From an uncultured Pseudomonadales bacterium (GTDB lineage Bacteria > Patescibacteriota > Microgenomatia > UBA1400 > MFAQ01): a stretch of 64,000 nucleotides of DNA. Positions within the stretch are counted from its first letter, which is position 1. Each line of letters starts with the position of its first letter. The notes under the pieces were generated by a model, which saw nothing but the letters and a program-made list of their open reading frames with translations, searched no databases and was not told where the DNA came from. Position numbers and translations under genes: made by a program. The stretch lies in the NCBI GenBank assembly GCA_964513845.1, contig CAZENT010000001.1, positions 149,278 through 213,277 on the forward strand, written 5' to 3'. Shown one piece after another: positions 1-64,000 of the stretch.

Positions 1-1
1 C

Positions 2-247
2 TATTTGAGAAAAATAAATCGATTGTTCCGAAAAAAATGGATAAAAAGAGTGAGTGTTTTTCGAAAGCCTTTTGCCCAGCCAGTTTTCCCCATAAATTAC
101 TCAGAAGAGTTGCCAAAGATGAAAACGAAGCTGGCTGGACTGTATCTTGCCAACATGAGTATGGTTTATCCATTTGATCGCGGAACAAATTATGCGGTGA
201 AGATGGGGAATGAGGTAGCCAAACAAGTGTTGGGTGACTTAAGATAA
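2..247 (+). CDS. Partial CDS (3' end only; 5' end off-window): C-terminal fragment of a FAD/NAD(P)-dependent oxidoreductase (amine-oxidase / UDP-galactopyranose-mutase-like C-terminus)
   Basis: Reading frame is open from position 2 to the stop at 245-247 with no upstream stop. The tail ...LAGLYLANMSMVYPFDRGTNYAVKMGNEVAKQVL resembles the C-terminal FAD-binding helix of amine-oxidase/Glf-type flavoenzymes. Assignment is weak. Confidence 0.3.
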   Translation, partial: YLRKINRLFRKKWIKRVSVFRKPFAQPVFPINYSEELPKMKTKLAGLYLANMSMVYPFDRGTNYAVKMGNEVAKQVLGDLR

Positions 248-251
248 TAGT

Positions 252-2207
252 ATGTGGAGTGCAGACCTATTGATTATCCTCAAGGCATACATAATTAGTG
301 TGGGTGTGCAGTTTTTGGTGTGGCCATTGATAAGACGTATTTTCCCCAGACTACCCGACGAAGGCTGGGCTTTGGGAAGAGTAATAGTTACCCTGGTGAG
401 CGCATTGATTATTTGGCAGCTGAGCTATTTGGGGATGGCCGACAATAACACAGGGAGACTGTATGCGGTCTTGGGAGTGTTTGGTCTGATTAGCTTATGG
501 CTGGTTATTATGAATGGAATAAAGGCTTTTACGGTCACAAAAGCGACGGCTAAGATTATTGCCATTGAAGAGTATTTGTTTTTGGTGGGTTTTGGAATAA
601 TGGCGTTGATAAGAGCTCACGCACCAAACTTGGATAGCCTGGAAAAGTTTATGGATTTCGGTTTTCTAAATCAGTACTTGGTGTCCCCCACACTGCCCGT
701 GTCGGATATGTGGCAGGCAGGACAAACGATTAACTATTATTCTTTTGGGCATTACTGGGCAAGTATCTGGGTAAGGCTCTGGGGAGTTAGCCCGGCGGTT
801 GGGTATAACCTAATGCTTGCTTTTATCTTTGGAACTTCGATGGGCTTAGTGTTTTTAGCCTGCAAAACGCTGTCGGGAAGCAAGCCCTCCAAAGCCACCA
901 CAATAGGAGGAATTGTTGGCGCGTTGTCGGTAATGGTGGCAGGAAACAGCCATGTGATTTGGTATTTGTTAAAAAACAAGAGTATTGACAATTATTGGTA
1001 TGCTGAAGCCACCAGATTCATCCATAACACCATTCACGAGTTCCCTAGCTATAGTTTTGTAGTTTCGGATTTGCATGGCCACGTACTCGATTTGCCGGTG
1101 ATTTTGAGCTTTCTTGTGATATTGTTTGCCTGGCTGGAGAACAAGAAAAAAATTTACGAAGTGATTATGGGAGTATTGTTTGGGGTAATGATGATGACCA
1201 ATACCTGGGATGTGGCTGTTTATGGCTTGGTGCTTTGTGTTTTGGGAGTGCAAATAATAGTAACCAAGCCGGGAGAAATAAAAAAACTATTACTGTCTGG
1301 AGGAGTAATTTTGATTTCGATGCTTTTGGTTGCTTTGCCTTGGTGGCTATCATTTAAATCTATTTCCAATGGAGTAGCGCCGGTAATAGAAAGATCTCCT
1401 TTTTGGCAGTTACTGGTTTTGTGGGGCGGTGGAATGGTGGTTAATATTTTGGCAGTTTTAGTTGAAGGAAAGGGAGAGAAAAAAATGGTGATTCGAACAC
1501 TGGCTTTGAGCTCGATCTTTTTAATTGCAATTCCAGAGTTTGTTTATGCAAAAGACATTTATCCCAATCACCCAAGAGCTAATACAATGTTTAAGCTGAC
1601 TTATCAGGCTTTTATTATGATGGGTATTTTGCTGGGAACTACTTTTGGAAATATTATCGATAAAAGCAGAAAGGTCTCAGCTTGGTGGAGATCGGCGGTA
1701 ATTGCAATTCTTTTTTGGATTTTTGTGGGCACAATGAGCTTTCCCATGACGGCTTTTGCTACATATTATAGTAATTTTTCAACATATTATGGACTAAGTG
1801 GCGAGAGATGGATGGAAACAAAGTTGCCAGAAAACTATGGAGCAGTGAAGTATCTACGAGCCAACGCAGATGGAAAAAATATGGTTGAGGCTGTGGGTGA
1901 TAGTTATACACTTATGAATGCGGTTTCGGTATATTCCGGAGTGCCAACAATTCAAGGCTGGAGAGTGCATGAGTGGCTGTGGCGAGGGGGCTATGGAGAG
2001 GTCGCTGTTCGAGAAGAAGAGGTTAAAAACATTTATCAAGATGAAGATGTTGAGAAGACGGCAAAAAATTTGAAGAAATACAACGTAGGTTGGATTTTGG
2101 TTGGACAAAATGAACAAATAACATACAAAGTAAACGAAGAAAAATTGTGGCAGTTAGGAGACGTGGTTTGGAGGGAGGGAGAGTCCTATTTGGTCAAAGT
2201 ATATTGA
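252..2207 (+). CDS. Polytopic integral membrane protein, DUF2298/YYY-like putative GT-C-type glycosyltransferase
   Basis: 651 aa with 12 or more hydrophobic helices in the N-terminal 470 aa, a conserved-looking TINYYSFGHYW motif, and a C-terminal ~180-aa soluble domain. Lies next to an LCP-family gene. Confidence 0.45.
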   Translation: MWSADLLIILKAYIISVGVQFLVWPLIRRIFPRLPDEGWALGRVIVTLVSALIIWQLSYLGMADNNTGRLYAVLGVFGLISLWLVIMNGIKAFTVTKATAKIIAIEEYLFLVGFGIMALIRAHAPNLDSLEKFMDFGFLNQYLVSPTLPVSDMWQAGQTINYYSFGHYWASIWVRLWGVSPAVGYNLMLAFIFGTSMGLVFLACKTLSGSKPSKATTIGGIVGALSVMVAGNSHVIWYLLKNKSIDNYWYAEATRFIHNTIHEFPSYSFVVSDLHGHVLDLPVILSFLVILFAWLENKKKIYEVIMGVLFGVMMMTNTWDVAVYGLVLCVLGVQIIVTKPGEIKKLLLSGGVILISMLLVALPWWLSFKSISNGVAPVIERSPFWQLLVLWGGGMVVNILAVLVEGKGEKKMVIRTLALSSIFLIAIPEFVYAKDIYPNHPRANTMFKLTYQAFIMMGILLGTTFGNIIDKSRKVSAWWRSAVIAILFWIFVGTMSFPMTAFATYYSNFSTYYGLSGERWMETKLPENYGAVKYLRANADGKNMVEAVGDSYTLMNAVSVYSGVPTIQGWRVHEWLWRGGYGEVAVREEEVKNIYQDEDVEKTAKNLKKYNVGWILVGQNEQITYKVNEEKLWQLGDVVWREGESYLVKVY

Positions 2208-3278
2208 TTACTGTTTGCCTTTCAAAAGATTGTCGAGATATTTTTTGAGCGCAGACCAACTGTTGTCTTTGGGCATGAGAACCCATTCTCCTTTGTACTG
2301 TTTGGTAGGAGGATTGTAGAGAATGGTGAGACCATTTTCATCAGGCTGATCAGAGAAGGTAACAGAACGAACCGGATTATTCTTGGTTTCGAGAGCTATT
2401 TTGGCAAGAGTGGGATAGAGATTGTGACCAATATTGGTTTTTAGATTGCGATCTAATATGACAAAAAATGAGTCGAGTTTGTTTTTGTCGAGCAAAAAGT
2501 CAGGGGTGAGCATTTTTTGACGAAGAGCGGAAATGACTTGTTGTTGGCGTTTGGAACGAGCAAAGTCCGTACCCTCGTCGCCCACCGAGTGACGCGAACG
2601 AACAAACTTGAGAGAGGTTTCACCATCCAAATGAGCAGAACCCGTGGCGAAAGTAATGGATTCGTAACGAGAAGAAATTGGCATGGCGTTTTCTTTACCT
2701 AGAATTGGAAACTCGGAGTCAGTGAAGCCGGGGTTGACATCAACATCAATACCCCCAAGAAGATCAATGGTTTCTTTAAAAATAGTGAAGTTAACAATGG
2801 CCGTGTAGTGAATAGGAGTACCCAGATCTTCGAGAATGGCAGCCTCAGCCATCTGAATTCCGGCACCAGGACTAGCTTCTTCGCCGTAGTAATAAGCGGT
2901 GTTTATCTTGGCCTGAAGAGAAGGAACCCACAAATCACGAGGCACGCTAATCATAACCGGTGACTTGGTTTCGTGATTGTAGGAAAGAACAATTATGGTG
3001 TCAGCAAGATTGGGAGAGTCGGTGCCTTCCCCCCTTATACCAAGTAATAAAAAATTAGTGACACCATTGGTGTTATCCAGATTTTCGACAGGAGAACCAA
3101 AAAATCCAAGTAAATCTTGAGGTTTGACATGAAATCGAGAGAGGAGGTTGAAACCCTGAGCACCCAGCAAACCTAGGCCTGTCAGGAAAAGCAGAATCAA
3201 AAGAATGACAAGATGACGCCTTATAAAAGAGGCGAGGCGAATAAGAACCCTGACTGGTCTAATGTGGATTAGTTTCAT
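2208..3278 (-). CDS. LytR-CpsA-Psr (LCP) family cell-envelope glycopolymer phosphotransferase
   Basis: N-terminal TM anchor, then the LCP core LLLGIRGEGTDSPNLADTIIVLSYNHETKSPVMISVPRDLWV and the arginine-rich SRHSVGDEGTDFARSKRQQQV region. Confidence 0.85.
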   Translation of the reverse strand: MKLIHIRPVRVLIRLASFIRRHLVILLILLFLTGLGLLGAQGFNLLSRFHVKPQDLLGFFGSPVENLDNTNGVTNFLLLGIRGEGTDSPNLADTIIVLSYNHETKSPVMISVPRDLWVPSLQAKINTAYYYGEEASPGAGIQMAEAAILEDLGTPIHYTAIVNFTIFKETIDLLGGIDVDVNPGFTDSEFPILGKENAMPISSRYESITFATGSAHLDGETSLKFVRSRHSVGDEGTDFARSKRQQQVISALRQKMLTPDFLLDKNKLDSFFVILDRNLKTNIGHNLYPTLAKIALETKNNPVRSVTFSDQPDENGLTILYNPPTKQYKGEWVLMPKDNSWSALKKYLDNLLKGKQ

Positions 3279-3982
3279 TATGGAAGACTGTTGATGATGC
3301 CGGCAAAAAGAGTTGGCTCAAGACTGTCAGTGCCAACCAATACACCGTCGATACGATTTTGGTCAACAAAGGATTTGACGTTGTCGGCGGTGACAGAACC
3401 ACCGTACAAAACAGGGGCAAGATTGTCGATGAGGAAACTTATTTGATTAGTAACGTGATTGGCCTCAACGGGGTCAATGGGCTTCCCTGTGCCAATAGCG
3501 GCTATCGGCTCATAAACAAAGAAACAGCGAGAAACGTCGATATTCTTTTGGAAGAGTTCTTTGATTTGTTCATCAAGATAAGGAAGGTCGATGCAAACAA
3601 TGGGGGTGATGGAGTTCTCCAGAAGGAGTTTGGCTTTTTCGGCAACCATCTCACTGGTTTCGTTGAAATCGCGACGACGTTCGGAGTGGCCAACAATACA
3701 ATAACTGACCAATTCTCCAAGCATGTTGGCAGTGATTTCTCCGGTGTGTTTACCTGGAGCTAGATGAGAAACGTCTTGAGCACCGGTGATGATGGGAATT
3801 TCTAAGTCGGAGAGTTTGTGGTTAAAAGCAGCAATGTCAGTGAAAGGAAGACAAAGAATAACAGAAATGCCTGAAGAAAATTTAGGGTTAAGCGCTTGGA
3901 TGCCATCAATCCAGATTAATGACTCGGTGAGATTTTGATTACTTTTCCAGTTGCCAATAACGTACTTCATGGTTTGAGTCAA
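3278..3982 (-). CDS. tpiA: Triosephosphate isomerase
   Basis: VIGNWKSNQ N-terminus, the catalytic CIVGHSERR motif, and AYEPIAAIGTG with a Ser-for-Trp variant. Confidence 0.9.
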   Translation of the reverse strand: MTQTMKYVIGNWKSNQNLTESLIWIDGIQALNPKFSSGISVILCLPFTDIAAFNHKLSDLEIPIITGAQDVSHLAPGKHTGEITANMLGELVSYCIVGHSERRRDFNETSEMVAEKAKLLLENSITPIVCIDLPYLDEQIKELFQKNIDVSRCFFVYEPIAAIGTGKPIDPVEANHVTNQISFLIDNLAPVLYGGSVTADNVKSFVDQNRIDGVLVGTDSLEPTLFAGIINSLP

Positions 3983-4015
3983 TTATATGCTAAGTTTGCA
4001 ATACAATATATTGGA

Positions 4016-5932
4016 ATGAGTGATTTTTTAACAGGACTAAATGAGGAACAAAAAGAAGCGGTAACCTACGGAAAGGGACCACTTTTAATTTTGGCAGGGG
4101 CAGGCTCCGGAAAAACGAGAGTGTTAACTTACAGAACGGCATATTTAATCCAAGAAATGGGAGTGGAGCCGGAAAAAATTGCGTTACTGACTTTTACAAA
4201 CAAGGCGGCAGAGGAAATGAGACAAAGAGTAAAAAGCCTGGGAGGAAAAGCGGGAACTTTGGGTTTTTCGGGAACTTTCCATACTTTTTGCGCCAAGTTG
4301 TTACGTGAGTATGGCCCAAACGTGGGGGTGATGCCGAACTATGTGATATTTGATAGTGATGACTCGGAAGCAGCCATGAAGAAAGTACTTAAGGAGATGG
4401 ATATTGACCCAAAAGAAAGTAAGCCGGCAATGTTTTTGGCGGTAATTAGTAAAATGAAAAATGATTTGGTGAGTGTGACGGATGCCGAGACGACAGCTAG
4501 TGATTATTTCCGCCGAATGGTGGTAAAAGTGTGGAAAGCGTATCAAGACAAGTTACAAAAAAATAACGCGGTTGATTTTGATGATCTATTAGTTAAGGCC
4601 GTCGCATTATTAAAAATCGAGCGTATTAAAGAGGAGGTGAATAATCGGTTGGAATGGATTTTGGTGGATGAGTATCAAGACACAAACAAGGCACAGTTTG
4701 AGCTAACAAAGCATTTGGCTGGGAAAAAACAAAATATCACAGCGGTGGGTGACGCTGCTCAGGCAATTTATTCTTTTAGAGGAGCAGATTACCGTAATTT
4801 GGTGCTGTTTAAAAGCGAGTACCCGAAAGCGGCAATGGTAAGCCTGCCAATGAATTATCGATCGACACAAAATATTTTGGACACGGCTTACGGAGTGATT
4901 AGTCACAACACAACTCACCCAACGCTACATCTGGAAACCACAGAGGGGGCAGGAGAGATGGTAAGTATTTTTGAGGCTGGAGATGAGCGAGATGAAGCAA
5001 AATATGTGATTGAGCAGGCAAGAAAAATGTCAGAAGAGGATGGCGGGGTGGCAATTTTGTACAGAACAAATGCCCAGTCACGCGCTTTTGAAGACGAGCT
5101 GATGCGCCGAGATATCCCCTACAAATTGGTGGGTGGGTTGCGATTTTATAATCGCGCAGAAATTAAAGATTTGATCGCTTATTTGAGAATACTGAACAAT
5201 CCTGAAGAAGAAATCAGCCGAGGAAGAATTGAAAAATTAGGAAAGAGAAGAATGGAAACTTTTGACAGATGGCTTGAGAAAAAATCTAAAGAAGAGCGAG
5301 AAGAAAACCCGGGAAAATTGCTGGAGGAGATTATAAATGTGGTCGATTTCTTGGGAAGATTTGACGAAAGAGATGAAGATGATGTGGCCAGAATAGAAAA
5401 TATTAACGAACTTTTGGCTGTGGCTTCCGATTACAAAAATGTCGAGAAATTTTTGGAAAGTGCGGCTTTGGCCGAGTCGGATATCAAACAACACAAATCA
5501 AACGCCAAAATTACTTTGATGACGGTACACGCAGCCAAGGGGTTGGAGTTCGAAAATGTTTTTGTGGTCGGATTAGAAGAAGGATTGTTCCCCCATTCTC
5601 GTTCAATGCTTTCCGGTGAAAAAGAAGAAATTGAAGAGGAGCGACGCTTGGTATATGTAGCCATGACACGAGCAAAAAAAATCCTAACGTTGTCTTGGGC
5701 GAGAAACCGTCTGGTTTTTGGAGGACGTCATTCTTCAATTCCGTCGCGATTTTTGTCCGAAATTCCAGAAAATTTGTTGAAAAAAATAGGAGGGGTTCGG
5801 GAAGTGGAAAGAAAAATGTCCAAACCGGCACCAGAAATGGATGAGTTTGGAGAAAAGAAAAGAATAATTGTGCAAGACTGGGAAATTGCCGAAGCCACAA
5901 AGGATGATTTTGCCGAGATTGATAATTGGTAA
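4016..5932 (+). CDS. pcrA: ATP-dependent DNA helicase PcrA/UvrD (SF1)
   Basis: Carries GAGSGKTRVLTYR (motif I), VDEYQDTN (motif II), SFRGAD and YRSTQNIL. The ORF-track start at 3935 overlaps the tpiA 3' end; the ATG at 4016 (MSDFLTGLNEEQKEAV) is the likelier start. Confidence 0.85.
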   Translation: MSDFLTGLNEEQKEAVTYGKGPLLILAGAGSGKTRVLTYRTAYLIQEMGVEPEKIALLTFTNKAAEEMRQRVKSLGGKAGTLGFSGTFHTFCAKLLREYGPNVGVMPNYVIFDSDDSEAAMKKVLKEMDIDPKESKPAMFLAVISKMKNDLVSVTDAETTASDYFRRMVVKVWKAYQDKLQKNNAVDFDDLLVKAVALLKIERIKEEVNNRLEWILVDEYQDTNKAQFELTKHLAGKKQNITAVGDAAQAIYSFRGADYRNLVLFKSEYPKAAMVSLPMNYRSTQNILDTAYGVISHNTTHPTLHLETTEGAGEMVSIFEAGDERDEAKYVIEQARKMSEEDGGVAILYRTNAQSRAFEDELMRRDIPYKLVGGLRFYNRAEIKDLIAYLRILNNPEEEISRGRIEKLGKRRMETFDRWLEKKSKEEREENPGKLLEEIINVVDFLGRFDERDEDDVARIENINELLAVASDYKNVEKFLESAALAESDIKQHKSNAKITLMTVHAAKGLEFENVFVVGLEEGLFPHSRSMLSGEKEEIEEERRLVYVAMTRAKKILTLSWARNRLVFGGRHSSIPSRFLSEIPENLLKKIGGVREVERKMSKPAPEMDEFGEKKRIIVQDWEIAEATKDDFAEIDNW

Positions 5933-5948
5933 ATTGTTACAATGAAAT

Positions 5949-6440
5949 ATGAATAATGTTGAAGTAAGAAAATCTCCCATTCAAGGAACTGGAGTGTATT
6001 CGCTTAAAAATTTTATTGAAGGAGAAATAATATTAAGTATTGATGACTCCCAAGTTGTGACAGATCCTTCGACACTATCAGATGAAGATAATGAGTATAA
6101 CTGCGATTATCTAGATAACGGAAAGGTAGTCTTGATGAAAGATCCGGAGCGTAGTATTAACCACTCTTGTGACCCTTCAACTTACATTAAAACAATTGAC
6201 GGAATCAGAAAAGTTATTGCCAAGAAAAATATAAAAATCGGTGATGAGATAACTTTTGACTATGCCATAAATGGCGAAAACGAGGGATCGTTCGTGTGTC
6301 GATGTGGAAGCGATAGGTGTCGAAAGATATATAACGGAAATTTTTTTAAGCTGCCGATAGAGCTTCAGAAAGAGTATTTACCCTTCCTAGATGATTGGTT
6401 TGTAAACAAGCATAAAGCTGAGTTAGATAAGCTAAAATAA
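5949..6440 (+). CDS. SET-domain protein (putative protein-lysine methyltransferase)
   Basis: NHSCDPS (the SET N-H-S/C motif), the ELTFDY-like FDYAING motif, and a post-SET Cys cluster CRCGSDRCRK. Confidence 0.65.
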   Translation: MNNVEVRKSPIQGTGVYSLKNFIEGEIILSIDDSQVVTDPSTLSDEDNEYNCDYLDNGKVVLMKDPERSINHSCDPSTYIKTIDGIRKVIAKKNIKIGDEITFDYAINGENEGSFVCRCGSDRCRKIYNGNFFKLPIELQKEYLPFLDDWFVNKHKAELDKLK

Positions 6441-6443
6441 ACT

Positions 6444-7460
6444 GTGATAATCGAAGTAGCTGAAAAAGATAAACAAAAATTTGACATGGCGGCTCGCCAT
6501 CCGTTGCAGTCTTGGGCATGGGGTGAGTTTCGCAAAAAAACGGGAGTTGGTTTGTCCCGATTGGGTTTTGGAGAAAAAAACATTGAGAATTCTTTCCAGA
6601 TTACCTGGCACAGTATTCCCTACACTCAGTTTTGTATTGGGTATTGTCCAAAATCAGTGGTGCCAAGTATTGAAGAGGTCAAAGCAATTCAAATAGAGGC
6701 AAAAAAGAGGAAGGCTATCTTTGTGAAGTTTGAGCCAAACGAAAGAATTAATCAGAGCACAGAAAAGAGTATTCATTCTCTGGAAAAGGACTTTAATTGG
6801 GTAAAGGGAAAATCATTGTTTACAAAATATACATTTCAGCTAGATATTTCTAAAAGCGAAGAGGAACTGTTGAAAAACATGCACCAAAAAACGAGGTACA
6901 ACTTGAGGTTGGCCGAGAAAAAAGGAGTTGAAATTATTGAAGATAATAGCGAGGCGGGATTTGAGGATTACTGGAAATTAATGGAAGAAACAACAAAACG
7001 TCAAGGTTTTTTTGCTCACGGGAAAAATTATCACCGTAAAATGTGGCAAACAATGACCGAGTCAGGACAAGGACATCTTTTTAAAGCTGTATACGAAGGA
7101 AAAACTTTGACAACGTGGATGATATTTATTTTAAATGACGTTATTTATTACCCATATGGAGCCTCAAGCAATGAAAATAGAGAGGTGATGGCCAGTAATT
7201 TGATGATGTGGGAAGTGATTCGTTATGGCAAAAAACAAGGTTGTAGATTGTTTGATATGTGGGGCAGTCTGGGACCCGAGCCAGATGTACACGACCCTTG
7301 GTATGGCTTTCATAAATTTAAGCAAGGATATGGGGCAGAGTTGGTAGAGTTTTTGGGAAGTTTTGATTTGGTGATTTCTCCGACATTATATAAAATTTAC
7401 GGACTGACCGATAAAGTGCGCTGGGTGGGACTAAAATTATTGGCTGGACTCCGAAGGTAA
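6444..7460 (+). CDS. FemAB-family peptidoglycan interpeptide-bridge aminoacyltransferase (paralog 1)
   Basis: FemAB/MurM-like layout: N-terminal HPLQSWAWGEFRKKTG, TRYNLRLAEKKGVEI, and a C-terminal GNAT-like half. Confidence 0.65.
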   Translation: MIIEVAEKDKQKFDMAARHPLQSWAWGEFRKKTGVGLSRLGFGEKNIENSFQITWHSIPYTQFCIGYCPKSVVPSIEEVKAIQIEAKKRKAIFVKFEPNERINQSTEKSIHSLEKDFNWVKGKSLFTKYTFQLDISKSEEELLKNMHQKTRYNLRLAEKKGVEIIEDNSEAGFEDYWKLMEETTKRQGFFAHGKNYHRKMWQTMTESGQGHLFKAVYEGKTLTTWMIFILNDVIYYPYGASSNENREVMASNLMMWEVIRYGKKQGCRLFDMWGSLGPEPDVHDPWYGFHKFKQGYGAELVEFLGSFDLVISPTLYKIYGLTDKVRWVGLKLLAGLRR

Positions 7461-8282
7461 ATGGAGGATATTCGTCAAAATATTGGCTGGGCGGGACACT
7501 TAAAGCATCGCGGCTGGAAAACGGTGAAACTGAAATCTTCTGATGGTCGACATACGATTCAAGCTTTTATCTTACGGCTTGGTTGGTGGCCATTTTCGAT
7601 GATGAAAATTCAAAGAGCCATTTATGATCCTGATTTTAATGAATTAAAGAGAATTAAAAGAAAATATTGGGTTGTTAACTCAATTGTTGAGCCACAAAAA
7701 GTGCAAAATCCAGAGGCCTTTAGACGAGCAGGCTATCGCCTAACTCGATTCCCGTATTTGGCGATGAGCTCTTACATTAACAACCTGACAAAAAGTGAGG
7801 GTGAGATTTGGTCTGGTTTGTCGGAGAACGCCAGAAGATTAATTAATAAAAATAAAGAGGTAATAATTGAAAAAGCGAGCCCAAAAGAGTTTTGTAAATT
7901 TTGGAAAAAGTCATCAAAAATCTGGATTATGCAGCCAGCAGAAGTGGAAAATTTGATCAAAAGTTTCAAGGGAAAAGTGAGATTAACCATGAGTCGAGTT
8001 GGAAATGAGTATCACTCCGGACTGATGGTGGTTTATTCAAAAGACACAGCTAACTATTACATGACTTGGACGAGCGAGCTAGGCAGATTGTCTGGAGCTC
8101 ATTACAAATTGGTATGGGAGGAAATGCTTGAAGCAAAAAGAAGAAAGATGAAGTATTTTGATTTTGAAGGGGTATTTGATCCTCGTTGGCCACAAAAAAA
8201 GTGGAAAGGTTTTACGGAGTTTAAACGACGTTTTGGGGGAAAATTGGTGCAGTTTCCTGGAGGATTTTTTCGTTGGCTGTAG
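7461..8282 (+). CDS. FemAB-family protein (paralog 2, shorter)
   Basis: C-terminal KLVWEEMLEAKRRKMKYFDFEGV resembles the FemAB/lipid II aminoacyltransferase C-terminus. Sits directly after paralog 1, separated only by a stop and start codon. Confidence 0.45.
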   Translation: MEDIRQNIGWAGHLKHRGWKTVKLKSSDGRHTIQAFILRLGWWPFSMMKIQRAIYDPDFNELKRIKRKYWVVNSIVEPQKVQNPEAFRRAGYRLTRFPYLAMSSYINNLTKSEGEIWSGLSENARRLINKNKEVIIEKASPKEFCKFWKKSSKIWIMQPAEVENLIKSFKGKVRLTMSRVGNEYHSGLMVVYSKDTANYYMTWTSELGRLSGAHYKLVWEEMLEAKRRKMKYFDFEGVFDPRWPQKKWKGFTEFKRRFGGKLVQFPGGFFRWL

Positions 8283-8290
8283 ATAGTAAA

Positions 8291-8322
8291 AACCCACCCT
8301 TTTTAGGGGGTGGGTTAACAGT
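8291..8322 (-). terminator. Intrinsic terminator hairpin (AACCCACCC / GGGTGGGTT, 9-bp stem) between convergent genes
   Basis: Perfect 9-bp stem 8291-8299/8308-8316 with an 8-nt loop. A T-run follows on the minus strand. Confidence 0.6.
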
Positions 8323-8326
8323 TGTT

Positions 8327-9073
8327 TTATTCTTGATAAGCTTCATAAGCTTCGGGGCGAATTACATCTTTCCGAAGCAACATCAACAATTCCGGTAGAG
8401 ATTTTTCGGGATAGGGAAGATACTTTCCTCCACCGCCACCGGATCCGATCATAAGACCGCCATCTTTGAGAATGCTATACAGAGAACGACCATCCCTCAT
8501 TTTCATACGAGTGCGACCCTTGGTACAGACTTCGACAATCATGGCGTTGAGCGAGGTGATGATTTCGTCCCTGTCAAACAGATTGTCATTGGCCAGTTTA
8601 GCTGCGGCGATGATTCTAATTAACAATTCGGCCGAAATTACATCGGAAACTTTGTCTTTTCCCGCAATGGCGGAGCTTCCGGTAACTTCACGAGACTGGT
8701 CAAGCCAGAATTTTTCTTTGACTAGCCAGTCGTTTGGGGTTAGTCCCCATAAATTTCCGGCCAAATTAAAAATGGCAATTTTTCGTTCCATCTCAGTCCC
8801 TTCGGCCACATTTATTCCGGGTAAATATTCCGACTTCATTTTTGAGATGTCCAAATTACAATAGACTGCATCGAGAAGACCGCGAGTAAATACTCCTTCT
8901 CCGCAGGCTATCCGCCTCCCAACTTCAGTCCAGACAGTCTGATAATCAATTTTCACTTGTTGTCTCCTTAAAAGTGCAAGATTTGGGGATATTATAACAA
9001 ATGCTTCAACTATAGGGCTTTTCCCAACTTTCCACTTCGCCTTCGACGAGATAAAAGAGCGGATTAAGTTCAA
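8327..9073 (-). CDS. Hypothetical protein (no confident family)
   Basis: 248-aa ORF with a Gly5 stretch near the C-terminus. Its first 68 nt overlap the 3' end of the upstream pdg-like gene, so the true start may be internal. Confidence 0.4.
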   Translation of the reverse strand: MNLIRSFISSKAKWKVGKSPIVEAFVIISPNLALLRRQQVKIDYQTVWTEVGRRIACGEGVFTRGLLDAVYCNLDISKMKSEYLPGINVAEGTEMERKIAIFNLAGNLWGLTPNDWLVKEKFWLDQSREVTGSSAIAGKDKVSDVISAELLIRIIAAAKLANDNLFDRDEIITSLNAMIVEVCTKGRTRMKMRDGRSLYSILKDGGLMIGSGGGGGKYLPYPEKSLPELLMLLRKDVIRPEAYEAYQE

Positions 9074-9437
9074 AGTGTTCGATTTTGTTTAAAGTATCCA
9101 GGTCTTTGGGAGAGCGATGGAGTAGTTTATTTTTTAGATGAATCGTTTCATAAATTACCTGACCCGAGTTAACAGCAATCGAAACAGGTTTTGTTTTCTG
9201 AAGTTTTGACGGGTCAAAACAGTAACCTCTTATACAGGATTCGTCATATATGACATGAAGAAAAATATTGATGGCTGAAATTGGATCTGAGGAAGAACGA
9301 AAGCGCGATAGCTGAGGGTGATTGCGGTAACCGTTGGTGTTTCCTTCAAGGACCTTGCGAGCAAGAAGCGCTTCGCGCCAAACAGCCAGAAGACCTTTGG
9401 TGTCGAGGTGTTTGGGATGTAGGCTCCAAAGACGCAT
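9006..9437 (-). CDS. Pyrimidine-dimer DNA glycosylase (T4 endonuclease V / DenV-like)
   Basis: N-terminus MRLWSLHPKHLDTKGLLAVWREALLARKVL matches the conserved start of bacterial Pyr_excise family proteins. Confidence 0.55.
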   Translation of the reverse strand: MRLWSLHPKHLDTKGLLAVWREALLARKVLEGNTNGYRNHPQLSRFRSSSDPISAINIFLHVIYDESCIRGYCFDPSKLQKTKPVSIAVNSGQVIYETIHLKNKLLHRSPKDLDTLNKIEHFELNPLFYLVEGEVESWEKPYS

Positions 9438-9703
9438 TAGAAAAGGGTTTTTTGTTTGGGTAATATTTCAAAATTATGCAAAAGATCTGGGACTTCAATT
9501 TTTTTAATTTTCGATGTATGGCCAGAAATTAGTGAAATTTGAGAGGGTGAAATGGAAAAATATTTGGCAAGGGACTTGATGATAGCGTCGTTGGCTCGGC
9601 CATCAACTGGAGGCTCTTTGACAGAAACAGCATAAGTATTCTGATCGATTTGAACCACCTTTTCCTGTTTCTTTTTGGGTTTGGCAATTATGGTTAGGAG
9701 CAT
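9437..9703 (-). CDS. DUF167 (YggU) family protein
   Basis: DGRANDAIIKSLAKYFSISPSQISLISGHTSKIKKIEV matches the YggU signature (dGkAN ... sG.tsr.K). Confidence 0.75.
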   Translation of the reverse strand: MLLTIIAKPKKKQEKVVQIDQNTYAVSVKEPPVDGRANDAIIKSLAKYFSISPSQISLISGHTSKIKKIEVPDLLHNFEILPKQKTLF

Positions 9704-9704
9704 A

Positions 9705-10367
9705 TTACCAATTGATGGGCTTCTGATTGTGAGCTATTAAATACTCGTTCGTTTGGCTAAAGGGGTGACTGCCAAAAAAACCATTGTAAGCAGAAAGGGG
9801 CGAGGGATGAGCTGATTTGATGACCAAATGTTTCTCCGTATCGATAAAGGCGCCTTTTTTCTGGGCATAGTTTCCCCAAAGAATAAAGACAAGATTGGAC
9901 CTCGATTCCGCAAGACGATGAATAATGGCGTCGGTAAATTGTTCCCAGCCTTTGTTTTGATGAGAACCTGCCTGATGAGCCCTGACAGTAAGAGTGGCAT
10001 TGAGAAGCAAGACCCCTTCTTTGACCCAGTGTTCCAAGTTGCCAGATTGAGGGCGGGCTTTACCGATGTCTGCGGTCAGCTCTTTATAAATGTTTTGTAG
10101 AGATGGCGGAAGTGCGACACCGTCCGGAACAGAAAAAGATAGACCGTGAGCCTGACCTGGGCCATGATAAGGATCTTGCCCAAGAATTACGACTCTAACC
10201 TTGTCGACCGGAAGACTGTCTAGAGCATTGAAAATATATTTGCCTGGCGGATAGACTTCTCCTTTTTTGTACTCTTCATGAAGATACTGAGAGAGAGATT
10301 GAAAATATGGCTTCTCAAACTCGTCCCCAAGCAAGGCTTTCCAGGTTTTTTCGAGCTTAACTTCCAT
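9705..10367 (-). CDS. ung: Uracil-DNA glycosylase (family 1)
   Basis: GQDPYHGPGQAHGLSFSV (water-activating loop) and the HPSPLSA motif. Confidence 0.9.
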   Translation of the reverse strand: MEVKLEKTWKALLGDEFEKPYFQSLSQYLHEEYKKGEVYPPGKYIFNALDSLPVDKVRVVILGQDPYHGPGQAHGLSFSVPDGVALPPSLQNIYKELTADIGKARPQSGNLEHWVKEGVLLLNATLTVRAHQAGSHQNKGWEQFTDAIIHRLAESRSNLVFILWGNYAQKKGAFIDTEKHLVIKSAHPSPLSAYNGFFGSHPFSQTNEYLIAHNQKPINW

Positions 10368-10967
10368 CTAGTTGCCGGAAGGAATGTTGGCCGGCATGGT
10401 CGGAATATTTTTCATCATTTCACTCAAATCTGTGAATTGAACGTCTGAAGGAATGGTGAATTTGCTGTTGTCGACTATCCAGTTGGTACATTTCATGGCC
10501 ACTTTTTCATCAAGATCGACTGCTCCCCCCTGAGAATTGCCACCTTTTGACTCTTCTTCTGCCGGTTCAACTATTTTCATTTTCATTCCTTGAGATTTTG
10601 AGTCAACGTTCCATGAGTACATGAAGGAACCATCTGAGATCATGCGCATGTTCATTTTGGGAATTTCTTTGTCGGTACTGGTAACGGAAACATCTTGGGC
10701 CATTTTTTTGCCGGAGATGTAGATTGTTCCAACTGTGTCTGTTTTGGTTCCGTCATCGTCAGTGCTGGTTGTGGTAACAGTGCATTTTTGGTTTTTTCCA
10801 ATAGCGAGAAGTTCACGTAAAGAAGAAGATTGAGATTGTTCTACTTCTGTTTCCTCGGGCTTGTTTTCACCGTCTTGATTTTCGGTTCCAACTGGAGCTT
10901 TGGTGGTGCAAGCGGAAAGAAAGATAGCGAAAAAAATAACGAGAGGAAAAACGGCTTTTTTACTCAT
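10368..10967 (-). CDS. Lipoprotein, function unknown
   Basis: Signal peptide MSKKAVFPLVIFFAIFLSAC with an LSAC lipobox; the M7 start at 10967 is likelier than the track start. Acidic low-complexity linker, then a ~120-aa domain. Confidence 0.5.
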   Translation of the reverse strand: MSKKAVFPLVIFFAIFLSACTTKAPVGTENQDGENKPEETEVEQSQSSSLRELLAIGKNQKCTVTTTSTDDDGTKTDTVGTIYISGKKMAQDVSVTSTDKEIPKMNMRMISDGSFMYSWNVDSKSQGMKMKIVEPAEEESKGGNSQGGAVDLDEKVAMKCTNWIVDNSKFTIPSDVQFTDLSEMMKNIPTMPANIPSGN

Positions 10968-11038
10968 ATATTCGTAGTATAACAAATAGAAAGAGACTTG
11001 TTATCAAGCCAATTCAAAAGGGTGGTATAATATAGGCT

Positions 11039-11707
11039 ATGACATATTTTAACCGAGGTGGAGGTGACAGTCGATCCCAATTTTATAGTCCAAGAGAAGG
11101 TTTTGGATCAAGAGGTAATGACAGAGGATCTGAGAGAAAAGAGATGTTTGACGCAGTGTGCGCCAAATGTGGCTCAGCTTGTCAGGTTCCTTTTAAACCA
11201 AATGGCAGAAAAGAAGTTTTTTGTAGTAAATGTTTTGGTGAAATGAACGGTGAAGAACCTCGTGGTGGTGGAAATAGATTTGAGAGTAGAGGCAATGACA
11301 GAGGTTTTGGAGACAGACCAAGGTTCGACAAACCCATGTTCAGTGCTATTTGTGATGAATGTGGAGATAACTGCCAAGTTCCTTTTGAACCAAGAAATGG
11401 CAAACCAGTTCTTTGTAGTGATTGTTTCGCTAAAAAGGATGGTGGAAGAGACTTTGCTCCAAGATCATTCTCACCTTCAGCCAGACCAGCAAACACTTCC
11501 AGCAATATTGATCTTAGTGAACTATGTGCCAAATTGGACAAAATCATTAAATTGCTTACTCCTGAGTCTCCCAAGAATATAACTGAGAAAATAATTGAAG
11601 AGATTGAAGCCAGTTCCGGAAAAGAAGTGGTTGCTCCTAAGAAAAAGGCTAAGAAAGCCACATCCTCCAAAGGCGGATTGAGTACAAAGAAAATCGTAAA
11701 AGAATAA
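11039..11707 (+). CDS. Tandem CxxC-x17-CxxC zinc-ribbon-like repeat protein with a Lys-rich C-terminus
   Basis: Two ~85-aa repeats, each RGNDRG ... MF(D/S)A(V/I)C(A/D)(K/E)CG..CQVPF(K/E)P..G(K/R)..(F/L)CS.CF. The C-terminus KKKAKKATSSKGGLSTKKIVKE looks nucleic-acid-binding. Confidence 0.6.
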   Translation: MTYFNRGGGDSRSQFYSPREGFGSRGNDRGSERKEMFDAVCAKCGSACQVPFKPNGRKEVFCSKCFGEMNGEEPRGGGNRFESRGNDRGFGDRPRFDKPMFSAICDECGDNCQVPFEPRNGKPVLCSDCFAKKDGGRDFAPRSFSPSARPANTSSNIDLSELCAKLDKIIKLLTPESPKNITEKIIEEIEASSGKEVVAPKKKAKKATSSKGGLSTKKIVKE

Positions 11708-11734
11708 TTTTTAATTAAGCAATTAAAACAAAAA

Positions 11735-11757
11735 GAGACTCTTTGGAGTCTCTTTTT
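11735..11757. terminator. Bidirectional intrinsic terminator (GAGACTC / GAGTCTC stem flanked by A-run and T-run)
   Basis: 7-bp stem with a 4-nt loop, an A-rich 5' flank and TTTTT 3' flank, between convergent genes. Confidence 0.6.
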
Positions 11758-11771
11758 GTAATGTACACTAA

Positions 11772-12449
11772 CTATCTCTTTCTAATTATTTTGCTGAGAA
11801 TGAACAGCGCTCCTATGATGACAAGATTGAGAAGAATACTGGCACAGATAGTTTTCCATAAAATGTCGAGGATGGTCCAGACAAAGGAGTTGGAGCTAAG
11901 AAAAATTTGAAAACCAAAATACCAAGCGGCTAAAGCGACAACTAGAGAAATAATCACAAAGGGAAGAGCTTGTTTGATATCTGGCCAACTGGGAAAGAAG
12001 GAGTTGGCGATGGTGAAGAATAAATAACCTTCAAGAAGAACAATCCAGTAATTACCGGAAAAATAACTTGTCTGAATCAAAGAAGCAAGCCAGATTAAAA
12101 GAGCAATGCCAGTAATAAAAGGGGCGATGCCAACGAGAAATCCTCTAATCGGATTGAGCTTTTGGGTCTGAACGGAGCCTAGAGCCACGCTAGTATGATT
12201 ATCATTTTCTTCATCTAAATACTCGGGGAATATTTCGATTTTGCCCGTGCGAGCTCCTGTAAGAGCTGCGACAAGAAAATGGGAAATCTCATGAACAATT
12301 GTGCCGGGAAGAAAAATGATACTCCAGATAACAATGGCTGAGTGTTGACTGCCTCCAAGCCGATGAACAAGTCGGGAAATATCGGTGGTCATTTGCTTTT
12401 TGGTAAGAAAAAGACCAAGGAGAGATAGAATTACAAAAAGTAGAGGCAT
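11772..12449 (-). CDS. Integral membrane HExxH protein (putative DUF3267-like zincin metallopeptidase)
   Basis: Six or so TM helices; VHEISHFLVAALTG carries an HExxH motif on the first cytoplasmic loop/TM boundary. Confidence 0.4.
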   Translation of the reverse strand: MPLLFVILSLLGLFLTKKQMTTDISRLVHRLGGSQHSAIVIWSIIFLPGTIVHEISHFLVAALTGARTGKIEIFPEYLDEENDNHTSVALGSVQTQKLNPIRGFLVGIAPFITGIALLIWLASLIQTSYFSGNYWIVLLEGYLFFTIANSFFPSWPDIKQALPFVIISLVVALAAWYFGFQIFLSSNSFVWTILDILWKTICASILLNLVIIGALFILSKIIRKR

Positions 12450-12470
12450 TAATTAATTCTATATCACCTA

Positions 12471-12501
12471 TTGACCTTCCAGTTACTGGAAGGTGTATAG
12501 T
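12471..12501 (+). promoter_or_regulatory. MerR-type promoter: -35 TTGACC, 19-bp spacer containing the perfect dyad CTTCCAGT-T-ACTGGAAG, -10 TATAGT
   Basis: TTGACC (12471-12476), 19-nt spacer (12477-12495), TATAGT (12496-12501). The MerR-family ORF starts 8 nt downstream. A 19-bp spacer with an internal dyad is the hallmark of MerR-regulated promoters. Confidence 0.65.
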
Positions 12502-12508
12502 CGTTTAA

Positions 12509-12919
12509 ATGAAGAAATATTCTATTGGACAAGTGGCAGAAATAACCGGACTTTCGACAAAAACGTTACGTTTTTATGAAGAAAATGAAATTATTGAGAG
12601 CGCTTCGCGTAAGGAAAACGGATACCGATATTTTTCTGAAGAAAATTTAGATGAAATTAAGCTTATTAAATATGCCAAAGATCTAGGATTGCCTCTTTCG
12701 GAAATCAAAAAACTAATGATCGGCTGTACAGGCGGAGATTGCAAACAGACAAAAGCATATAACGAAAAAGTAATTGGTGATTATGTGGCGTTGTTGACCG
12801 AGAGAATAAAACAGATGGAAATATTAAGAAAGAGATTGCGAGAGGTACAAAAAAATGGACCATATTGCTGTGATGTTCTTCAACAATTATCAATTAACAA
12901 TGGAAAGCGAGGTGAATAA
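12509..12919 (+). CDS. MerR-family transcriptional regulator, metal-sensor type (Cys73, Cys78, Cys120, Cys121)
   Basis: N-terminal wHTH MKKYSIGQVAEITGLSTKTLRFYEE, a coiled-coil dimerisation helix, and C-terminal Cys pairs (CTGGDC ... PYCCD) placed as in the metal-binding loops of ZntR/CueR/MerR. Confidence 0.8.
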   Translation: MKKYSIGQVAEITGLSTKTLRFYEENEIIESASRKENGYRYFSEENLDEIKLIKYAKDLGLPLSEIKKLMIGCTGGDCKQTKAYNEKVIGDYVALLTERIKQMEILRKRLREVQKNGPYCCDVLQQLSINNGKRGE

Positions 12920-12922
12920 TAT

Positions 12923-12985
12923 ATGAAAAACTGTACATGCTGTGGCAGTGAGTGCAAATGTGGAGATTGTAAGTGCGGTAAGTAA
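12923..12985 (+). CDS. 20-codon Cys-rich micro-ORF MKNCTCCGSECKCGDCKCGK (metallothionein-like peptide); absent from the ORF track because of its size
   Basis: ATG at 12923 lies 4 nt after the MerR stop, preceded by GAGGTGA (SD-like) 8 nt upstream. 7 Cys in 20 aa in C-x-C / C-C arrangements typical of metallothioneins. Confidence 0.45.
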   Translation: MKNCTCCGSECKCGDCKCGK

Positions 12986-13122
12986 GATTTGTTGACGCTT
13001 GGTCCGCGGCTGAGCGTCAAAGAGTCGTGGAGAATTTTGATAAGTATTGTGGACGCAGGCGATTCTTCGTCTGATTCTTGGTAGGCTAGCCTTGCGTGGA
13101 TTTTAGAAGCTAACTTGCTTGA

Positions 13123-13710
13123 TTATTGTATTCCAAAATCAATTTTTCTTTGTTCAATAATTTTATTTTCAATTTCGGGATTGTAAATCGCTTCGACTTC
13201 GAGGAGAGAAGAAAATGTCTGAGCAATACAAAGGTATTTATCCCGACTTGGAAAGTCAAAATACTTGACCGAAAGATTTTCATGTACAAAGGGCTTAAGT
13301 TTTTGATCTTTGGAAAAATTAAAGAAAATGGCGACAGTTTCTTGACGGTTTTTGTGAAGCAGATAAGTTAAAGAGAGCCAAATAACTTTGGCCATCCGGG
13401 CAAGATCACAGTAAACTGTAATTTTGTCTGTGGAATTAATTGTTCGAGAGACAAATTCTAAATTTTGTGGAGTGGTGAGTGACTGGTCTTCTAGTTCAAC
13501 CAATATTCCTGGATTGAGTTTGATAATGTAGTTGCGAACTGTCTCTGCTTCGGATATTTCCGGGGATTTGCTGTTTGTGTGGCCACCACAAACGATAATT
13601 TTTTCGACCTGGTTTTCTTGAGTTTCTTTGACAACCATTTCGACATATTGTCGGTATTCTTGATTTGACTCTTCAAATACTCCGTAACAGAGCAAGATGT
13701 TTATTTTCAT
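13123..13710 (-). CDS. DUF218 (YdcF/ElyC/SanA-like) domain protein
   Basis: MKINILLCYGVF ... EKIIVCGGHTNSKSPEISEAETVRNYII fits the DUF218 core. The M31 start at 13710 avoids overlap with the upstream gene end. Confidence 0.6.
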   Translation of the reverse strand: MKINILLCYGVFEESNQEYRQYVEMVVKETQENQVEKIIVCGGHTNSKSPEISEAETVRNYIIKLNPGILVELEDQSLTTPQNLEFVSRTINSTDKITVYCDLARMAKVIWLSLTYLLHKNRQETVAIFFNFSKDQKLKPFVHENLSVKYFDFPSRDKYLCIAQTFSSLLEVEAIYNPEIENKIIEQRKIDFGIQ

Positions 13711-13787
13711 ATTATTTAGTATAGGGGTTTTGTGATATTTGGTCCGTGGGGTTGCGCCATTTGTTGCGAAAATAATGGGTGGAAATT

Positions 13788-16787
13788 CTATCTTTGGCAA
13801 TGACTTTTAAACGGACAGGTGGCACATTTGGTGAAGTCTTCGGTACGGGTGAAGTCCAGGTCGCGGATCTTAGCAACAGAGTCTTTGATTTCTTTTTTTA
13901 GATTGGTGACATCTTCATCGGAGATAATGAAATTTTCTCGGTGGAAATTATTTTGGGCATCGGGCTCAAGGAAGTCTATCTGCGTTTCTTTAACTTCGTA
14001 CTGAAAAGATTTATCCAGCTCGGCCAAAAGCTGGTAGAAAGTGAGCTGACGTTTGTAATCGCCGTCGGAGTTCTTGGTGTTGCCTTCTATTTCATTTCTG
14101 GTTTTGGATTTTCCTGTTTTGTAATCGATGACACGAACGTGATTGTTGGTATGAGATTGCTTCGTCGTCCCTACTCCTCGCAATGACGGAGTCGTGTACT
14201 CGATGCGGTCAACTTTGCCAGTAAGAGCAATATCATCGAGATGAATTTGAGAAGTGAGAGAGGTGCCGAAGTTTTTTTCGGTAAAAAGACAGGCTGTGAA
14301 ATCTTTGGCATAGTGATCGTAATATGCGGTGAGAACTTTTTTACCATGAGCGAGGCGATCTTTGAAATCGGTTTCGGTCATGATTTCTCTTTGGAGAGCG
14401 GCTTCAAAATCATTGAGGAAAATTTCTTTTGGTTCTAATTTGCCATTATTTAGCTCTCTATACAGCTGCTCAAGGGCGTAGTGAACGGCGGTACCGAAAC
14501 ACATGGCCGGAGCTTTAGCTCTCGGGATCCTGTAGAGATTATCGAGCTTGAATTTATAGTGACAGCGGAGATATGTATTGAGGGAGGTTGGGGAAAACTT
14601 GAGGTCTTTGACTATTTCTCGCAGATACTCGGCTTCGCCATCGTGAAGAGTGACTTCGGCGGCTGGAGACATAAGGGAGGCGAGAATTTTGGTGGCGGCA
14701 CTTTCGAATTTTTTGGTGTCCACTTTTTCAATATTTTCTTTCGGCAAGTCTTCAAGGAACATTGCAGGAAAAATCATTTTTGCAGAGTTTGGATACTCGG
14801 TAGAGCCGGTGAGGTAAAGATTTTGTTTGGCTCTTGTGAGGGCTACATAAAAGAGACGGCGTTCTTCGGCATTCTTATCCTCCTTATCGGTATCTTCGTA
14901 AACGATAATGCCGTCGGGGAGCTTAATCATTTCTCTTTTGGCTTTGTTGCCCCAGTGAGTATCGGCAAAACGATATATGTAAACAGTATGCCACTCGAGA
15001 CCTTTGGCTTTGTGGGCAGTGGTGAGGGTGACAGCGTTTTCATTACCAATGAGGACTTGCTCCTCGAGCTTTAGGCTATTCTCCTCCATGATGCCCAGGT
15101 TATAGACGTAACCAAAAAGATCGAGATTGGGAAAAGAAGCAGACTGAGATTTGACGTCGTCAAAGAGAGTGCCGAAACGATTGAGTTCGATGATGGGCTG
15201 GGGAAGGCTCAAAATATATTCGAGAATCCCCGACTCTTGAAGAATCATCTGGAACATTTCAGGGAGAGTGTGGGTAGCAGCTTTGGAATTCCAAGATACA
15301 AATTTGAGATACGCCTCGACGACTTTATCGTCAAGCTCAGGATGATCGGACTGGAGAGAATCTACTAGGGATTTTCTTTCTTGATGAGCAGCTCTACTAA
15401 TTTTGAGAATGGAAAGTGGATTGAGATGAAAATAGGGATAGTTTAATACGGTAAAGAGGTCGAGATCATCGACAGTGTTGTGCAGAGTCGTGGTTACTCT
15501 TAAAATTTTGAGAAACTGGCTGACAAGAGGGGTGGCCAAAATATTGGTGCCACCTTCGAGGCGATATGGAATGTTTTTTTGTTTGAATAAATTGACCAAG
15601 ATATCGACGTCTTTGTTTTCTTTGACTATCACTGCAAAACCTTTGGGGCTTGCCCCCTTTTCAATTTTTTCTTGGATGTCACTCGTTATGAATTCGTCCT
15701 CAAGAATGGTGGAGCTAAACTCGACGGTTTTGATTTTCTGATCTTTCAAATCGGTATTGGAGTGGAGGGCAGTTTCTCCCAAGAGCGCGGCGGCGGAGTC
15801 GAGAATGGTTTGGGTGGAACGATAGCTTTGATCGAGAACTATTTTGGTGTGACCAGGGAAGGATTTTTCAAATTCGCGAACATTTTCTTTGCTGGCGCCC
15901 TGGAAACGGAAAATACTTTGATTAGGGTCTCCGACCGCAAAGATATTGGCATTTTCTCCCCAAAAACTGGCAAGAGCGAAGATGAGGCGGTTTTGGGCCG
16001 AGTTGGTGTCTTGATATTCATCGACTAAAAGATACTGGAATTTTTCTTGGTAACCCAAGAGAAAATCGGCGTCTTTTTCAAAGGCTTCGACAACCCAGTT
16101 GATCATGTCATTGAAATCAAATCTGCCTAATGACGTCAGTTTGTTTTGATATTTTTCGTAAATATCTAAGAGATCGAGATTTTTGCCAACTAGTTTTTCT
16201 TTCTCGAGACGAGCAGTTTTGCTGAGATTGTCTTTTTCAATTTCATATTCGTCTTTGAGAAGTGAAACCAGTTGCGAGTATTTTTCGATGGTGAAGCCCT
16301 CGCGCTTAAGGTCGGAGATACTACTTAAGATGTAGGGGAGATAAAAGAGGGTGTCACCTATGGGTTTTAAGAGGACGAAGTTTCCCTGCTGCAAAATTTC
16401 TTGGATAATTTGAATCTTTTCTAGATCGGTGACGTTTTGCATACCGGCAGGCTTACTAAATCTCTCTGGATTTTGGGCAATAACATCGGCGCAAAAAGCA
16501 TGAAAAGTGGTGACTTGGACAAGATAGCCGTCTTTACCAATTAGTTTGATGAGACGCTCACGCATTTCTTTGGTGGCCGCTTCGGTAAAGGTGAGGGCAA
16601 GGATGGAGCTGGGGTCAGTGTCAGTTTCTTTGAGAATATTGGCAATTCTGGTGGTGAGAACTTGGGTTTTGCCTGTGCCTGGACCTGCGAGAACCAAAAC
16701 AGGACCCTCGATAGTATCGACAGCTTTTCTTTGCGCGTCGTTTAATTTTTTATACACTGAGTCAAATTCGAGAGTGGTTTGAGGCAT
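13788..16787 (-). CDS. UvrD-like SF1 helicase fused to a C-terminal PD-(D/E)xK nuclease with a Cas4/AddB-type 4-Cys Fe-S cluster
   Basis: N-terminus AGPGTGKTQVLTTR, VDEYQDTN, SFRFQGAS, YRSTQTIL. C-terminal ~250 aa carry RCHYKF ... VIDYKTGKSK (D/ExK) ... CATCPFKSHC (C-x_n-CxxC-x5-C). Confidence 0.8.
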   Translation of the reverse strand: MPQTTLEFDSVYKKLNDAQRKAVDTIEGPVLVLAGPGTGKTQVLTTRIANILKETDTDPSSILALTFTEAATKEMRERLIKLIGKDGYLVQVTTFHAFCADVIAQNPERFSKPAGMQNVTDLEKIQIIQEILQQGNFVLLKPIGDTLFYLPYILSSISDLKREGFTIEKYSQLVSLLKDEYEIEKDNLSKTARLEKEKLVGKNLDLLDIYEKYQNKLTSLGRFDFNDMINWVVEAFEKDADFLLGYQEKFQYLLVDEYQDTNSAQNRLIFALASFWGENANIFAVGDPNQSIFRFQGASKENVREFEKSFPGHTKIVLDQSYRSTQTILDSAAALLGETALHSNTDLKDQKIKTVEFSSTILEDEFITSDIQEKIEKGASPKGFAVIVKENKDVDILVNLFKQKNIPYRLEGGTNILATPLVSQFLKILRVTTTLHNTVDDLDLFTVLNYPYFHLNPLSILKISRAAHQERKSLVDSLQSDHPELDDKVVEAYLKFVSWNSKAATHTLPEMFQMILQESGILEYILSLPQPIIELNRFGTLFDDVKSQSASFPNLDLFGYVYNLGIMEENSLKLEEQVLIGNENAVTLTTAHKAKGLEWHTVYIYRFADTHWGNKAKREMIKLPDGIIVYEDTDKEDKNAEERRLFYVALTRAKQNLYLTGSTEYPNSAKMIFPAMFLEDLPKENIEKVDTKKFESAATKILASLMSPAAEVTLHDGEAEYLREIVKDLKFSPTSLNTYLRCHYKFKLDNLYRIPRAKAPAMCFGTAVHYALEQLYRELNNGKLEPKEIFLNDFEAALQREIMTETDFKDRLAHGKKVLTAYYDHYAKDFTACLFTEKNFGTSLTSQIHLDDIALTGKVDRIEYTTPSLRGVGTTKQSHTNNHVRVIDYKTGKSKTRNEIEGNTKNSDGDYKRQLTFYQLLAELDKSFQYEVKETQIDFLEPDAQNNFHRENFIISDEDVTNLKKEIKDSVAKIRDLDFTRTEDFTKCATCPFKSHCQR

Positions 16788-17003
16788 GTATCCATATTAT
16801 AACGAGAAGATAACAAAACCCCCCGAGATTAATCGAGGGGTTAAAACTTTTAGGGAAAAAATGTTTGAACAACACCATCAAGAATATCAATTCAGAAGGT
16901 GAATAGAATAAAAAAGGAGCAGAGGAGGTTATATCCCGGAACATTGACAGCAGTTGAAGCTACCGAAGTCGATGATCCAATAACGTATATCAGTTTTCCT
17001 CCT

Positions 17004-17429
17004 TTAGGAAAAATCAATAAATTTCTTTGTTTGTTGTTTTGAGAAGCGCTGGGCAATTGCATCGACGATATCGATGAACATAAAAACAAAAACTGCAAGA
17101 CTGATAAGTAGCCCGACAATGGTGGTCGGATAGTGAGGGTCGGGATTGAAAATGATCAAGTAGGATACGACAGTAATTGCCCATAAAATACCTGACCCAA
17201 ACCCGAGCTTACTATTTTTATTACTAATCATAAAGAATTTGCATATGATCGTAATACTCATCCAAACCGCATAAAGAAATGCAAAGATGAAAAATTCTGT
17301 CGGTTTGGAGTTATGAGCTGAGTATAAACTCCAAAGAACCGGAGTGGTCATTATGAGAAAAAATAATTGGATATTTATAAAAATCAATCCAGTTTTCTGC
17401 CTACAAGAAAAGTAATTTTGAAAGGGCAT
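17004..17429 (-). CDS. Hypothetical small membrane protein (4 TM)
   Basis: Only hydrophobicity pattern; no recognised motif. Confidence 0.35.
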   Translation of the reverse strand: MPFQNYFSCRQKTGLIFINIQLFFLIMTTPVLWSLYSAHNSKPTEFFIFAFLYAVWMSITIICKFFMISNKNSKLGFGSGILWAITVVSYLIIFNPDPHYPTTIVGLLISLAVFVFMFIDIVDAIAQRFSKQQTKKFIDFS

Positions 17430-17501
17430 TGAGTTTCTCCTTTTTGGAAACGTGAATCAAATTGTTGCGATATTTTACCCAGTTTGTCCCTAAATGTCAA
17501 T

Positions 17502-18500
17502 CTATAGGGTATTGCTTGGAGGAATTTCTTCGGTATCGAGTCCGGACTTGAGACTGTGAGAAGACTCGAGTTTATTACCTATCTGATTCATGGTTTGAGC
17601 CGTGGTGTTCATGGAGTTGTAAGCGTTAGTGAGATGCTTGCCCAAAAGAGTGAAGTTTTCGTTTAATTTTTCGTAGTCTTTTTGGACAGCTCTTAAGAGG
17701 GTAAAGACTTCAGCCGTTTTACCGGCAATTTTTTGGCCCTCCAGGGAAAGGAGAATGGTTTGAAGGTTAGCGTATAAAGTAGTTGGAGAAACAGGATAGA
17801 CCCGAGAATCGCGAGAGATATCTAGAATCTCCTGCTCATTCACAATTTCATAATAGACAGACTCTGAGGGAATATACATGAGGGCAAAGTCGAGAGTGCC
17901 TTCTTCGGGAAGAATGTATTTACCGGAGATGTCTTTTATGTGTTTTTTGACGTCACGAATAAAAGCCGATCTCGCCAGAGTTTTTTCTGATTGAGTGTCT
18001 GATTGGTAAATCTTCTGAAAATTTTCCATGGGGAATTTGGAGTCAATGGGGAGAATACCGGCTTGGGTTTTGATGGCAGCATCGACAATGGCACCACTTT
18101 TGAAATGGTGCTGGAGAACATAGCCAGTTTTCGGGAACATCTGAGAAATTAAGTCTTTGAGAACTTGTTCACCGATGTTGCCTCTTAATTTAGGTGATTT
18201 AAGATAGTCTTGAAGATCTTTCATGGAACGACTGACTTCACCAAAGGCACCGGCTTCTTTTTTTAGATCTCCGATGACCGTGGTGGCCTGATCCAGACGA
18301 GAAAAAAGTTCACGATAGTTTTGCTGGAGCGAGGCTGTAGTTGTTCTGTTGGTAGTGTCAAACGACTGTTGGAGTGATTTGAGCCAGGCATTGAGGGTGG
18401 GATCGGTTTTGGGCTGAGATAACTGAGACCTGAGAAGAAAATACAGAATGAGTAAGCCAAGGAAGAGAAAAACAATTACAATTATGGTATCAGTTGACAT
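17502..18500 (-). CDS. rmuC: DNA recombination protein RmuC
   Basis: N-terminal TM, a coiled-coil region, then the RmuC nuclease-like core LRGNIGEQVL ... PIDSKFP ... MYIPSESVYYE. Confidence 0.85.
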   Translation of the reverse strand: MSTDTIIVIVFLFLGLLILYFLLRSQLSQPKTDPTLNAWLKSLQQSFDTTNRTTTASLQQNYRELFSRLDQATTVIGDLKKEAGAFGEVSRSMKDLQDYLKSPKLRGNIGEQVLKDLISQMFPKTGYVLQHHFKSGAIVDAAIKTQAGILPIDSKFPMENFQKIYQSDTQSEKTLARSAFIRDVKKHIKDISGKYILPEEGTLDFALMYIPSESVYYEIVNEQEILDISRDSRVYPVSPTTLYANLQTILLSLEGQKIAGKTAEVFTLLRAVQKDYEKLNENFTLLGKHLTNAYNSMNTTAQTMNQIGNKLESSHSLKSGLDTEEIPPSNTL

Positions 18501-18517
18501 GAATTCATTTTACATTA

Positions 18518-18889
18518 ATGGAACGAAACAAACACGAAAGAAATAAGAAGTACGGATGGCTGATATTTTTTGCACTACTCAACTGGATAGCTATTGCATT
18601 GACTGTTTGGAAAATTGATCCTGATAATATGGCGAATTTCTTGTTTCACGGAAGTTACTTGCCGATGGGAATTTTACTTACAGGCGGAATCTTTTGGCTT
18701 CTTTCAATCTTGATGCTCTCCTCTGTGCGCGCCCTTAGGTGGACTTTGGGCATTATGATGTATATATATTTAAGAATTTGGGGATTAGGATCGATTTTGA
18801 ATGGCGTTTTGATTTTGGGATTACTGTCTGTTTGGGAAGTGTATAGTTACAAGAAAAAACCAAGGGAGACTGTGTTACACTTTGATTAA
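18518..18889 (+). CDS. Hypothetical membrane protein (4 TM)
   Basis: Hydrophobicity only. Confidence 0.35.
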   Translation: MERNKHERNKKYGWLIFFALLNWIAIALTVWKIDPDNMANFLFHGSYLPMGILLTGGIFWLLSILMLSSVRALRWTLGIMMYIYLRIWGLGSILNGVLILGLLSVWEVYSYKKKPRETVLHFD

Positions 18890-19021
18890 TTAAAGTTATA
18901 AGAGCTTGCTCGATTTTCCATCGTAATTTCATTACTATGATGAAAAACCTTGCGCTTCCTCTTATATTTGACACCCATAATAGCCTATGGCATTATGGTC
19001 GTATATTATTTAGGACAGAAT

Positions 19022-19384
19022 ATGCAACTTTCAAACAATCCACTCAACAAGACAATCGAGAAACAGCTTTCGGAAATGATGTATGGAATTTTGGCTGAAC
19101 TTAAAACTCCTGAAGAAGTAAAAATGGTAATGGGTGATATTCTTACCGAAGGAGAACGAGTGGCAATATTGAAACGCTTGGGAATTGCGGTGTATCTGGA
19201 CAAAGGAAGAAACTACGAAGATATAAAAAATAATATTAAGGTAAGTTCGGCGACCATCGCTTCGGTGGCAGAAAACTTGGGCAACTCCGGTTGGCAAGAA
19301 ATGATAAAAAGAATAAAGGCAGAAGAGTGGGCAAGTGAGTGGACCAACAAAATTTCTGGAGGTATAAAAAAGATTTTTGGATAG
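19022..19384 (+). CDS. TrpR-like protein (YerC/YecD family)
   Basis: LTEGERVAILKRLGIAVYLDKGRNYEDIKNNIKVSSATIASV matches the YerC/YecD Trp-repressor-like HTH. The track start at 18950 adds a hydrophobic extension, so ATG 19022 is preferred. Confidence 0.6.
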   Translation: MQLSNNPLNKTIEKQLSEMMYGILAELKTPEEVKMVMGDILTEGERVAILKRLGIAVYLDKGRNYEDIKNNIKVSSATIASVAENLGNSGWQEMIKRIKAEEWASEWTNKISGGIKKIFG

Positions 19385-19398
19385 GGTAAAATCAACCC

Positions 19399-20811
19399 AT
19401 GGGAAAGTATTACATCACAACAACATTGCCGTACATTAATGCGGAACCCCACATCGGGTTCGCCATGGAAATAGTTCGCGCTGACGTAATGGCTCGCTTG
19501 CATAGGGCTATGGGAGATGATGTTTTCTTTAATACCGGCACTGATGAACATGGTCAGAAAATTTATCAGAAGGCAATAGAGCTCGGAATTGATCCACAAA
19601 AATATTGTGATGAATTTGCTGCAAAATTTTCAATATTGAAAGATGCCTTTAATTTGTCCTACAACAGTTTTATTCGCACTACAGATGAGCATCACATTAA
19701 AGCGGCGCAGGCGTTTTGGAAACTGTGTGACGAACATGGCGATATATATAAAAAGAACTACAAAATAAAATATTGTGTTGGATGCGAATTGGAAAAAACT
19801 GATTCTGACTTGACTGATGGCAAGTGTCCGATTCACCCGAATTTGGAACTGGAAATCCGCGAGGAAGAAAATTATTTTTTCAAGTTTTCAAACTACGCCG
19901 ATAAATTGCTTGAACTATATAAAAATCAACCCGATTTTGTGCAACCCGATTTCCGCCAAAATGAAATGAAAGTTTTTGTGGATAATGGTTTACAAGACTT
20001 TAGTATTTCGCGTTTGAAAACAAAAATGCCTTGGGGAGTTGAAGTTCCTGGTGACCCTGATCAGGTAATGTTCGTCTGGTTCGATGCTCTTGTAAACTAC
20101 ATTTCTTGTCTGGGTTGGCCCGAAAATAAAGCCAGGTTTGAAGAGTATTGGCCTGGAGTGCAAATTTGCGGAAAAGATAATCTTCGTCAGCAAACAGCGA
20201 TGTGGCAAGCAATGTTGATGTCAGCCGGACTACCTACCTCAAAACAAGTCTTGGTTGAGGGTTTTATCACTTCCGGGGGAGCAAAAATGAGTAAAAGTTT
20301 GGGGAACGTAATCGATCCTCTCGAGTATGTAGAAAAATACGGAACTGATGCGGTGCGCTATTTCTTAACAGCGGAGCTGTCTGTCTTTGAAGACTCAGAT
20401 ATGACACGTGAGAGATTTGAAGAAGCATTTCAAGCGAGTTTGGCGAATGGAATTGGCAACTTGTGTGCCCGTGTGGCGGCCATGTCGGAAAAAGAAAATC
20501 TTAAAGTAGCTTCCGAAAAATTAAGCATCAGAAAAGAAGTGGTGGAGAAACTTTCAGAATATAAATTTGATGAAGCGATGGCCTTGATTTGGGAAGAAAT
20601 CAGAAAAGCTGATGCTTTAATTAATCAAAGGCAGGTATGGAAGCTTGAGGGAGACGAAAAAAATACTTCCTTGACTGAATTGGTAAAAATGATTCGACAA
20701 GTTGGAACCGATTTGGTTCCTTTTATGCCCACGGCGGCGGAAAAGATTTTGACTCAGTATGGTGTGGAGGAAATTAAAAAAACAGAAAACCTGTTCCAAA
20801 GACTTCCATAA
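19399..20811 (+). CDS. metG: Methionyl-tRNA synthetase (short form) with a noncanonical HIGF in place of HIGH
   Basis: PYINAEPHIGFAMEIVRADV ... TGTDEHGQKI, zinc knuckle YCVGCELE ... GKCPIHP, a KMSKS motif, and a C-terminal anticodon-binding helical domain. Confidence 0.85.
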   Translation: MGKYYITTTLPYINAEPHIGFAMEIVRADVMARLHRAMGDDVFFNTGTDEHGQKIYQKAIELGIDPQKYCDEFAAKFSILKDAFNLSYNSFIRTTDEHHIKAAQAFWKLCDEHGDIYKKNYKIKYCVGCELEKTDSDLTDGKCPIHPNLELEIREEENYFFKFSNYADKLLELYKNQPDFVQPDFRQNEMKVFVDNGLQDFSISRLKTKMPWGVEVPGDPDQVMFVWFDALVNYISCLGWPENKARFEEYWPGVQICGKDNLRQQTAMWQAMLMSAGLPTSKQVLVEGFITSGGAKMSKSLGNVIDPLEYVEKYGTDAVRYFLTAELSVFEDSDMTRERFEEAFQASLANGIGNLCARVAAMSEKENLKVASEKLSIRKEVVEKLSEYKFDEAMALIWEEIRKADALINQRQVWKLEGDEKNTSLTELVKMIRQVGTDLVPFMPTAAEKILTQYGVEEIKKTENLFQRLP

Positions 20812-21591
20812 ATGTTAATTGATACGCACTGTCATCTGACAGACCCGAAAATTACAGACATTAAAGATGTGATTGTGAAGTCTCGTGAAGCTGGTGTGAA
20901 GCAAATGTTTTTACAACCGACTGATATTGAGGAATCAAAAAGAGTAATTGTCGTGGCTGAACAAGAGAGTTTATACGCCATGGTAGGAGTGCAACCCGAG
21001 TTTTTGGATACTGTGATAGATATTGATCAAATGATTTACGAGATGGAAGAAATGATAGGAAAATCAAAAAGGGTGATTGGGATAGGAGAGATTGGTTTGG
21101 ATTTTTATTGGGATAGAGAGAAAACAACAAAAGAGAAACAAATGAAGGTGTTTAGGGCACAGATGGAGCTGGCGGTTCATTTGAAGCTACCGGTTGTTAT
21201 TCATATGAGAAATGCAGAAGAAGAAATGAAGGAGGTGATCAACTCGATGAAGAAAGTGCCTATGGGTGAGTTTCATTGCTTTGGAGGTAGTGAGGAATTT
21301 TTAAAATACGCTCTTGAAAAGGGATTTTACATTGGCTTCGCAGGGAACATTACTTTTAAATCCGCTCACGAACTTAGAGCTCTACTGAAAAAAGTGCCTC
21401 TAAACAGACTTCTATTGGAGACAGATAGCCCGTATTTATCCCCTGAACCTGTTCGAGGAACAGTAAATATTCCTGCGAATGTTAAAATAATAGCTACAGC
21501 GATTGCAAAAGAGCTGAGTTTAGATACCCAAAAATTAATTGAACAAACCGGAAAAAACGCCATATGTTTGTACTCCTTAGACATCTCTTAA
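20812..21591 (+). CDS. tatD: TatD-family metal-dependent DNase/hydrolase
   Basis: MLIDTHCHL N-terminus, GEIGLDFYW, and HMRNAEEE regions. Confidence 0.85.
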   Translation: MLIDTHCHLTDPKITDIKDVIVKSREAGVKQMFLQPTDIEESKRVIVVAEQESLYAMVGVQPEFLDTVIDIDQMIYEMEEMIGKSKRVIGIGEIGLDFYWDREKTTKEKQMKVFRAQMELAVHLKLPVVIHMRNAEEEMKEVINSMKKVPMGEFHCFGGSEEFLKYALEKGFYIGFAGNITFKSAHELRALLKKVPLNRLLLETDSPYLSPEPVRGTVNIPANVKIIATAIAKELSLDTQKLIEQTGKNAICLYSLDIS

Positions 21592-23069
21592 AAAAATATC
21601 CTCATGGTAGTCAAAGAGCCTTAGAAATATTACCCGGATTTGTAAGCTGGATGTTTATCCTTTTTCCTGTATGGGGATCGATTTTTTGGCCTGTGGGAGT
21701 GGCCTATTTCATCATTTCTTTTAATGTTTATTGGCTTTATCGATCTCTTACCCTGTCGGTTGCTTCAGTAATGTCTTATTTCCGAATAAAAGCGGCGGAA
21801 AAATATGACTGGATGGGTGACGTTGAGGGTTTTGCTGATTGGAAAGATGTAAAACACGTAATCGTAATGCCTACATACAAAGAACCAGGCGATATCTTAA
21901 TGAGAACCTTCAAGGCTCTTGAGAATCAAACAATTGGACCAAAACAAATTATCCCAGTCCTTGCAATGGAAGCAAGAGCAGGAGAGGAAATAAATAATAG
22001 TAGAGTAAAACAACTGGAGGAAGAGTTTAAAGAAAAGTTTGCAGATATCATCTACACATATCACCCGGCCAATCTCACTGGTGAGGTAGTAGGAAAATCG
22101 AGTAATGCCGCTTGGGCGGGATTGCAGATTCGGGAGGCCTTAAAAAAACACAAGGATTGGGATATCGAAAAGATGACTATTTCTTCGGTTGACTGTGACG
22201 TAGCACTCCATCCAAATCATTTGGCTGCTCTAACATATAATTTTTTGGACGACCCAAATCGATATCACAAAATCTGGCAGGGGGCGATTGTTTTTTACAA
22301 CAACATCGAGCGTATTCCATGGCCAATGAGAGTGTTTAACAGAATTGCATCCGTGAACAACATGGCCCAACTTTCCCGACCGGATCGATTAATAAACTTT
22401 TCGACATACTCGATGAGCTTACGATTAATGGATGAAATTGATTACTGGGACACTGATGTGATTCCTGAGGATTACCGCATATTTTTTAAAACATATTTTG
22501 CGACTGGTGGAAAGGTTGAAGTGGAGCCTTTATACGTTTCAGTGTATGCGGATGCAGCAGAAGCTGATGGTTTCTGGAGAACATATACAAATACGTACGA
22601 ACAGGTTAAACGATGGGCTTGGGGGGCTTCGGATGATTCGTATATCATCAAACGTTATATTATGGACACAAAGGCGCCTTTTTGGGACAAAACAATTCGT
22701 GTTTTTAAAGTAATTGAGGATCATTTTATGTGGCCGGTAAACTGGTTTATTATCACGGTGGCCGCAAATCTTCCCCCTCTTTTGAACCCCACATTTTCCA
22801 GAACGGTGATTGGAAAAACATTACCTCAAGTCTCCTCGGCCATCTTAACCCTGTCTTTGATCAGCTTGGTGGCGATGATTTTGATCGACCTTAAAGCTAG
22901 GCCAAAAGTAAAAGGTCTGCCATGGTGGAGAAAATTTGTTTCACCTTTTGAGTTTGTGCTATTACCAGTCGTGGGTTTCTTTTTCTCTGCCCTGCCTGGA
23001 CTAGATGCTCATACCCGGCTAATGATGGGAAGATATATGGAGTACCGCGTTACTGAAAAAAAGGCCTAG
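21564..23069 (+). CDS. Membrane-embedded processive-type GT2 glycosyltransferase
   Basis: N-terminal TMs; VIVMPTYKEPGDIL (GT-A DxD region), VDCDV, Q-x-x-R-W as EQVKRWAWG, and C-terminal TMs. Confidence 0.6.
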   Translation: MFVLLRHLLKKYPHGSQRALEILPGFVSWMFILFPVWGSIFWPVGVAYFIISFNVYWLYRSLTLSVASVMSYFRIKAAEKYDWMGDVEGFADWKDVKHVIVMPTYKEPGDILMRTFKALENQTIGPKQIIPVLAMEARAGEEINNSRVKQLEEEFKEKFADIIYTYHPANLTGEVVGKSSNAAWAGLQIREALKKHKDWDIEKMTISSVDCDVALHPNHLAALTYNFLDDPNRYHKIWQGAIVFYNNIERIPWPMRVFNRIASVNNMAQLSRPDRLINFSTYSMSLRLMDEIDYWDTDVIPEDYRIFFKTYFATGGKVEVEPLYVSVYADAAEADGFWRTYTNTYEQVKRWAWGASDDSYIIKRYIMDTKAPFWDKTIRVFKVIEDHFMWPVNWFIITVAANLPPLLNPTFSRTVIGKTLPQVSSAILTLSLISLVAMILIDLKARPKVKGLPWWRKFVSPFEFVLLPVVGFFFSALPGLDAHTRLMMGRYMEYRVTEKKA

Positions 23070-23097
23070 ATATACTTGCCTGATATATACTCAAGTT

Positions 23098-23445
23098 GTG
23101 GCAGAAAGTAAAAAAATACCAACATCCGTAGTACTTTTTTGGACAGGAATATTTCTGGTTGTAATTATGGGAGGAGTATTAGCCCTGTTTTGGAATAAGC
23201 TGCCACCCCAACTACCCTGGTTGTATTCGTTTCCGTTTGGCGAAAAACAGCTGATAGACAAGATCTGGTTTGCGGCAATTTTTGCCGGAACAGGAATTGC
23301 TCTTGTGACAACTAGGGTAATAGCTAACTGGGCAGGCAAGGATGACGTGACGGTGCAAAACACAGTAATGATTGGGGTGATGACGGCCGTTGTCTTGATG
23401 GCGGCAAGCTTTTTCCGAATTATGACAATATTCCTCAACGTATGA
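23098..23445 (+). CDS. Small 3-4 TM membrane protein (possibly GtrA-like flippase accessory) in the glycopolymer cluster
   Basis: Hydrophobicity and position between the GT2 and WecA-like genes; it overlaps the next gene by 4 nt. Confidence 0.35.
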   Translation: MAESKKIPTSVVLFWTGIFLVVIMGGVLALFWNKLPPQLPWLYSFPFGEKQLIDKIWFAAIFAGTGIALVTTRVIANWAGKDDVTVQNTVMIGVMTAVVLMAASFFRIMTIFLNV

Positions 23446-24515
23446 ACCCAGCTGTAATGATCACAGCGGTTCCTTTTTTAATCGCCCTTGTGATTAGCTT
23501 GATGGTGACTCCTTTAACGATTTTGTTTTTCAAAAAAAGGGGCTGGATGATCGATCCAAAGAAAAATCCACATCCGGCGCATATTCACAAAGAACCGGTG
23601 CCAAAGGGAGGTGGAATTCCCATCTATTTCGCAGTACTAGTGACGGTAATGCTGCTTTTGAAACCTGACAATCACCTAACCGCGATTGGGGTGGCCGGAC
23701 TTTTGACCTTGATTGTGGGTCTGATTGATGACGTTAAAGGTATGAGCCCATTTCCGCGATTGGGAATGAATTTTTTGGTGACGGCGATAATTGTGGGATC
23801 AGGAATTGGTATTGCCTATATCAGCAATCCTTTTGGTGGGGTAATTGATTTGTCGAAACTCAAACTGGGATTTGACTTTTTTGGAGCACATCATGAAATT
23901 TGGATACTGGCGGATTTATTTGCTTTGCTCTGGATTCCGTCTCTGATGAACGCGATAAACTGGTCTTCGGGAGTTGATGGGCAAATTAGCGGAGTAATTA
24001 CGATTGCCGCCGCGGTATTGGGCTTGATTTCTTTGAACTTTAGCGCGGATATTACTCAATGGCCTGTGGCAACTCTGGCTTTTGCAACGGCGGGCGCTTT
24101 TGCGGGATTAACGGTGTTTCACTTTTACCCACAGAAAATTATGCCCGGATACTCGGCAACAAGTTTGGCTGGATTGCTTTTGGGTGTAATTTCTATTTTA
24201 GCCACGGCGAAGGTGGGCGCTTTGATTATCGTTTTAGGAATTCCCCTGATAGACTTTGTGTATCTTGTGATAAAGCGAATAATGTCCGGAAAATCACCCG
24301 TATGGGGAGATAAGAGCCATTTACATCATAAATTGTTGGATCTGGGCTGGGGAAAGAGGAGAGTGGCCTTGTTTTATTGGTTTGCCGCATTGGTGTTGGG
24401 AGTTGCGGCTTTGAGCTTCGAAGCTAGAACGAAGCTCTTAATCATGATAGGATTGGTAATATTAATGACAGTATTTATCTTATGGCAGTACTCATCGCAC
24501 TATTCAAAACAGTAA
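23442..24515 (+). CDS. Polyprenyl-phosphate N-acetylhexosamine-1-phosphate transferase (MraY/WecA GT4 family)
   Basis: LIDDVKGMSP (DDxxD) and NAINWSSGVDGQ (NAINxxDGxDGL-like) with ~10 TM helices. Confidence 0.75.
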   Translation: MNPAVMITAVPFLIALVISLMVTPLTILFFKKRGWMIDPKKNPHPAHIHKEPVPKGGGIPIYFAVLVTVMLLLKPDNHLTAIGVAGLLTLIVGLIDDVKGMSPFPRLGMNFLVTAIIVGSGIGIAYISNPFGGVIDLSKLKLGFDFFGAHHEIWILADLFALLWIPSLMNAINWSSGVDGQISGVITIAAAVLGLISLNFSADITQWPVATLAFATAGAFAGLTVFHFYPQKIMPGYSATSLAGLLLGVISILATAKVGALIIVLGIPLIDFVYLVIKRIMSGKSPVWGDKSHLHHKLLDLGWGKRRVALFYWFAALVLGVAALSFEARTKLLIMIGLVILMTVFILWQYSSHYSKQ

Positions 24516-25414
24516 GACCTAGACAGTGGTTGAAAAACTTTGCTTTGTATGGAGCTTTAATTTTTACTGGTCTTTTGTATCAAAAAGGTGCATTTGGATT
24601 GGTGACACAGGCCTTTTTTGTATTTACAATTCTTTCTAGTGCCACGTACATTTTTAACGATCTGCTGGATATAAAAACAGACAGATTACACCCTTTCAAA
24701 AAAAATAGACCAATTGCCTCGGGAGCCCTTCCGATTCCGGTGGCATTATTTGCCCTTGTTGTAGGAGTGTTTGTTGGCTTGTCTTGGGCGTATACCTTAA
24801 ATTTATACTTCTTCATAAGCTGTTTGGTTTACCTCTTTATTCAAGTGCTTTATACAGGCTATTTAAAGAAGGTGGCCATTGTAGACGTAATTGTGATTGC
24901 TTTGGGGTATTTGATTCGTGTATACGCCGGGGCTTTTGTTATTTCTGCCCACATGGATGTGTGGTTCTTGCTAACGATCATTTCGGCTTCATTATTCCTA
25001 GCTGTGGGAAAACGAAGAGGGGAAATGACAATGATGATGGCTCAGGGTAATGGAGCTTCAACGAGAGAAGCGCTAAAAAGCTACACTGAAAAACTGCTGG
25101 ATATATATACAGCCATGTTTGCAACAGCAACCTGGATTACGTATTCTTTGTTCACCTTCAATCATCCAAAAATCGTGCCAGATGGTAGAGCCCTGTCTTT
25201 AATCTCGATCTTGCCAAAAACTTTGATATCGGAAAAGTGGATGATGCTGACCATCCCGTTGGTTGTATACGGAATTATGCGATACCTCCAGCTGATTTAT
25301 GAAAAGAATGAAGGAGAAAGTCCTGAGCGTGTTTTGCTTTCAGACAAACCGCTAATACTTACGGGAGGATTGTTAGTGGTGACAACTATCGGAGTCTTGT
25401 ACTATATTGGCTAA
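24482..25414 (+). CDS. UbiA-family prenyltransferase, decaprenyl-phosphate phosphoribosyltransferase (DPPR synthase)-like
   Basis: NDLLDIKTDRLHPFKKNRPIASG (NDxxDxxxD plus the RLHP...NRPIA block typical of Rv3806c-type enzymes) with ~9 TMs. Confidence 0.65.
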   Translation: MAVLIALFKTVRPRQWLKNFALYGALIFTGLLYQKGAFGLVTQAFFVFTILSSATYIFNDLLDIKTDRLHPFKKNRPIASGALPIPVALFALVVGVFVGLSWAYTLNLYFFISCLVYLFIQVLYTGYLKKVAIVDVIVIALGYLIRVYAGAFVISAHMDVWFLLTIISASLFLAVGKRRGEMTMMMAQGNGASTREALKSYTEKLLDIYTAMFATATWITYSLFTFNHPKIVPDGRALSLISILPKTLISEKWMMLTIPLVVYGIMRYLQLIYEKNEGESPERVLLSDKPLILTGGLLVVTTIGVLYYIG

Positions 25415-25416
25415 CT

Positions 25417-26310
25417 TTATTTAATCAGCTTGGCGTAGGTGGAAGAAACGAAGCCCCATTTGCCACTTAGATACTCGATATAGTACCAGCTGGCGGTAGA
25501 GTCTTCAGCTTTGTAGTTGAACTTGTCCCCAGGATTAACCTGAGCCAGCTCGACACCTGTAGTTGAGGCTGCGTCCCTGACTCTTAAAAATCCTGTAGGG
25601 GTGGTAAGAATCTCAATGTAGGGCTTTACCAGGTCAGCAGAGGCGGTTGCTTGTTTGGGAAGCGGAGTAATGACTGTTTTGGTGGGTGTAGGCGTAATTA
25701 GGCCGGCTGAAGGGGTGGCAGAAGCAATTGTTGGGGTGGGGGTGGGAGTAATATCAAGAGCGGCCATGGTGAAGTTCAAAATTAGTCGATATCCAGGCTG
25801 AACTGAGGCGTTGACGATTTTATCTTGGAAACCCGGGTTAGTGAAGGTAAAGACATGAGGGCCGGATTCGATATCGATGCTCTTGGGTGAGAAACCTTCA
25901 GGCTTGCCATCAACACTAATCGTGGCGCTGGCCGGAAGACTGACTATACTCACAGCGGCAGCCTTGTTATTACTTAGTTTTTCAAAAGACAGAGTGTAAC
26001 TGTGAGATTTGTCTGGGGTTTCGCCGAATTCGCGATGAACCGTGGTGAGAGTGCCTCCCAAGAGGTCAACCTTGCCCTCCCACGTCTGGCCGCTATCAAC
26101 TGCGGTCATTTGTACGGTGTAGGTGCCTGGTTTTTTGTTGTCTGCATAGTAAGGAGTTTTGCCAACAGACTCACCGTTGACGATAACATTGGCATCGGGA
26201 TGAGCAGTGACTTGAATGCCGGCTTTTTTGGCGAAGGGATTGAGATTACATCCGGCGAGAAAAATTGAAAAGATAAGAGTGGCTAGGAGCCTAGTATAGT
26301 TAGTCTTCAT
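25417..26310 (-). CDS. PEGA-domain lipoprotein with a C-terminal SH3b-like domain
   Basis: Signal peptide and lipobox LAGC, PEGA-like VIVNGESVGKTPY, a TPTPTP linker, and C-terminal WYYIEYLSGKWGFV (SH3b-like). Confidence 0.5.
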   Translation of the reverse strand: MKTNYTRLLATLIFSIFLAGCNLNPFAKKAGIQVTAHPDANVIVNGESVGKTPYYADNKKPGTYTVQMTAVDSGQTWEGKVDLLGGTLTTVHREFGETPDKSHSYTLSFEKLSNNKAAAVSIVSLPASATISVDGKPEGFSPKSIDIESGPHVFTFTNPGFQDKIVNASVQPGYRLILNFTMAALDITPTPTPTIASATPSAGLITPTPTKTVITPLPKQATASADLVKPYIEILTTPTGFLRVRDAASTTGVELAQVNPGDKFNYKAEDSTASWYYIEYLSGKWGFVSSTYAKLIK

Positions 26311-26391
26311 TTGTGTCTATGATAGCAGATTGTGTCAAGTTGGCGAACAACTACAAATTTTTTATCACTAGGGTAAAAATATGTTTAAGTG

Positions 26392-26465
26392 AGGCCGAGG
26401 CGGGATTCGAACCCGCGAATGAGAGTTTTGCAGACTCTTGACTTGGACCACTTGTCTACCCGGCC
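26392..26465 (-). tRNA. tRNA-Cys (anticodon GCA), 74 nt, CCA not encoded
   Basis: Manual fold: acceptor GGCCGGG/CTCGGCC with one G-U pair, discriminator U73, anticodon stem AGAGU/ACUCU, loop CUGCAAA (U33-GCA-A37), T-arm GCGGG-UUCGAAU-CCCGC, and a D-loop with GG. Confidence 0.8.
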
Positions 26466-26620
26466 ACCTCAGGCACTATTTTATCATTTTTGAATTACAT
26501 TATTGCATTATATTGACTTTTGGGTTTTGTTTGGTAATAATAAATTGTGGAGCGAGACAAAAGAGGTGGATATAACAGAAAAAAATAAACGAGGACTTCT
26601 TCAAAAAATGGTCGCCAAAA

Positions 26621-27265
26621 ATGGCATATGTATTGGGATTTATTTATGCCGATGGAGCGGTTGAAGACTGTAGATCGTCTTCGAGAACGTGTTATTTGTT
26701 GTTATCAAATAACGACATTAAAATTCTTAAAGAAATGCTGTCTGTTATGTCTACCGAACAGACTATCCATAGAGTAGACCCTCGAACGATAAAAATACGA
26801 GATAAGGAATATTGGTGTAAGACATCGTACTATGTCAGGATTGGAAACAAAATAATCTACGATGATCTGATTAAATTAGGTCTGTGTCCTCGAAAATCCT
26901 TAGTCATCGAATTACCAGAAATACCTGATAAATATTTTGAATATTTCCTTCGAGGATATTTTGACGGAGATGGGTGTATCAACATTGAGAAAAATAAGAA
27001 GAATAGGGTGAATATTATTTTTACTAGTGGAAGCAAACTGTTTCTTGAACAATTGGCAGAAAAAATTGTTGGCGTGTACCCAAGAATTAAAAGCTCAGTC
27101 TCTTATGGATTTGGGGCATATAAATTGAGATATAACTGGAGAAATGCACTTATGATTGCAGGATATATTTATCGAGATGTGCACAATGCACCATATTTAG
27201 AATACAAATACACTAAATATTTGCATTATTTAAATTCTAGAGTTAATAGAGATTTCCTGCCTTGA
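26621..27265 (+). mobile_element. Free-standing LAGLIDADG homing endonuclease (double-motif, monomeric type)
   Basis: Two LAGLIDADG motifs, LGFIYADGAV and LRGYFDGDGCI, about 100 aa apart. Located between tRNA-Cys and gap, not inside an intron or intein. Confidence 0.75.
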
Positions 27266-28328
27266 TTACCTCTTCAATGAGGCGATTGGAGTAACCCCAT
27301 TCATTGTCATACCAGGCCAGAACCTTTACTAAAGTGCCATCAACGACACGGGTCATGTCGAGATCGACAATGCTCGATTCCGGACGCCCAACAATGTCAG
27401 AAGAAACTAAAGGCTCGTCGGTAACTGCTAGAATTCCGCGATATCTGGGGTCATTGGCAGCATCGATGAATATTTGATTTACCTCATCGACCGAGGTGGC
27501 GTGTCGGGTAACAAAAGTAAAATCGGTGATAGAGCCGGTGATGACCGGAACACGAAGGGAGATACCATCAAACAATCCTTGAAGCTCAGGAATTGCTTGC
27601 GTGGCGGCAATGGCAGCCCCAGTGCTGGTGGGCACGATATTTTGAGCGGCTGCACGAGCACGACGAAGATCTCTGTGTGAGTTGTCTTGAAGATTTTGAT
27701 CGTCGGTGTAGCCATGAACTGTGGTCAGCATGGCTTTAAGAATGCCAAGCTTGGAGTGAAGAATGTCGGCAACCGGAGCAACGCTATTGGTTGTACAAGA
27801 GGCGTTGCTGATGACGGAAAGCGTGCCTGTGCGATCTTTGGTGATTACATCTTGATCGTTGACTCCTAAAACAGCTGTGGGAACACCTTCTCCTTTGGCT
27901 GGGGCAGAGAGGATGACAAAACGGGCACCTCCCTGAAGATGAAGAATGGCTTTGTCTAGACTGGTAAATGCACCGGTAGACTCAATAACAGCTTCGGCAC
28001 CAAACTCAACCCAAGGAATTTTGACAGGATCGCGCTGAGCCAAAACAGGGATTTTATATGTTTTCTTGGGATGTTCAACAATGAGATAGCCAATTAGAGG
28101 TTTGGCGTCAGTAACATCTTTGGGATCTTGTGTTTCTTCTGAGGAAACGGAGTAGGGAAGAGTGCCATAGGCTGTGTCATAGCGAAGGAGGTGAGCCCAG
28201 CCGGCAACATTGAGAGAGCCAGATGTGTTGATGGCAACTAGAGTGGAGTCGTCTAAATGGCTTTGTAGCCAAACACGCATTGCTGAACGACCGATTCGGC
28301 CAAAACCATTAATCGAAAAATTAACCAT
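27243..28328 (-). CDS. gap: Glyceraldehyde-3-phosphate dehydrogenase
   Basis: INGFGRIGR Rossmann motif and the ASCTTN active-site Cys. Confidence 0.9.
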   Translation of the reverse strand: MVNFSINGFGRIGRSAMRVWLQSHLDDSTLVAINTSGSLNVAGWAHLLRYDTAYGTLPYSVSSEETQDPKDVTDAKPLIGYLIVEHPKKTYKIPVLAQRDPVKIPWVEFGAEAVIESTGAFTSLDKAILHLQGGARFVILSAPAKGEGVPTAVLGVNDQDVITKDRTGTLSVISNASCTTNSVAPVADILHSKLGILKAMLTTVHGYTDDQNLQDNSHRDLRRARAAAQNIVPTSTGAAIAATQAIPELQGLFDGISLRVPVITGSITDFTFVTRHATSVDEVNQIFIDAANDPRYRGILAVTDEPLVSSDIVGRPESSIVDLDMTRVVDGTLVKVLAWYDNEWGYSNRLIEEVIKAGNLY

Positions 28329-28346
28329 AGGGCGGGCTATATATAA

Positions 28347-29324
28347 CTATTTCAGTTTAGCATTTTTGAGGACTTCCAGCACTGGATGAGTGCCTGTGGC
28401 CAAGAAATCAAGCATAGCGCCGCCTCCTGTACTCACAAAGTTGAAGTCTTCATAGGAGAAGCCGAGTGCTGAGATGGCAGAAAGAGTGTCTCCACCACCA
28501 ACCACGGAAAAGGCATTGGAGTCGATAATAGCCTGAAAAACGGCCTTCGTAGCCTTGTCGTGAGTTGAGTCTTCGTACATGCCTAGTGGACCATTAAGGA
28601 TAATAGTTTTGGCTTGATTAATCTCGCGTAAAAAGAGAGCGATAGTGTTTTCATTTAGATCAAGGCCGTCAAGAGTTCGGTCTTCTGCCTTGGCAAATAA
28701 GCCTCCAAGAAGGGTTTTGTCGAACTTGGTGGCTATTTGATTGATGATTTCGAGCTTGTCTAGCTTCGCTCCCGAGGCTAAAAGAAGAGTGGGATGAAGG
28801 GGATTGATTAGCACTTTTTTGAGGGTCTCGATCTCCAAATCGAACCTGAATCCGGTCACAGTTGGTAAAACTTCGGGTATAAGGCTTAAACTGGTCGATT
28901 CGTGGTAATTTGCGAATGATTCGTAAATGTAGATATCAGCCCCTTGAGCCAAATCCTCCGCGTATCCCCTATCTATTTTTTCTTCACGAGAGTCAAAGCG
29001 CAAGTTTTCCATCATGACTAGGGGGAGTTCCCCTGTCCAGCCCTCCCCTGGAGAAAAACCCGAAGGAAGGAGTAAAATATCTTGATTTAGCAATCTTTTT
29101 AGACTATCTCTAGCTGGAGCCAGGCTCAAAGAGGGAGTCTCCCCTTCTGGTCGGCCAAGATGGCCAATAATTTTGGTTTTTTTGGCGTGTTCGAGACAGA
29201 ATTGTATTGTTGGAAGAAGCGTCTGGAGACGATAGTCGTTCTCAACCTCGCCCTCTTTGAGGGTCACGTCGAGATCAGCTCGAAGTAAAACGTTTTTATT
29301 TTGAATCAGTTCTTTGGTTAACAT
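28347..29324 (-). CDS. pgk: Phosphoglycerate kinase (short, 325 aa)
   Basis: LLRADLDV, HLGRPEGE, and the GGGDTLSAI (GGGAS-type) C-terminal motif. Confidence 0.8.
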   Translation of the reverse strand: MLTKELIQNKNVLLRADLDVTLKEGEVENDYRLQTLLPTIQFCLEHAKKTKIIGHLGRPEGETPSLSLAPARDSLKRLLNQDILLLPSGFSPGEGWTGELPLVMMENLRFDSREEKIDRGYAEDLAQGADIYIYESFANYHESTSLSLIPEVLPTVTGFRFDLEIETLKKVLINPLHPTLLLASGAKLDKLEIINQIATKFDKTLLGGLFAKAEDRTLDGLDLNENTIALFLREINQAKTIILNGPLGMYEDSTHDKATKAVFQAIIDSNAFSVVGGGDTLSAISALGFSYEDFNFVSTGGGAMLDFLATGTHPVLEVLKNAKLK

Positions 29325-29431
29325 AGATAGATTAAGGATATACCAAATTGAGGGTTATAGGTTTGACTTTGGGTATTTGATATGGTATGATACTGTTCGC
29401 TTGAGAAATTCAAGCATTTTTTGTACTTAAT

Positions 29432-29446
29432 GCGGGATATTCCCGC
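29432..29446. promoter_or_regulatory. Perfect palindrome GCGGGA-TAT-TCCCGC just upstream of the M23 peptidase start (candidate operator)
   Basis: 6-bp arms with a 3-nt spacer, 68 nt upstream of ATG 29514, embedded in an AT-rich promoter-like context. Confidence 0.3.
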
Positions 29447-29513
29447 GTTTATGATACTAAACATAATACCAAAAACCAGAACATCAAACCCGATCTCTAA
29501 ACTTATCAGACCG

Positions 29514-30047
29514 ATGTTCGAAGGAAAAACTATTAAGGCCGCCTTGGGTGGAGTCATTTCAATGACCTCCCTGGCTTCCGGATTAGTTTTCCTACCAATA
29601 GACCAGACAGTGGTCGCCGCTAATATACAAACTCTTAATACCGAGATTCCTGTCGAAACTCGTAAGAGTTATGCAAACGTACTCCCCGCTTACACGGGTA
29701 TTTCTCAGGGATTCCATTATGGACACCCTGGAATTGACCTTACAGCTCCTTTGGGATCAAAAATATTTCCCATTAAAGATGGAGTTGTTATTAAGGTTCA
29801 GTACCTTAGATATGACTATGGTCGTGCTGTGTGGATTGATAACGGAAACGGAACAATCTCACTATATGGACACATGGGTAAAATTTTTGTCAACGAAGGA
29901 GATACCGTTACAGCTGATAAGCCTATTGGAGAAGTTGGATTGACCGGAAAAACTACCGGACCTCATCTTCACCTTGAGGTGATCAAAAACGAGAAGAATA
30001 TCAACCCTCAGCCTTATTTGGCTTTGGGTGCGGTGAATAAGAGATAA
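29514..30047 (+). CDS. M23-family zinc metallopeptidase (peptidoglycan endopeptidase)
   Basis: HYGHPGIDLTA (HxxxD) and GPHLHLEV (HxH) motifs with a signal-anchor N-terminus. The ATG at 29514 is preferred over the track start at 29421. Confidence 0.8.
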   Translation: MFEGKTIKAALGGVISMTSLASGLVFLPIDQTVVAANIQTLNTEIPVETRKSYANVLPAYTGISQGFHYGHPGIDLTAPLGSKIFPIKDGVVIKVQYLRYDYGRAVWIDNGNGTISLYGHMGKIFVNEGDTVTADKPIGEVGLTGKTTGPHLHLEVIKNEKNINPQPYLALGAVNKR

Positions 30048-30190
30048 ATAGAGTTTCCAACAGAATTGCACAATACTTTGATTGATTTATCAATCATTTA
30101 TCTTGTGTGGATAACTCAATTATTTTGTGGAAATCTGTTTTTAGTCGACTCTATTATTGTTATTATTAAAACTTATTAAGCATAAAAAAA

Positions 30191-30212
30191 GACCCCGTGA
30201 GGGGTCTTTTTT
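30191..30212. terminator. Bidirectional intrinsic terminator (GACCCC-GTGA-GGGGTC, A-run/T-run flanks) between M23 and groEL
   Basis: 6-bp GC-rich stem, 4-nt loop, AAAAAAA upstream and TTTTTT downstream. Confidence 0.7.
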
Positions 30213-30257
30213 GTTGCTATTTTCGGAGTTATCCGCCAGAGGCGGATGATAAGTACA

Positions 30258-32188
<1,931 letters not shown>

Positions 32189-32357
32189 ACTTGAAAATTA
32201 TTAATTGATAATGACTGAGACACGAGTATAACAGTTGTGAAGCTATTTTTTTATAAGTAAGAGCTTACTCCGCCTCCTTTCAATAATAATTATTATTGAA
32301 ATGTCGCTGTGCGTTTCCTCTTATATTCGCTTGTAACTTCGTTACAATGCTTGAATA

Positions 32358-32382
32358 TAGCACTCATGACCCATGAGTGCTA
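32358..32382. promoter_or_regulatory. CIRCE operator (HrcA binding site) upstream of groES: TAGCACTC-N9-GAGTGCTA
   Basis: Matches the CIRCE consensus TTAGCACTC-N9-GAGTGCTAA in 8 of 9 positions per arm. Confidence 0.75.
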
Positions 32383-32426
32383 TTTTTATATAAATGAAAC
32401 CCCTTTGTCAAGACCTAGAAAATCAG

Positions 32427-33347
32427 TTAGTTGCCAGTAAAAATATTCCAAGTGGAAGTTTTCCATTTATTACCTTCTCTGACAAACGATATTGATGTCA
32501 GTTTTCCATTAGGATCATTTTCTATATAAAATTTAATATCAAATTTAACTGGTTCAGTGTTGTAGAAATCTTCCTCTTCTTTCGCAGAATGGTATTCATT
32601 CAAAACTTCGAATGTTTTATATTGCGTATAGACAGTTCCTGGCCAGTCAATATTTTCAACTTGTTTTTGGGCAGATACTGTTAAAAATGACATTGCCTTA
32701 TTTCGATCATTGTTGATAATGCTTTCTGAGTAACCCTGAATAGCCTCACGTAATTGTGTCTTGTTGCTTGGTTGCGGAGATAAACTTATGTCTGCAAATT
32801 TGAAGGTGGAAATAAATTGAGTAAAGGTGGGTAAATCTAAACTCCCAACACCACAACCCGGTCCAAGACATTGAGAATAAGCAACCAACAAGTATTTGTT
32901 GTTGGATAAATTAAATTCTCTTTGCGTTTCAAACGTATTTCCTTTTGGCTTTCCTTCAAAGATTGTTCCTGTAACAATCTCCCCTAATTTAAGTGTAAAT
33001 TGAAATTCCTTGTCCTTTGATCTTGGATCAACCTCAAGTGTCCACATGTTGGGGTACTTGAAACTATAGCCATAGGTTGTATTTGTATAAGTTTTCCAGT
33101 CCGCAGTTACGTCGATGGTGGGGGTGGGAGTTTCAAGGCCAACAGAGGTAATGGCAACAGTTGGAGTTGGGGTAGCGATGGCTGTTGAACTTTCTGTCAT
33201 GGGGACAAATCGAGAGGCAAGAACACCAATGAGGATACCAAAAAGAATTAAGGCAATAACAATTAAAAAGGTTTTTAGAAAGCCTGATTTTTTAGACGAT
33301 AAGGGTGCTGCTGGTGCGGGAGGAAGTAATGGGGGTTGAGACTCCAT
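32427..33347 (-). CDS. Membrane-anchored protein with a Pro/Thr-rich linker and a C-terminal globular domain (hypothetical)
   Basis: TM helix FLKTFLIVIALILFGILIGVLA and a TPTPT linker. The track start at 33701 overlaps the upstream ATPase gene by 410 nt in another frame, so the start is uncertain; M119 at 33347 is one candidate. Confidence 0.4.
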   Translation of the reverse strand: MESQPPLLPPAPAAPLSSKKSGFLKTFLIVIALILFGILIGVLASRFVPMTESSTAIATPTPTVAITSVGLETPTPTIDVTADWKTYTNTTYGYSFKYPNMWTLEVDPRSKDKEFQFTLKLGEIVTGTIFEGKPKGNTFETQREFNLSNNKYLLVAYSQCLGPGCGVGSLDLPTFTQFISTFKFADISLSPQPSNKTQLREAIQGYSESIINNDRNKAMSFLTVSAQKQVENIDWPGTVYTQYKTFEVLNEYHSAKEEEDFYNTEPVKFDIKFYIENDPNGKLTSISFVREGNKWKTSTWNIFTGN

Positions 33348-36300
33348 CTGTGTCGTTACTGGGGTTGTCGTTTCCAGTTGGGATATTTCCTCCAGGGGCG
33401 GGTTCATCTTTGATTGTGGCAGGAAGACTGGCTCCGGGTTCATCGACTGGGGCTGGGAGGGAAACTCCTCTATCGGGGATAGAGAGGGATGAGTCTGGTC
33501 GGCTGACCAGTTCTCCGGCGGAGTGATCGTCTGGTTTGATGGTGCGGGAGGAAGAGTCAGATCCTGTGTTTGAAGAGAATCTTGAGGAAGACTGTCTTGA
33601 GGATCCGGTGTCTGATTTGGGTTCATTTTGGTTGTGGTGATTAATAACTTTTGTTTCTGATGCAAGAATGCCCTTTGTTTTAAGAATCTCAAGGGCAGCA
33701 CTGGTAATTCTTAACTTGCCTCCCTGGGACGAGGATTTGGCTAGCTCAAGAGCCTCAGTGAAACTTACCCATTTGAAATCATTATATTCTTCATCTGAAG
33801 GGAACTTCAAACTACTTGATGAGGAGGTGGCATAGAGAAAATAATAGGTTTTCCCCTTCATGGTGACAGAAACACCGGAGTCGGTTTTTAGATCTTTAAG
33901 TCCTTGTTTGTCTGGTGGAAACTCAATACGATCGACAGACACAAAAGTAGGCTTGAAACTGGTTTGTTTGACAAAATCTTGTCCTAGCTCTTCTGTCATT
34001 TCGCGTTTGAAAGCGTCCGTAAGAGTCTCTTTGTTGTCTACTCCCCCTTGAGGAAGCTGCCATAGATTGTGAATTTTGTGATAAACGAAAAGAATTTTGC
34101 CGGAATTTATGAAACAACCAACTACGCTGGGACGGAAACCTTCTTGACGGTCTTTGTCTAGATCTTCCACGTTTGGCTCTTTTGAGGCGTTGGTCGGAGA
34201 TTGCCGCGTCGCTTCGCTTCTCGCAATGACGGGAGTTGGTTGAGATACTGTTGAAGCGGGTTGATTGCTTGGCGAGGATTGCCGCGTCGGAGTATCTTCT
34301 CTTTTCTGAGATGGACTGGTGTGCGATGCCGTGGTTGAGGCAGATAATGAGGGGACCTGAGAAGGGTTTTGAGTACGAGTATCAGTTTGTGCAGGAAATG
34401 ATTGAGGCGTATACGGTTTGGGGGATGATTGTTGAGGGCGATATGGCGTAGCTTGGGAATACGATCGATCTTCACCCCGAGGTCCTTGAGGCTTAGATGA
34501 TGATCGATAGTCTTGTTTGGGAGGAGGTGCGCTGGGAGAATAGACTGAGGCTTGCGTCATGTCGAGAGCTTCGGTTTTGCGGTAGTACTGCTCTTCGCTC
34601 ATGGCGATAATTTTTTCGCGATTGCCATTTTTGTTTTCTGGGAGAGGGAGGGTGGTGGCAGCAAAAGGATTAGAAATGGAAGCGTTGACGGAAATTTTGA
34701 CGATGATTTGATATCTAGCTAACCCAACAAGATCATCTTGGGTATAAAAATTACCGAGCTCGTTCATCAGACGATTAGCATCGGCGGCGCCAACAACAAA
34801 ACTAATGAGGGTACCGGCGTTTCCAAAAATAGCATCTTGAATTTCTATGGGAAGCTGAGCGGTGTACTGGTTAGCAAGAATCAGGTTCAAACGATACTTA
34901 CGAGCCTCGGAGAGAATTTTGATAAAGGATGTGGTGGCAAAGTTCTGGAACTCATCAACATAAAGAAAGAAGTCTTTTCTTTCGCTTTCGGCCATGTTGG
35001 CACGATTCATGGCAGCAATTTGAATTTGAGAGATAAACATGGCACCCAGAAGAGCGGCGTTGTCTTCTCCAATTTTGCCCTGAGGTAGATTGAGGATGAT
35101 GATTTTGCCGCTATTCATCAAGTCTTCAAAATCAACCGTGGACTTGGGATGACTAATGATGTCACGAATTGTGGGTGAAGTGATGAATTGACCAACTTTG
35201 TTTAGAATAGGAGAAATAGCTTCGGACTGGAATTTTTCGGAATATTTGTCGTATTCATCGTGCCAGAAATTGTGAAGCACTGGATCTTGAACTGCGGCAA
35301 GATATTCTTCGCGCCAAGGTTTGTTGGTGAGAAGTCTGGGAACATCTAGAAGAGTGGCACCAGGCTTGGCTACCAAAGTGAGAAGGGTGTTTCTGAGAAT
35401 GTATTCCAAACGAGGACCCCAGGAGTTGCCGTAGAGTTTACTGAAAATGGACACGATACCGGAAGCAACTAGCTCGGCATAGGCTTGGTTTTTGACGTAA
35501 AGAGGGTTCAGGTGAAATGATTTACCAACAACAGAAGGATCAAGATAAGCAACGTCGTTAATTCTGTCTGCTGGGATGTAATCAAGAAGATGTTCGGCCG
35601 TGTCGCCGTGAGGATCAACGAGAGCCATGCCCTCTCCATGACGAATGTCACTAATAGCCATGTTGGCCAAAAGAGTGGATTTACCGGTACCGGATTTACC
35701 CAAAACGTAAACGTGACGACGGCGATCTTCCCCTTTTTTCATGCCAAAAGAAACCATGCGATTTTTGTATTCGGTTTTGGCAAAGAAATTAATTTCGTGC
35801 TTTTCTTCTTCAGACATGTCTTCGGCAATGGGAAGATTGGCTGGCGGTTCTCCACGCAGAGTTTTACCCCAAGCAATACCTTTGATGTTGGCAAGATTAA
35901 AGCCCGGAAGATGATAGATGGCGGCAATTTCGGCGTAGTTTAGATATTGATATTGATTTGAGTAACGAGCGGAACGATCAATGATCATTTCACGAAGTTT
36001 TTTGAGTGAGGTAGGGCTAACAACCTTGAGTCTAAAACTGTTGCCTTCAGACAAAGAATAGGTACCAAAGGCGGCCGAAATTTGAGAGATAAGCTGATTT
36101 GAAGAGGTAACGCTTGAGGAAACAGCAACCAGACGAATATCACAACCAAAAGCTTGATAAACGAGTTTCTTTTCAATAAAAGGCTTTTGGGTACTGGGCT
36201 GAGCCTTTACGCCCTCAGCGACAGGAGCGGGTTCTAATGACTTTCGAAGGGCTTTTTGCCAGTTTACTGGAGCAGCAAATAGACAGATTTGGATGACTGC

Positions 36301-36735
36301 AGCTTGGCCAGATGGAATCCTGGAAAGGCTACCCAAAATAGCGGTCATTTGATCAACTTTCTCGTCTTCAGTAACATTTATAGGAAGAGATGAGGGTGCA
36401 GAAAGAACCAACTGACCCATCTGAGGCTCTCCATGATTAAGCCAGTCGGCAAGATAATCCTTCATGGGGGTAATGAGAGCTGTGGGGTACTGAGCGGCAA
36501 TTTGAGAACGAACTAGATGCTCCAGACGCTCTGGACAAGCGATTACAAAATAGGTTGTTTGGTTGAGATTAGCTATCTCAAGAGTAATAGTTTCGTAGGT
36601 ATTGAGGAGCCTATCCATAAAACTAGCCTTGAGAGAAGACTTAATTGAAGCTAAAAACTCGACAAAAGCAGCTTGGCCCGTGAGCGAGTCTTTGGCAGGA
36701 CGAATCTGCAGTACCGAATATTTGGGCAAGGCCAT
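33292..36735 (-). CDS. FtsK/HerA/VirD4-superfamily P-loop ATPase (DUF87/TrwB-like) fused via a ~130-aa disordered linker to a canonical NUDIX hydrolase domain
   Basis: Walker A VYVLGKSGTGKSTLL plus ALVDPHGD; Walker B FFLYVDEFQNFAT; coupling-protein-like ARKYRLNLILANQYTAQL. S/P/Q/T-rich linker. Nudix box GGVDNKETLTDAFKREMTEELGQ (G-x5-E-x7-REUxEExGU). S-rich C-terminal tail. Confidence 0.75.
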   Translation of the reverse strand: MALPKYSVLQIRPAKDSLTGQAAFVEFLASIKSSLKASFMDRLLNTYETITLEIANLNQTTYFVIACPERLEHLVRSQIAAQYPTALITPMKDYLADWLNHGEPQMGQLVLSAPSSLPINVTEDEKVDQMTAILGSLSRIPSGQAAVIQICLFAAPVNWQKALRKSLEPAPVAEGVKAQPSTQKPFIEKKLVYQAFGCDIRLVAVSSSVTSSNQLISQISAAFGTYSLSEGNSFRLKVVSPTSLKKLREMIIDRSARYSNQYQYLNYAEIAAIYHLPGFNLANIKGIAWGKTLRGEPPANLPIAEDMSEEEKHEINFFAKTEYKNRMVSFGMKKGEDRRRHVYVLGKSGTGKSTLLANMAISDIRHGEGMALVDPHGDTAEHLLDYIPADRINDVAYLDPSVVGKSFHLNPLYVKNQAYAELVASGIVSIFSKLYGNSWGPRLEYILRNTLLTLVAKPGATLLDVPRLLTNKPWREEYLAAVQDPVLHNFWHDEYDKYSEKFQSEAISPILNKVGQFITSPTIRDIISHPKSTVDFEDLMNSGKIIILNLPQGKIGEDNAALLGAMFISQIQIAAMNRANMAESERKDFFLYVDEFQNFATTSFIKILSEARKYRLNLILANQYTAQLPIEIQDAIFGNAGTLISFVVGAADANRLMNELGNFYTQDDLVGLARYQIIVKISVNASISNPFAATTLPLPENKNGNREKIIAMSEEQYYRKTEALDMTQASVYSPSAPPPKQDYRSSSKPQGPRGEDRSYSQATPYRPQQSSPKPYTPQSFPAQTDTRTQNPSQVPSLSASTTASHTSPSQKREDTPTRQSSPSNQPASTVSQPTPVIARSEATRQSPTNASKEPNVEDLDKDRQEGFRPSVVGCFINSGKILFVYHKIHNLWQLPQGGVDNKETLTDAFKREMTEELGQDFVKQTSFKPTFVSVDRIEFPPDKQGLKDLKTDSGVSVTMKGKTYYFLYATSSSSSLKFPSDEEYNDFKWVSFTEALELAKSSSQGGKLRITSAALEILKTKGILASETKVINHHNQNEPKSDTGSSRQSSSRFSSNTGSDSSSRTIKPDDHSAGELVSRPDSSLSIPDRGVSLPAPVDEPGASLPATIKDEPAPGGNIPTGNDNPSNDTDGVSTPITSSRTSSTLIV

Positions 36736-36754
36736 AGTACTAGTATATACAAAA

Positions 36755-37366
36755 CTAGATCGAAGCGGGAGCGGAAACGATGGTTTGGACCGGCTGTTTG
36801 GAGCCTGAATCGACTATCTTTATCTCGGAGAAAAGAACGTTTTCGATAATGAGACCTTTGTCGGCAAAGAGCTTGTTGAGCTCATCTTTAAGAGCGTTTT
36901 CGATTTTTGAGCGTTCGGCACCTATTTCGTCTGATTTGTATTGGCTAAAGCTGGATGAAATACGACTTCGAGAGTAAGGGCGAACAACTTTGGATATAAA
37001 GTTGTCTCCAATATTTTCCCAGAGCTCAGGAGCATTGGCTTTATCGAGCTTAAAAAGAATGGAGCCTTCGATGGAGATAGTTTTGTTGTCTTTGGTCATG
37101 GCAACAATAGGCTCATCCCCTAGTGACTCTTTTTGAGAAAGATCAAAGCCGTGACGGATGGTGTACTCAAGAATTTGAGCGTTGAAAAGTTTGGCAATCT
37201 GCCAAAAAGGGATTTTGAGGTGAAGTCCAGGTCCCCAGACACGCTTGAGAACACCTAAACCACGATCATAAACACAGGCAACATGTCCTGGAGGAACGGA
37301 TATAAAAAAACCGCCGACGATTTCGTCAACGAGGAAGGATACAACCAATTTATCAAAGTCTGCCAT
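36755..37366 (-). CDS. SPFH/band-7 (stomatin/prohibitin/HflC-like) domain protein
   Basis: VPPGHVACVYDRGLGVLKRVWGPGLHLKIPFWQ is typical of the SPFH N-terminus. Confidence 0.65.
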   Translation of the reverse strand: MADFDKLVVSFLVDEIVGGFFISVPPGHVACVYDRGLGVLKRVWGPGLHLKIPFWQIAKLFNAQILEYTIRHGFDLSQKESLGDEPIVAMTKDNKTISIEGSILFKLDKANAPELWENIGDNFISKVVRPYSRSRISSSFSQYKSDEIGAERSKIENALKDELNKLFADKGLIIENVLFSEIKIVDSGSKQPVQTIVSAPASI

Positions 37367-37377
37367 AGCTTCTTATA

Positions 37378-38184
37378 TTATATCGTCTTTTCAGGTGAAG
37401 TTGGGGTTGGCATGGGTGGAAGAGGTGTGTCTGAGGCTGGTTGGACTTCGGTGACTGGCTCGGGGGCGGCTTTTTTGGTGAAGGAGTAATAAAGATAGAG
37501 TGCTTGTTTGATAAGGCGAACCACCATGGTGAATGCGAGGGAGGTGATGATGTAGACTTTTTTGCCTGCCGGAAGGAACATAAAAATGACAAAACAGATG
37601 ATAGGAAAAATGATAACCAGAGAAACGAAGTCTTTTTGGCTCGGCTTGACTGGAGAAAAATATAGGTGCATGGCTTCGTTGGCGGCAATCATTAAACTCT
37701 GAATGATATTCAGGGAGTTGTTGGTGCGAGATAGGTCATAAATCCCAAGGAACATAAGATCGATGGGGGTTTGAATCTTAGGCATAAATTTATAGATCAG
37801 ATGAAGATCGGCACCCTCAAGACCGGTGGTAAAAATACGATAGAGCATGACGATAACGAGAGCCTGGAAAATAACGTTAAAAATCTCCGACAAAATAGCT
37901 CCCGGTTTTTGACGCATGATTCGGTTTGTCTCCGACTTGAGCTTGATGGGATCAGAGGCGAGCTCAGTTTTAAGTTGTTTGATTTGTTGGGAAATTTTGT
38001 ATTTGTCTTCGTCGGAGCGATCACCGATGGCATCGATGGGTAGAAAAATAATACGAACAGCTACGGCGAACAAAATCATGGCGATACCCATGTCCGGATT
38101 AGGAAAAATCTGACCAACTAACCAGTAAATACCAACGAGTAGATTAAAAAATGGTTGATAAAAATAAGTGGTAAAAATATCCAT
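37378..38184 (-). CDS. YidC/Oxa1-family membrane insertase (second, divergent paralog)
   Basis: GIAMILFAVAVRIIFLPI (the conserved TM2 R) and five TMs with a C-terminal Pro-rich tail. The canonical yidC is at 52106-52858. Confidence 0.6.
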   Translation of the reverse strand: MDIFTTYFYQPFFNLLVGIYWLVGQIFPNPDMGIAMILFAVAVRIIFLPIDAIGDRSDEDKYKISQQIKQLKTELASDPIKLKSETNRIMRQKPGAILSEIFNVIFQALVIVMLYRIFTTGLEGADLHLIYKFMPKIQTPIDLMFLGIYDLSRTNNSLNIIQSLMIAANEAMHLYFSPVKPSQKDFVSLVIIFPIICFVIFMFLPAGKKVYIITSLAFTMVVRLIKQALYLYYSFTKKAAPEPVTEVQPASDTPLPPMPTPTSPEKTI

Positions 38185-38195
38185 GACTGGAGTAA

Positions 38196-39011
38196 TTATA
38201 GCGAGTTATGGTCAAGATGCTGAGTTAATACTTGAGAAAGGTCTTTTTTATGAAAGAAGGCTGAGTGAATAGAAACAACTTCGGTGGTTTTTTTGGGGAG
38301 CATGTAGAGATACTGAAGAATATACAGAAAAAAATTTAAGGGAGCAAAAAATAGACATAGTTTTTCTGATTTTTTTTGAGAAATCCCCTTTCTAGATATT
38401 TCTTGGTATGCGTTGGCAAGGTATCGAGAGGTCCAACAATTTTGTTTGATAAACCTAGCATGAGTATCTCCCCTGTCGAACAAAGGAAGTGTTTGAAGCA
38501 CTTCGTGAGCAGTGTAGAGATTGCGACGAGTTTGAGGAACAGAAAGTGAAGCAGTATCTAACCAGAGATTGGGGCAAAAAGAATTCGTTTCTTTGGGAGT
38601 GATATCCCCCGGATGACGGCGATTAAACTTAAGTGACAAAAAGAGAAGGAAAAAGGGCCGGGTTAACCAAAGAGTATTTTGGGAGGTGACAATTAGTAAG
38701 TCCAGATCGTCGTTTTTGTGGCTGTTGTTGGCGGAAACAGATCCGGTAAGGGCAATTAATTTTATCGAAGGAAAAAGCCAGGCATATTTAAGAAGTTTTT
38801 GAGCGTAAAAAATTTTTTTGAGGGTAGTCTTATTAAGTGTTTCTCTGAGTTTGGTGTCTTTTGAAGAAAGTGGGTGGAGATATTTTTTTACTGACGAAGG
38901 AGAAATTGGACGAGAGGTAATTAGCCAGTAATGGACTTCTTGTGGCGAAAGAGGGAAATGAAAAAAAGCCGAGTAGGCAATGGTCTTGGCTACGGAGTTG
39001 GCAAGATTCAT
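38196..39011 (-). CDS. Pol-beta-superfamily nucleotidyltransferase-like protein (GS...DDLDLL), possibly with a C-terminal HEPN-like R-x5-H
   Basis: LTGSVSANNSHKNDDLDLLIV is the minimal NTase signature (hG[GS] ... [DE]h[DE]h). RRNLYTAH in the C-terminal half fits Rx4-6H, but that could be chance. Confidence 0.4.
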   Translation of the reverse strand: MNLANSVAKTIAYSAFFHFPLSPQEVHYWLITSRPISPSSVKKYLHPLSSKDTKLRETLNKTTLKKIFYAQKLLKYAWLFPSIKLIALTGSVSANNSHKNDDLDLLIVTSQNTLWLTRPFFLLFLSLKFNRRHPGDITPKETNSFCPNLWLDTASLSVPQTRRNLYTAHEVLQTLPLFDRGDTHARFIKQNCWTSRYLANAYQEISRKGISQKKSEKLCLFFAPLNFFLYILQYLYMLPKKTTEVVSIHSAFFHKKDLSQVLTQHLDHNSL

Positions 39012-39014
39012 GTC

Positions 39015-40484
39015 TTAGGGGGCAGGCGTGGCGGCAGGAGCAGCGACTAATCCGTATTGAGACAGAACTTGAATGAATCCGCTATTTAGGGTGGAAAGTG
39101 ACTTAGCTGAGTCTTGGTTTTGGGCTACAGCGTTGACGGCATCTTCCAGATATTTTATTAGGCGTGAGTTAAGGGCGGTTTTGGCATCTCTGGTGTTGCT
39201 GGCGGTGTAGAAAGTGCGAGCCGTGTCTAGGCTTGTTACGTAGGGAGCAACGACAGGATTGTTTTGAGCTAGATTAGCCACGGCTTTATTTGCCGGTGCT
39301 TGGGGATACTCTCTGTCTGCCAGTGCAGCATCAAACAAAATTTGTTGAGCTTTGGCTGAGGCTAGGAAACTAATAAATTTCCAGGCTTCCTGAGGATGTT
39401 TGGAGTTTTTACCAACAGCTTCAAACCAAAACGAGGTCCAGTTGACGGTATCTGAGTCCGGAAGTTGAGGAACGGAAACGGTTTGCCAAGAAAGAGAAGG
39501 GTTGATCGCCTTGATCTCCGGTGCCCTCCAGATGGGAGCAATAATCATAGCAACCTTTTCATTGGCAAAAGCAACGGTTGAGGGTGGCATGGTGTCATCC
39601 CAAACTCTGTGCTTCGTAACAAAATCAGTGTAATAGGTAATTGTGGCAGCAACTTCGGCACCTTTTAGATCGGTGAGCTTAACACCTGCCTGAAGAAGCA
39701 TTAGACTTACGATATCGGACCAGTTGTCTACATTGGAGGTGTTCCCTAGAGCAATACCGGCGCGATTTAGCCTGCCTGTAAGCGGATCAACTTCTTTGAG
39801 AGTTTTGGCGGCGGTAAGAACATCTTCCCAGGTTTTGGGCGGAGTAAGTGATTTTTGTTGAAACATGGCGTTGTTTACATATAAAGCAAGCCCGTCCATA
39901 GCAATAGGAACACCATATACCTGAGTTCCAGAAACTAACATCTTGGACACAATGGGGTAAAAATTGGTGGACATTTCTGTAGCCGAAACAGAGTTGGCTG
40001 GAGCCGGAAAAAGATTCTTGGCAAATAAAGGAAGCCAGGTGGAATGAAGCCTGACAATGTCTGGCGAGCTTTGACCCTCGAGAGCGGTTTTGAGACGATC
40101 TTGGTAATCTTGAGGGCTTTGTAACTGATAGCTGATTTTTATACCTGGATTTTGTTTCTCGAACTCATCAATAACTGGCTTCATAACCGATGATGGCTCC
40201 CAAAGTCCGTAATAAGTAAGCGAAACGGTTTGCCCTGAAGTAACAGATTGAGAAGTTGATTTTGAACCAAGAAGTTTGGAAACACCAAAAACTATTAGCC
40301 CAATTACGATAACGCCGGCGAGGATAGGAAGAATAATTTTGAGCGGAGAAGGCTTAACAACGGGTGGCTTGGCTGAGTCTGGAGCTTGATAGCTGGGTGG
40401 TGGTGGAGTAGCTTCTTCCGGTGTGGGTAAAGGAGTTACATCCCCTGGTGTTGATGGTCCTGGAATTGGGAATTGATTGTCCAT
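39015..40484 (-). CDS. Extracellular solute-binding protein (family 1, sugar-type) with a Pro-rich cytoplasmic tail and TM anchor; orphan (no permease nearby)
   Basis: SBP_bac_1-like core (SLTYYGLWEPSSVMKPVIDEFEKQNPGIKISYQ) preceded by N-terminal PxxP repeats and a TM helix. Confidence 0.55.
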   Translation of the reverse strand: MDNQFPIPGPSTPGDVTPLPTPEEATPPPPSYQAPDSAKPPVVKPSPLKIILPILAGVIVIGLIVFGVSKLLGSKSTSQSVTSGQTVSLTYYGLWEPSSVMKPVIDEFEKQNPGIKISYQLQSPQDYQDRLKTALEGQSSPDIVRLHSTWLPLFAKNLFPAPANSVSATEMSTNFYPIVSKMLVSGTQVYGVPIAMDGLALYVNNAMFQQKSLTPPKTWEDVLTAAKTLKEVDPLTGRLNRAGIALGNTSNVDNWSDIVSLMLLQAGVKLTDLKGAEVAATITYYTDFVTKHRVWDDTMPPSTVAFANEKVAMIIAPIWRAPEIKAINPSLSWQTVSVPQLPDSDTVNWTSFWFEAVGKNSKHPQEAWKFISFLASAKAQQILFDAALADREYPQAPANKAVANLAQNNPVVAPYVTSLDTARTFYTASNTRDAKTALNSRLIKYLEDAVNAVAQNQDSAKSLSTLNSGFIQVLSQYGLVAAPAATPAP

Positions 40485-40549
40485 AATAAAATATCAGCTA
40501 AAATAGTAGAGTTGGATTGTACACCACACTCTATTAGAGTATAGCAAGA

Positions 40550-42265
40550 ATGAATAAATTTAAAAACCTGATATGGATACTGGTAATCAGTATTTTAGCG
40601 ATAGGAGCGGCTTATGCCGGATATCGTCTGGCGTTTAGAAGTCTAATTTTTCCAAAAGTATCCGTGGCCGGAATTGCCGTTGGAGGCATGGATAAAGTTA
40701 CAGCACTAAAGCTAGTTAATAAATATTTCACTACAAACCCGAACTCGATAATACTGAGAATAAATGAAAAAGAGATCGATAACCTGGGCGAGATAGGTGT
40801 CGTGCGTGATTTTAACTGGGCTGTGGAACAAGCTTTTATGGTAGGACGAAATGGTAATCTACTCACCCAGATTGCAGAGCAGTTTAATACACTCTTTTAC
40901 TCTAGAGATATATCTGTGCCGATTAACTACGATGAAGAAGAGTTGGCCGGACTTGTCGACCAGCTAGCAACTGATTACAACCAAAAACCTGTTTGGCCAA
41001 AATTGACGGTTGAAAACAATGTAATCGTGGCTGTTCCCGGAAAAGACGGTATTGAGATTAATAAGAACGCTTTGGTTGGCGACGTAAAAAAAAGCTGGTC
41101 TTTACCAGACAAACAAATCGTGGATGTATCTCGTGAAGTTGTATCGGTTAAGGAGAATAAAGAGTTGGTGAATCAAGCAATTTCATCATTAAATAAATGG
41201 GGTGATAAAAAGTTGATTCTTAAACAAGAAAATTTTGAAACTAGCTTGGAAAAAAATGAGATGATGTCTCTTTTTGGGCTCAACAAAGAGTTAATAAATG
41301 AAGATCAGTTTAAAACTTTAATGGCCAGAATCCAACAACAAGTGGAAACAGACCCAAAAGATGCGGTGTTTCGCTTTGAAGGAGGAAAGGTGCTTGAGTT
41401 TAAGCCTGAGATCATCGGAAGGGTGATTGATGTACCGGCGTTCAATGAAAAATTAGCTCAAGCTTTAATTGCGGCCGACAATGAAGTGTTAGAAATTCCA
41501 GTGATTGTGTCTTACCCAAAAATTAAAGCAGAAGATGTTAACAGTTTAGGAATTAAAGAGTTATTAGGAGAAGGAAAATCGTCTTTCTCACACTCGATCC
41601 CTGGAAGAGTTTTTAATGTGAATCTGGCCTCTTCACGAATTAACAGCACGGTTGTGGCTCCAGGAGAAGTGTTTTCTTTTAATAACTCTGTGGGTGATAT
41701 TTCAAGAGCATCTGGTTATCAGTCGGCATACATCATTAGTGGAGGTAAAACAGTTCTAGGTGATGGTGGTGGAGTATGCCAAGTGTCAACAACGGTCTTT
41801 CGAGCTGCTTTGAATGCCGGATTACCAATTACCGAGAGAAAAGCTCATGCGTATAGAGTTGGTTACTACGAACAGGACAGCAAGCCTGGAATTGACGCGA
41901 CAGTGTACAACCCAACAGCTGATTTGAAGTTTGTGAACGATACCGGAAATCATATATTGATTCAAACAAATGTCGATACAAAAAATTACAAGATGAGTGT
42001 GCAAATTTACGGAACAAAAGATGGAAGAGTGGCAATAGTCTCTGAGCCAAAAATTTCCGGACAGTCGGCTCCTCCAGCAACTTTATATGTCGACGATCCC
42101 ACTCTCCCTCTCGGGCAGATGAAACAGATTGATTGGTCGGCTTGGGGAGCAAAGGTGTCTTTTAACTACAAAGTGATGCGGGGAACTGAAACTGTTTTGG
42201 AAAAAACTTTTTACAGCAATTATCAGCCGTGGCAGGCGATTTATCTTAAGGGGACGAAGATATAG
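40550..42265 (+). CDS. VanW-family protein
   Basis: GGGVCQVSTTVFRAALNAGLPITERKAHAY is the VanW core; an N-terminal TM is present. Confidence 0.8.
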   Translation: MNKFKNLIWILVISILAIGAAYAGYRLAFRSLIFPKVSVAGIAVGGMDKVTALKLVNKYFTTNPNSIILRINEKEIDNLGEIGVVRDFNWAVEQAFMVGRNGNLLTQIAEQFNTLFYSRDISVPINYDEEELAGLVDQLATDYNQKPVWPKLTVENNVIVAVPGKDGIEINKNALVGDVKKSWSLPDKQIVDVSREVVSVKENKELVNQAISSLNKWGDKKLILKQENFETSLEKNEMMSLFGLNKELINEDQFKTLMARIQQQVETDPKDAVFRFEGGKVLEFKPEIIGRVIDVPAFNEKLAQALIAADNEVLEIPVIVSYPKIKAEDVNSLGIKELLGEGKSSFSHSIPGRVFNVNLASSRINSTVVAPGEVFSFNNSVGDISRASGYQSAYIISGGKTVLGDGGGVCQVSTTVFRAALNAGLPITERKAHAYRVGYYEQDSKPGIDATVYNPTADLKFVNDTGNHILIQTNVDTKNYKMSVQIYGTKDGRVAIVSEPKISGQSAPPATLYVDDPTLPLGQMKQIDWSAWGAKVSFNYKVMRGTETVLEKTFYSNYQPWQAIYLKGTKI

Positions 42266-42477
42266 AAGTTAATCTTCTCGTTTCTTCCGTGCATATCCAT
42301 ATAAAAAACCAGATGCTCTTTCACCCAGCGTGAAAGCCATCTATTTTTTGCAGCCGAAAATTCTTGGAGTACCAAGAAACCAGGCTTTTCGGCTTTGCGC
42401 AATATTTTTTATATTGGACATGCACTACGAAACTACGAAGATGTTATTAGGTGTTCGCCTTGATATAAAATAGTGGA

Positions 42478-43506
42478 ATGAAAATATTAGCCATCGAGAG
42501 TACTTGCGATGAAACTGCGGCAGCGGTGGTGGAAAATTGTGGGGCGGGAGTAAAAATTCTATCCAATGTGGTGGCTAGCTCGATGTTGATGCACCAAAAA
42601 TATGGCGGAATTGTACCGGAAGTGGCTGCGAGAGAACAAATAAAAAGCATTGTGCCCGTAATCACGGAAGCTGTCGGCGAAGATAAAGATAATGTTCAAG
42701 GAATTGCTGTGAGCTACGGTCCGGGATTAATGGGGAGTCTTTTGATGGGAGTGGAGTCTGCAAAAGCCTTGGCTTGGGCTTGGAGCAAACCTCTTTATTC
42801 TGTAAATCACATGGCGGCGCATGTTTTTGCCAACTGGATTGTGGAAGAGGAGCTTGGAAGCGTGCCAGAGTTCCCTTGTGTTGGCTTGGTGGTGAGCGGG
42901 GGGCACACTGATTTAGTCTTAATGAAGAACGTGAAAGATTGGCAGTGGATTGGTGGAACTCGTGATGATGCCGTTGGGGAAGCTTTTGATAAAGCAGCTA
43001 GGCTTCTTGGACTGCCCTACCCTGGCGGTCCCGAAATATCTAAAGCAGTAGAAAGAGTCACCGAAGAAATGAAAGAGAAATTTGGAAACAAATATAGATT
43101 GCCGCGACCACTTTTGAATGAAGACAGTCTTGATATGAGTTTTTCAGGATTAAAAGCAGCGATTTCGAAAGTTGTGACTGGGCTTGAAAAAATCGATGAT
43201 GAAACTCGCGATATGTTGGCCTGGGAGTTTTCGGAAGCAGTAATTGAAATACTGGTTAAAAAAACCATGAAGGCGGTAGAAATATACAGACCAAGGAGTG
43301 TATTGATGGCCGGAGGTGTAGCGGCAAACAAACAGCTTCGAGAAAAGTTAAGGCTGGAAGTGGAAAATTCCGAGAGAAAGTTTTTTTGTCCTGAACTAAA
43401 ATATTGTGGAGATAATGCGGCCATGGTGGGAGCTGTGGCAATACTGTCTCCTCATGAAGTAAAAGTGGCGGAGTTAAAACCAGATCCGAGTGTGGCTACG
43501 GTTTAA
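42478..43506 (+). CDS. tsaD: tRNA N6-adenosine threonylcarbamoyltransferase TsaD (Kae1/Gcp)
   Basis: MKILAIESTCDETAAAVV with the HMAAH / GVAAN metal-binding motifs. Confidence 0.9.
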   Translation: MKILAIESTCDETAAAVVENCGAGVKILSNVVASSMLMHQKYGGIVPEVAAREQIKSIVPVITEAVGEDKDNVQGIAVSYGPGLMGSLLMGVESAKALAWAWSKPLYSVNHMAAHVFANWIVEEELGSVPEFPCVGLVVSGGHTDLVLMKNVKDWQWIGGTRDDAVGEAFDKAARLLGLPYPGGPEISKAVERVTEEMKEKFGNKYRLPRPLLNEDSLDMSFSGLKAAISKVVTGLEKIDDETRDMLAWEFSEAVIEILVKKTMKAVEIYRPRSVLMAGGVAANKQLREKLRLEVENSERKFFCPELKYCGDNAAMVGAVAILSPHEVKVAELKPDPSVATV

Positions 43507-43527
43507 AAATGGGGTTAAAATAATGAA

Positions 43528-43983
43528 ATGATGGATTCATCTTCAGAAATTGTTGGGGGTTTGGGAGTGGCTAAAAACACAGAAGAGCCAAAAACAATAA
43601 TTGATGGTTTGAGCGAAGTGCCTGAGAACATTGTACAAGAGGAAACAATTGGAGATTTAGGAGTTACCTTAGAAGATTCTCCTGTAATTGAAGTTGAGGA
43701 ACCTCTAACTGGAGACTGGATAACTATTGGACTCATAGGCGTTAAGCGACCTAATCCCGAGTTTGTTTCTGAAGATGAGGCTGTAAACTTGTTGGATGAG
43801 GTATTTCTTAAATTAAGAAAGGTGGCTGGAATGAAAGATGAGCTCAAGAAACAATTTGGTGATTTGTCTGACAAGTGTATTGATTTGATAAATAAATTGA
43901 AACGAGGGGAAATGTCTGCAAAAGAAGCGTTGAGCCAGCTTGATGGGGAAAAACAAAATGATGATAAAATAGAGGAGCGTTGA
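43528..43983 (+). CDS. Acidic hypothetical protein
   Basis: ORF only; no motif recognised. Confidence 0.3.
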   Translation: MMDSSSEIVGGLGVAKNTEEPKTIIDGLSEVPENIVQEETIGDLGVTLEDSPVIEVEEPLTGDWITIGLIGVKRPNPEFVSEDEAVNLLDEVFLKLRKVAGMKDELKKQFGDLSDKCIDLINKLKRGEMSAKEALSQLDGEKQNDDKIEER

Positions 43984-44096
43984 TCGAGGCTTGTCACTTC
44001 GGGAGCAAGGGAAGAAATCAAAGAAAACTTTTATAGATTCCGGATCAAGTCCGGAATGACTTTGAAACTAGAACCCAAATAAACAAGTACAATACG

Positions 44097-44161
44097 AGGT
44101 GGTACCGCCTGAAATGGCCCTCGTTAGTCCCCTTCACCGGAGATTAACGAGGGCTTTTTTT
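44097..44161 (+). promoter_or_regulatory. T-box-like antiterminator/terminator element in the valS leader
   Basis: GAGGTGGTACCGCC (T-box core, consensus AGGGUGGNACCGCG, with UGGU to pair a tRNA with A73) followed by terminator GCCCTCGTTA-N18-TAACGAGGGC-TTTTTTT. The 5' half of the terminator can pair with the T-box to form the antiterminator. Confidence 0.6.
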
Positions 44162-44214
44162 AATATAGAATTATTTATATAGATTTCGGGTCAAGCCCGG
44201 AATGACAAAGAAAA

Positions 44215-46302
44215 ATGAATAAAAATTACGACCACACACAGTACGAAGATAAACTCTATAAAACTTGGGAGGAAAGTGGCGTGTTTACTCCCCCGACAGG
44301 AGAAGAGTTAAAAAAGAGCGGTAAGAAACCTTTTACAATTATCATGCCTCCACCCAATGCAAATGACCCATTGCATATTGGGCACGCGATGTTTGTGACG
44401 ATTGAAGATATTTTTATTCGCTTTCATCGTATGAAAGGTGAGGCTGCCTTGTGGCTTCCAGGCACGGATCATGCAGGAATTGAAACACAGTTTGTTTTTG
44501 AGAAAAAGCTAGCCAAAGAAGGCAAGAGTAGATTTGATTTTGATCGTGATGCTTTATACAAAATGATTTGGGATTATGTAAAGAAAAATGGAGAAGTGGC
44601 CATCAACCAAATGAAGAAGTTAGGAGCGACCGCTGACTGGAGCAGATATAAATTTACGCTCGACCCTGAGATTGTGACCGAGGTAATTAATACTTTTAAG
44701 AAGTTACACGAGGACGGGCTAATCTACCGGGCCGAAAAATTGGTGAATTACTGTACTAAGTGCGGCACTGCGTATTCTGAGCTTGAGGTAGAACACCAAG
44801 AGAGAGAGGACAAGATTTATACGATCGACTATGGCTTATTGAAAGTGGCCACTACAAGACCCGAAACCATGTTGGGTGACACAGCTGTAGCTGTAAACCC
44901 TAAAGACAGTAGATTTAAAAATTTAATTGGCAAAACGGTTACGGTGCCGCTTATTAATAGGGTGATTCCCATCATTGGAGATGAAATGGTGGATATGGAG
45001 TTCGGGACAGGAGCAGTAAAAATTACTCCAGCACATGATCCAAATGACTGGGAAGTTGGAGTTCGACATAATTTGGAAACAATAGCCGTTATCGGCACAA
45101 ATGGAAAAATGACGAGTGATGCGGGTGAGTATGCCGGACTATCGGTGGCTGCTTGCAGAGAAAAAATATTAGAAGATTTGAGGATCAAGTTGGTGGAAGT
45201 AAAACCATACTCTCACAGCGTGGGTGTTTGTTATCGCTGCGGACGCACGATTGAACCGCTACCTATCAAACAGTTCTTTATCAAAGTAAAACCCTTGACA
45301 GAAAAAGCTTTGGCTGCTCTCGACTCAAAAGAGACCAGAATTCTAGGTGCGGGAAGAGACAAGATTTTGCGTCACTGGCTAACGAACCTCCGCGACTGGA
45401 ATATTAGCCGACAGATTGTCTGGGGAATTCGTATGCCTGTATGGTACAAAGACGAGAACAAAACTGAGTATGTGGTTTCGGAAATATCGCCAGGCGAAGG
45501 ATATATTCAAGAAACAGATACTTTTGATACCTGGTTCTCTTCCGGTCAATGGCCCGTGGTTACTTTGAAAACAAATAAACCCGGAGATTTCGAAGCATAT
45601 TATCCGACTGACATTATGGAAACTGCATACGACATTCTCCCCTTCTGGGTGATGAGAATGATGCTTTTGTCTATTTACTTAACTGGAAAATCACCGTTTA
45701 AGTATGTATATCTTCATGGTTTAGTGCGAGATGAAAAAGGACAAAAAATGAGTAAGAGTAAGGGAAATGCAATTAATCCCCTTGATCTGTGCACAAAATA
45801 CGGCACAGATTCAGTACGTATGGCTCTGGTGATGAGCACCACGGCAGGACAAGATAGTAATACGGGTGAAAATAAAGTGCGAGGAATGCGAAATTTTGGA
45901 AACAAGATTTGGAATGCAGGAAGATATATTGATGAGCTTAAGAACCCAAGAGCTCAAGAGCCAAAGGATGAAGAGAGTTTAACTGTTAAAACCAATACCG
46001 GTGAAAAAGATGAGGAGTTCAAAATTAAACTACTGAGCGTCACCAAAGAGATAACCAAGCTCCTTGATCAGATGAAGGTTGGGCTGGCGTCTGAGACGGT
46101 CTACAACGAGTTCTGGCATTGGTTTTGTGATGAGGGTATTGAACTGAACAAGCAAAAACTAGTTAGTGACACGGCTTTGAATGAGGGATACAAAACAATG
46201 CTAGCCCTGCTCCACCCGTTTGTGCCTTTTGTAACTGAAGCAGTATGGCAAGAAATGTATGCAAATGAGGGAATGTTAATCTCATATTCGTGGCCAAAAT
46301 AG
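44215..46302 (+). CDS. valS: Valyl-tRNA synthetase (short form lacking the C-terminal coiled-coil)
   Basis: PPPNANDPLHIGHAM (HIGH), TDHAGIETQ, KMSKSKGN, and a ValRS-type editing domain. Confidence 0.75.
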   Translation: MNKNYDHTQYEDKLYKTWEESGVFTPPTGEELKKSGKKPFTIIMPPPNANDPLHIGHAMFVTIEDIFIRFHRMKGEAALWLPGTDHAGIETQFVFEKKLAKEGKSRFDFDRDALYKMIWDYVKKNGEVAINQMKKLGATADWSRYKFTLDPEIVTEVINTFKKLHEDGLIYRAEKLVNYCTKCGTAYSELEVEHQEREDKIYTIDYGLLKVATTRPETMLGDTAVAVNPKDSRFKNLIGKTVTVPLINRVIPIIGDEMVDMEFGTGAVKITPAHDPNDWEVGVRHNLETIAVIGTNGKMTSDAGEYAGLSVAACREKILEDLRIKLVEVKPYSHSVGVCYRCGRTIEPLPIKQFFIKVKPLTEKALAALDSKETRILGAGRDKILRHWLTNLRDWNISRQIVWGIRMPVWYKDENKTEYVVSEISPGEGYIQETDTFDTWFSSGQWPVVTLKTNKPGDFEAYYPTDIMETAYDILPFWVMRMMLLSIYLTGKSPFKYVYLHGLVRDEKGQKMSKSKGNAINPLDLCTKYGTDSVRMALVMSTTAGQDSNTGENKVRGMRNFGNKIWNAGRYIDELKNPRAQEPKDEESLTVKTNTGEKDEEFKIKLLSVTKEITKLLDQMKVGLASETVYNEFWHWFCDEGIELNKQKLVSDTALNEGYKTMLALLHPFVPFVTEAVWQEMYANEGMLISYSWPK

Positions 46303-46316
46303 AATTAATACAAAAA

Positions 46317-46341
46317 GACCCGCCTGAGCGGGTCTTTTTTT
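46317..46341. terminator. Bidirectional intrinsic terminator (GACCCGC-CTGA-GCGGGTC) between valS and rplY
   Basis: 7-bp GC stem flanked by AAAAA and TTTTTTT. Confidence 0.7.
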
Positions 46342-46355
46342 GAGTTACTAATTTC

Positions 46356-47045
46356 TTATTCTTTAGGAGTTTCTTCGGACTTGGCTTCACCTTCAGCTGG
46401 TTTTTCACTTTCAGCGCCTTCTGCTGGAGTTTCGGCACCGGTTGCATCTTCGGAAACTTCTTCGGTAACGAGAGGCTCTTCTTCTTTTTGAGGTTCTTGT
46501 AGAGAGACAACCATTTGTTCAGGGTCTGTCTTGATTTCAACTTCAGCACCAACTTTGGCATCGGAAACCAAGAGGTGATCGCCAATTTCTTTCAGCGAAC
46601 TGATGTCAAAAACGATACTTTCCGGAATTTCAGTTGGTAATGCTTCAATTTCAATTTCATTTAGAGATTGAGAGAGAACGGCCATGTTGGACGAAATCAG
46701 TTCTGACTCACCAATTATTTCAACAGGTACATTGGCGGTAACTTTTTCTTTAAGATTGACTTGGTGAAAATCAACATGCATTTTGTCACCAGTCATTGGA
46801 CTGAAAGCGACAGAAGTAACAAGGGTGGGGCGTTCTTTGTCTTCTCCTTCGACCTTAACCCAGATAAGACTGGTTTCGCCAGCTTCTTTGTAAACACGAT
46901 TGAAGTCGACGGCGTTAACTTGGATGGCCTGACTTTCAATGGTTTTTCCAAATAGATTGGCTGGTACAATACCTGTTCGGCGAAGTTGTTTAACCTTACT
47001 ACCCAGAACGGTTCTTTTGTCGGCTTTCAATATATACTTTTGCAT
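46356..47045 (-). CDS. rplY: 50S ribosomal protein L25 / general stress protein Ctc with an acidic C-terminal extension
   Basis: MQKYILKADKRTVLGSKVKQLRRTGIVPANLFG matches the L25 N-terminus. Confidence 0.8.
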   Translation of the reverse strand: MQKYILKADKRTVLGSKVKQLRRTGIVPANLFGKTIESQAIQVNAVDFNRVYKEAGETSLIWVKVEGEDKERPTLVTSVAFSPMTGDKMHVDFHQVNLKEKVTANVPVEIIGESELISSNMAVLSQSLNEIEIEALPTEIPESIVFDISSLKEIGDHLLVSDAKVGAEVEIKTDPEQMVVSLQEPQKEEEPLVTEEVSEDATGAETPAEGAESEKPAEGEAKSEETPKE

Positions 47046-47083
47046 GAGTCGTATTGTAACTTATTAGCTTCAGCTAATCAAGT

Positions 47084-49729
47084 TTACTGCCTGTTTTGAT
47101 CAAGAGTGAAGCCAAACACTGAGGTGTGAGGTGGAAGAGAAATTTTCATGGTAGACGGTTCTGCGACGAATGGTGAGGTGACGATAGTTGGGCGTAAATT
47201 TTCCGGATAGAATATTTTTAGATTAATACCTGGGTCGACAGTTCCCGGTTGACGATATTCGGTAATCGAGTATGAGAAAGGAGTAACTAAGGAGGATAAA
47301 GAGGAGGTACTGGCTTTTATAGATACCAGTGAGTCTTGATTAGTTGCAAGTACGAGAGGAATTTTATAATGGTCAAGTGTTCCTTCAGCTATTTTGGTAA
47401 CGTCTTTGGTTGATGCCGGCAGGTCATTAATTAACACCTTGTTTAGGGTTGATGGAGAGGAAAGATATATGTGATAGTTTATTGAAATAGAAGCAGATTC
47501 CACATCAGTATTTTTAGCTTTGTATTCTAATTGATACTCGTGTTGAATAGATGATGAATTAAGATTGATCGAGTGGTTTATGGTGCGATTAGACCAAGGA
47601 TATTGTCTGGAAGGATTCGTGTAAGACTCACTCAGATAGGTTGTTTCAGAAAGACAGGCGTTCGTGGAGTCAATTCCGGCACTACAAGGATGAGTAAGTA
47701 AGACTCCAGAGTATGACTGAGTAGAAATTACTCTTTCGATATTTGGATCAGATGACCATATTAGTACTTGATTGTCCCCTATCGTTTTGGCAATTGACCG
47801 ACCAATTACCGGTAAAGACAAATCGTGTTTAAACAATCTATCAAGATATTGATCAAACGCTTTCTTGTACTCAGATGAACCGGATGCCTCCAGATAGTTT
47901 GCTTTGTACTGTTCAACACTTGTTGAGTTTTCTTCGAGAAGTAGCTGTTCTATCAGTAGATTGTTGGTGGCAATGACAAAGTCCGGTTTTATCTTTAGTG
48001 CCTTCTCTATGTATTGAGATAAATTGTTTGACAGTTGAGCATAATCCGGATTTTGAACAATTTCATTAATTAATATCGGAGTTGTTGGTGCAACGGCGAA
48101 TCTTTTCAATTTTATCGGTTGAACAGTGTTTTTTTGATTAAGTGAGTCTATTTCTGAGCCCGAATAGTATTTTTTTGATATTAAGTTTCCCTGATCGAGT
48201 GTAAGGAGTAAATAGTAATCAACGCTTCCACCACTTGGCTGAAGCGAATGGCTGTTTTGGAGAAGAATCAAAAGATTTTTTACTCCCTTTTCTGAAAACA
48301 CTGCGGGAATAATATCGGTAACCTTGATGTATTGAGCAATCTGTTCTTCGAGTGTATCTAAATTTTTAAACTCTGGATTATTTTTAATTTTTTTCTCTAT
48401 AAACTCAGGAAGCTTTCCTCCACTGCTTAAGAATGATATTTGATTTAAATTTTCATATATCTGACTTAAGTTTGAATGTAAGGCAAGGCTTAGATCGCCA
48501 TATTTTATGTTTGCGTTAGGATTATTGAGCGACAAGAGGAAGTTTTCTGACATGACATAAGTCTGGTGTAAATTACCCAAACTCGTTGAGGTGTAGCTAA
48601 TGAACGAGTAAAGATTGAATATTTTTTCTGTGTATTTTGAAGATATTATATTTGAAACTGGAGTTAAATAGACAAAAACAGAGTCCCCTATTTCTTTAGC
48701 TTTATTGGAGTTATTTAGAGACTCGACTGATAGCTGAAGATTGCCTTTTAGAGCTTGGTTCATCGAAGTTTCTAGCTTGATAAGAGCGAGCGCTGTGGCG
48801 ATGACGAACACACAAATCAGCACAAAATAAATCGCAACGATTGAAATAATTATCTTTTTGATTATTTTGCCTAGTGTGGGCAGCTTTGATTCTTTTTTGG
48901 GCTTAGGTTTATAAATCCAAAGCAGCAAGCGATGCAAAATATTTAATTTTTGATGTTTGATCTCTGGAGTTGTGGGGTTGTCTGAGTACAAACTAACAAT
49001 ATTCTTAAGATCGGCAACAAGTTCGCTTTCGGGGTTCCAGTTAAGTTCTCCTCTTGATTTATTTCCCGCTGAGAGAAGAGAGTTCGCTTTTAGATTATCA
49101 TCTTCAATCGCATTAATCTCTGGCTCGTTCTGGTTTTGGCCTGAAATATACTTTTTTAGTAAATATGATAGTTCAAGATCGTGAATAGCATCGCCTAGAA
49201 TCCAAAAACTTTTTCCTGAGGTGTTCGCCAGGAACAATGTTTTCATGAGTGCATTGTTGAAATCGATAAATGAAACTGGAAAGTATAGATTTTCTCCTTT
49301 GCGAGAAATATTTATCTTTTCTGTGGTGATGGCGATGTGAAGGTATTCATCTAAAGGGGTGGCGGGTTTTGAGGTAAAACCTTGATACACATCTCGAGTA
49401 AAGACAATCCTATGGAGGGGATTGCTTTTACCCAAATCCTCAAGCATTTTTTGAAAGTAATGATTTTTTTCAATATCTATCTGATTTGTGTGAAGAAGAA
49501 CAACCACAAGTTTGCAGTCGTTTTCACGACATTTTCCATAAGTTTCAATTAAATTTTGACTTATGAAATTTAGCTCCTTGTTTAGGTCGATAAAAAATAT
49601 TTGATAGGGAGCGTGGTCGTGTTTTTTGTCAACAAATTTTATTTCCGGATGTTCTATATGAGTCTGAAAAATTGACTCAATCTCCGGATTGTTACTACTG
49701 ATGGCAACTAAGACTTCTCCCTTGGACAT
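47084..49729 (-). CDS. Large (881 aa) bitopic membrane protein; ~290-aa cytoplasmic N-domain, one TM, ~570-aa extracytoplasmic domain (DUF4012-like?)
   Basis: Single strong TM IISIVAIYFVLICVFVIATALALI. No catalytic motif recognised. Confidence 0.35.
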   Translation of the reverse strand: MSKGEVLVAISSNNPEIESIFQTHIEHPEIKFVDKKHDHAPYQIFFIDLNKELNFISQNLIETYGKCRENDCKLVVVLLHTNQIDIEKNHYFQKMLEDLGKSNPLHRIVFTRDVYQGFTSKPATPLDEYLHIAITTEKINISRKGENLYFPVSFIDFNNALMKTLFLANTSGKSFWILGDAIHDLELSYLLKKYISGQNQNEPEINAIEDDNLKANSLLSAGNKSRGELNWNPESELVADLKNIVSLYSDNPTTPEIKHQKLNILHRLLLWIYKPKPKKESKLPTLGKIIKKIIISIVAIYFVLICVFVIATALALIKLETSMNQALKGNLQLSVESLNNSNKAKEIGDSVFVYLTPVSNIISSKYTEKIFNLYSFISYTSTSLGNLHQTYVMSENFLLSLNNPNANIKYGDLSLALHSNLSQIYENLNQISFLSSGGKLPEFIEKKIKNNPEFKNLDTLEEQIAQYIKVTDIIPAVFSEKGVKNLLILLQNSHSLQPSGGSVDYYLLLTLDQGNLISKKYYSGSEIDSLNQKNTVQPIKLKRFAVAPTTPILINEIVQNPDYAQLSNNLSQYIEKALKIKPDFVIATNNLLIEQLLLEENSTSVEQYKANYLEASGSSEYKKAFDQYLDRLFKHDLSLPVIGRSIAKTIGDNQVLIWSSDPNIERVISTQSYSGVLLTHPCSAGIDSTNACLSETTYLSESYTNPSRQYPWSNRTINHSINLNSSSIQHEYQLEYKAKNTDVESASISINYHIYLSSPSTLNKVLINDLPASTKDVTKIAEGTLDHYKIPLVLATNQDSLVSIKASTSSLSSLVTPFSYSITEYRQPGTVDPGINLKIFYPENLRPTIVTSPFVAEPSTMKISLPPHTSVFGFTLDQNRQ

Positions 49730-49964
49730 TGATTTAAGTATAAACGAAGTCTGTTCATGTGTTTTATTCTGTTTTTTCAGTATCTACATATTTTAGTTTT
49801 TTTCTTATGCCTATTTTTATTTATTCCCATGCCTAGTAAATAGTTTTTTCTGTATATACTTTTCACACATGAAAATCTAAGCACGCGCACTGCTAAAGTT
49901 ATCCACACGCTTTTTCTCATAAAAAAACCCTCTTTCGAGGGTTTTTAAATATCTCCGGCTAACT

Positions 49965-50396
49965 TTATTTGTCTAGGGCTTCGTTTACCAGACAGTCTGC
50001 CTTCTTGTTTAGTTCTCTGGGGACGGTGATAAATGTCATTAACTCTACTTGTTCTTTTTCACGTAACTCTTTGACCAAATCCACCACCTGTTGACGAAGT
50101 ATTTTGAGATGGGGTAGTTTTACTTTGTATTTGCCAAGAATTTGTCTGACAATTAATTCTGAGTCCAAAATGTATTTAAGTTTTTGGGTATATATTTTTT
50201 TCTCAAGCAATACCTCTAAACTTCTAATTACGGCGGTGTATTCGGCGACGTTATTGGTGGTTTCACCAATGGTTTCTGAAATGGTAAATACTTTTTTACC
50301 GTTGGATGCGGCATACACACCAATGCCGGCTGGCCCAGGATTTCCACGCGACCCACCATCGGTATTTATTTCTAGAAGTTCATATTTTTCTTGCAT
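49965..50396 (-). CDS. rnhA: Ribonuclease HI
   Basis: INTDGGSRGNPGPAGIG, TNNVAEY, and NKKADCLVNEA motifs carrying the D-E-D-D catalytic residues. Confidence 0.85.
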   Translation of the reverse strand: MQEKYELLEINTDGGSRGNPGPAGIGVYAASNGKKVFTISETIGETTNNVAEYTAVIRSLEVLLEKKIYTQKLKYILDSELIVRQILGKYKVKLPHLKILRQQVVDLVKELREKEQVELMTFITVPRELNKKADCLVNEALDK

Positions 50397-50405
50397 GTAG
50401 GTATT

Positions 50406-51548
50406 TTAGACCATAATCGCAAGAGCGAAAAGGAAAATGAGTTTGTTTTGAGGTAAAGTCCAGGAATAATGATCAAGTGTTCCCGTAAATAGAAGAATGG
50501 CTATCAATCCTAGAACTAGGGGATTGGAAATCACTTTCAATACTTTTTGTTTAAATAGTGAGATGAAAAATATCAGAGTTCCCAATATTCCCATTTCTGA
50601 AAGATATAGATAGAACAGGTTGTGAATTGGTTGTAGTTTTGAGGGGGTTAAGAATGATCCGGGTAAGATTGATCCGAGAGCTGGTATATAGTTGCCATAA
50701 CCATTTCCGACGAGAGGATTGTGCAATATTATCCTTTTGAGATAGGAAAAATAGAATAGACGATCTGATACTGATTGGATAGTGATTGCCGTATTCTGAA
50801 GAAATGGTTGAGCAATGGATAAGAATATTGACAAATAGATAATTATTTCTGGTTTGAGATTATAGATAATGAAAGCGAGCGCAAAAATTGAAGTTTTAGA
50901 AAACGATAGGAGAATGCCTAAGAACGGAACAATCTTTTGCCATGGCTTGGATGCTTTTCGCGAAAATAGATAAAAAACAATTAATAGATATCCGGCGAGA
51001 GAGTTGGCGTGCGAAAAGGTGGCAATCGGACGAAGAATCTCAAGACCAAGTAGGTTGAGGCGACCAATTCCTGGAGTACTGGTAGAGAAAGCTCTTTCGC
51101 CAAGTAGATAAAATAGACCACCAATTGATGATTGAGATATTAATTGCAGTACTTCCAAAAATACAATTCCGACTGTACTAAGAAACAGGGGAGTACGAAT
51201 ATCAGACCATTTGATTTTTTGAAGTCTTAAGGTGATATACACAAAGAGATAAAGAATCAGACGAAGCCACCAAAATATCGAGTTTAGCGGTGAAACCGAA
51301 AAGGCGATGTTTAGAAGAATGAAGAATATAAACAGACCAAGGTTAAAAAGATTTTTTCGAAGATAACTTGCAATTGATTTGAGATTTAACAAAACTAAAA
51401 TTATCAGAAGAATGTCTAAAAAGTATATGGTGGGGGAGAGGTAATCGATTTTGATACCGGCAACACGAGAAAAGGTTGGCCAAAAATGCAGACCCAGTTG
51501 AGTGGGCAAAATAAAAACAATAATCTTAATTAAGAAGTTGCTTAGCAC
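50406..51548 (-). CDS. Polytopic membrane protein, O-antigen ligase/polymerase (Wzy_C)-like
   Basis: About 11 TMs with a larger periplasmic loop; only weak family resemblance. Confidence 0.3.
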   Translation of the reverse strand: MLSNFLIKIIVFILPTQLGLHFWPTFSRVAGIKIDYLSPTIYFLDILLIILVLLNLKSIASYLRKNLFNLGLFIFFILLNIAFSVSPLNSIFWWLRLILYLFVYITLRLQKIKWSDIRTPLFLSTVGIVFLEVLQLISQSSIGGLFYLLGERAFSTSTPGIGRLNLLGLEILRPIATFSHANSLAGYLLIVFYLFSRKASKPWQKIVPFLGILLSFSKTSIFALAFIIYNLKPEIIIYLSIFLSIAQPFLQNTAITIQSVSDRLFYFSYLKRIILHNPLVGNGYGNYIPALGSILPGSFLTPSKLQPIHNLFYLYLSEMGILGTLIFFISLFKQKVLKVISNPLVLGLIAILLFTGTLDHYSWTLPQNKLIFLFALAIMV

Positions 51549-51618
51549 TGCCCCGATTGTACAGGATAACGATATGAGGATAATCTATATAGATCCCCGC
51601 TTTCGCGAGGATGACATT

Positions 51619-52077
51619 TTATTCTGTGGGAACAATGACCATCTGACGGAAAGGCGCTTCTCCACGAGACTCGGTTTTGATTCCCGGGAATTCTGAAAGG
51701 AACATATGGATGATGCGACGTTCGTAAGAGCTAAGATTGGGGAGAATGATTTCTTTTTGAAGACTGACAGCTCTTTCGGCAGCGTCTTGGGCTAGCTCTT
51801 TGAGAGTTTCTTCACGGCGCTCTTGATAGTCATTTACATTGAGATGAAGTTTGGGCCAAACACCAAATCGCTGGAAAATAATGAGAGAAAAAATCATACG
51901 AAGCGCGGACAATCCTTCACCGTGATGACCAACAAAGACTCCAGCTGACTCCTGAGGAAGAGAAAGAGAGATGTTGACGTTTTCGTCATCGGCCAGGTCG
52001 ATCTTAATTTGATCTTCATCAAGAGCAAGTTGAGAAAGCACGTTGGACAAAATTTCTTTGATTTTTGACTGATCCAT
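51619..52077 (-). CDS. Jag/KhpB-like RNA-binding protein (R3H domain)
   Basis: R3H motif ERRIIHMFLSEFPGIKTESRGE. Sits in the canonical position after yidC. Confidence 0.7.
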   Translation of the reverse strand: MDQSKIKEILSNVLSQLALDEDQIKIDLADDENVNISLSLPQESAGVFVGHHGEGLSALRMIFSLIIFQRFGVWPKLHLNVNDYQERREETLKELAQDAAERAVSLQKEIILPNLSSYERRIIHMFLSEFPGIKTESRGEAPFRQMVIVPTE

Positions 52078-52105
52078 TTTATTTTTTAATTGATATACAA
52101 ATTTA

Positions 52106-52858
52106 TTATTTTCCGGTCACACGAGTGACAAAAAGACGAGCTTTTTTGTAAGCCGGAATAAGACCACCCCAACCGGAGAAGAAGTATTGCTGAACGAGAG
52201 AGAAGACAGTAGAAATTACCCAGAAAAGAACAAGGCCAGATTGAAAGTTGAGGGAGATAATGACCGTCATGAGAGGCATCATGTAGATCATTTGCTGCTG
52301 CATACTGGAAGCCATTTCGAGGCTGTTTTCTTCTTTTTTCTTTTCTTCTTTCTTTTTGGGATTTTTTACTTCAGACACAATGCCTGATTGCATCATAAGA
52401 GAGAAAACGAGCTGAGAAACACCAGCGAGAATGGGCATGATGTAGGTTCGGTCTGGTTTGGTGAGATCGAGATACAGGAAATAGGGGTTCATGTTGGTTC
52501 CACCAACTGATGATTGCCCGAGGAAAAACATAAACACCTGGTAGAGAGAGATGAGGATGATGATTTGAAAAATTTGAGGAAGACAACCGGCGGCAGGATT
52601 AATACCTTTTTCTTTGTAGAGTGCGATCTGGGCTTGTTGAAGTGCAGTTTTGTCGGTGTGTTTGGCTTTAAGTCTGTCTAGCTCTGGTTTGAGATCCTGC
52701 ATTTTTTTGGCAGAGCGAAGGGAGGGGATAACTAATGGAAGAAGAATTACTTTGGTGATAAGCGTGATGGCGATAATGGAAAGACCAAGGTTGCCACCAA
52801 AGAGTTGGTAGAAAAACAAGAGAGCTTGGTAAAGGATTCCGTTTATTGGTGCGAGCAT
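52106..52858 (-). CDS. yidC: Membrane protein insertase YidC (short Gram-positive/CPR type)
   Basis: IITKVILLPLVIPSLRSAKKMQ and GCLPQIFQIIILISLY signatures. Confidence 0.9.
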   Translation of the reverse strand: MLAPINGILYQALLFFYQLFGGNLGLSIIAITLITKVILLPLVIPSLRSAKKMQDLKPELDRLKAKHTDKTALQQAQIALYKEKGINPAAGCLPQIFQIIILISLYQVFMFFLGQSSVGGTNMNPYFLYLDLTKPDRTYIMPILAGVSQLVFSLMMQSGIVSEVKNPKKKEEKKKEENSLEMASSMQQQMIYMMPLMTVIISLNFQSGLVLFWVISTVFSLVQQYFFSGWGGLIPAYKKARLFVTRVTGK

Positions 52859-52860
52859 AG

Positions 52861-53091
52861 TTATTTGATTTTATCAGGAACCGGGTCGTATCCACCTTTG
52901 AAGAGGGGGTTACATCTTAGGATTCTATTAAGTGACAGTTTTGTCCCCTGAATAATACCATATTGACGGTAAGCTTTCTTGGCATAGACAGAACAAGTGG
53001 GAGAAAAACGGCAAGCAAAGGAGGAACCAAAGAATGATCTGCCGATGGCATGGTAAAGAGGAGAGAGATATTTGTGATAAAAAGAAATCAT
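52861..53091 (-). CDS. yidD: Membrane protein insertion efficiency factor YidD
   Basis: CRFSPTCSVYAKKAYRQYG is the YidD consensus. Confidence 0.85.
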   Translation of the reverse strand: MISFYHKYLSPLYHAIGRSFFGSSFACRFSPTCSVYAKKAYRQYGIIQGTKLSLNRILRCNPLFKGGYDPVPDKIK

Positions 53092-53132
53092 GCAATAAGA
53101 TTATATCCTTGCTTGAAATATTGCTAAAAGAA

Positions 53133-53987
53133 CTAATTGGATAATTTTTTTTGATTACTGCTTGATTTGATTTTTCTAAGGAAATTTTGTGAGGTAACGA
53201 TACTTTTACCAATTTCTTTCTCTAATTTTTCTCGTGCTCCACCGGCGATTTTACCTCCCCGATGAGATATTTTTTTGTTTTCTTCAAAACCATGAGGGTG
53301 TTCTGTTTTGGTGATTTCTGTTGTCGAAGCTTCTCCCAACATCGAGAAGAGGAGTTCAAGATCTGTCATGTGATCTCGAAGGTTTTGTCTTTCCAGTCCC
53401 TTTATCTTTTTGTGTTCAGAGGGAGATATGCCAAAGGCTGCCTTGGAGATTTCTGCTGTCAGAATGGCGTAATCCAGTTGCTGTCTGACTCCATGGATTT
53501 GCCATTGTTCAGTTAGATCTTCACGAATAACTATAGATCGCATTCTTTTTTCGATCCAACCATCTGGATATCCCTTGGCTTTGTAGATAGCTCTGACTCT
53601 TTTTTGGGCAAGCTCCGGATCTTCAATTTCTTGAATTCTTTCATATCCCACCTTTGCTAACCAACGCTTGAATGGTTCTGCTTTGGGAGAGGGGATGGAC
53701 TGAATAATACGAAAAACGCTCTCTGTGTTTGCACAGTCTGTATCGTATTTTTTTCCATCTGATGACGCTAATTTCAGTTGTCTACAAATTGTAGACAACT
53801 CAACTCCATCGCTTGACTTAACCCTAGTTTTCATGGCGTTCCAATACACCCTTGGTTTTTTACTATTCGTTAACGCCTCGATAACATCAACAACTGAAAA
53901 CCACCATTCGTTTTTGAAGATGATTTTTCTAATCTCCTTTTTTTGGAAAATCGCTATCCTTGTTAACTCCTCAAATTTGTTGGACAT
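53133..53987 (-). CDS. Bro-N domain protein, DinD-like (DNA-damage-inducible protein D family)
   Basis: N-terminal Bro-N-like NEWWFSVVDVIEALTNSKKPRVYW and a DinD-like central/C-terminal region. It is inserted between rnpA and yidD. Confidence 0.5.
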   Translation of the reverse strand: MSNKFEELTRIAIFQKKEIRKIIFKNEWWFSVVDVIEALTNSKKPRVYWNAMKTRVKSSDGVELSTICRQLKLASSDGKKYDTDCANTESVFRIIQSIPSPKAEPFKRWLAKVGYERIQEIEDPELAQKRVRAIYKAKGYPDGWIEKRMRSIVIREDLTEQWQIHGVRQQLDYAILTAEISKAAFGISPSEHKKIKGLERQNLRDHMTDLELLFSMLGEASTTEITKTEHPHGFEENKKISHRGGKIAGGAREKLEKEIGKSIVTSQNFLRKIKSSSNQKKLSN

Positions 53988-54018
53988 AATAACAATTTAA
54001 TCCAAACAATACCCGAAG

Positions 54019-54360
54019 TCAAGAGGATTTTAGAAGGTTGGAAAGGTCTTTTTTAAGAATTTGAAAATCGGTTTCATGAACCTGGCGTTTGGGAACGATG
54101 AGATAGTCTTTTGGAGGAATAGATGAGAGAGTATTTTCTATGATGGCAGAAGTGACTCTTTTTATCTTATTGCGATCAACGGCAAGGGAGGCAGTTTTTT
54201 TGGAGAGAAGGATGGCCAGACGAGGAGATTGAGCTTTTTTATCTTCGGGAGTTTCGGCAACTACAAGAGTAAAGAATTTGCCAAAGACGGTTTTACCGGT
54301 TTGGTTTAAACGTTCTCTATCGAAACGGAGTGATAAACGATGACTCTTTGGTAGAGCCAT
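54019..54360 (-). CDS. rnpA: Ribonuclease P protein component
   Basis: MALPKSHRLSLRFDRERL and the RNR-like KRVTSAI region. Confidence 0.8.
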   Translation of the reverse strand: MALPKSHRLSLRFDRERLNQTGKTVFGKFFTLVVAETPEDKKAQSPRLAILLSKKTASLAVDRNKIKRVTSAIIENTLSSIPPKDYLIVPKRQVHETDFQILKKDLSNLLKSS

Positions 54361-54363
54361 AGA

Positions 54364-54501
54364 TTAAACGGATAATTTAGTCCTGCCTTTGGCGCGACGG
54401 CGTTTGATGACGTTGCGGCCATCATGGGAGGCCATTTTAATACGGAAACCGTGGGTACGGACGCGTTTGATTTTGTGTGGCTGGTAGACTCTTTTTGGCA
54501 T
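54364..54501 (-). CDS. rpmH: 50S ribosomal protein L34 (45 aa; below ORF-track size cutoff)
   Basis: Manual translation gives [45 protein letters not shown], the L34 consensus. Confidence 0.85.
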
Positions 54502-54718
54502 GGTTTTATTTTATCATTGATGAGCGGAGCTTATTATACCGCATCTTTGTTGATTGCCACGATTAAAATGGATCTCTATGAGTATTGAAGAACATTCTGC
54601 GGAGATCGGGCATGAAGATACTTTGTGATGTCTTTTTGATGGGTATTTTGGGGGTTGTAGATTGTGGATAACATGGTAAAACTGAACTACACCTGCCCGG
54701 TTATTAATATTTTACGTT

Positions 54719-56101
54719 ATGGAAATTGACGCCAGTCATCTGTGGCAAGCCGTTTGTGGAGACCTTTCCGTGTCGATGTCTCAGGCCGGTTTCAATGGAT
54801 TCGTAAAACCTTGTTTTATAAGGACGGTGACTCCTATTGATAACGAGAGAATTATCGTAGAGTTAGCGGCGCCGACAGCGTATCATGTGCGCACAATTGA
54901 CGAAAAATATTTTAGTTCAATCAAGCAGTCGATGGAGAAGATCTCACATAAAAAATGTGACGTGGCTTTAATCGTCGTTGAAGCAATAAAGGAGGAGAAA
55001 GAAACTAAAACTAGCGCAAGATCTGAAAAAGAAGAAGCAAATATGAATTTGTTTGCCTCACCAGAACCAGATAAACAAGCCGGCAATAACTTAAATCCAA
55101 GATATTTGTTTGAAAATTATGTTGTTGGTAGTTCAAATCGATTAGCTTTTGCGGCCGGAAAAGCGGTGGTGGATTTCCCCGGAACAAGACACAATCCTTT
55201 GTTTATCTATGGAGGAGTAGGAGTTGGTAAAACTCACTTAATGCACGCCGTGGGCCATGAACTGGTAAAAAAAGGGGTTGGGAAGGTGGTTTATGTAACC
55301 AGTGAGCAGTTTACTAATGACTTAGTATCATCACTTCGCTCAAAAATGACAGATGCTTTTAAAAAGAAGTATCGTCAAGTTGGCGCTTTGTTGATTGACG
55401 ATGTGCAGTTCTTTGGCGGCAAAGACTCAACTCAAGAAGAGTTCTTCCACACTTTTAACGAGCTAACAAATAAGTCGGCTCAAATTGTGATGACTTCCGA
55501 TAGAAAGCCTCAAGATATTGAAGGTTTAGAAGACAGATTAAAAAGTCGCTTTTTGGGAGGAATGGCGGTAGATATCGGTTTGCCCGATTATGAAATGAGA
55601 CTCGCTATCTTGCGCCAGAAAGCTCAAGAAATTAAAGTAGAAGTGGAAGATGGTGCTTATGAGTTGATGGCTAACAACTTCAACACTAATGCACGTGAAT
55701 TAGAAGGCACTTTTGTTAAATTGGCAGTCGGAGCAAGCTTGGAAAATGGAGTGCTCACAAAAGAAATGGTGCAACAAACAATGGGTTTGCCGGCTAACTT
55801 TGTGAAGGAGATAAAAGTCAGACCGATCAAAGTAGTTTCGACGGTAGCTAAGTATTTTGATTATAGAAACAAAGATCTTCTGGGGACAAGCAGAAAGGCC
55901 GATCTGGTGGTGGCTCGACATATTGCGATGTTTCTTTTGCGCGATACTTTGAATATCCAACTGGAAAAAGTGGGGGAGATTATGGGTGGAAGAGATCACA
56001 CGACTGTGATGCACGCAGTGGAAAAAATGAAGGATGAAGTGAGTAATAATGCCGATGTACGGCGTAAAATAACGGCTATAAAACAAGCGTTATACACTTA
56101 A
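54719..56101 (+). CDS. dnaA: Chromosomal replication initiator DnaA
   Basis: AAA+ motifs GGVGVGKTHL and LLIDDVQF, plus the domain IV HTH DHTTVMHA. Confidence 0.95.
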   Translation: MEIDASHLWQAVCGDLSVSMSQAGFNGFVKPCFIRTVTPIDNERIIVELAAPTAYHVRTIDEKYFSSIKQSMEKISHKKCDVALIVVEAIKEEKETKTSARSEKEEANMNLFASPEPDKQAGNNLNPRYLFENYVVGSSNRLAFAAGKAVVDFPGTRHNPLFIYGGVGVGKTHLMHAVGHELVKKGVGKVVYVTSEQFTNDLVSSLRSKMTDAFKKKYRQVGALLIDDVQFFGGKDSTQEEFFHTFNELTNKSAQIVMTSDRKPQDIEGLEDRLKSRFLGGMAVDIGLPDYEMRLAILRQKAQEIKVEVEDGAYELMANNFNTNARELEGTFVKLAVGASLENGVLTKEMVQQTMGLPANFVKEIKVRPIKVVSTVAKYFDYRNKDLLGTSRKADLVVARHIAMFLLRDTLNIQLEKVGEIMGGRDHTTVMHAVEKMKDEVSNNADVRRKITAIKQALYT

Positions 56102-56407
56102 ATATCCACATCTTATCCCCAGGACGTGGATAACTTTCGAAAAAGTGGATTAGTAGGGGGATAAGCACAAGGAGTGTTGATAAAGATACAAAGTTATCCA
56201 GAAAATTATCAACAGAAAATGTTAGTTGTTCTGAAAATAATAGTCACAACGGTTGAATAAATGATTAAAAAGTATGGATATAACAAACGAAGATAAATTA
56301 ACAACAAGAGTAATAGGCAAGAGCCACGCTTATAATCAACAAATCAACACGACCTATTACTATCATTACTATTTTTTAGATTAATATAATAATTAGAAGG
56401 AAATTCT
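56102..56407. other. oriC: cluster of at least 7 DnaA-box-like 9-mers followed by an AT-rich DNA-unwinding element
   Basis: ATATCCACA, TTATCCCCA, GTGGATAAC, TGTTGATAA, TTATCCAGA, TTATCAACA and others within 56102-56214. AT-rich stretch 56340-56400. A perfect TGTGGATAA box also lies upstream of dnaA at 54664-54672. Confidence 0.75.
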
Positions 56408-57517
56408 ATGAAAATAATTGTTCAATCAGGAGAGCTTAAAAAATATCTGGGAATAGTAAGCAGGGGAGTGAGTAGCAGGCCTCAGTTACCAATATTGTCG
56501 GGAGTTCTTCTAAAAGCGGAAAATGATGAGGTGAGTTTAGTGGCAACCGATTTGGAAGTGAGTTTTTGGTTGAGTCTTTCGGCGAAGGTAGAAGAAGAGG
56601 GTGAAGTGGTGGTTCCGGCAAAACTATTTTCTGAGCTGGTTTCAGGTTTTCCTTCCGGCAACGTAATGATAACTGTGGAAAAACACGTGGTAAAAATTGA
56701 AGTTGATGGAATTGTATCGGAAATAGTGGGCCAGGGAGCTGAAGACTTCCCCAGTATCCCCAGAGCAAGTAAGGCTCAAGTAGTTCTTCGAAGCGGAGAC
56801 TTTAGACAAAAAGTGGATAGAGTGTGTGTGAGTGCGGCCAGAGACGACACTCGACCAGTGTTGACTGGAGTACTTTGGGAAATTAATGAAGAAAAAGTGT
56901 CTTTGGTGGCGACTGACGGATATCGATTGTCGGTGGATAAGTTGACTTTGTCAAAAACAGAACTAGAAAAAGAAACGAGATTAATTTTACCTGCAAGATC
57001 TTTGCAAGAAATTTCAAAAATGTTGGGTGAAACCGGTGTTGATGTTTTTTCTTTGGAGTTTAGTAAGGAAAATCAACAAGTCATTTTTAAAGTGGGAGAG
57101 ATTGAGGTAACTTCGAGATTGATTGCAGGCGAGTTCCCGCCTTATCAACAGATTATGCCGAATACTTACTCGTCGAGAGCTGTCTTTGGTAAAGCAGAGA
57201 TACTAGAAGGCGTCAAAAGAGCTAATTTGTTTGCTCGAGATAATGCCAATATTATTAAGTTGCAAATGGAAAAAGATGGTGTGGTGGTTCGAGCTGAGAG
57301 TTCTCAGATTGGTACAAGTGTAAGTAAGGTAGAGGCAGTGGTTGAGGGTGAAGAATTAACAGTGGCGTTTAACGCAAGATATTTACTGGATTATCTGGCC
57401 AGCAGTACTTCGGAAAAAGTAGTATGGGAAACAGAGGGAGAACTGAAACCCAGTGTTTTTCGTAACGAAGATGAAGAAACTTGGGTGCAGGTGGTAATGC
57501 CTGTTAGGGTGCAGTAA
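56408..57517 (+). CDS. dnaN: DNA polymerase III beta sliding clamp
   Basis: Three-domain clamp (369 aa) in the standard position after dnaA. Confidence 0.9.
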   Translation: MKIIVQSGELKKYLGIVSRGVSSRPQLPILSGVLLKAENDEVSLVATDLEVSFWLSLSAKVEEEGEVVVPAKLFSELVSGFPSGNVMITVEKHVVKIEVDGIVSEIVGQGAEDFPSIPRASKAQVVLRSGDFRQKVDRVCVSAARDDTRPVLTGVLWEINEEKVSLVATDGYRLSVDKLTLSKTELEKETRLILPARSLQEISKMLGETGVDVFSLEFSKENQQVIFKVGEIEVTSRLIAGEFPPYQQIMPNTYSSRAVFGKAEILEGVKRANLFARDNANIIKLQMEKDGVVVRAESSQIGTSVSKVEAVVEGEELTVAFNARYLLDYLASSTSEKVVWETEGELKPSVFRNEDEETWVQVVMPVRVQ

Positions 57518-57971
57518 TCCAGTCGACTCTTACAAATTCAAGATCTTTTTCTGAAATATCGAAATAGTTTAGCCATGAAAATAAGTTTTCTCTGTTTTCT
57601 TTTACAGGAGTTTCGATTGTAATTGTGTATGTGGCGTTTGAATAATCGTATTCAATTTGGAATCCTGTTTCGATTATCGGAGAATTTTTACGAATAAAAG
57701 ATAAATTTTTGTCGATTCTAGCTTTGTCGGTTTTACTATAATCTTCTAAATTTTTTTTAAATTGTGTATTCCATTCTTCTGTTGACTCAACTGGGTTTAT
57801 CGGAGGTAAGACAATTGAAGCGCTTGGAGTTGATATTTCCGGAATGCTTTTTGTTATTTTTTTTGATAATGAAATAGAGTCAATGATTTGAATTATGAGG
57901 AAAAGAATAACAATCAATAATATTCCTCCCAGTATTTGATATTTTTTTGAAATATTTATTTTCATAGACAT
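57504..57971 (-). CDS. Bitopic membrane protein (N-terminal TM plus periplasmic domain), candidate VirB8/PrgL-like T4SS component
   Basis: TM ILGGILLIVILFLIIQII. Sits last in the T4SS-like gene array. No motif-level support. Confidence 0.35.
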   Translation of the reverse strand: MSMKINISKKYQILGGILLIVILFLIIQIIDSISLSKKITKSIPEISTPSASIVLPPINPVESTEEWNTQFKKNLEDYSKTDKARIDKNLSFIRKNSPIIETGFQIEYDYSNATYTITIETPVKENRENLFSWLNYFDISEKDLEFVRVDWITAP

Positions 57972-57976
57972 TTATA

Positions 57977-60721
57977 TTATGGAACAACTGCCCACATTCG
58001 GAATAGTTTGTATGATGTATCAAGAGTGTGAATATAGTTTTCACCCATCCATGGATCCATAGTGGTTATTTGATTTCCTTCGTGGGCGACGATGACCAGA
58101 AGATGCCCACACCATCCTCCACCACAAGCCATATCACCTGTTGCTAAAATCATGCCACAGTTCGAGAGAACGCTGTCAGCTTCGGCAAGATCTGATCCGA
58201 TATCGGTAACTGAAAGTCCACTTTCGGAAAGAATTTTTAAAGAGTTAAAATTGTCTGACCCACAAGAAACGTAAGGTATTTTGCCATCATAGACACGTGG
58301 TGGAGAATTGCTATCCCAGTAAACATATCCTCCGATTGAGTGTTGCCAATGCCAGACATCAGTAACATTTGAAGTTACACCAAAGCCGTTTAAAATCATG
58401 GTCATAGAAGCACTACTACAACCTGATGACCCAATTCGACAACTGCCAGCTGGTGAACAGTTTTTACAAAAAACGCCTGCCCATTCGGGGTCTCTTTGTG
58501 AAATAAAAATTCCTTCGGTATTAGCACAACCTGTGGCAGAGGTACGAGTTTTTGGAATTGATTCGAGTTGAACAAGAGTAGAAATAAGGGGGGCGACAAC
58601 AATGGAAGAAACATAAAAGAAGAAACCTACAAGTACGCCTAAAACAAGAGTGCCCACAGCAGAACTGGCGGCGGTTGTTGTGGCGGAACCGATTCCGGAA
58701 AAAAATTTGGATACTGCTGAAACAGCACCAACAACAGGAACGATGAGAACATCTCTAGTTTTAATTTTTTCACCATAGACAGAAACAGCTACTTTTTGAA
58801 CGACATTGACAGTTCCTTTTATGACAGAGAGAATAATGTCTCCAACAAGCCAGATTATAGCAGGAATAGCACCAACTCCTGTTGCTGCAAGACCAAATTT
58901 TGCACCAATACTGACTGCCAGTTTGGATAGAGCTTTCCCAAGACCTTTTTTTGTAAGTTCGGTGGCGATTTTCGTTCCGGCTTTAATGGCTGCTTTTCCT
59001 GCCGTAGAAGAAAGAATTTTTTTAACAACATAGTCACCTACTTTTTTGCCAACCCACGATCTAACGGCACCAATAGGATCTTCAACTATTCGAAAAATAT
59101 TGCCAAAAACAACGGGGAATTTGTCAGATATTTTTGAGAAAAATTTTGTGACAGGTTGAGTTAATTTTGTCCAACCAGTGATAATTTTATTAATATTTTT
59201 TCCTATAGGAGTGTTTGCGAATTTTCCAAGCACAACAGGCACTTTGGTGATTTCTTTTCCTAAAGGTGAGTTGGCAATTCTTCTGATCTGAGTGCCGGCT
59301 GCATCAAATAAATCCTTATTGGATTTGAAAAGTTTACCAAGTTCTGATTCGGGATTGTTTTTTGCGTAGAGACGGGCTTTGGCAAGTAAGGTTGGGGTGA
59401 GCCCTTTGCCGTATAAAAGGATAGCTTGGGGAGAAAGATCGGGATCTTGAGTTTTGGAATTAGTTACTAAAGCAGCGGACATCTCGGCTTGATAGCCGGC
59501 GTGAGCATTTAGCTCTCCAGGCATGTTGTGACGAATCGCTGCTTCTAGAAGCGCTGCGTCGTCGAGAGAAGAAAATAGGCGCGGCTGAACACCATTGTTT
59601 TCGAGATTGGAATGAATGGAGATAAAGACATTGTTGGCGAGCTCAATTCGATCGAGAGTGTCAGGGTCTTTTGATAGTCTTGTTTGACTGTCTTTATTAA
59701 ATTCTTGAAAAGCGACAGCTTGATTGTCAACAAAGACATCGAGTTGTTTGGGAAGATTTTCTATTTTTTGAGCAAGTTTTTGATTTGTTTCGGTGAGAGT
59801 TTTAATCTGAATAAGTTTGATTTCCAGATCTACGACTATATTTTGTTTGACTTCTTCTGCGTATTTTAAGAGAATAATTTCGTTTTCAGCAATTTGAGCA
59901 GTTAGGGTGGCTGCTTGTGTGGTTTGAGTATTGACCGCGTCGTAGACAGAGTGAACAAAATTTGAAGAAATTTTAGATAGATTTTTTTGATCTTCGGCTG
60001 ATAAATCTGAGATGTTAATCAATAGTGAGGCGGATTGAATGGCAACATCAATATTGGTAACACAAATGGAGTTTAGCTCCACAGCCTCTTCGATGATTCT
60101 GTTTTGCGCTTCTACAGATAACTTTAAAAAGCTTTCATGAGTAAGAGCAACTTCTCTCACTGCTGCGTAAGAAGCAGCTAAAGCAGTTTTTTTTGAGTCT
60201 GATTTTGGAGAACCAAGCGAGATTAATACTTTATCTGCGTCTTGAAACTTTTCTCCTCTGGCTTGTCTTTTTTGTTTGTTAAGAAGAGCTTTTTGCTTTA
60301 TCTTTGAATGGGCAATAGCTATTTTGACCTGTTCGGCAACCGATCTCTGAGAGTTTGATTTTATCTCTTCGCTTTCGAGAAGGGCTTTGTTTTTCTCGTA
60401 CTCAGCAACTAAAGACTCGAGTTCTGGGGGAATGGAGGCTTCGGGTTTTGTTTCCTCTTCTTCGTTAAGAGAATTGAGTTTAATTATTAGCTTTTCGATT
60501 TCACCTGAGCCGGCAATATATTTTTGAAAAGAGTAGACGTCGATTATTCTAGGATCAATACGATCATCAGGGAAAAATTTAGGCCAGTATCCTTCATACA
60601 ACGAATAAGCTTTGTTTAGAATTTTTAAAATTCTAGAATTTAGTTTGTCTTCTGAAACAGCCAAATACGAAAGAGAGTTCTTTAGATCCTTAATGTCTTG
60701 CGAATAATCATTTTTTGCCAT
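57977..60721 (-). CDS. T4SS-associated membrane protein with a C-terminal papain-like cysteine peptidase domain (C39-like/CHAP-like); PrgK/TcpG-type cell-wall hydrolase analog
   Basis: Coiled-coil N-domain (~560 aa), amphipathic Lys-rich repeats, 2 or more TMs near residues 600-700, and a C-terminal domain with candidate catalytic Cys (GSSGCSSASMTMIL) and His (GGWCGHLLVIVAHEG). Confidence 0.5.
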   Translation of the reverse strand: MAKNDYSQDIKDLKNSLSYLAVSEDKLNSRILKILNKAYSLYEGYWPKFFPDDRIDPRIIDVYSFQKYIAGSGEIEKLIIKLNSLNEEEETKPEASIPPELESLVAEYEKNKALLESEEIKSNSQRSVAEQVKIAIAHSKIKQKALLNKQKRQARGEKFQDADKVLISLGSPKSDSKKTALAASYAAVREVALTHESFLKLSVEAQNRIIEEAVELNSICVTNIDVAIQSASLLINISDLSAEDQKNLSKISSNFVHSVYDAVNTQTTQAATLTAQIAENEIILLKYAEEVKQNIVVDLEIKLIQIKTLTETNQKLAQKIENLPKQLDVFVDNQAVAFQEFNKDSQTRLSKDPDTLDRIELANNVFISIHSNLENNGVQPRLFSSLDDAALLEAAIRHNMPGELNAHAGYQAEMSAALVTNSKTQDPDLSPQAILLYGKGLTPTLLAKARLYAKNNPESELGKLFKSNKDLFDAAGTQIRRIANSPLGKEITKVPVVLGKFANTPIGKNINKIITGWTKLTQPVTKFFSKISDKFPVVFGNIFRIVEDPIGAVRSWVGKKVGDYVVKKILSSTAGKAAIKAGTKIATELTKKGLGKALSKLAVSIGAKFGLAATGVGAIPAIIWLVGDIILSVIKGTVNVVQKVAVSVYGEKIKTRDVLIVPVVGAVSAVSKFFSGIGSATTTAASSAVGTLVLGVLVGFFFYVSSIVVAPLISTLVQLESIPKTRTSATGCANTEGIFISQRDPEWAGVFCKNCSPAGSCRIGSSGCSSASMTMILNGFGVTSNVTDVWHWQHSIGGYVYWDSNSPPRVYDGKIPYVSCGSDNFNSLKILSESGLSVTDIGSDLAEADSVLSNCGMILATGDMACGGGWCGHLLVIVAHEGNQITTMDPWMGENYIHTLDTSYKLFRMWAVVP

Positions 60722-60726
60722 ATCAG

Positions 60727-62574
60727 TTACAAAGATTCTGCTTGTTGTTTGCGTGCTTCGAGTACTTCTGAAGGCTTGGTAGTGGAAAGAGCGTGTTCGT
60801 CTGGGGAGGAGATTACTTTGATGGCAACATGATTTTGTCCGGCAAAGAAAATACCTTCTCCGACACCGGCTGAAACTAAAAGTTGTTTTTCTCCTTGGGA
60901 GAGATAGAAAACTTCGGCTATTTGATTGATAGCGGCTGAAGATTGTTTGAGAAGGAATTTGAGGGCAGAGTTGGTAATGATGGCTTTACCATAGGGAGAG
61001 GCTAAAAAGTCGTCAACGTTTTGAGAGATGACAGTAACACCAAGATAGTATTTACGGGCACGCTTGACAAAACCTTGGAGAATCTTGGCAGAGTCTTCGT
61101 AGCGCATAAGATACCAGGCCTCATCTACAATGAGCATGCGTTTACGAAGATTTTTGCGTATTTCTGTCCAGACAAAGTCAAGAATCATAAACATAACGAT
61201 AGGACGAATCTCATCAGCAAGATCGCGCATGGAAAAAACTGTAATAGGAGCATCGATATCGATATTTGATTGCTGATCGAAAGTGCCTTTGATACCGCCC
61301 ATGACGTATCGCTCTAGTCTGGCAGCTAGTACCTTGGCTGTTTGATCTTCCATACCGATGATGGCACGGTAAAGATCTTCCATACGAGGAGGTTCTTGGG
61401 TGTGTGTGGCAGGATCATCAGTGATGTTTTTCTGACGATAGGTGAGAACGAGGGCGCGATTCATGGTGGCCTCTTCCATGGGGGACATGGCACCAATCAT
61501 GATTTTAAGTAAGGAAATGAGGAAAAGATATTTGTAGCCCATTTCATCTTCAGTGCTTTCTAAAGGCCTCGCAATTTGAAACGGATTAATTTTGTGGGGA
61601 GAGTTGGCAGAAAAAGAAATGTAGTTTCCGCCTACGGCTTTGGTGACCATTTCATATTCGTTTTCCGGATCGAGAATGATGATTTGGGTGTCAAACATTA
61701 AAGAGCGAAGAATTTCTAGCTTAACGGCATAGGACTTACCGGCACCGGCTGTGGCCAGAACGAGCATGTTGGCGTTTTCGAGAGAGAAACGATCGAAAAT
61801 AATGAGAGAGTCGTTGTGAGCATTGATTCCGTAAAGAATACCTTGGTTGTCTGAAAGTTCGGAGCTAGTGAAGGGAAAGGTGGTGGATAGAGCAGTTGTG
61901 TCCATGTTTCTTGTGATCATCAGCTTGTCTTTGCAGTATGGAAGAGTAGTTTTGAAGGCATCCTCCATAGAGAGTGAGGCGACTTTGCTGATAATGAGCA
62001 GAGAAGCGAGCATGCTTTGAACCTGAGAAGTGACAGTGTTGAGCTCTTTTTCGGACTCGGCAGAGATACTGATGTAAAGAGAAAACTGGAAAAAGCGTTC
62101 GGCACCTTTGACTAGCTGTGCCTGAAGTGTTTTAGCGTCTTCTAAAGCCGCTTCGGTGGCGGCTTGGGGAATACGACCTCTTTCGATGTCAGTGTTAATC
62201 TCGGCTTCCATTTCGGCCAGGCGACGCCTGAGGCTATCAAGAGTGTCTTTGGAGTCACTAGGATAGATGTACATGGAGATATCAAGAGAGTGATTGAAGT
62301 TTACGAGAGGAGCAAGCCAGTTGGCGGAAACATAACGAGGGTAACCAGTGACAAAAAGAGTGCGAATGTAGTTGTCGTCAATCTTGATAAAAGAAAAATC
62401 AACTTCGATGGAGGAGGGAGCTAAAACATCTTGAATTGAAGCGGCGTTGGTAGTGTCTTTGATGGCCGAAAGAGGAGCTCTGGGCTTTTCTTCAGTTGAT
62501 GTGACAGGAGCCGCCGAGACAACGGGTGGTGTTTCGGTCTTTTTGGCACCAAGAGAAAAGAGATTTAACCCCAT
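60727..62574 (-). CDS. virB4: VirB4/TrbE/CagE-family T4SS ATPase (C-terminal about three quarters)
   Basis: CagE_TrbE_VirB region (YIRTLFVTGYPRYV), Walker A LATAGAGKSY, Walker B MLIVDEAWYLM, and DPENEYEM. Confidence 0.8.
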   Translation of the reverse strand: MGLNLFSLGAKKTETPPVVSAAPVTSTEEKPRAPLSAIKDTTNAASIQDVLAPSSIEVDFSFIKIDDNYIRTLFVTGYPRYVSANWLAPLVNFNHSLDISMYIYPSDSKDTLDSLRRRLAEMEAEINTDIERGRIPQAATEAALEDAKTLQAQLVKGAERFFQFSLYISISAESEKELNTVTSQVQSMLASLLIISKVASLSMEDAFKTTLPYCKDKLMITRNMDTTALSTTFPFTSSELSDNQGILYGINAHNDSLIIFDRFSLENANMLVLATAGAGKSYAVKLEILRSLMFDTQIIILDPENEYEMVTKAVGGNYISFSANSPHKINPFQIARPLESTEDEMGYKYLFLISLLKIMIGAMSPMEEATMNRALVLTYRQKNITDDPATHTQEPPRMEDLYRAIIGMEDQTAKVLAARLERYVMGGIKGTFDQQSNIDIDAPITVFSMRDLADEIRPIVMFMILDFVWTEIRKNLRKRMLIVDEAWYLMRYEDSAKILQGFVKRARKYYLGVTVISQNVDDFLASPYGKAIITNSALKFLLKQSSAAINQIAEVFYLSQGEKQLLVSAGVGEGIFFAGQNHVAIKVISSPDEHALSTTKPSEVLEARKQQAESL

Positions 62575-62597
62575 GATTAAGTATAACCGAAAAGGGG

Positions 62598-63254
62598 TTA
62601 TTTAGGGATTAAAGAAGGGTTGATTTGAGCTGGGCTGAGTGTGGTTGAGCCTTGGTTGTAGATAGTGTAGAAAAAAGTAACAAGATCGCTGGTTGTTAGT
62701 TGGGAAGCTTTGAGCCCTAAACGAGCAAACTGTCGAATTAAATGATCGCGACGAGGATAGAGAACAGTAGAAGCTTTTTCTTCGATATACACCAGGTCAA
62801 AAGGAGGTTTTTGAGGAGCTTTGGCAAAAGGATTGAAGTTGGATTTGGACAGGCCAAGTTCGATAGCTGAAAAAGGAATAATCACATAAAACTTTTTTTC
62901 CAAAACACGGTTTTCTTTGACAAGGGATTTGACAAACTGGCGATAAGCCAGAAGCTGTTCCTTAATTTTTTGGGAAGAGACAGACTGAATACGGGTATCG
63001 ATGAGATTGAGGTAGTCGGAAATATTTTTTCTCTGGGAACGGATAAGGATTTGAACAGGGAAAGAAAGAGAGTTTAGAAGGCCAGCGTAGGCATAAATCG
63101 TAGCATCTTGTTCCTCTTCTGAGAGAAGATTGAAGTTGATGGCGGTGGTTTTGAGAACCAAGGCGGCTGAACCATCTTTGAGAAAAACGAGATGATCTTT
63201 GATGGCATAGATATCGAGATGTTCTTGGGTAGAGGCTTTGATGTTGTCGGGCAT
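62598..63254 (-). CDS. VirB4 N-terminal domain encoded as a separate ORF (split VirB4), or a frameshifted pseudogene fragment
   Basis: IKDHLVFLKDGSAALVLKTTAINFNLLSEEEQDATIYAYAGLLNSLSFPVQILIRSQRK matches the VirB4 extreme N-terminal region. It ends 23 nt before the VirB4 ATPase ORF, in a different frame. Confidence 0.5.
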   Translation of the reverse strand: MPDNIKASTQEHLDIYAIKDHLVFLKDGSAALVLKTTAINFNLLSEEEQDATIYAYAGLLNSLSFPVQILIRSQRKNISDYLNLIDTRIQSVSSQKIKEQLLAYRQFVKSLVKENRVLEKKFYVIIPFSAIELGLSKSNFNPFAKAPQKPPFDLVYIEEKASTVLYPRRDHLIRQFARLGLKASQLTTSDLVTFFYTIYNQGSTTLSPAQINPSLIPK

Positions 63255-63259
63255 TTTCT

Positions 63260-64000
63260 TTATTGAGCTTGGATTTTAAGAGGTTTGACAATGTCTCCGG
63301 TAAGTTCGAGAGAGTAAGGAGCAAAGGAAAAGCCTTCTTTTTCGGCGAGAATTTGGAAAAGACCAGAGTCAAGAGGCCTGGCGAACATAAACTGCCCAAG
63401 TTTGTTGCTCTTGGTGGCACGAAGAGTGAGATTGTCTTTTTTGATTTCCACCATAACGCTGTCGAGGATATGTCCTGAAGGGGTGAGAGTCAAACCAACA
63501 AGAGTGTTGGGCGTGGTAGGAGTAAAAGGAATGGGGAGGTTGGTGGTGGGAGCCGGAGCTTGGGCAACAGGGGCTGTTTGAATAGCTGGAGCCGGCTCGG
63601 GTGGGGCAATTGGAGTAGTAATGGGTTCTGGTGAAGGAGTTGGTTGAGTAGCCGAAGGAATTTCTTGGGGTGGAGTTTGAGCCGGAGCTTGGGCAACAGG
63701 GGCTGTTTGAATAGCTGGAGCAGCGGGCTGGTCCGGAGTAACCGTTTTTGAGGCTTCGGTAATCTCGATACGAGCATTGGTGACGGGCTGAGCGATTGCT
63801 AGATTATTTTCTTTTGTGGGGACGGCAGTTTCGGTGCTTGATGGGCTGGCGACAGTTCTTTTCCAAGAATATTGGGTGGGTGAGTAGATAGATTTGATGA
63901 AAGCGATTAGCCAGACATCAAGAGAGCGACCTTGAACGGGAACGAAGGCTATGCCAACACCAAGTAGAAGGAAGGCAAAGACGATGGGGTATTTGAAGAA
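63260..64000 (-). CDS. Partial CDS (5' end off-window): N-terminal TM segment, Pro/Ala/Thr-rich linker with a 129-nt tandem repeat, and a C-terminal beta-sandwich-like domain
   Basis: Manual translation of the minus-strand frame continuous with ORF 63260-63493 is open to the window edge: ...FFKYPIVFAFLLGVGIAFVPVQGRSLDVWLIAF ... PAAPAIQTAPVAQAPA ... EPAPAIQTAPVAQAPAPTTNLPIPFTPTTPNTLVG-LTLTPSGHILDSV.... The track ORF 63490-63777 is the off-frame L/P-rich reading of the same repeat. Confidence 0.6.
   Translation of the reverse strand, partial: FFKYPIVFAFLLLGVGIAFVPVQGRSLDVWLIAFIKSIYSPTQYSWKRTVASPSSTETAVPTKENNLAIAQPVTNARIEITEASKTVTPDQPAAPAIQTAPVAQAPAQTPPQEIPSATQPTPSPEPITTPIAPPEPAPAIQTAPVAQAPAPTTNLPIPFTPTTPNTLVGLTLTPSGHILDSVMVEIKKDNLTLRATKSNKLGQFMFARPLDSGLFQILAEKEGFSFAPYSLELTGDIVKPLKIQAQ
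63550..63721. repeat. Two copies of an identical 43-nt core (129-nt period) encoding the APAIQTAPVAQAPA linker repeat
   Basis: GAGCCGGAGCTTGGGCAACAGGGGCTGTTTGAATAGCTGGAGC at 63550-63592 and 63679-63721. Confidence 0.8.

Follow-up and report, generated by a model that had tools for sequence, protein, structure and literature searches.

Does the 914-amino-acid (aa) gene that follows virB4 in a Collierbacteria-like Patescibacterium encode a cell-wall peptidase serving the T4SS of its own cell, or does it take part in conflict or in interaction with a host? T4SSs are widespread in Patescibacteria, the only species put to the test required its T4SS for epibiotic growth, and a 2024 perspective called their role in Saccharibacteria 'completely unknown' (PMC11665869; PMC12857230). 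The Patescibacteria T4SS is located near dnaA, and VirB1 homologues were mostly unlinked to virB4 in a 2025 survey (PMC12102498). The window analysed here, a stretch of 64 kb (64,000 nucleotides), carries a T4SS locus that is chromosomal, origin-proximal and of the VirB4 type (monoderm-like), in an ultrasmall CPR bacterium.

The gene and its place in the T4SS locus

The 914-aa open reading frame (ORF) is a genuine gene: it had 39 full-length homologues with E-values down to 0, so it is not a chance ORF, and its ATG start is consistent with these homologues. Spacers of 5 nt separate it from the virB4 stop codon upstream and from the gene of a 155-aa membrane-anchored protein downstream, the 3′ end of which overlaps the 3′ end of dnaN by 14 nt (Table 1). 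The gene order PrgI-like, TrsD-like, VirB4, 914-aa gene, small anchored gene, dnaN and dnaA was kept in every related locus with enough flank, and this position directly 3′ of virB4 is in keeping with the T4SS linkage asserted in an earlier note on this DNA. The PrgI-like fragment itself had no Pfam match; the full-length syntenic genes match PF12666 (PrgI).

Table 1 Features of the 914-aa gene and its neighbours (positions in the window)
Feature	Position	Strand	Remarks
Entire ORF (mosaic N-module; membrane region; hydrolase cassette at the C-terminus)	57977..60721	-	914 aa, ATG start
Stop codon of the 914-aa ORF	57977..57979	-	
aa 1-480, predicted cytoplasmic all-alpha domain	59282..60721	-	AF2 pLDDT about 80-90
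aa 481-606, Lys-rich amphipathic stretch, predicted on the cytoplasmic membrane face	58904..59281	-	Low AF2 confidence
aa 607-720, three hydrophobic helices (about 607-641, 657-678, 682-720)	58562..58903	-	Kyte-Doolittle scan
aa 710-721, junction motif APLISTLVQLES, end of last membrane helix	58559..58594	-	Boundary of swappable cassette
aa 722-914, C39-like (clan CA) candidate cysteine peptidase cassette	57980..58558	-	Pfam PF13529, AF2, Foldseek
Q742 codon, candidate oxyanion-hole Gln	58496..58498	-	SQRDP motif
C768 codon, candidate nucleophile	58418..58420	-	Opens a helix
H873 codon, candidate general base	58103..58105	-	CGH motif, on beta-strand
D889 codon, candidate third triad residue	58055..58057	-	DPW motif
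155-aa protein, putative inhibitor or immunity protein	57504..57971	-	Membrane anchor at the N-terminus, then a Pro/Thr linker and a domain of about 90 aa
dnaN	56408..57517	+	Convergent with operon; conserved right-hand boundary of hypervariable island
VirB4-like conjugal-transfer ATPase, 615 aa	60727..62574	-	NCBIfam conju_CD1110 1.8e-111; Pfam P-loop_TraG 1.1e-28
TrsD/TraC-like protein, 218 aa, like VirB4 N-terminal part	62598..63254	-	
PrgI (VirB3)-like gene, 3′ part, runs past window end	63263..64000	-	Synteny with related loci

AF2 modelled the N-terminal part as all-helical, with good confidence for aa 1-490 and long helical hairpins predicted at aa 254-332. The earlier note had called this part coiled-coil rich; its helical character agrees with the model, whereas its coiled-coil nature could be verified only partly. 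The N-terminal 720 residues had no relative in Pfam, in the PDB or by fold (Foldseek PDB best E = 0.84 for aa 1-480), and a profile search with the N-module returned only 94 clusters among 1.84 billion representatives. Related loci carrying organism labels were assigned to Collierbacteria, Woesebacteria or Microgenomates.

The net charge of residues 480-620 is +19, and the helical hydrophobic moments of the protein peak in this stretch. The Kyte-Doolittle scan found three hydrophobic segments, which are also present in homologues; the Lys-rich amphipathic stretch and the transmembrane helices recognised earlier were both recovered in this way. Because three hydrophobic helices follow an N-terminal flank of such positive charge, the protein is predicted to have its N-terminus inside and its C-terminus outside. 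The Cys-rich nature of the cassette and the N-terminal signal-anchor of the partner were both counted in favour of an extracytoplasmic cassette. This topology is a prediction from hydropathy; the first of the hydrophobic stretches spans 35-40 aa, and if it formed a hairpin, the cassette would lie on the cytoplasmic side.

The C-terminal cassette, its replacements and its partner

AF2 predicted a papain-like fold for aa 716-914 (pLDDT 81.7, pTM 0.81), and all Foldseek matches in the PDB with E < 1e-3 were clan-CA peptidases, including staphopain (2.6e-5); the pseudomurein endoisopeptidase PeiR, the C39 domains of PCAT1 and ComA and the B. anthracis C39-like protein 3erv were further top matches, at moderate TM-scores of 0.45-0.6 (0.45-0.57 in the PDB, normalised to query length). 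Pfam Peptidase_C39_2 (PF13529) matched aa 764-891 of the full-length protein at 18.8 bits (E = 0.0025) and the isolated domain at 21.8 bits (E = 0.00029), both under the gathering cut-off of 24. The same family was matched by 8 of the 39 homologues at E ≤ 0.01 (best 2.6e-7), and one homologue is labelled 'C39 family peptidase' by NCBI.

The candidate nucleophile and His that the earlier note had placed in GSSGCSSASMTMIL (aa 764-777) and GGWCGHLLVIVAHEGNQ (aa 868-884) correspond to C768 and H873. In the AF2 model, helix 768-779 begins with C768, strand 869-881 contains H873 and the neighbouring strand 884-889 finishes with D889; with the upstream Q742, this is the catalytic arrangement of clan CA, with Cys at a helix start and His and Asp on strands. 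Among the full-length C39-type homologues that were aligned or read, none lacked any of these four residues, and all nine Cys of the cassette are conserved across the C39-like subfamily. The cassette is most likely C39-like/staphopain-like and, by predicted fold and residues, a candidate cysteine peptidase. The papain-like peptidase of the earlier note is upheld by these results as a C39-like enzyme, but not as a CHAP-like or NlpC/P60 one: neither CHAP (PF05257) nor NlpC/P60 had a Pfam match in the window protein at E ≤ 1, and CHAP matches were confined to alternative cassettes of other family members. Neither of the two outcomes that the earlier note had named as contrary to its reading was observed, since the predicted fold is papain-like and the catalytic Cys and His are conserved in C39-type homologues. 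Bacteriocin-processing C39 peptidase (PF03412) was rejected as the identity of the cassette, since no ABC exporter or ABC transporter domain was found in the protein or its neighbours.

Unrelated domains take the place of this cassette in relatives. A APLISTLVQLES-like motif was present in all 74 aligned cluster representatives and was followed by tails of 118-230 aa, in which five cassette types were recognised (M23, C39-like, CHAP-like, Amidase_2 and HExxH). At this position, Pfam identified M23 in 23, C39_2 in 8, CHAP in 4 and Amidase_2 in 2 of the 39 orthologues, whilst motif counting among the 74 representatives, clustered at 50% identity, gave about 42 M23-like, 10 HExxH, 5 C39-like, 5 CHAP-like and 1 Amidase_2 tails, with 11 unclassified; a Pfam scan of 29 tails was concordant for M23, C39_2, Amidase_2 and CHAP. 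Amidase_2 is an N-acetylmuramoyl-L-alanine amidase. Because peptidoglycan is the only substrate common to the M23, Amidase_2 and CHAP-like domains filling the same slot, it is also the probable substrate of the window cassette. PeiR, a cell-wall enzyme, among the top PDB matches and wall-penetrating virion proteins as the best viral ones point the same way.

The downstream gene changes together with the cassette. A partner family of 150-163 aa occurred in all six independent C39-like loci and in none of 12 other loci; a separate partner family was found for each of the M23-A, M23-B, Amidase_2 and HExxH loci, and the single CHAP-like locus had a 138-aa partner with weak, distant similarity to the C39 partner family (E = 1.5e-6). 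This co-variation was independent of VirB4 and N-module similarity. In loci L013 (C39-like) and L017 (Amidase_2), VirB4 is 98.5%, dnaN 96% and dnaA 96% identical, whereas the cassettes and partners are unrelated. Furthermore, P0144, the most divergent of the partner-family proteins, proved on checking to lie 3′ of a C39-like cassette, as predicted; its genome (locus L022) and the window are 81% identical in VirB4, 23% in the N-module and 66% in the cassette. Only 13 clusters of the partner family are known, and the 155-aa protein had no Pfam relative and no detectable similarity to any PDB chain.

The variability extends into the N-module and ends at the neighbouring genes. In related loci the flanking genes are 79-99% identical, compared with 39-69% for the N-module, which is mosaic: by segment identities, aa 1-95 and 217-345 are variable, and aa 96-216 and 346-480 form conserved joints. 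Between the window and L008, DNA similarity ends with the virB4 stop codon and does not set in again until the 3′ end of dnaN, except for scattered patches within the gene, one of them at the junction motif, the latter being a small island of DNA similarity amid otherwise unalignable sequence. Judged from these locus comparisons, hypervariability and recombination are concentrated in the gene and its partner, whereas the rest of the core locus is highly conserved. The cassette and partner may form a two-gene module whose exchange by recombination would be bounded by the junction-motif DNA and the 3′ end of dnaN. Cassette swapping at the APLISTLVQLES-like junction, the mosaic N-module and the co-varying downstream gene are observations beyond those of the earlier note.

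A proposed tethered wall peptidase and competing explanations

We favour, with middling confidence, the reading that the 914-aa gene encodes a membrane-tethered cell-wall peptidase of the T4SS locus with a cognate partner, probably an inhibitor. The cytoplasmic all-alpha N-module (about 600 aa) would dock on the VirB4/TrsD/PrgI platform, and the three membrane helices would end at the invariant junction, beyond which an extracytoplasmic clan-CA, C39/staphopain-like peptidase of about 190 aa would cut peptidoglycan peptide stems or cross-links at the secretion machine through its four candidate residues. The wall cut would be the cell's own and possibly also that of a tightly apposed host cell, a job performed elsewhere by VirB1, PrgK, TraG (pIP501) or CwlT. 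The 155-aa anchored protein would be a cassette-specific partner, most likely an inhibitor restraining the tethered hydrolase.

Like PrgK (pCF10), TraG (pIP501), TcpG (pCW3), CwlT (ICEBs1) and VirB1 of Agrobacterium, the window protein is encoded in a VirB4-type locus, has a membrane anchor and carries a domain predicted to cleave peptidoglycan outside the cytoplasm, presumably to make way for the machine by local wall opening (background partly from PMC12102498). However, unlike these proteins, it has no SLT/lysozyme or CHAP/NlpC-P60 domain, its catalytic domain being C39/staphopain-like; SLT, glucosaminidase, CHAP and TrsG-type families had no match in Pfam and NCBIfam, nor was the protein detectably homologous to any of these hydrolases or to TrsG or CD419. 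It also differs from PrgK-type hydrolases in its anchor, formed by three helices after a 600-aa cytoplasmic mosaic domain instead of a single N-terminal helix, and in a catalytic domain that is swappable and accompanied by a downstream gene particular to the cassette. In Southlakia epibionticum ML1 (Saccharimonadia), which belongs to a different CPR class, wall-hydrolase-like genes likewise directly follow virB4 in the T4SS locus, and the peptidase and lysozyme genes 3′ of virB4 are essential for epibiotic growth, as summarised in PMC12102498 from Wang et al. (2023). With Peptidase_C39_2 and staphopain (C47) the cassette shares the predicted fold and the Gln/Cys/His/Asp arrangement; unlike in those, its Gln and nucleophile are separated by a Cys-rich insert (C752, C755, C761), the Pfam score is sub-threshold, and the domain forms part of a large membrane fusion protein. 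A specific inhibitor of the enzyme, staphostatin, is encoded in the staphopain operon too (title of 1pxv), although the partner here is membrane-anchored and without PDB-chain similarity.

The favoured peptidase reading meets difficulties in the variability of the locus. For a wall hydrolase with a housekeeping, cis-acting role, one would expect neither the greatest variability of any gene amid such conserved neighbours nor a need for a cassette-specific partner, and the docking model leaves the mosaic, hypervariable, predicted cytoplasmic N-module unexplained. The earlier note had proposed a functional analogue of VirB1/PrgK; the M23, Amidase_2 and CHAP-like replacements in orthologues support this strongly, if indirectly, but a plain housekeeping VirB1 role is an incomplete description because the locus is hypervariable, mosaic and cassette-swapping with a co-varying downstream gene. 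These features raise a possible, if doubtful, alternative, a polymorphic effector-immunity module, in which the protein, or a cassette released at the junction, would be delivered by or alongside the T4SS and degrade the wall of another cell. Its target might be the host bacterium of the epibiont or a rival epibiont, with the anchored downstream protein perhaps conferring immunity on the producer and its kin. It is conceivable, too, that the gene encodes a tape-measure- or pilot-like large protein with a wall-degrading tip, C39-like here and M23, amidase, CHAP-like or HExxH in relatives, for breaching the wall of the host or of a rival epibiont, and, as tentatively, that tip and partner are traded between strains by homologous recombination at the junction-motif DNA and dnaN, in which natural competence could help. 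T4SS-delivered wall hydrolases with cognate immunity proteins are known in Xanthomonas. As in CdiA-CT/CdiI, Rhs, LXG and Xanthomonas X-Tfe/X-Tfi, a conserved N-terminal part and an invariant junction precede unrelated enzymatic C-terminal domains, and the adjacent downstream gene changes alongside (compare the polymorphic toxin architecture in PMC3482391). The hypervariable, mosaic island between conserved genes favours the effector reading, and the far better conservation of the cassette than of the N-module between the window and L022 fits cassette transfer. Papain-like toxin/immunity pairs (CdiA-CT 8ssm, 9l5u) were among the structural matches of the cassette, and the T4SS is essential for epibiotic growth of Saccharibacteria. 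The best matches among viral structures (BFVD) were wall-penetrating virion proteins, namely a tail tape-measure segment (E = 2.5e-5, TM 0.60) and a phi29-type morphogenesis/tail hydrolase. In T5 Pb2, a long helical region is followed by hydrophobic segments and a C-terminal wall peptidase, and the order of parts is alike in the window protein and in such phage tape-measure/tail lysins (T5 Pb2, phi29 gp13); however, the likeness beyond the cassette is one of architecture only, no PHROG family matched the 914-aa protein at E ≤ 1, and the setting of the gene is a chromosomal T4SS locus and not a prophage. Against delivery, the protein is predicted to be integral in the producer's membrane by three helices, its large N-module has no secretion signal, and neither a recognised trafficking domain nor an XVIPCD-like signal was found in it; release and delivery are purely hypothetical. 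The loci examined showed no coupling protein. Moreover, because the locus abuts dnaN, the gene has no orphan cassette or immunity arrays behind it, and in the window tblastn with all partners and cassettes returned only the cognate pair and one M23-like match at about 29.6-30.0 kb. The co-variation is equally compatible with a cis-acting enzyme and its own inhibitor.

Two further explanations concern other substrates or roles. C39 domains of bacteriocin ABC exporters mature leader peptides, and the window domain could similarly mature a secreted protein, such as T4SS pilins or leader peptides, instead of cutting peptidoglycan. The double-glycine leader peptidases PCAT1, ComA and LahT are among its structural neighbours, a single family member matches PF03412 (4.5e-4), and T4SS loci of Microgenomatia commonly contain VirB2-like pilin arrays (PMC12102498); we nevertheless regard such processing as improbable, given that the same slot in orthologues holds Amidase_2, M23 and CHAP-like domains, the common substrate of which is peptidoglycan and not a leader peptide, and that an ABC transporter is neither fused nor adjacent. 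It is still more improbable that the membrane region is the missing, divergent VirB6-type channel subunit of Microgenomatia with the hydrolase as an accessory fusion. VirB6 homologues are scarce in Microgenomatia (PMC12102498), virB4 adjoins the gene, and some VirB6 proteins are 'extended' by large hydrophilic domains (PMC12857230). Yet VirB6 has five or more membrane helices, whereas only three hydrophobic ones were seen here, and there was no HMM match to VirB6, PrgH or TcpH; a better candidate is encoded a few genes upstream in related loci, namely a distinct polytopic protein (568-614 aa) in which at least five hydrophobic stretches occur.

Implications for the T4SS of Patescibacteria

In Collierbacteria-like genomes, the hydrolase slot of the T4SS locus would be filled by a family missed in VirB1 profile searches. 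Because the gene and its partner are the sole hypervariable, recombining spot in a conserved core locus, they are likely to be a contact point with something variable, for which host wall chemistry, host inhibitors and competing strains are candidates. The joint swapping of cassette and small gene in related genomes points, at the level of sequence comparison, to a role in conflict or host interaction. The purpose of the CPR T4SS thus becomes approachable through a 190-aa enzyme and a 115-aa ectodomain, both expressible in E. coli, and, if the effector-immunity explanation is true, this pair would provide the first concrete, testable function for a CPR T4SS.

Gene neighbourhood

The gene for the 914-aa protein begins 5 nt beyond the stop codon that ends a gene for a 615-aa VirB4-like ATPase (NCBIfam conju_CD1110, 1.8e-111; Pfam P-loop_TraG, 1.1e-28), upstream of which lies a TrsD/TraC-like gene, and is followed by the gene for a small partner protein (see table). 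By synteny with related loci, the gene running off the window end is probably PrgI (VirB3)-like; its product contains a linker rich in Pro and Ala in which the stretch APAIQTAPVAQAPA occurs twice, and DNA similarity to related loci was broken in part of it. The gene order was the same in every locus fetched with enough flank, namely PrgI-like, TrsD-like, VirB4, 914-aa-type gene, small anchored gene, convergent dnaN and dnaA. This locus is the relaxase-less T4SS that was described in 2025 for Patescibacteria, chromosomal and close to the replication origin (PMC12102498).

Coordinates of the features discussed, in the window and in related loci
Feature	Sequence	Position	Strand	Remarks
914-aa ORF	window	57977..60721	-	ATG start; real ORF
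Partner ORF, 155 aa	window	57504..57971	-	N-terminal membrane anchor; 5 nt beyond end of 914-aa ORF
Partner gene/dnaN overlap	window	57504..57517		tail to tail, 14 nt
Cassette plus partner	window	~57515..58546		
Codon of C732	window	58526..58528		
PrgI (VirB3)-like gene, by synteny	window	63263..64000	-	runs off window end
DUF4012 protein, 881 aa	window	47084..49729	-	after RNase H gene
Ribosomal L25-like gene	window	46416..46748		
M23-like peptidase coding region	window	~29600..30010	+	
Polytopic protein, beyond window end	L002	737..2443		
Polytopic protein	L001	2448..4292		beyond window end
Most distant positional orthologue fetched, 978 aa	L015	4267..7203		HExxH cassette

The T4SS context was already known (PMC12102498; PMC12857230; PMC10633639), and an earlier observation of wall hydrolases adjoining virB4 in one Saccharibacterium is cited in PMC12102498. 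VirB1 homologues are reported to be mostly unlinked to virB4, and VirB6 homologues to be scarce in Microgenomatia (PMC12102498); the main text of that paper does not describe the 914-aa protein family. In the searchable literature, which includes few subscription-journal papers, we found no prior description of the protein family, the invariant junction, the five-way cassette exchange, the mosaic N-module or the co-varying partner.

Elsewhere in the window, the DUF4012 protein gene held the same relative position in related loci, and the M23-like coding region, which shared 32-35% identity with orthologues' M23 cassettes, presumably encodes a housekeeping wall enzyme. GC skew on the plus strand was above zero in all 2-kb bins of window 1..64000, without a sign change at the rnpA/yidC and dnaA-dnaN stretch (~52-58 kb), where the origin and a sign change are expected; PMC7143001 reports an unusual strand composition disparity in a Microgenomates genome.

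Exchange of the C-terminal cassette and its partner

A word-index search returned 39 homologues of the 914-aa protein (523-965 aa), and an exhaustive profile search with its N-terminal module (N-module) returned only 94 clusters among 1.84 billion representatives. The genome matches were labelled Candidatus Collierbacteria, Woesebacteria or Microgenomates, apart from a few evidently wrong bin labels. Four of the loci fetched for comparison (L007, L010, L013 and L015) are clearly of CPR type on contigs labelled 'uncultured Pseudomonadales' or 'Spirochaetia', and these labels are probably binning or classification errors.

The near-invariant junction motif (A/G)P(I/L)(I/L)ST(L/I)(V/A)(Q/H)(L/F)(E/D)S, written APLISTLVQLES in the window protein, ended the last membrane helix in 74 of 74 aligned cluster representatives, and the tails behind it (118-230 aa), hereafter cassettes, were unrelated to each other. 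Motif classification of all 74 tails gave M23-like (~42), HExxH (10), C39-like (5), CHAP-like (5) and Amidase_2 (1) classes, with 11 left unclassified; Pfam, run on 29 of the tails, agreed for M23, C39_2, Amidase_2 and CHAP, the HExxH and some CHAP-like assignments resting partly on motifs or weak matches (Reprolysin_5, 0.0073; CHAP, 6e-6 to 1.3e-3). Among the 39 closer homologues, Pfam assigned M23 to 23, C39_2 to eight, CHAP to four and Amidase_2 to two. Every cassette was a peptide or amide cleaver, and no glycosidase was seen. Peptidoglycan is the only substrate common to N-acetylmuramoyl-L-alanine amidases, M23 endopeptidases and CHAP-like enzymes, suggesting that the C39-like cassette of the window protein also acts on the wall; this shared substrate is the strongest available argument that it would do so. 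A role as leader-peptide or pilin protease was judged unlikely because the same slot is filled by Amidase_2, M23 and CHAP-like domains. The N-terminal part of the L015 orthologue matched both Pfam Ribosomal_TL5_C (E = 2.2e-8) and the ribosomal L25-like gene of the window, which looks like an odd domain recruitment.

The small gene directly downstream co-varied with the cassette in a sample of 18 loci. All six independent C39-like loci (the window, L002, L010, L013, L016 and L022) carried a partner family of 150-163 aa; M23 loci carried partners of 326-361 aa in two families tracking two M23 sub-types; Amidase_2 loci had their own family of 339-341 aa; the HExxH locus had a 185-aa partner; and loci with cassettes CHAP-like by motif had partners of 134-152 aa. 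The L018 partner (138 aa), the sole CHAP-like-locus partner compared, showed distant similarity to the family of C39 partners (E = 1.5e-6). Between C39 and Amidase_2, C39 and M23, and M23-A and M23-B partners, similarity was confined to the N-terminal anchor and linker. The partner-cassette pattern is independent of descent; the nearest VirB4 relatives of the C39-like loci were M23 or Amidase_2 loci. A profile search with the C39 partner family found 13 clusters only, all of 148-160 aa. The most divergent of these partners, P0144, comes from a genome whose VirB4 and N-module are 81% and 23% identical, respectively, to those of the window; as predicted, the cassette encoded by the preceding gene is C39-like and shares 66% identity with that of the window protein. 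Partners of every cassette type lacked a credible Pfam domain, and the searches gave none of them a relative in Pfam or the PDB. An N-terminal membrane anchor was present in all partners checked, which would place their main domain on the outer side, as for the cassette.

Fold and membrane topology

The AF2 model of aa 716-914, built from ten input sequences, reached a pLDDT of 81.7 and a pTM of 0.81. Its Foldseek neighbours in the PDB were all clan-CA cysteine peptidases, comprising staphopains A, B and C (2.6e-5), the pseudomurein endoisopeptidase PeiR, the B. anthracis C39-like protein 3erv, the C39 domains of PCAT1, ComA and LahT, and the papain-like toxin domains CdiA-CT 8ssm and 9l5u; the closest predicted viral structures were a tail tape-measure segment and a phi29-type tail morphogenesis hydrolase. 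In the model, a helix begins with the candidate nucleophile C768 (motif aa 764-777), and H873 (motif aa 868-884) and D889 lie on adjacent strands, the canonical papain arrangement. The C39-type homologues that we aligned or read kept Q742, C768, H873, D889 and all nine Cys of the last 190 residues. The papain-like fold and the Cys/His assignment proposed in the earlier note were thus borne out by the model, its clan-CA neighbours and residue conservation, whereas the CHAP/NlpC-P60 label given there did not hold, as the window protein had no Pfam match to either. Its Peptidase_C39_2 match was sub-threshold (18.8 bits in the full protein and 21.8 bits in the isolated domain; Pfam cut-off 24), PF13529 matched homologues sharing the C39-like domain with E down to 2.6e-7, and one homologue is named 'C39 family peptidase' by NCBI. 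PDB sequence searches with the whole protein and with the N-module, cassette and partner profiles gave nothing significant (best E = 0.21-6.8); a word-index search with the cassette alone returned two short fragments only and was uninformative on other cassette carriers.

A Cys equivalent to C732, ~12 residues past the junction motif, was kept in all 39 closer homologues whatever the cassette type, in contexts including GCAN, NCS and DCG, and a C-terminal YNxCPAGG...C motif was common to M23 cassettes. Lipoprotein processing at C732 (ATGC/VSGC-like) was rejected, since this Cys follows the hydrophobic helix by ~12 mostly polar or charged residues and does not sit in a lipobox; disulfide formation is the likelier role of the many conserved Cys, and disulfide-stabilised extracytoplasmic domains seem likely.

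The N-terminal 720 residues had no relative in Pfam, NCBIfam, PHROG or PDB sequence searches, and PHROGs gave no match for the 914-aa protein. The AF2 model of the N-module was all-alpha, its confidence being good over aa 1-490 but poor for the remainder, and Foldseek against the PDB returned generic helical bundles only (E of at least 0.84). Residues 480-620 carry a net charge of +19 and the highest helical hydrophobic moments in the protein, and hydropathy placed three hydrophobic helices after this basic stretch (~aa 607-641, 657-678 and 682-720). By the positive-inside rule, the N-module is predicted to be cytoplasmic and the cassette to lie outside. An identity as VirB6 was rejected because the protein has three helices only and a better polytopic candidate lies upstream in related loci. 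That polytopic protein (568-614 aa, at least five hydrophobic stretches, no Pfam match), whose gene precedes virB4 by a few genes, could be the VirB6 that is 'missing' in Microgenomatia.

Mosaic variation and function

Among 17 non-redundant related loci, VirB4 identity was 87-99% within the Collierbacteria-like set, and identity to the window was 87-94% for TrsD, 79-93% for dnaN and 82-94% for dnaA, whereas N-module identity in the same loci was 39-69%, except in the three close relatives L007/L008/L014 (~86%). Cassettes and the genes following them were often unrelated in these loci. Loci L013 and L017, for example, were 98.5%, 96.2% and 96.3% identical in VirB4, dnaN and dnaA, respectively, but their N-modules were only ~50% identical, their cassettes were C39-like in one and Amidase_2 in the other, and their partner genes were unrelated. 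The N-module itself was mosaic, with aa 1-95, 217-345 and 561-650 falling into discrete identity classes that reassort between conserved joints (aa 96-216, 346-560 and 651-721). The homologue P0002 was 49% identical to the window protein over aa 1-95 but 99-100% identical over aa 96-345 and 481-650, and the homologue P0007 was 83% identical over aa 1-95 but 26% identical over aa 217-345.

DNA similarity between the window and L008 ended at the virB4 stop codon and resumed at the dnaN 3' end, leaving between them patches at conserved joints only, the junction motif included. As the partner gene overlaps dnaN, the hypervariable island ends within the 3' end of this essential gene, and the cassette and partner are thus flanked by two conserved anchors, a layout that would provide the geometry needed for their replacement by homologous recombination.

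The best-supported reading is that the 914-aa protein may serve as a T4SS-coupled, membrane-tethered peptidoglycan peptidase, a functional counterpart of VirB1, PrgK, TraG or CwlT, and that its cassette-specific partner most plausibly inhibits the peptidase. The staphopain-staphostatin operon, in which a clan-CA protease is encoded with its own inhibitor (1pxv), is a formal precedent. However, a tethered enzyme with its inhibitor leaves two features unaccounted for, namely that variation in an otherwise conserved core locus peaks in this gene and that even the predicted cytoplasmic part is mosaic. A conserved junction, unrelated C-terminal enzymes, a co-varying adjacent gene and such variability and mosaicism are hallmarks of polymorphic toxin-immunity systems (PMC3482391), in which case the cassette would be a delivered effector and the partner its immunity protein. 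The order of helical region, hydrophobic segments and wall peptidase also recalls phage tape-measure proteins. We regard such delivery as a serious though less likely rival; against it, the 914-aa protein is predicted to be membrane-integral, has no recognisable delivery signal, and is not accompanied in the 64-kb window by orphan arrays, orphan or extra partner genes or cassette copies. The tethered peptidase and the delivered effector share their enzymology, and the two models differ in whose wall is cut.

Follow-up and report, generated by a model that had tools for sequence, protein, structure and literature searches.

A TrsD-like gene and a shortened virB4 form a conserved gene pair in chromosomal type IV secretion loci of Patescibacteria

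Results

The window, that is, the whole stretch of 64,000 nucleotides analysed, carries on its minus strand a cluster of type IV secretion system (T4SS) genes in which the VirB4 sequence is divided between two open reading frames, here called ORF A and ORF B. In the direction of transcription the features are as follows.

63260–64000, minus strand: 3′ part of a PrgI/VirB3-like gene, one open frame that runs off the end of the window
62598–63254, minus strand: ORF A, 218 aa, a stand-alone TrsD-like protein, with ATG start and TAA stop
62575–62597, minus strand: 23-nt spacer between ORF A and ORF B
62580–62585, minus strand: TATACT, a −10-like hexamer (putative promoter) ending 5 nt before the ATG of ORF B
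60727–62574, minus strand: ORF B, 615 aa, a VirB4-type ATPase without the first N-terminal subdomain, with ATG start
61732–61746, minus strand: Walker A motif GAGKS, ORF B residues 277–281, inside the P-loop_TraG, AAA_10 and DUF87 matches
61114–61134, minus strand: Walker B region LIVDEAW, ORF B residues 481–487
57977–60721, minus strand: 914-aa ORF, 5 nt after ORF B, with hydrophobic segments in its C-terminal third

These coordinates agree with the original prediction of a 218-aa and a 615-aa ORF in different frames with a 23-nt gap, which together (~833 aa) have the length of a normal VirB4. The start codon of ORF B lies 680 nt after that of ORF A and, as 680 mod 3 = 2, the frames differ. 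The junction reads ...CCT AAA TAA ccccttttcggttatacttaatc ATG; the string given for it previously, TAA ATAACCCC..., takes as its start a TAA that is out of frame and exceeds the true length by 6 nt. The peptide quoted at the same time, DGSAALVLK...IRSQR, corresponds to ORF A residues 27–75. No slippery heptamer was found within or preceding the spacer, as had been suspected, and the spacer holds no Shine–Dalgarno sequence.

The PrgI/VirB3-like frame ends 5 nt before the ATG of ORF A and, since it runs off the window, its N-terminal PrgI domain lies outside. It is collinear with a 302-aa ORF in the closely related locus L001 (L001:5090-5998), which matches the Pfam family PrgI (PF12666) with E = 9.7e-7 and 29.7 bits against a cut-off of 27. 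On the other side of the pair, the C-terminus of the 914-aa ORF has a weak papain-like match below cut-off (Peptidase_C39_2, E = 0.0025). It is by position that this ORF may be taken as an envelope or hydrolase gene, its place being that of the cell-wall hydrolase and membrane proteins TrsF/TrsG in the staphylococcal plasmid pSK41 and of a Peptidase_M23 protein in Amesbacteria. The genes rnpA, yidC and jag lie in the window 6–10 kb from the gene pair, and the cluster is near the replication origin. Neither a relaxase nor a coupling protein was seen in the cluster examined.

ORF B scores above the cut-off of the NCBIfam model conju_CD1110 (NF045971; 373.7 bits versus 325, profile positions 183–734 of 752) and matches Pfam P-loop_TraG at 1.1e-28. 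In the PDB it matches, by sequence, the VirB4 C-terminal domain 4AG5 (E = 3.3e-45) and TrwK (8e-7). Its layout comprises a disordered N-terminal leader (about residues 1–48), a CagE_TrbE_VirB-type subdomain and a RecA-like ATPase domain, and from its sequence we take it to be a VirB4 ATPase in which both Walker motifs, A and B, are intact. In some orthologues of ORF B an intein is inserted at the Walker A site. ORF B does not carry a complete N-terminal domain on one polypeptide: it lacks CD1110 positions 1 to about 182 and TIGR00929 positions 1 to about 239, for which the separate protein A provides the coverage. The two ORFs are collinear on the single-chain VirB4 models of NCBIfam.

VirB4_plasma (894 positions): ORF A 127–284, ORF B 290–877
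conju_CD1110 (752 positions): ORF A 25–134, ORF B 183–734
TIGR00929: ORF A 18–142, ORF B 240–729

The 615-aa product had been thought to begin inside the CagE_TrbE_VirB region. Residues 143–212 of ORF B match positions 124–196 of the 204 in that Pfam profile which, with the TIGR00929 positions above, shows that the break precedes this subdomain and falls in a linker at the domain boundary.

The matches of ORF A to NCBIfam are weaker (VirB4_plasma 6e-8, TrsD/TraD 3.6e-4, CD1110 8.4e-4, TIGR00929 7e-3) and lie far under the curated cut-off of every model matched. For the TrsD/TraD family, NF041427, the score is 20.4 bits against a cut-off of 200, and on sequence grounds ORF A appears to be only a remote relative of that family. 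When an alignment of 52 A-family sequences is compared with pSK41 TrsD using hhalign, the probability is 95.6% (E = 1.1e-8, 181 columns), with columns 12–208 on TrsD residues 32–219 of 227, and the position between a VirB3-like gene and virB4 is the same for ORF A in the window and the orthologous loci as for TrsD in pSK41. Sequence and profile searches of ORF A against PDB chains gave chance matches only, to CIB1 and DciF, and a local Pfam scan, run up to E = 10 on ORF A together with three homologues, gave no relevant match. The AF2 model of ORF A has a pLDDT of 87.7; in a Foldseek search of the PDB its top 14 matches are all TrwK/VirB4, the fold being that of the N-terminal region of the single-chain TrwK of R388 (PDB 7O41/7O42/8RTD). 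The relation of ORF A to TrwK is thus visible at the level of the fold only. ORF A is the equivalent of the first alpha/beta subdomain of the VirB4 N-terminal domain, and the suggestion that the 218-aa product resembles the VirB4 N-terminus is borne out by the NCBIfam matches, the TrwK fold matches and the naturally fused relatives described below.

We found 2046 homologues of ORF A, the best 120 of which are all 196–239 aa long. Many members of the family have Q/N/P-rich disordered tails of 100–500 aa. The TraC-like family PF26593 is given in the precomputed annotation of nearly all close homologues, whereas the local Pfam scan of ORF A itself did not report it.

Orthologous loci (66) were recovered from Collierbacteria, Woesebacteria, Cerri- and Chisholmbacteria, Gracilibacteria and Paceibacterota. 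Whether orthologues keep the two-ORF layout had been set beforehand as a check, and A and B are separate ORFs in all 59 loci that have a virB4 and enough downstream sequence, a set drawn from several classes of Patescibacteria. Their relative frame is 0, 1 or 2 in 16, 20 and 23 loci, respectively, and their spacing ranges from a 35-nt overlap (−35) to a gap of +359 nt; all 16 same-frame loci still have a stop codon between A and B. The closest genomes (L001–L003, 92–94% identical) have a 27-nt spacer with A and B in the same frame, so that one indel is not enough to turn their junction into that of the window. Both ORFs are intact, with identities among orthologues from 33% to 94%, and both are under purifying selection; the orthologues of ORF B keep their own ATG and N-terminal leader. 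A adjoins B in 59 of the 61 loci with enough downstream sequence. The other two, L060 and L064, come from Gracilibacteria and from one Woesebacteria-like genome; no virB4 was identified there in the 6 kb that follow trsD, so the two products may not be obligate partners everywhere. The prgI-like gene stays paired with trsD in these two loci also, and in 55 of 56 informative loci it is the gene immediately upstream of A.

The −10-like box before ORF B is conserved among the Collierbacteria and Woesebacteria orthologues; of the spacer as a whole, the orthologous loci keep the 3′ part only, as GTTATACTTAA(A/T)(T/C)C-ATG. Within the window, a box of this kind starting at −16 to −11 is present at 18 of 55 gene starts compared with 2.4% of all ATGs (p = 3e-16). 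The box suggests that virB4 may have its own −10-type promoter and a leaderless or near-leaderless mRNA. A scan of 60600–64000 for sigma-70 −35/−10 pairs gave none at the A/B spacer, and a terminator scan of the same region gave none between A and B; with neither a −35 element nor a terminator, co-transcription of B with A is equally possible. A literature search for leaderless mRNAs in Patescibacteria gave nothing relevant. In other lineages A and B overlap as ATGA or TAATG, and there the two are probably translationally coupled. Such coupling, previously proposed for the window copy, is probably not found there, given its 23-nt gap, conserved −10-like box and lack of a Shine–Dalgarno sequence.

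In close relatives from Amesbacteria both parts are found in a single VirB4 chain of 783–897 aa. One of these fused proteins, P0142 (787 aa), occurs on contigs of independent samples in the order PrgI, fused VirB4, Peptidase_M23, dnaN, and another, P0273 (794 aa), was found on 24 contigs. The best 120 relatives of P0142 comprise 43 fused and 77 split forms; in a split relative whose ATPase part is 85% identical, PrgI is accompanied by a TraC-like protein of 217 aa and a VirB4 of 610 aa. PF26593 stands in the precomputed annotation of the 217-aa neighbour in locus L070. The fused relatives align to TrwK over their whole length (780–875 columns on full-length TrwK, E = 2.8e-26, for the model of a fused protein), and the model matches 4AG5 by fold with TMt 0.78; its pTM of only 0.48 means that the packing of the subdomains is not established. 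A similar order of secondary-structure elements in this model had suggested that A and the first subdomain of B resemble each other and that the VirB4 N-terminal domain arose by internal duplication. This was rejected at the sequence level (hhalign probability 0.15%).

When fused and split forms are aligned across the junction, the break maps to a variable linker. This linker is shortened in the fused forms, which come from another sub-lineage than the 59 split loci. A neighbour-joining tree of 112 close relatives has at least seven changes between the fused and split states, with the root inferred to be split; the tree was built from a hand-made distance matrix and is rough, and the count of seven is indicative only. 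The Amesbacteria proteins thus indicate that the break sits in a disordered linker and that the fused or split state is evolutionarily labile.

Discussion

The position of the A/B break is that of the TrsD/TrsE boundary in the Staphylococcus aureus plasmids pSK41/pGO1 (MPF_FATA, pGO1 subclass), whose gene order trsC-trsD-trsE-trsF-trsG is also that of the window cluster: a VirB3-like gene (trsC/prgI), a protein of ~220 aa, a VirB4 of 615–672 aa, and membrane and hydrolase genes. ORF B and TrsE align end to end, starting at the same structural point (BLASTP 5e-46; ORF B residues 49–587 on TrsE 36–617), and both have an N-terminal peptide in which hydrophobic residues are followed by lysines (MGLNLFSLGAKK in ORF B, MIMAFLKKKK in TrsE). 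The identities are low, about 20% for A and TrsD and 26% for B and TrsE. The two systems differ in that the window system is chromosomal and near the origin whereas pSK41 is a conjugative plasmid, and in that the 14-nt spacer of pSK41 has a Shine–Dalgarno sequence, GAAGGGAG, where the window copy has a −10-like box instead. We know of no function assigned to TrsD in pGO1/pSK41 conjugation.

In Patescibacteria, TrsD is the most abundant T4SS component and is usually adjacent to virB4 (1664 of 2272 homologues; Quiñonero-Coronel et al. 2025, PMC12102498). The same paper reports its location near dnaA/rnpA, its essentiality in Ca. S. epibionticum, and trsD without virB4 in Gracilibacteria; an essential T4SS in Ca. 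Southlakia epibionticum was described by Wang et al. (2023, PMC10633639). The remote homology of TrsD to the VirB4 N-terminus is likewise stated there (PMC12102498), citing Guglielmini et al. 2014 (PMC4027160), in the main text of which the word TrsD is absent. The window pair, with its TrsD homologue beside virB4, its PrgI/VirB3 homologue and its chromosomal location near rnpA and the origin, is an ordinary Collierbacteria-like member of this group without substantive difference, the best loci being 92–94% identical. The main text of PMC12102498 makes no mention of TrsD–VirB4 fusions, of a −10 box before virB4 or of an intein, nor of prgI adjoining trsD in nearly all of the Microgenomates loci examined here; VirB3–VirB4 associations are few in Microgenomatia according to that paper, whereas the prgI–trsD adjacency found here is 55 of 56.

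We consider it very likely that the pair is the normal functional layout of the chromosomal T4SS of Patescibacteria of the Microgenomates/Collierbacteria type, in which VirB4 is made as two polypeptides. The order would be prgI (VirB3-like), the trsD-like gene, virB4 and a large envelope or hydrolase gene. The 218-aa protein would supply the first VirB4 N-terminal subdomain and the 615-aa protein the remainder of the N-terminal domain with the RecA-like ATPase, the break lying in the variable, disordered linker between subdomains. The two chains may assemble non-covalently into a VirB4-like unit in which the TrsD-like piece would make the contact to the PrgI/VirB3 membrane anchor, and in this lineage a −10-type promoter of virB4 itself could lead to the two parts being made in different amounts.

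The original prediction had left four explanations side by side: a genuine split, a programmed frameshift, a pseudogene and an assembly indel. The first rival is that a virB4 which is normally one chain was broken by an indel, introduced in sequencing or assembly, or by a frameshift that recently made it a pseudogene; in its favour are only the summed length of A and B, which is that of a normal VirB4, and the fused relatives of another lineage. We regard this as highly improbable, as the split is present in 59 of 59 loci of independent assemblies with all three relative frames and very different spacers, the 16 same-frame pairs keep a stop codon, A and B are each intact and conserved, ORF B has its own conserved ATG and leader, and the 27-nt same-frame spacer of the closest genomes is not one indel away from that of the window. 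Programmed ribosomal frameshifting or bypassing, by which A and B would yield one 833-aa VirB4, is less probable still: beyond the adjacency and different frames of the window copy there is nothing in its favour, no slippery heptamer is present in or before the spacer, neither the frame relation nor the spacing is conserved, and in two genomes trsD is not followed by a virB4 within 6 kb. With the split universal among the 59 loci and frame and spacing varying, indel, pseudogene and programmed frameshift are excluded by the orthologue comparison and, as judged from the sequences, the split is a genuine conserved gene pair and neither an artefact nor a frameshift nor a defunct gene.

A different possibility is that the TrsD-like protein, though of VirB4 N-terminal descent, is now an independent accessory, such as a partner of PrgI/VirB3, a chaperone-like adaptor or an assembly factor. 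Its occurrence with prgI in the absence of a nearby virB4 in L060 and L064, and similarly in Gracilibacteria (PMC12102498), would be explained in this way, as would the long disordered tails of many A proteins, which are superfluous for a simple domain. We nevertheless think it unlikely. The best structural match of A is TrwK itself, A adjoins B in 59 of 61 loci, and in-frame fusion to VirB4 has occurred repeatedly (43 of the best 120 relatives of P0142, with at least seven state changes on the rough tree), which argues that both parts function together, at 1:1 proximity, within a single complex.

The preferred reading, of VirB4 made as two polypeptides, may be set against single-chain VirB4 (TrwK, 4AG5 of Thermoanaerobacter pseudethanolicus and the CD1110 family), which is one polypeptide where the window has two. 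In R388, VirB3 wraps the VirB4 N-terminal domain (PMC9259494), and the N-terminal domains make the contacts of the VirB4–VirB4 dimer. VirB3–VirB4 fusions, of which those of Campylobacter plasmids are an example cited in PMC12102498, run in the opposite direction to a fission of VirB4, and there is none in the window; they show that the module of VirB3 and the VirB4 N-terminus can be distributed over polypeptides in different ways.

More tentatively, and with rather less than even confidence, these observations may be read jointly: TrsD would be a detachable first subdomain of VirB4, the boundary having been closed and reopened several times, with terminal peptides that re-assemble the two parts and a leaderless promoter before the second. 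Split B proteins start with M-x-L-(N/P)-x-F...KK, the start of pSK41 TrsE being similar, and some A proteins end in VAPNIxK or LPPIAEIT, resembling the IAPxxIEVDF strand of B. Such short conserved terminal peptides of the split forms could mediate a non-covalent re-assembly, and the PrgI–TrsD membrane module and the ATPase could differ in amount, which would agree with the situation in R388, in which VirB3 is contacted by only half of the VirB4 copies.

Both the TrsD–virB4 pairing in Patescibacteria and the remote TrsD–VirB4 homology are already published, and biologically little is added here. For annotation, neither a frameshift nor a pseudogene flag belongs on the junction, and "TrsD-like VirB4 N-terminal subdomain protein" is a suitable name for the 218-aa "hypothetical protein". 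The fused forms, the conserved −10-like box and the intein in some orthologues are minor extras. A modest addition is that close relatives include both naturally fused and split versions and that prgI and trsD are linked even without virB4, which together give a first concrete functional hypothesis for TrsD, namely that it may be the VirB3-docking piece of VirB4. If TrsD is indeed a detachable subdomain, these loci would offer a natural split-protein system for dissecting VirB3–VirB4 assembly.

The two halves of virB4

Two ORFs with ATG starts lie on the minus strand, A coding for a TrsD-like protein and B for a VirB4-type ATPase.

Features of the virB4 region (window positions unless stated otherwise)
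64000..63260, minus strand: ORF upstream of A, running off the window end; collinear with a 302-aa protein of orthologous locus L001 with a PrgI (VirB3-like) domain
62598..63254, minus strand: ORF A, 218 aa, ATG start
60727..62574, minus strand: ORF B, 615 aa, ATG start
B residues 277-281, minus strand: Walker A, GAGKS, intact
B residues 481-487, minus strand: Walker B, LIVDEAW, intact

The junction reads ...CCT AAA TAA ccccttttcggttatacttaatc ATG GGG. Coordinates and junction sequence confirm the split into two ORFs in different frames with a 23-nt spacer, as in the original prediction, which had mis-parsed the stop codon (the true stop is the TAA after CCT AAA).

B is a VirB4-type ATPase. 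It scores 373.7 bits against NCBIfam conju_CD1110 (cut-off 325; profile positions 183-734 of 752), covers positions 290-877 of 894 in VirB4_plasma and 240-729 in TIGR00929, and has Pfam matches to P-loop_TraG, AAA_10 and DUF87. In the PDB it matches the C-terminal domain of Thermoanaerobacter VirB4 (4AG5, E 3.3e-45) and TrwK, the single-chain VirB4 of R388 (E 8e-7). The idea that the CagE_TrbE_VirB region already contains the start of B was wrong, since the sub-threshold Pfam match places B 143-212 on profile positions 124-196 of 204.

Neither a local Pfam scan nor a PDB sequence search gave a match to A. The NCBIfam models align it with VirB4_plasma positions 127-284 (6e-8), CD1110 positions 25-134 and TIGR00929 positions 18-142, matches that are weak but collinear with those of B and that support its earlier assignment, from a peptide now placed at A residues 27-75, to the VirB4 N-terminus. 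A 201-position TrsD/TraD model also matches A (3.6e-4).

Conservation of the split

A survey with a single genome for each species gave 66 loci, distributed over Collierbacteria, Woesebacteria, other Microgenomates, Cerri-/Chisholmbacteria, Gracilibacteria and Paceibacterota. A homologue of B follows A on the same strand in 59 of them and is a separate ORF in all 59; the check proposed at the outset had asked for this comparison. The relative frame is 0, 1 and 2 in 16, 20 and 23 of these loci, and the spacing varies between an overlap of 35 nt and a gap of 359 nt. In protein databases A has 2046 homologues, the best 120 of which are all 196-239 aa long. An exhaustive search of cluster representatives gave 1735 relatives of the domain, which always spans approximately residues 5-205 and in many cases precedes a disordered tail.

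These data exclude the three alternatives to a genuine split. An assembly indel is incompatible with 59 split loci of varying frame and spacing; moreover, in the nearest genomes (92-94% identical) the spacer is 27 nt long and a stop codon separates the two ORFs, which share a frame, so that no single indel relates these genomes to the window. A pseudogene is excluded by the conserved split and the homologue set of A, and programmed frameshifting by the distribution of frames and the variable spacing.

Five loci end too soon 3' of A for the presence of virB4 to be judged. No virB4 was found within 6 kb downstream of A in L060 (Woesebacteria-like) or L064 (Gracilibacteria), one genome each, and their ATPase gene must be elsewhere or absent. 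In place of virB4, housekeeping genes follow the prgI-trsD pair at L060:4661-6624 and L064:5428-6657 (tsaD with SUF genes, or rplA in the opposite orientation).

Fused relatives and the linker

In the cluster representative P0142 (787 aa) an A-like domain is joined in frame to a B-like protein; contigs of independent samples carry it in the order PrgI, fused VirB4, Peptidase_M23 protein, 332-aa protein, dnaN. Among the 120 best relatives of P0142, 43 are fused (738-897 aa, Candidatus Amesbacteria included), 68 are split-type (493-667 aa) and nine are split-type with an intein. Another fusion, P0273 (794 aa), follows PrgI and was read on 24 contigs. A split relative, P0301, shares 85% identity over the ATPase part; its locus on a 582-kb contig (L070) encodes PrgI, a TraC-like protein of 217 aa and a VirB4 of 610 aa, the last with an ATGA overlap. 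A rough neighbour-joining tree built from 562 columns of the ATPase part in 112 sequences, with pSK41 TrsE for outgroup, has a split root and at least seven changes of state.

In the junction alignment the A domain terminates in ...LFxxxYN, a linker of highly variable length follows, and the B part opens with a conserved D-(I/L)-(I/L)-AP-x-x-I-E-V-D-F; the ends and starts of the split proteins fall inside the linker. The fused protein as modelled by AF2 (pLDDT 76.6, pTM 0.48) aligns over 780-875 columns with the complete TrwK chain (E 2.8e-26) and also with 4AG5 (TMt 0.78), the relative domain placement not being reliable. A and B together are one VirB4, as the fused relatives show: two conserved polypeptides, jointly collinear with single-chain VirB4 and evolutionarily interchangeable with the fused form.

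Split-type VirB4 proteins share an N-terminal peptide, M-x-L-(N/P)-(L)-F-x-x-G-K-K (MGLNLFSLGAKK, MKLPFSLGGKK, MRIPFLKKGG), on comparing window 62539-62574 (B residues 1-12), the B N-termini of L001-L066 and pSK41 TrsE (L069:26584), which begins MIMAFLKKKK. No more than 18 of 77 called N-termini fitted a loose regular expression, in part owing to differences between the called starts. The shortest fused form, P0142, is without this peptide, and some longer-linker fusions hold a trace, GLPAFLQKK.

Many TrsD-like proteins of other Patescibacteria have Q/N/P/S/T-rich disordered C-terminal tails of ~60 to 500 aa (P0187, P0198, P0225, P0170, P0131; L035-L043), the longest ending in a conserved LPPI(A/S)EI(T/E) or MPPIPEIK; the C-terminus of Woesebacteria-type proteins is ...DYEQAIVAPNIAK. 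Both are similar to the IAPxxIEVDF strand with which the VirB4 part opens. The terminal peptide may be a docking peptide.

Some Collierbacteria and Woesebacteria orthologues (L010:6681-10319, L017, L019, L022, L056) have a virB4 ORF of 1128-1220 aa with an in-frame intein at the Walker A P-loop (Pfam Intein_splicing 5e-19, LAGLIDADG_3 3e-19, Hom_end), equivalent to window 61732-61746. Another nine VirB4 clusters with an intein (1158-1215 aa) came from the protein search.

Expression signals

The 23-nt spacer holds no Shine-Dalgarno sequence. It contains TATACT ending 5 nt before the B ATG, and only this part is conserved in orthologue spacers (GTTATACTTAAATC-ATG in Collierbacteria); TATACT is also present at the more distant Woesebacteria-type loci, there 6-10 nt ahead of the ATG. 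A -10-like hexamer (TAnA[AC]T) beginning at -16 to -11 precedes 18 of 55 window gene starts, compared with 2.4% of ATG trinucleotides overall (p = 3e-16), for example the starts at 11039, 16787(-), 18500(-), 19399, 36735(-), 42478, 49729(-) and 62574(-); Shine-Dalgarno sequences occur at few starts. This sequence pattern suggests that leaderless or very short-leader mRNAs are widespread in this Collierbacteria-like genome, and we infer that virB4 has its own promoter. Neither a -35/-10 pair at the spacer nor a terminator between A and B was detected, so transcriptional read-through from A is possible. In other lineages ATGA, TAATG or longer overlaps suggest translational coupling.

Neighbouring genes and proposed assembly

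Of 56 informative loci, 55 have a PrgI-like gene immediately 5' of A, and the gene is retained in both loci where no virB4 was found within 6 kb downstream. At 63260-63700 (minus strand) the window's PrgI-like protein has a long Pro/Thr/Ala-rich repeat, with APAIQTAPVAQAPA present twice, and a C-terminal beta-sandwich-like domain (weak NOMO1-like match, E 0.015), unusual for a VirB3-type protein; L001, L045 and L060 share this architecture.

The gene order is that of pSK41: trsC, trsD (227 aa), trsE (672 aa), trsF, trsG. B aligns with TrsE (E 5e-46) from B residue 49 and TrsE residue 36 onward, so the break point is the same. The 914-aa product of the gene 3' of B has a weak C39-like peptidase domain, and hydrophobic segments lie in the C-terminal third of the chain; at this position pSK41 has TrsF/TrsG (CHAP) and Amesbacteria have Peptidase_M23 proteins.

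The genes rnpA, yidC and jag lie 6-10 kb from the cluster, as expected for an origin-proximal position. Between rnpA and yidC a gene for a 284-aa Bro-N domain protein (53133-53987, minus strand) may have been inserted, as a mobile or phage-derived gene, into an otherwise conserved rnpA-yidC-jag block; a small RNase H/RVT_3-like protein is encoded nearby (49965-50396, minus strand).

The N-terminal domain of R388 VirB4 (residues 15-400) has VirB3 wrapped around it and forms VirB4-VirB4 dimer contacts (PMC9259494). The A and B chains would join non-covalently, the TrsD-like piece being the putative VirB3-docking part of VirB4, a role that fits the persistent prgI-trsD linkage.

The window is an ordinary example of a TrsD-virB4 layout that is already known. 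Quiñonero-Coronel et al. 2025 (PMC12102498) reported 2272 TrsD homologues in Patescibacteria, 1664 of them associated with virB4 and Gracilibacteria the exception; TrsD, there without assigned function, is elsewhere confined to the pGO1 subclass, and the T4SS is often near dnaA, rnpA and rpmH. The main text of that paper mentions neither fused forms and their lability, the -10 box or the intein, nor that prgI adjoins trsD in almost every Microgenomates-type locus. Ca. S. epibionticum requires the T4SS for epibiotic growth (PMC10633639; PMC12102498). The fused forms, the prgI-trsD adjacency, the -10 box and the intein add incrementally to the published account (PMC12102498).

What the first reader, a model, noticed from the sequence alone, without database searches (positions are those of the whole stretch)
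63260..64000. Unannotated partial gene with Pro/Ala-rich 129-nt tandem repeat; the ORF track reports the wrong frame
The track lists a 95-aa L/P/K-rich ORF (63490-63777) and a 77-aa ORF (63260-63493). Manual translation shows that the frame of the 77-aa ORF stays open upstream through both repeat copies to the window edge. It encodes a TM segment (IVFAFLLGVGIAFVPV), a PAAPAIQTAPVAQAPA-type linker repeated twice, and a beta-rich C-terminal domain. This is the likely real gene, with its N-terminus beyond 64000. The reported 95-aa ORF is an off-frame artefact of the repeat. PA/PT linkers plus an Ig-like C-domain suggest a surface-exposed T4SS-associated protein (pilus tip/adhesin-like).
Basis: seen in the sequence. 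Interest (0 to 1): 0.5.

Follow-up and report, generated by a model that had tools for sequence, protein, structure and literature searches.

The report
Edge-truncated T4SS PrgI/VirB3 gene

Summary
The minus-strand frame ending at TAA 63262-63260 is open to base 64000. Comparison with a 96%-identical ortholog (30 synonymous versus 11 non-synonymous codon changes) and codon usage both support it. The 95-aa L/P/K ORF is an off-frame artefact.

The "129-nt tandem repeat" is overstated. It is one exact 43-nt (14-aa) segment present twice, 129 nt apart, and the 86 nt between the copies are not repeated.

It lies directly upstream of a TrsD-like gene and virB4, next to dnaN and dnaA. This is the published Patescibacteria T4SS layout. 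The same fused architecture and gene order recur in most of the 79 related Microgenomates-type loci.

It is therefore the inner-membrane VirB3 subunit, not a pilus tip or adhesin. VirB3 topology predicts a cytoplasmic tail, so surface exposure is unproven. Interest is low to modest.

The parts
63260..64000 (-). 3' 741 nt (246 codons plus TAA) of a 294-codon prgI/virB3-like gene; the first 48 codons lie beyond the window edge
   Evidence: Open frame. P0001 (294 aa) matches the window-encoded part at 100%. Start ATG and a GAGGA Shine-Dalgarno-like site are seen in ortholog L001 9111-9995. Purifying selection and codon usage favour this frame.
63857..64000 (-). In-window part (residues 49-96) of the PrgI/VirB3 module: TM2 (about 63935-63991) and the conserved C-terminal amphipathic helix (about 63884-63922)
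   Evidence: Pfam PF12666 covers residues 8-90 of P0001 at 32.1 bits, above the gathering score of 27. AF2 helices are H25-43, H48-67 and H75-87. Columns are nearly invariant across 68 homologs.
63755..63856 (-). Semi-conserved unstructured segment (residues 97-130; ET..PT.ENNL..Q.VSNA.IEIT motif)
   Evidence: Alignment consensus; pLDDT below 50.
63542..63754 (-). Hypervariable Pro/Thr/Ala/Gln-rich linker (residues 131-201)
   Evidence: No conserved columns and many length differences in alignment A1. Linker length is 47-350 aa (median 151) in 75 orthologs; composition is P 15.7%, T 11.7%, A 10.2%. Predicted disordered.
63679..63721 (-). Copy 1 of the exact 43-nt direct repeat (encodes APAIQTAPVAQAPA)
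   Evidence: the repeat finder family D1, 100% identity, spacing 129 nt.
63550..63592 (-). Copy 2 of the exact 43-nt direct repeat
   Evidence: In L001 both copies share three substitutions relative to the window (CCA>CCG, GCT>GTT, ATT>ACT), which indicates concerted evolution.
63263..63541 (-). Conserved C-terminal domain (residues 202-294): NLPIPFTPTTPNTL motif followed by a 7-stranded transthyretin/CarboxypepD_reg-like beta-sandwich
63490..63777 (-). 95-aa L/P/K-rich ORF: off-frame artefact of the Pro/Ala/Thr/Gln-coding linker
   Evidence: Listed. Codon-usage log-odds -49.5 against +58.5 for the PrgI frame. The two off-frames give 6/35 and 5/34 synonymous/non-synonymous changes.
62598..63254 (-). 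Downstream partner gene: TrsD/TraC-like protein (a separately encoded VirB4 N-terminal domain), 218 aa, starting 5 nt after the prgI stop
   Evidence: NCBIfam hits to VirB4 N-terminal regions and TrsD (E 6e-8 to 3.6e-4, all below curated cut-offs). PF26593 TraC-like on record. Same position in most of the 79 related loci.
60727..62574 (-). virB4 ATPase (615 aa), CD1110 family
   Evidence: NF045971 373.7 bits, above the cut-off of 325. PF19044 E 1.1e-28.

Best explanation
The region is the 3' five-sixths of the prgI (virB3-type) gene of the chromosomal, origin-proximal type IV secretion system of a Microgenomates-group (Collierbacteria-like, Patescibacteria/CPR) bacterium. The window edge removes its first 48 codons.

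Shown:
- The protein has an N-terminal PrgI/VirB3 module of two TM helices plus a conserved amphipathic helix.
- A hypervariable Pro/Thr/Ala/Gln linker follows. In this strain the linker carries a recent in-frame duplication of a 14-aa segment.
- A strongly conserved C-terminal transthyretin/CarboxypepD_reg-like beta-sandwich ends the protein.
- The gene is followed by a TrsD-like gene and virB4.

Inferred from what is established for VirB3 (R388 TrwM, pCF10 PrgI):
- The hairpin sits in the cytoplasmic membrane.
- Its conserved N-tail and C-helix bind the VirB4 N-terminal domain, which here is the separate TrsD-like protein, and anchor the ATPase hexamer.
- Its TM helices help form the pilin-recruitment site.

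Inferred, weaker:
- There are exactly two TM helices, the positive-inside bias favours N-in/C-in, and VirB3 termini are cytoplasmic. The linker therefore leaves the membrane on the cytoplasmic face.
- I take the beta-sandwich to be a tethered cytoplasmic binding module at the base of the machine, one per VirB3 copy. I put this at about 55%, against about 45% for an extracytoplasmic location.

The repeat has no demonstrated function. It is ordinary linker instability with gene conversion between the copies.
For: Frame and gene:
- Open frame.
- 30 synonymous versus 11 non-synonymous codon changes, with 31 of 42 differences at codon position 3.
- Codon-usage log-odds of +108 bits.
- P0001 (294 aa) matches the window-encoded part at 100%, and 241 homologs were found.
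- The start codon is seen in L001.

Identity:
- PF12666 PrgI at 32.1 bits, above the gathering score of 27.
- Homologs are named 'PrgI family protein' by NCBI.
- AF2 helices H25-43, H48-67 and H75-87 match the VirB3 description in PMC12857230.

Context:
- TrsD-like gene, then virB4 (NF045971 373.7 bits).
- dnaN and dnaA lie next to the cluster, and five PF18895 pilin genes lie upstream in ortholog L001.
- This matches the Patescibacteria T4SS described in PMC12102498.

Conservation of the architecture:
- The PrgI N-domain and the C-domain lie in the same ORF in about 72 of 79 related loci. These are Collier-, Woese-, Gottesman- and Daviesbacteria and Microgenomates-group records. Almost all are followed by the TrsD-like gene and virB4.
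- 116 of the best 150 representatives that carry the C-domain also carry the PrgI module.

C-terminal domain:
- pLDDT 90.
- Foldseek E 5.9e-6 to carboxypeptidase D.
- Relatives pass PF13620.

Topology:
- K+R counts of 2.3 / 0.64 / 3.4 for N-tail / loop / after TM2.
- No third TM segment.
Against: - The window fragment alone hits no Pfam or NCBIfam model. The PrgI call rests on the full-length database protein, and its score is only modestly above threshold.
- At 294 aa the protein is far larger than the 10-15 kDa given for VirB3.
- No binding partner, stoichiometry or topology was tested.
- The 144 nt beyond the window were not read from this exact contig.
Confidence: 0.88

Rival explanations
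1. The identity is the same (the VirB3/PrgI subunit), but the linker and beta-sandwich lie outside the cytoplasmic membrane. A wall-spanning Pro/Thr-rich tether would present a CarboxypepD_reg-like domain at the cell wall or surface. There it could scaffold the pilus base in place of the missing VirB8/VirB10-type components, or contact the host cell. This requires an N-out/C-out or otherwise non-canonical VirB3 topology.
For: - The fold family is overwhelmingly extracytoplasmic: CnaB pilins, the carboxypeptidase D TTR domain, SlaB and the SusC NTE.
- Sequence-related multi-domain CarboxypepD_reg proteins have signal-peptide or lipoprotein-like N-termini.
- The linker is P/T/A/S/Q-rich and its length varies from 47 to 350 aa, like wall-spanning regions.
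- There is no Cys in the C-domain.
- VirB8 homologues are reported as undetected or possibly replaced in Patescibacteria.
Against: - There are exactly two TM helices and no third one in 116 representatives and 75 orthologs.
- The K+R bias favours N-in/C-in.
- VirB3 termini are cytoplasmic, and VirB3-VirB4 fusions exist.
- Both the N-tail and the post-TM2 helix are nearly invariant, as expected if both bind the cytoplasmic TrsD-like protein or VirB4.
Confidence: 0.4
2. One reading: a surface-exposed pilus-tip or adhesin-like T4SS accessory protein with a single TM anchor.
For: A beta-sandwich resembling Gram-positive pilin CnaB domains, a Pro-rich linker, and T4SS neighbours.
Against: - The N-terminus is a PrgI/VirB3 module with two TM helices.
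- There is no signal peptide, sortase motif or VirB5-like helical domain.
- The gene occupies the canonical virB3 slot upstream of virB4 in most of the 79 related loci.
- The pilin genes of the system are separate PF18895 genes.
Confidence: 0.05
3. The 95-aa L/P/K-rich ORF (63490-63777) is the real gene, and the long frame is open by chance.
For: It has an ATG start and is listed by the ORF finder.
Against: - Codon-usage log-odds are -49.5 for this ORF's frame, against +58.5 for the overlapping PrgI frame.
- The two off-frames give 6/35 and 5/34 synonymous/non-synonymous changes.
- 241 homologs support the other frame end to end.
Confidence: 0.01

Closest known systems
PrgI of Enterococcus pCF10 / VirB3 (TrwM of R388, VirB3 of Agrobacterium); Pfam PF12666
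   Same: - The Pfam PrgI model is passed.
- Two TM helices plus a C-terminal alpha-helix (description in PMC12857230).
- The gene lies directly upstream of the VirB4 ATPase genes.
   Different: - PrgI is 117 aa and VirB3 proteins are 10-15 kDa with short termini. This protein is 294 aa, and orthologs reach about 550 aa.
- It has a disordered linker of 47-350 aa and one or two C-terminal beta-sandwich domains.
- The only VirB3 fusion described in the papers I read is to VirB4.
Patescibacteria (CPR) T4SS as described by Quinonero-Coronel et al. 2025 (PMC12102498) and Wang et al. 2023 (PMC10633639)
   Same: - The component set matches: VirB4, TrsD, PrgI/VirB3 and an array of VirB2-like pilins.
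- The location next to dnaA, dnaN and rnpA matches.
- The class is Microgenomatia-type.
   Different: - Those papers do not mention a C-terminal linker or domain on PrgI.
- The paper reports that only 22.6% of Microgenomatia VirB3 homologues lie near virB4. The loci retrieved here almost all show prgI, the TrsD-like gene and virB4 adjacent.
CarboxypepD_reg (PF13620) / transthyretin-like / CnaB prealbumin-fold domains
   Same: - phmmer links the domain to multi-domain CarboxypepD_reg proteins, and PrgI relatives pass PF13620.
   Different: - This protein's own domain does not reach any Pfam gathering score. The best hit is NOMO1-like at E 0.024.
- It is attached to a two-TM membrane hairpin whose C-terminus is predicted to be cytoplasmic.

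Membership tests
PrgI / VirB3 family (PF12666) | Match to the family HMM above the curated gathering score | tested here: met
   P0001 (matches the window-encoded part at 100%) scores 32.1 bits against a gathering score of 27, over residues 8-90. The truncated window fragment alone gives no hit.
PrgI / VirB3 family (PF12666) | Two transmembrane helices followed by a C-terminal alpha-helix | tested here: met
   AF2 helices H25-43, H48-67 and H75-87; feature list from PMC12857230.
PrgI / VirB3 family (PF12666) | Gene located immediately next to virB4 | tested here: met
   prgI stop at 63260, TrsD-like gene at 62598-63254, virB4 at 60727-62574. The same order is seen in most of the 79 related loci.
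PrgI / VirB3 family (PF12666) | Small protein (10-15 kDa) with short cytoplasmic N- and C-terminal extensions | tested here: not met
   294 aa, with a C-terminal extension of about 200 aa. This makes it a variant architecture and does not exclude homology of the N-terminal module.
PrgI / VirB3 family (PF12666) | Binds VirB4 and anchors it to the membrane | not testable with these tools
   No multimer prediction or experiment was available.
Patescibacteria chromosomal T4SS (MPF-FATA-related) | VirB4 ATPase of the monoderm (CD1110-like) type | tested here: met
   NF045971 373.7 bits against a cut-off of 325.
Patescibacteria chromosomal T4SS (MPF-FATA-related) | Separate TrsD-like protein (VirB4 N-terminal domain homologue) next to virB4 | tested here: inconclusive
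   NCBIfam TrsD/TraD E 3.6e-4 at 20.4 bits, far below the cut-off of 200. Hits to VirB4 N-terminal regions reach E 6e-8. PF26593 TraC-like is on record.
Patescibacteria chromosomal T4SS (MPF-FATA-related) | Array of VirB2-like pilin genes and proximity to dnaA/dnaN | tested here: met
   The ortholog L001 has five PF18895 genes upstream, outside the window, and dnaN, dnaA, rnpA, yidD and yidC downstream. Window ORFs of identical length (369 and 460 aa) lie at 56408-57517 and 54719-56101.
CarboxypepD_reg / transthyretin-like domain (PF13620 clan) | Seven-stranded prealbumin-like beta-sandwich fold | tested here: met
   [not shown]
CarboxypepD_reg / transthyretin-like domain (PF13620 clan) | Match to the PF13620 HMM above the gathering score | tested here: not met
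   No PF13620 hit for this protein; the best clan hit is PF22902 at E 0.024, 14.8 bits against 27. PrgI-fused relatives do pass: P0132 64.8 bits and P0139 34.0 bits against 32.3.
   The N-terminus MAIQQHPLPQDISSYRFRLIGDM leads into the PrgI hairpin. The C-terminus is ...KPLKIQAQ with no sorting motif. There are no adhesin or VirB5 family hits.

The most novel reading that the evidence does not exclude
Across the Microgenomates group, the normally tiny VirB3 subunit has become a long tethered protein. Its conserved beta-sandwich may be displayed outside the membrane, which implies a non-canonical VirB3 topology. There it could act as a wall-spanning scaffold or host-contact element of the T4SS, which is essential in the one Patescibacteria species tested, and so replace the undetected VirB8/VirB10-type parts. 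If it is cytoplasmic instead, it could act as a built-in substrate receptor in a system with no coupling protein nearby.
Probability: 0.3. Interest if true: 0.55.

Novelty: new variant of a known kind. Interest (0 to 1): 0.28.

Why it matters
As a scan finding it is mainly a clean-up. The supposed tandem repeat and the competing ORF are minor or artefactual.

The one point of wider interest is the architecture. In this large uncultivated lineage the VirB3 subunit consistently carries a hypervariable linker and a highly conserved CarboxypepD_reg-like domain. The papers on the Patescibacteria T4SS that I could read do not mention this. That T4SS is essential for epibiotic growth in the one species tested, and its function is unknown. 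A conserved extra module on a core subunit is therefore a concrete handle for asking what the machine binds and on which side of the membrane.

Tried and rejected
- Tandem Repeats Finder on 62500-64000 at minimum score 30 found nothing, so the tandem-array reading was dropped.
- Pfam and NCBIfam scans of the 246-aa window fragment gave no hits. The full-length database protein was needed.
- An exact look-up of P0001's encoding contig found nothing on record.
- An exact 54-nt pattern found no match in genome contigs. The 144 nt beyond the window therefore come from the 96%-identical ortholog L001 and from P0001, which matches the window-encoded residues at 100%, not from the contig itself.
- The listing of cluster members gave no name or accession for P0001.
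- A homolog search with the N-terminal 100 aa alone returned only 14 short fragments. It could not show which other C-terminal fusions PrgI proteins carry.
- The A1 profile against PDB sequences gave only a weak TatB hit (E 0.0076) over TM, amphipathic helix and low-complexity tail. I judged it compositional.
- Foldseek with the full-length model was dominated by the beta-sandwich, so it gave no structural test of the VirB3 hairpin against TrwM.
- The primary VirB3 topology paper (Mossey 2010, PMC2876495) is not in the library. Topology is cited from reviews instead.
- An HMM of the C-domain found no second copy in the window or in L001.
- A literature search for a VirB3 or PrgI carrying a carboxypeptidase regulatory-like domain found nothing.
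- The 86-nt remainder of the '129-nt unit' was tested for similarity and rejected.

Full report
**Observation**

Reading the minus strand from base 64000 down to the TAA at 63262-63260 gives 247 codons with a single, terminal stop. The translation begins FFKYPIVFAFLLLGVGIAFVPVQGRSLDVWLIAFIKSIYSPTQYSWKR. It runs through a Pro/Ala/Thr/Gln-rich stretch that contains PAAPAIQTAPVAQAPA and later PAPAIQTAPVAQAPA. It ends in a beta-rich segment...KPLKIQAQ*.

The ORF lister does not report ORFs that run off the window. It therefore shows only a 77-aa tail from an internal TTG (63260-63493) and a 95-aa L/P/K-rich ORF in another frame (63490-63777).

The repeat is smaller than claimed:
- Tandem Repeats Finder finds no array.
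- The repeat finder finds one exact 43-nt segment twice, at 63679-63721 and 63550-63592, 129 nt apart.
- The other 86 nt of each supposed 129-nt unit agree at 31/86. That level is reached by 773 of 5000 shuffles.

**Which frame is real**

The neighbouring 218-aa protein was looked up by exact sequence. This returned a 43.6-kb contig (L001) whose ortholog of the target is 96% identical.
- Over the 741 shared nucleotides there are 42 differences, 31 of them at codon position 3 of the proposed frame.
- That frame shows 30 synonymous and 11 non-synonymous codon changes. The other two frames show 6/35 and 5/34, and they contain 3-5 stops.
- A codon-usage log-odds score trained on ten long ORFs of the window gives +108 bits for the proposed frame and -83 and -113 for the others.
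- Inside the span of the 95-aa ORF the score is +58.5 for the proposed frame against -49.5 for the 95-aa frame.

The 95-aa ORF is an off-frame artefact.

**The whole gene**

A search of the protein collection returned P0001. It is 294 aa, matches the window-encoded 246 residues at 100%, and comes from an NCBI contig of 236 kb. A further 240 homologs were found, nearly all 264-362 aa and carrying Pfam PF12666. Several are named 'PrgI family protein' from Microgenomates or Collierbacteria MAGs.

The window lacks the first 48 residues, MAIQQHPLPQDISSYRFRLIGDMTLKQFASLGICVVFAIIAYSIPLPF. In L001 the ATG is preceded by GAGGAAG. All homologs start MAIQQHP.

I could not retrieve the exact contig. The missing 144 nt are therefore inferred from P0001 and from the ortholog.

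**Anatomy**

- Full-length P0001 passes the Pfam PrgI model at 32.1 bits, against a gathering score of 27, over residues 8-90. The truncated fragment alone hits nothing.
- AlphaFold2 on a 68-sequence alignment gives helices 25-43 and 48-67 (a TM hairpin with the conserved loop PLPFFFKYP) and helix 75-87. Residues 89-202 have low confidence. Residues 216-293 form a beta-sandwich.
- The alignment shows three zones. Residues 1-96 are nearly invariant. Residues 97-130 carry a semi-conserved motif. After that comes a linker with no conserved columns and many length changes, then a strongly conserved C-terminal part starting NLPIPFTPTTPNTLVGL.
- Modelled alone, the C-terminal 96 residues reach mean pLDDT 90 with seven strands.
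- Foldseek gives E 5.9e-6 to Drosophila carboxypeptidase D.
- The domain itself reaches no Pfam gathering score. The best hit is NOMO1-like at E 0.024.
- An exhaustive phmmer search found 1244 representatives at E of 0.001 or better. These include multi-domain CarboxypepD_reg proteins and PrgI proteins with two such domains that do pass PF13620.

**Context**

- The target's stop is followed after 5 nt by a 218-aa ORF. That ORF matches VirB4 N-terminal regions and TrsD weakly (E 6e-8 to 3.6e-4) and has PF26593 TraC-like on record.
- Next comes a 615-aa VirB4 ATPase of the CD1110 family (373.7 bits against a cut-off of 325).
- After that come 914-aa and 155-aa ORFs, then dnaN and dnaA.
- In ortholog L001, five T4SS_pilin (PF18895) genes and four unassigned large genes lie upstream, beyond the window.

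This is the Patescibacteria T4SS described by Quinonero-Coronel et al. 2025: VirB4, TrsD, PrgI/VirB3 and VirB2-like pilin arrays, often next to dnaA and dnaN (PMC12102498). Its components, including PrgI, are essential for epibiotic growth of Ca. Southlakia epibionticum (Wang et al. 2023, as cited).

**Distribution**

A scan of one genome per GTDB species returned 143 relatives, of which 79 loci were kept.
- In about 72 of these the PrgI module and the C-domain lie in one ORF, with a linker of 47-350 aa (median 151). Almost all are followed by the TrsD-like gene and virB4.
- Named records are Collierbacteria, Woesebacteria, Gottesmanbacteria, Daviesbacteria and Microgenomates-group bacteria, which are Patescibacteria.
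- Of the best 150 representatives that carry the C-domain, 116 also carry the PrgI module. Most of the rest are short fragments, and three are generic secreted multi-CarboxypepD_reg proteins.

**How it probably works**

By homology the N-terminal module is the VirB3 subunit. Reviews describe VirB3 as having two TM helices, a C-terminal helix and short cytoplasmic termini. It binds VirB4 1:1, tethers the ATPase hexamer to the membrane, and contributes to the pilin-recruitment site. The near-invariance of both the N-tail and the post-TM2 helix here fits a conserved cytoplasmic partner. That partner is most plausibly the TrsD-like protein, which is a split-off VirB4 N-terminal domain. This step is inferred, not shown.

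The extension is the unusual part.
- There are exactly two TM helices. A hydrophobicity scan finds no third one in 75 orthologs or 116 representatives.
- Mean K+R counts are 2.3 in the N-tail, 0.64 in the loop and 3.4 in the 30 residues after TM2.
- These results, together with VirB3 topology, place the linker and sandwich on the cytoplasmic side.
- Against this, the fold family and the P/T-rich variable linker are typical of extracytoplasmic proteins.

I cannot resolve this with the tools available. I lean to a cytoplasmic tethered binding module (about 55:45) and flag it as inference. Either way, 'pilus tip/adhesin' is not supported as the identity of the protein.

**The repeat**

The two 43-nt copies are identical in the window. 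In L001 they differ from each other at 4 positions, yet both share three changes relative to the window (CCA>CCG, GCT>GTT, ATT>ACT; PAIQ becomes PVTQ). This pattern means gene conversion between the copies after the two strains diverged. More distant homologs (about 75% identity) do not have the motif. It is a recent in-frame duplication in an unconstrained linker, with no evidence of function.

**Novelty and verdict**

The gene and the system are known and catalogued. The finding is essentially a window-edge truncation plus an ORF-lister limitation.

What the papers I could search do not describe is a VirB3/PrgI with a long linker and a conserved CarboxypepD_reg-like domain. They describe VirB3 as small and fused, if at all, only to VirB4. 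I therefore rate it a new variant of a known kind. Overall interest is low to modest, and rises only if the extra domain's location and partner prove informative about the function of the Patescibacteria T4SS.

Noticed in passing
window 60727-63254 (-): VirB4 is encoded in two pieces. A 218-aa TrsD/TraC-like protein resembles the VirB4 N-terminal domain (62598-63254). A 615-aa ATPase of the CD1110 family follows (60727-62574), separated by 23 nt.
   Followed up: partly
window 57977-60721 (-): A 914-aa ORF directly downstream of virB4 has a cluster of hydrophobic segments at about aa 609-710 and a weak Peptidase_C39_2-like match at aa 764-891 (E 0.0025, below threshold). It is a candidate divergent VirB6 and/or VirB1-like wall hydrolase. 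VirB6 is reported as scarce in Microgenomatia.
   Followed up: partly
window 54719-57517 (+): ORFs of 460 and 369 aa match in length and synteny the dnaA and dnaN genes of ortholog L001. The T4SS cluster therefore abuts the presumed replication origin, as published for Patescibacteria.
   Followed up: partly
window 63550-63592 and 63679-63721; L001 about 9536-9578 and 9665-9707: The two 43-nt repeat copies evolve in concert. They are identical in the window. In the 96%-identical ortholog both carry the same three substitutions, plus four private differences.
   Followed up: yes
loci L005, L008, L012, L017-L018, L028, L035, L038-L039, L051 and others: Many species-representative records that carry this Microgenomates-type prgI, trsD-like and virB4 locus are titled 'uncultured Pseudomonadales', 'uncultured Gammaproteobacteria', 'Spirochaetia', 'Bathyarchaeia archaeon' or 'Anaerolineales'. 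The record titles look like placeholders or mis-assignments.
   Followed up: no
loci L005-L083 versus PMC12102498: The 2025 survey states that only 22.6% of Microgenomatia VirB3 homologues lie near virB4. Almost all loci retrieved here with the extended PrgI have prgI, the TrsD-like gene and virB4 adjacent. The extended PrgI may be under-detected by the profiles used there, or other small proteins may be over-counted.
   Followed up: no
P0001 residues 97-130 and 202-215 (window 63755-63856 and 63500-63541): Two conserved but unstructured or low-confidence motifs flank the variable linker: ET..PT.ENNL..Q.VSNA.IEIT and NLPIPFTPTTPNTL. They look like short linear binding motifs.
   Followed up: no
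alignment A1 versus PDB sequences: The family profile gives a weak hit to TatB (E 0.0076) across TM helix, amphipathic helix and low-complexity tail. It is probably compositional, although TatB's similar tail is cytoplasmic.
   Followed up: no
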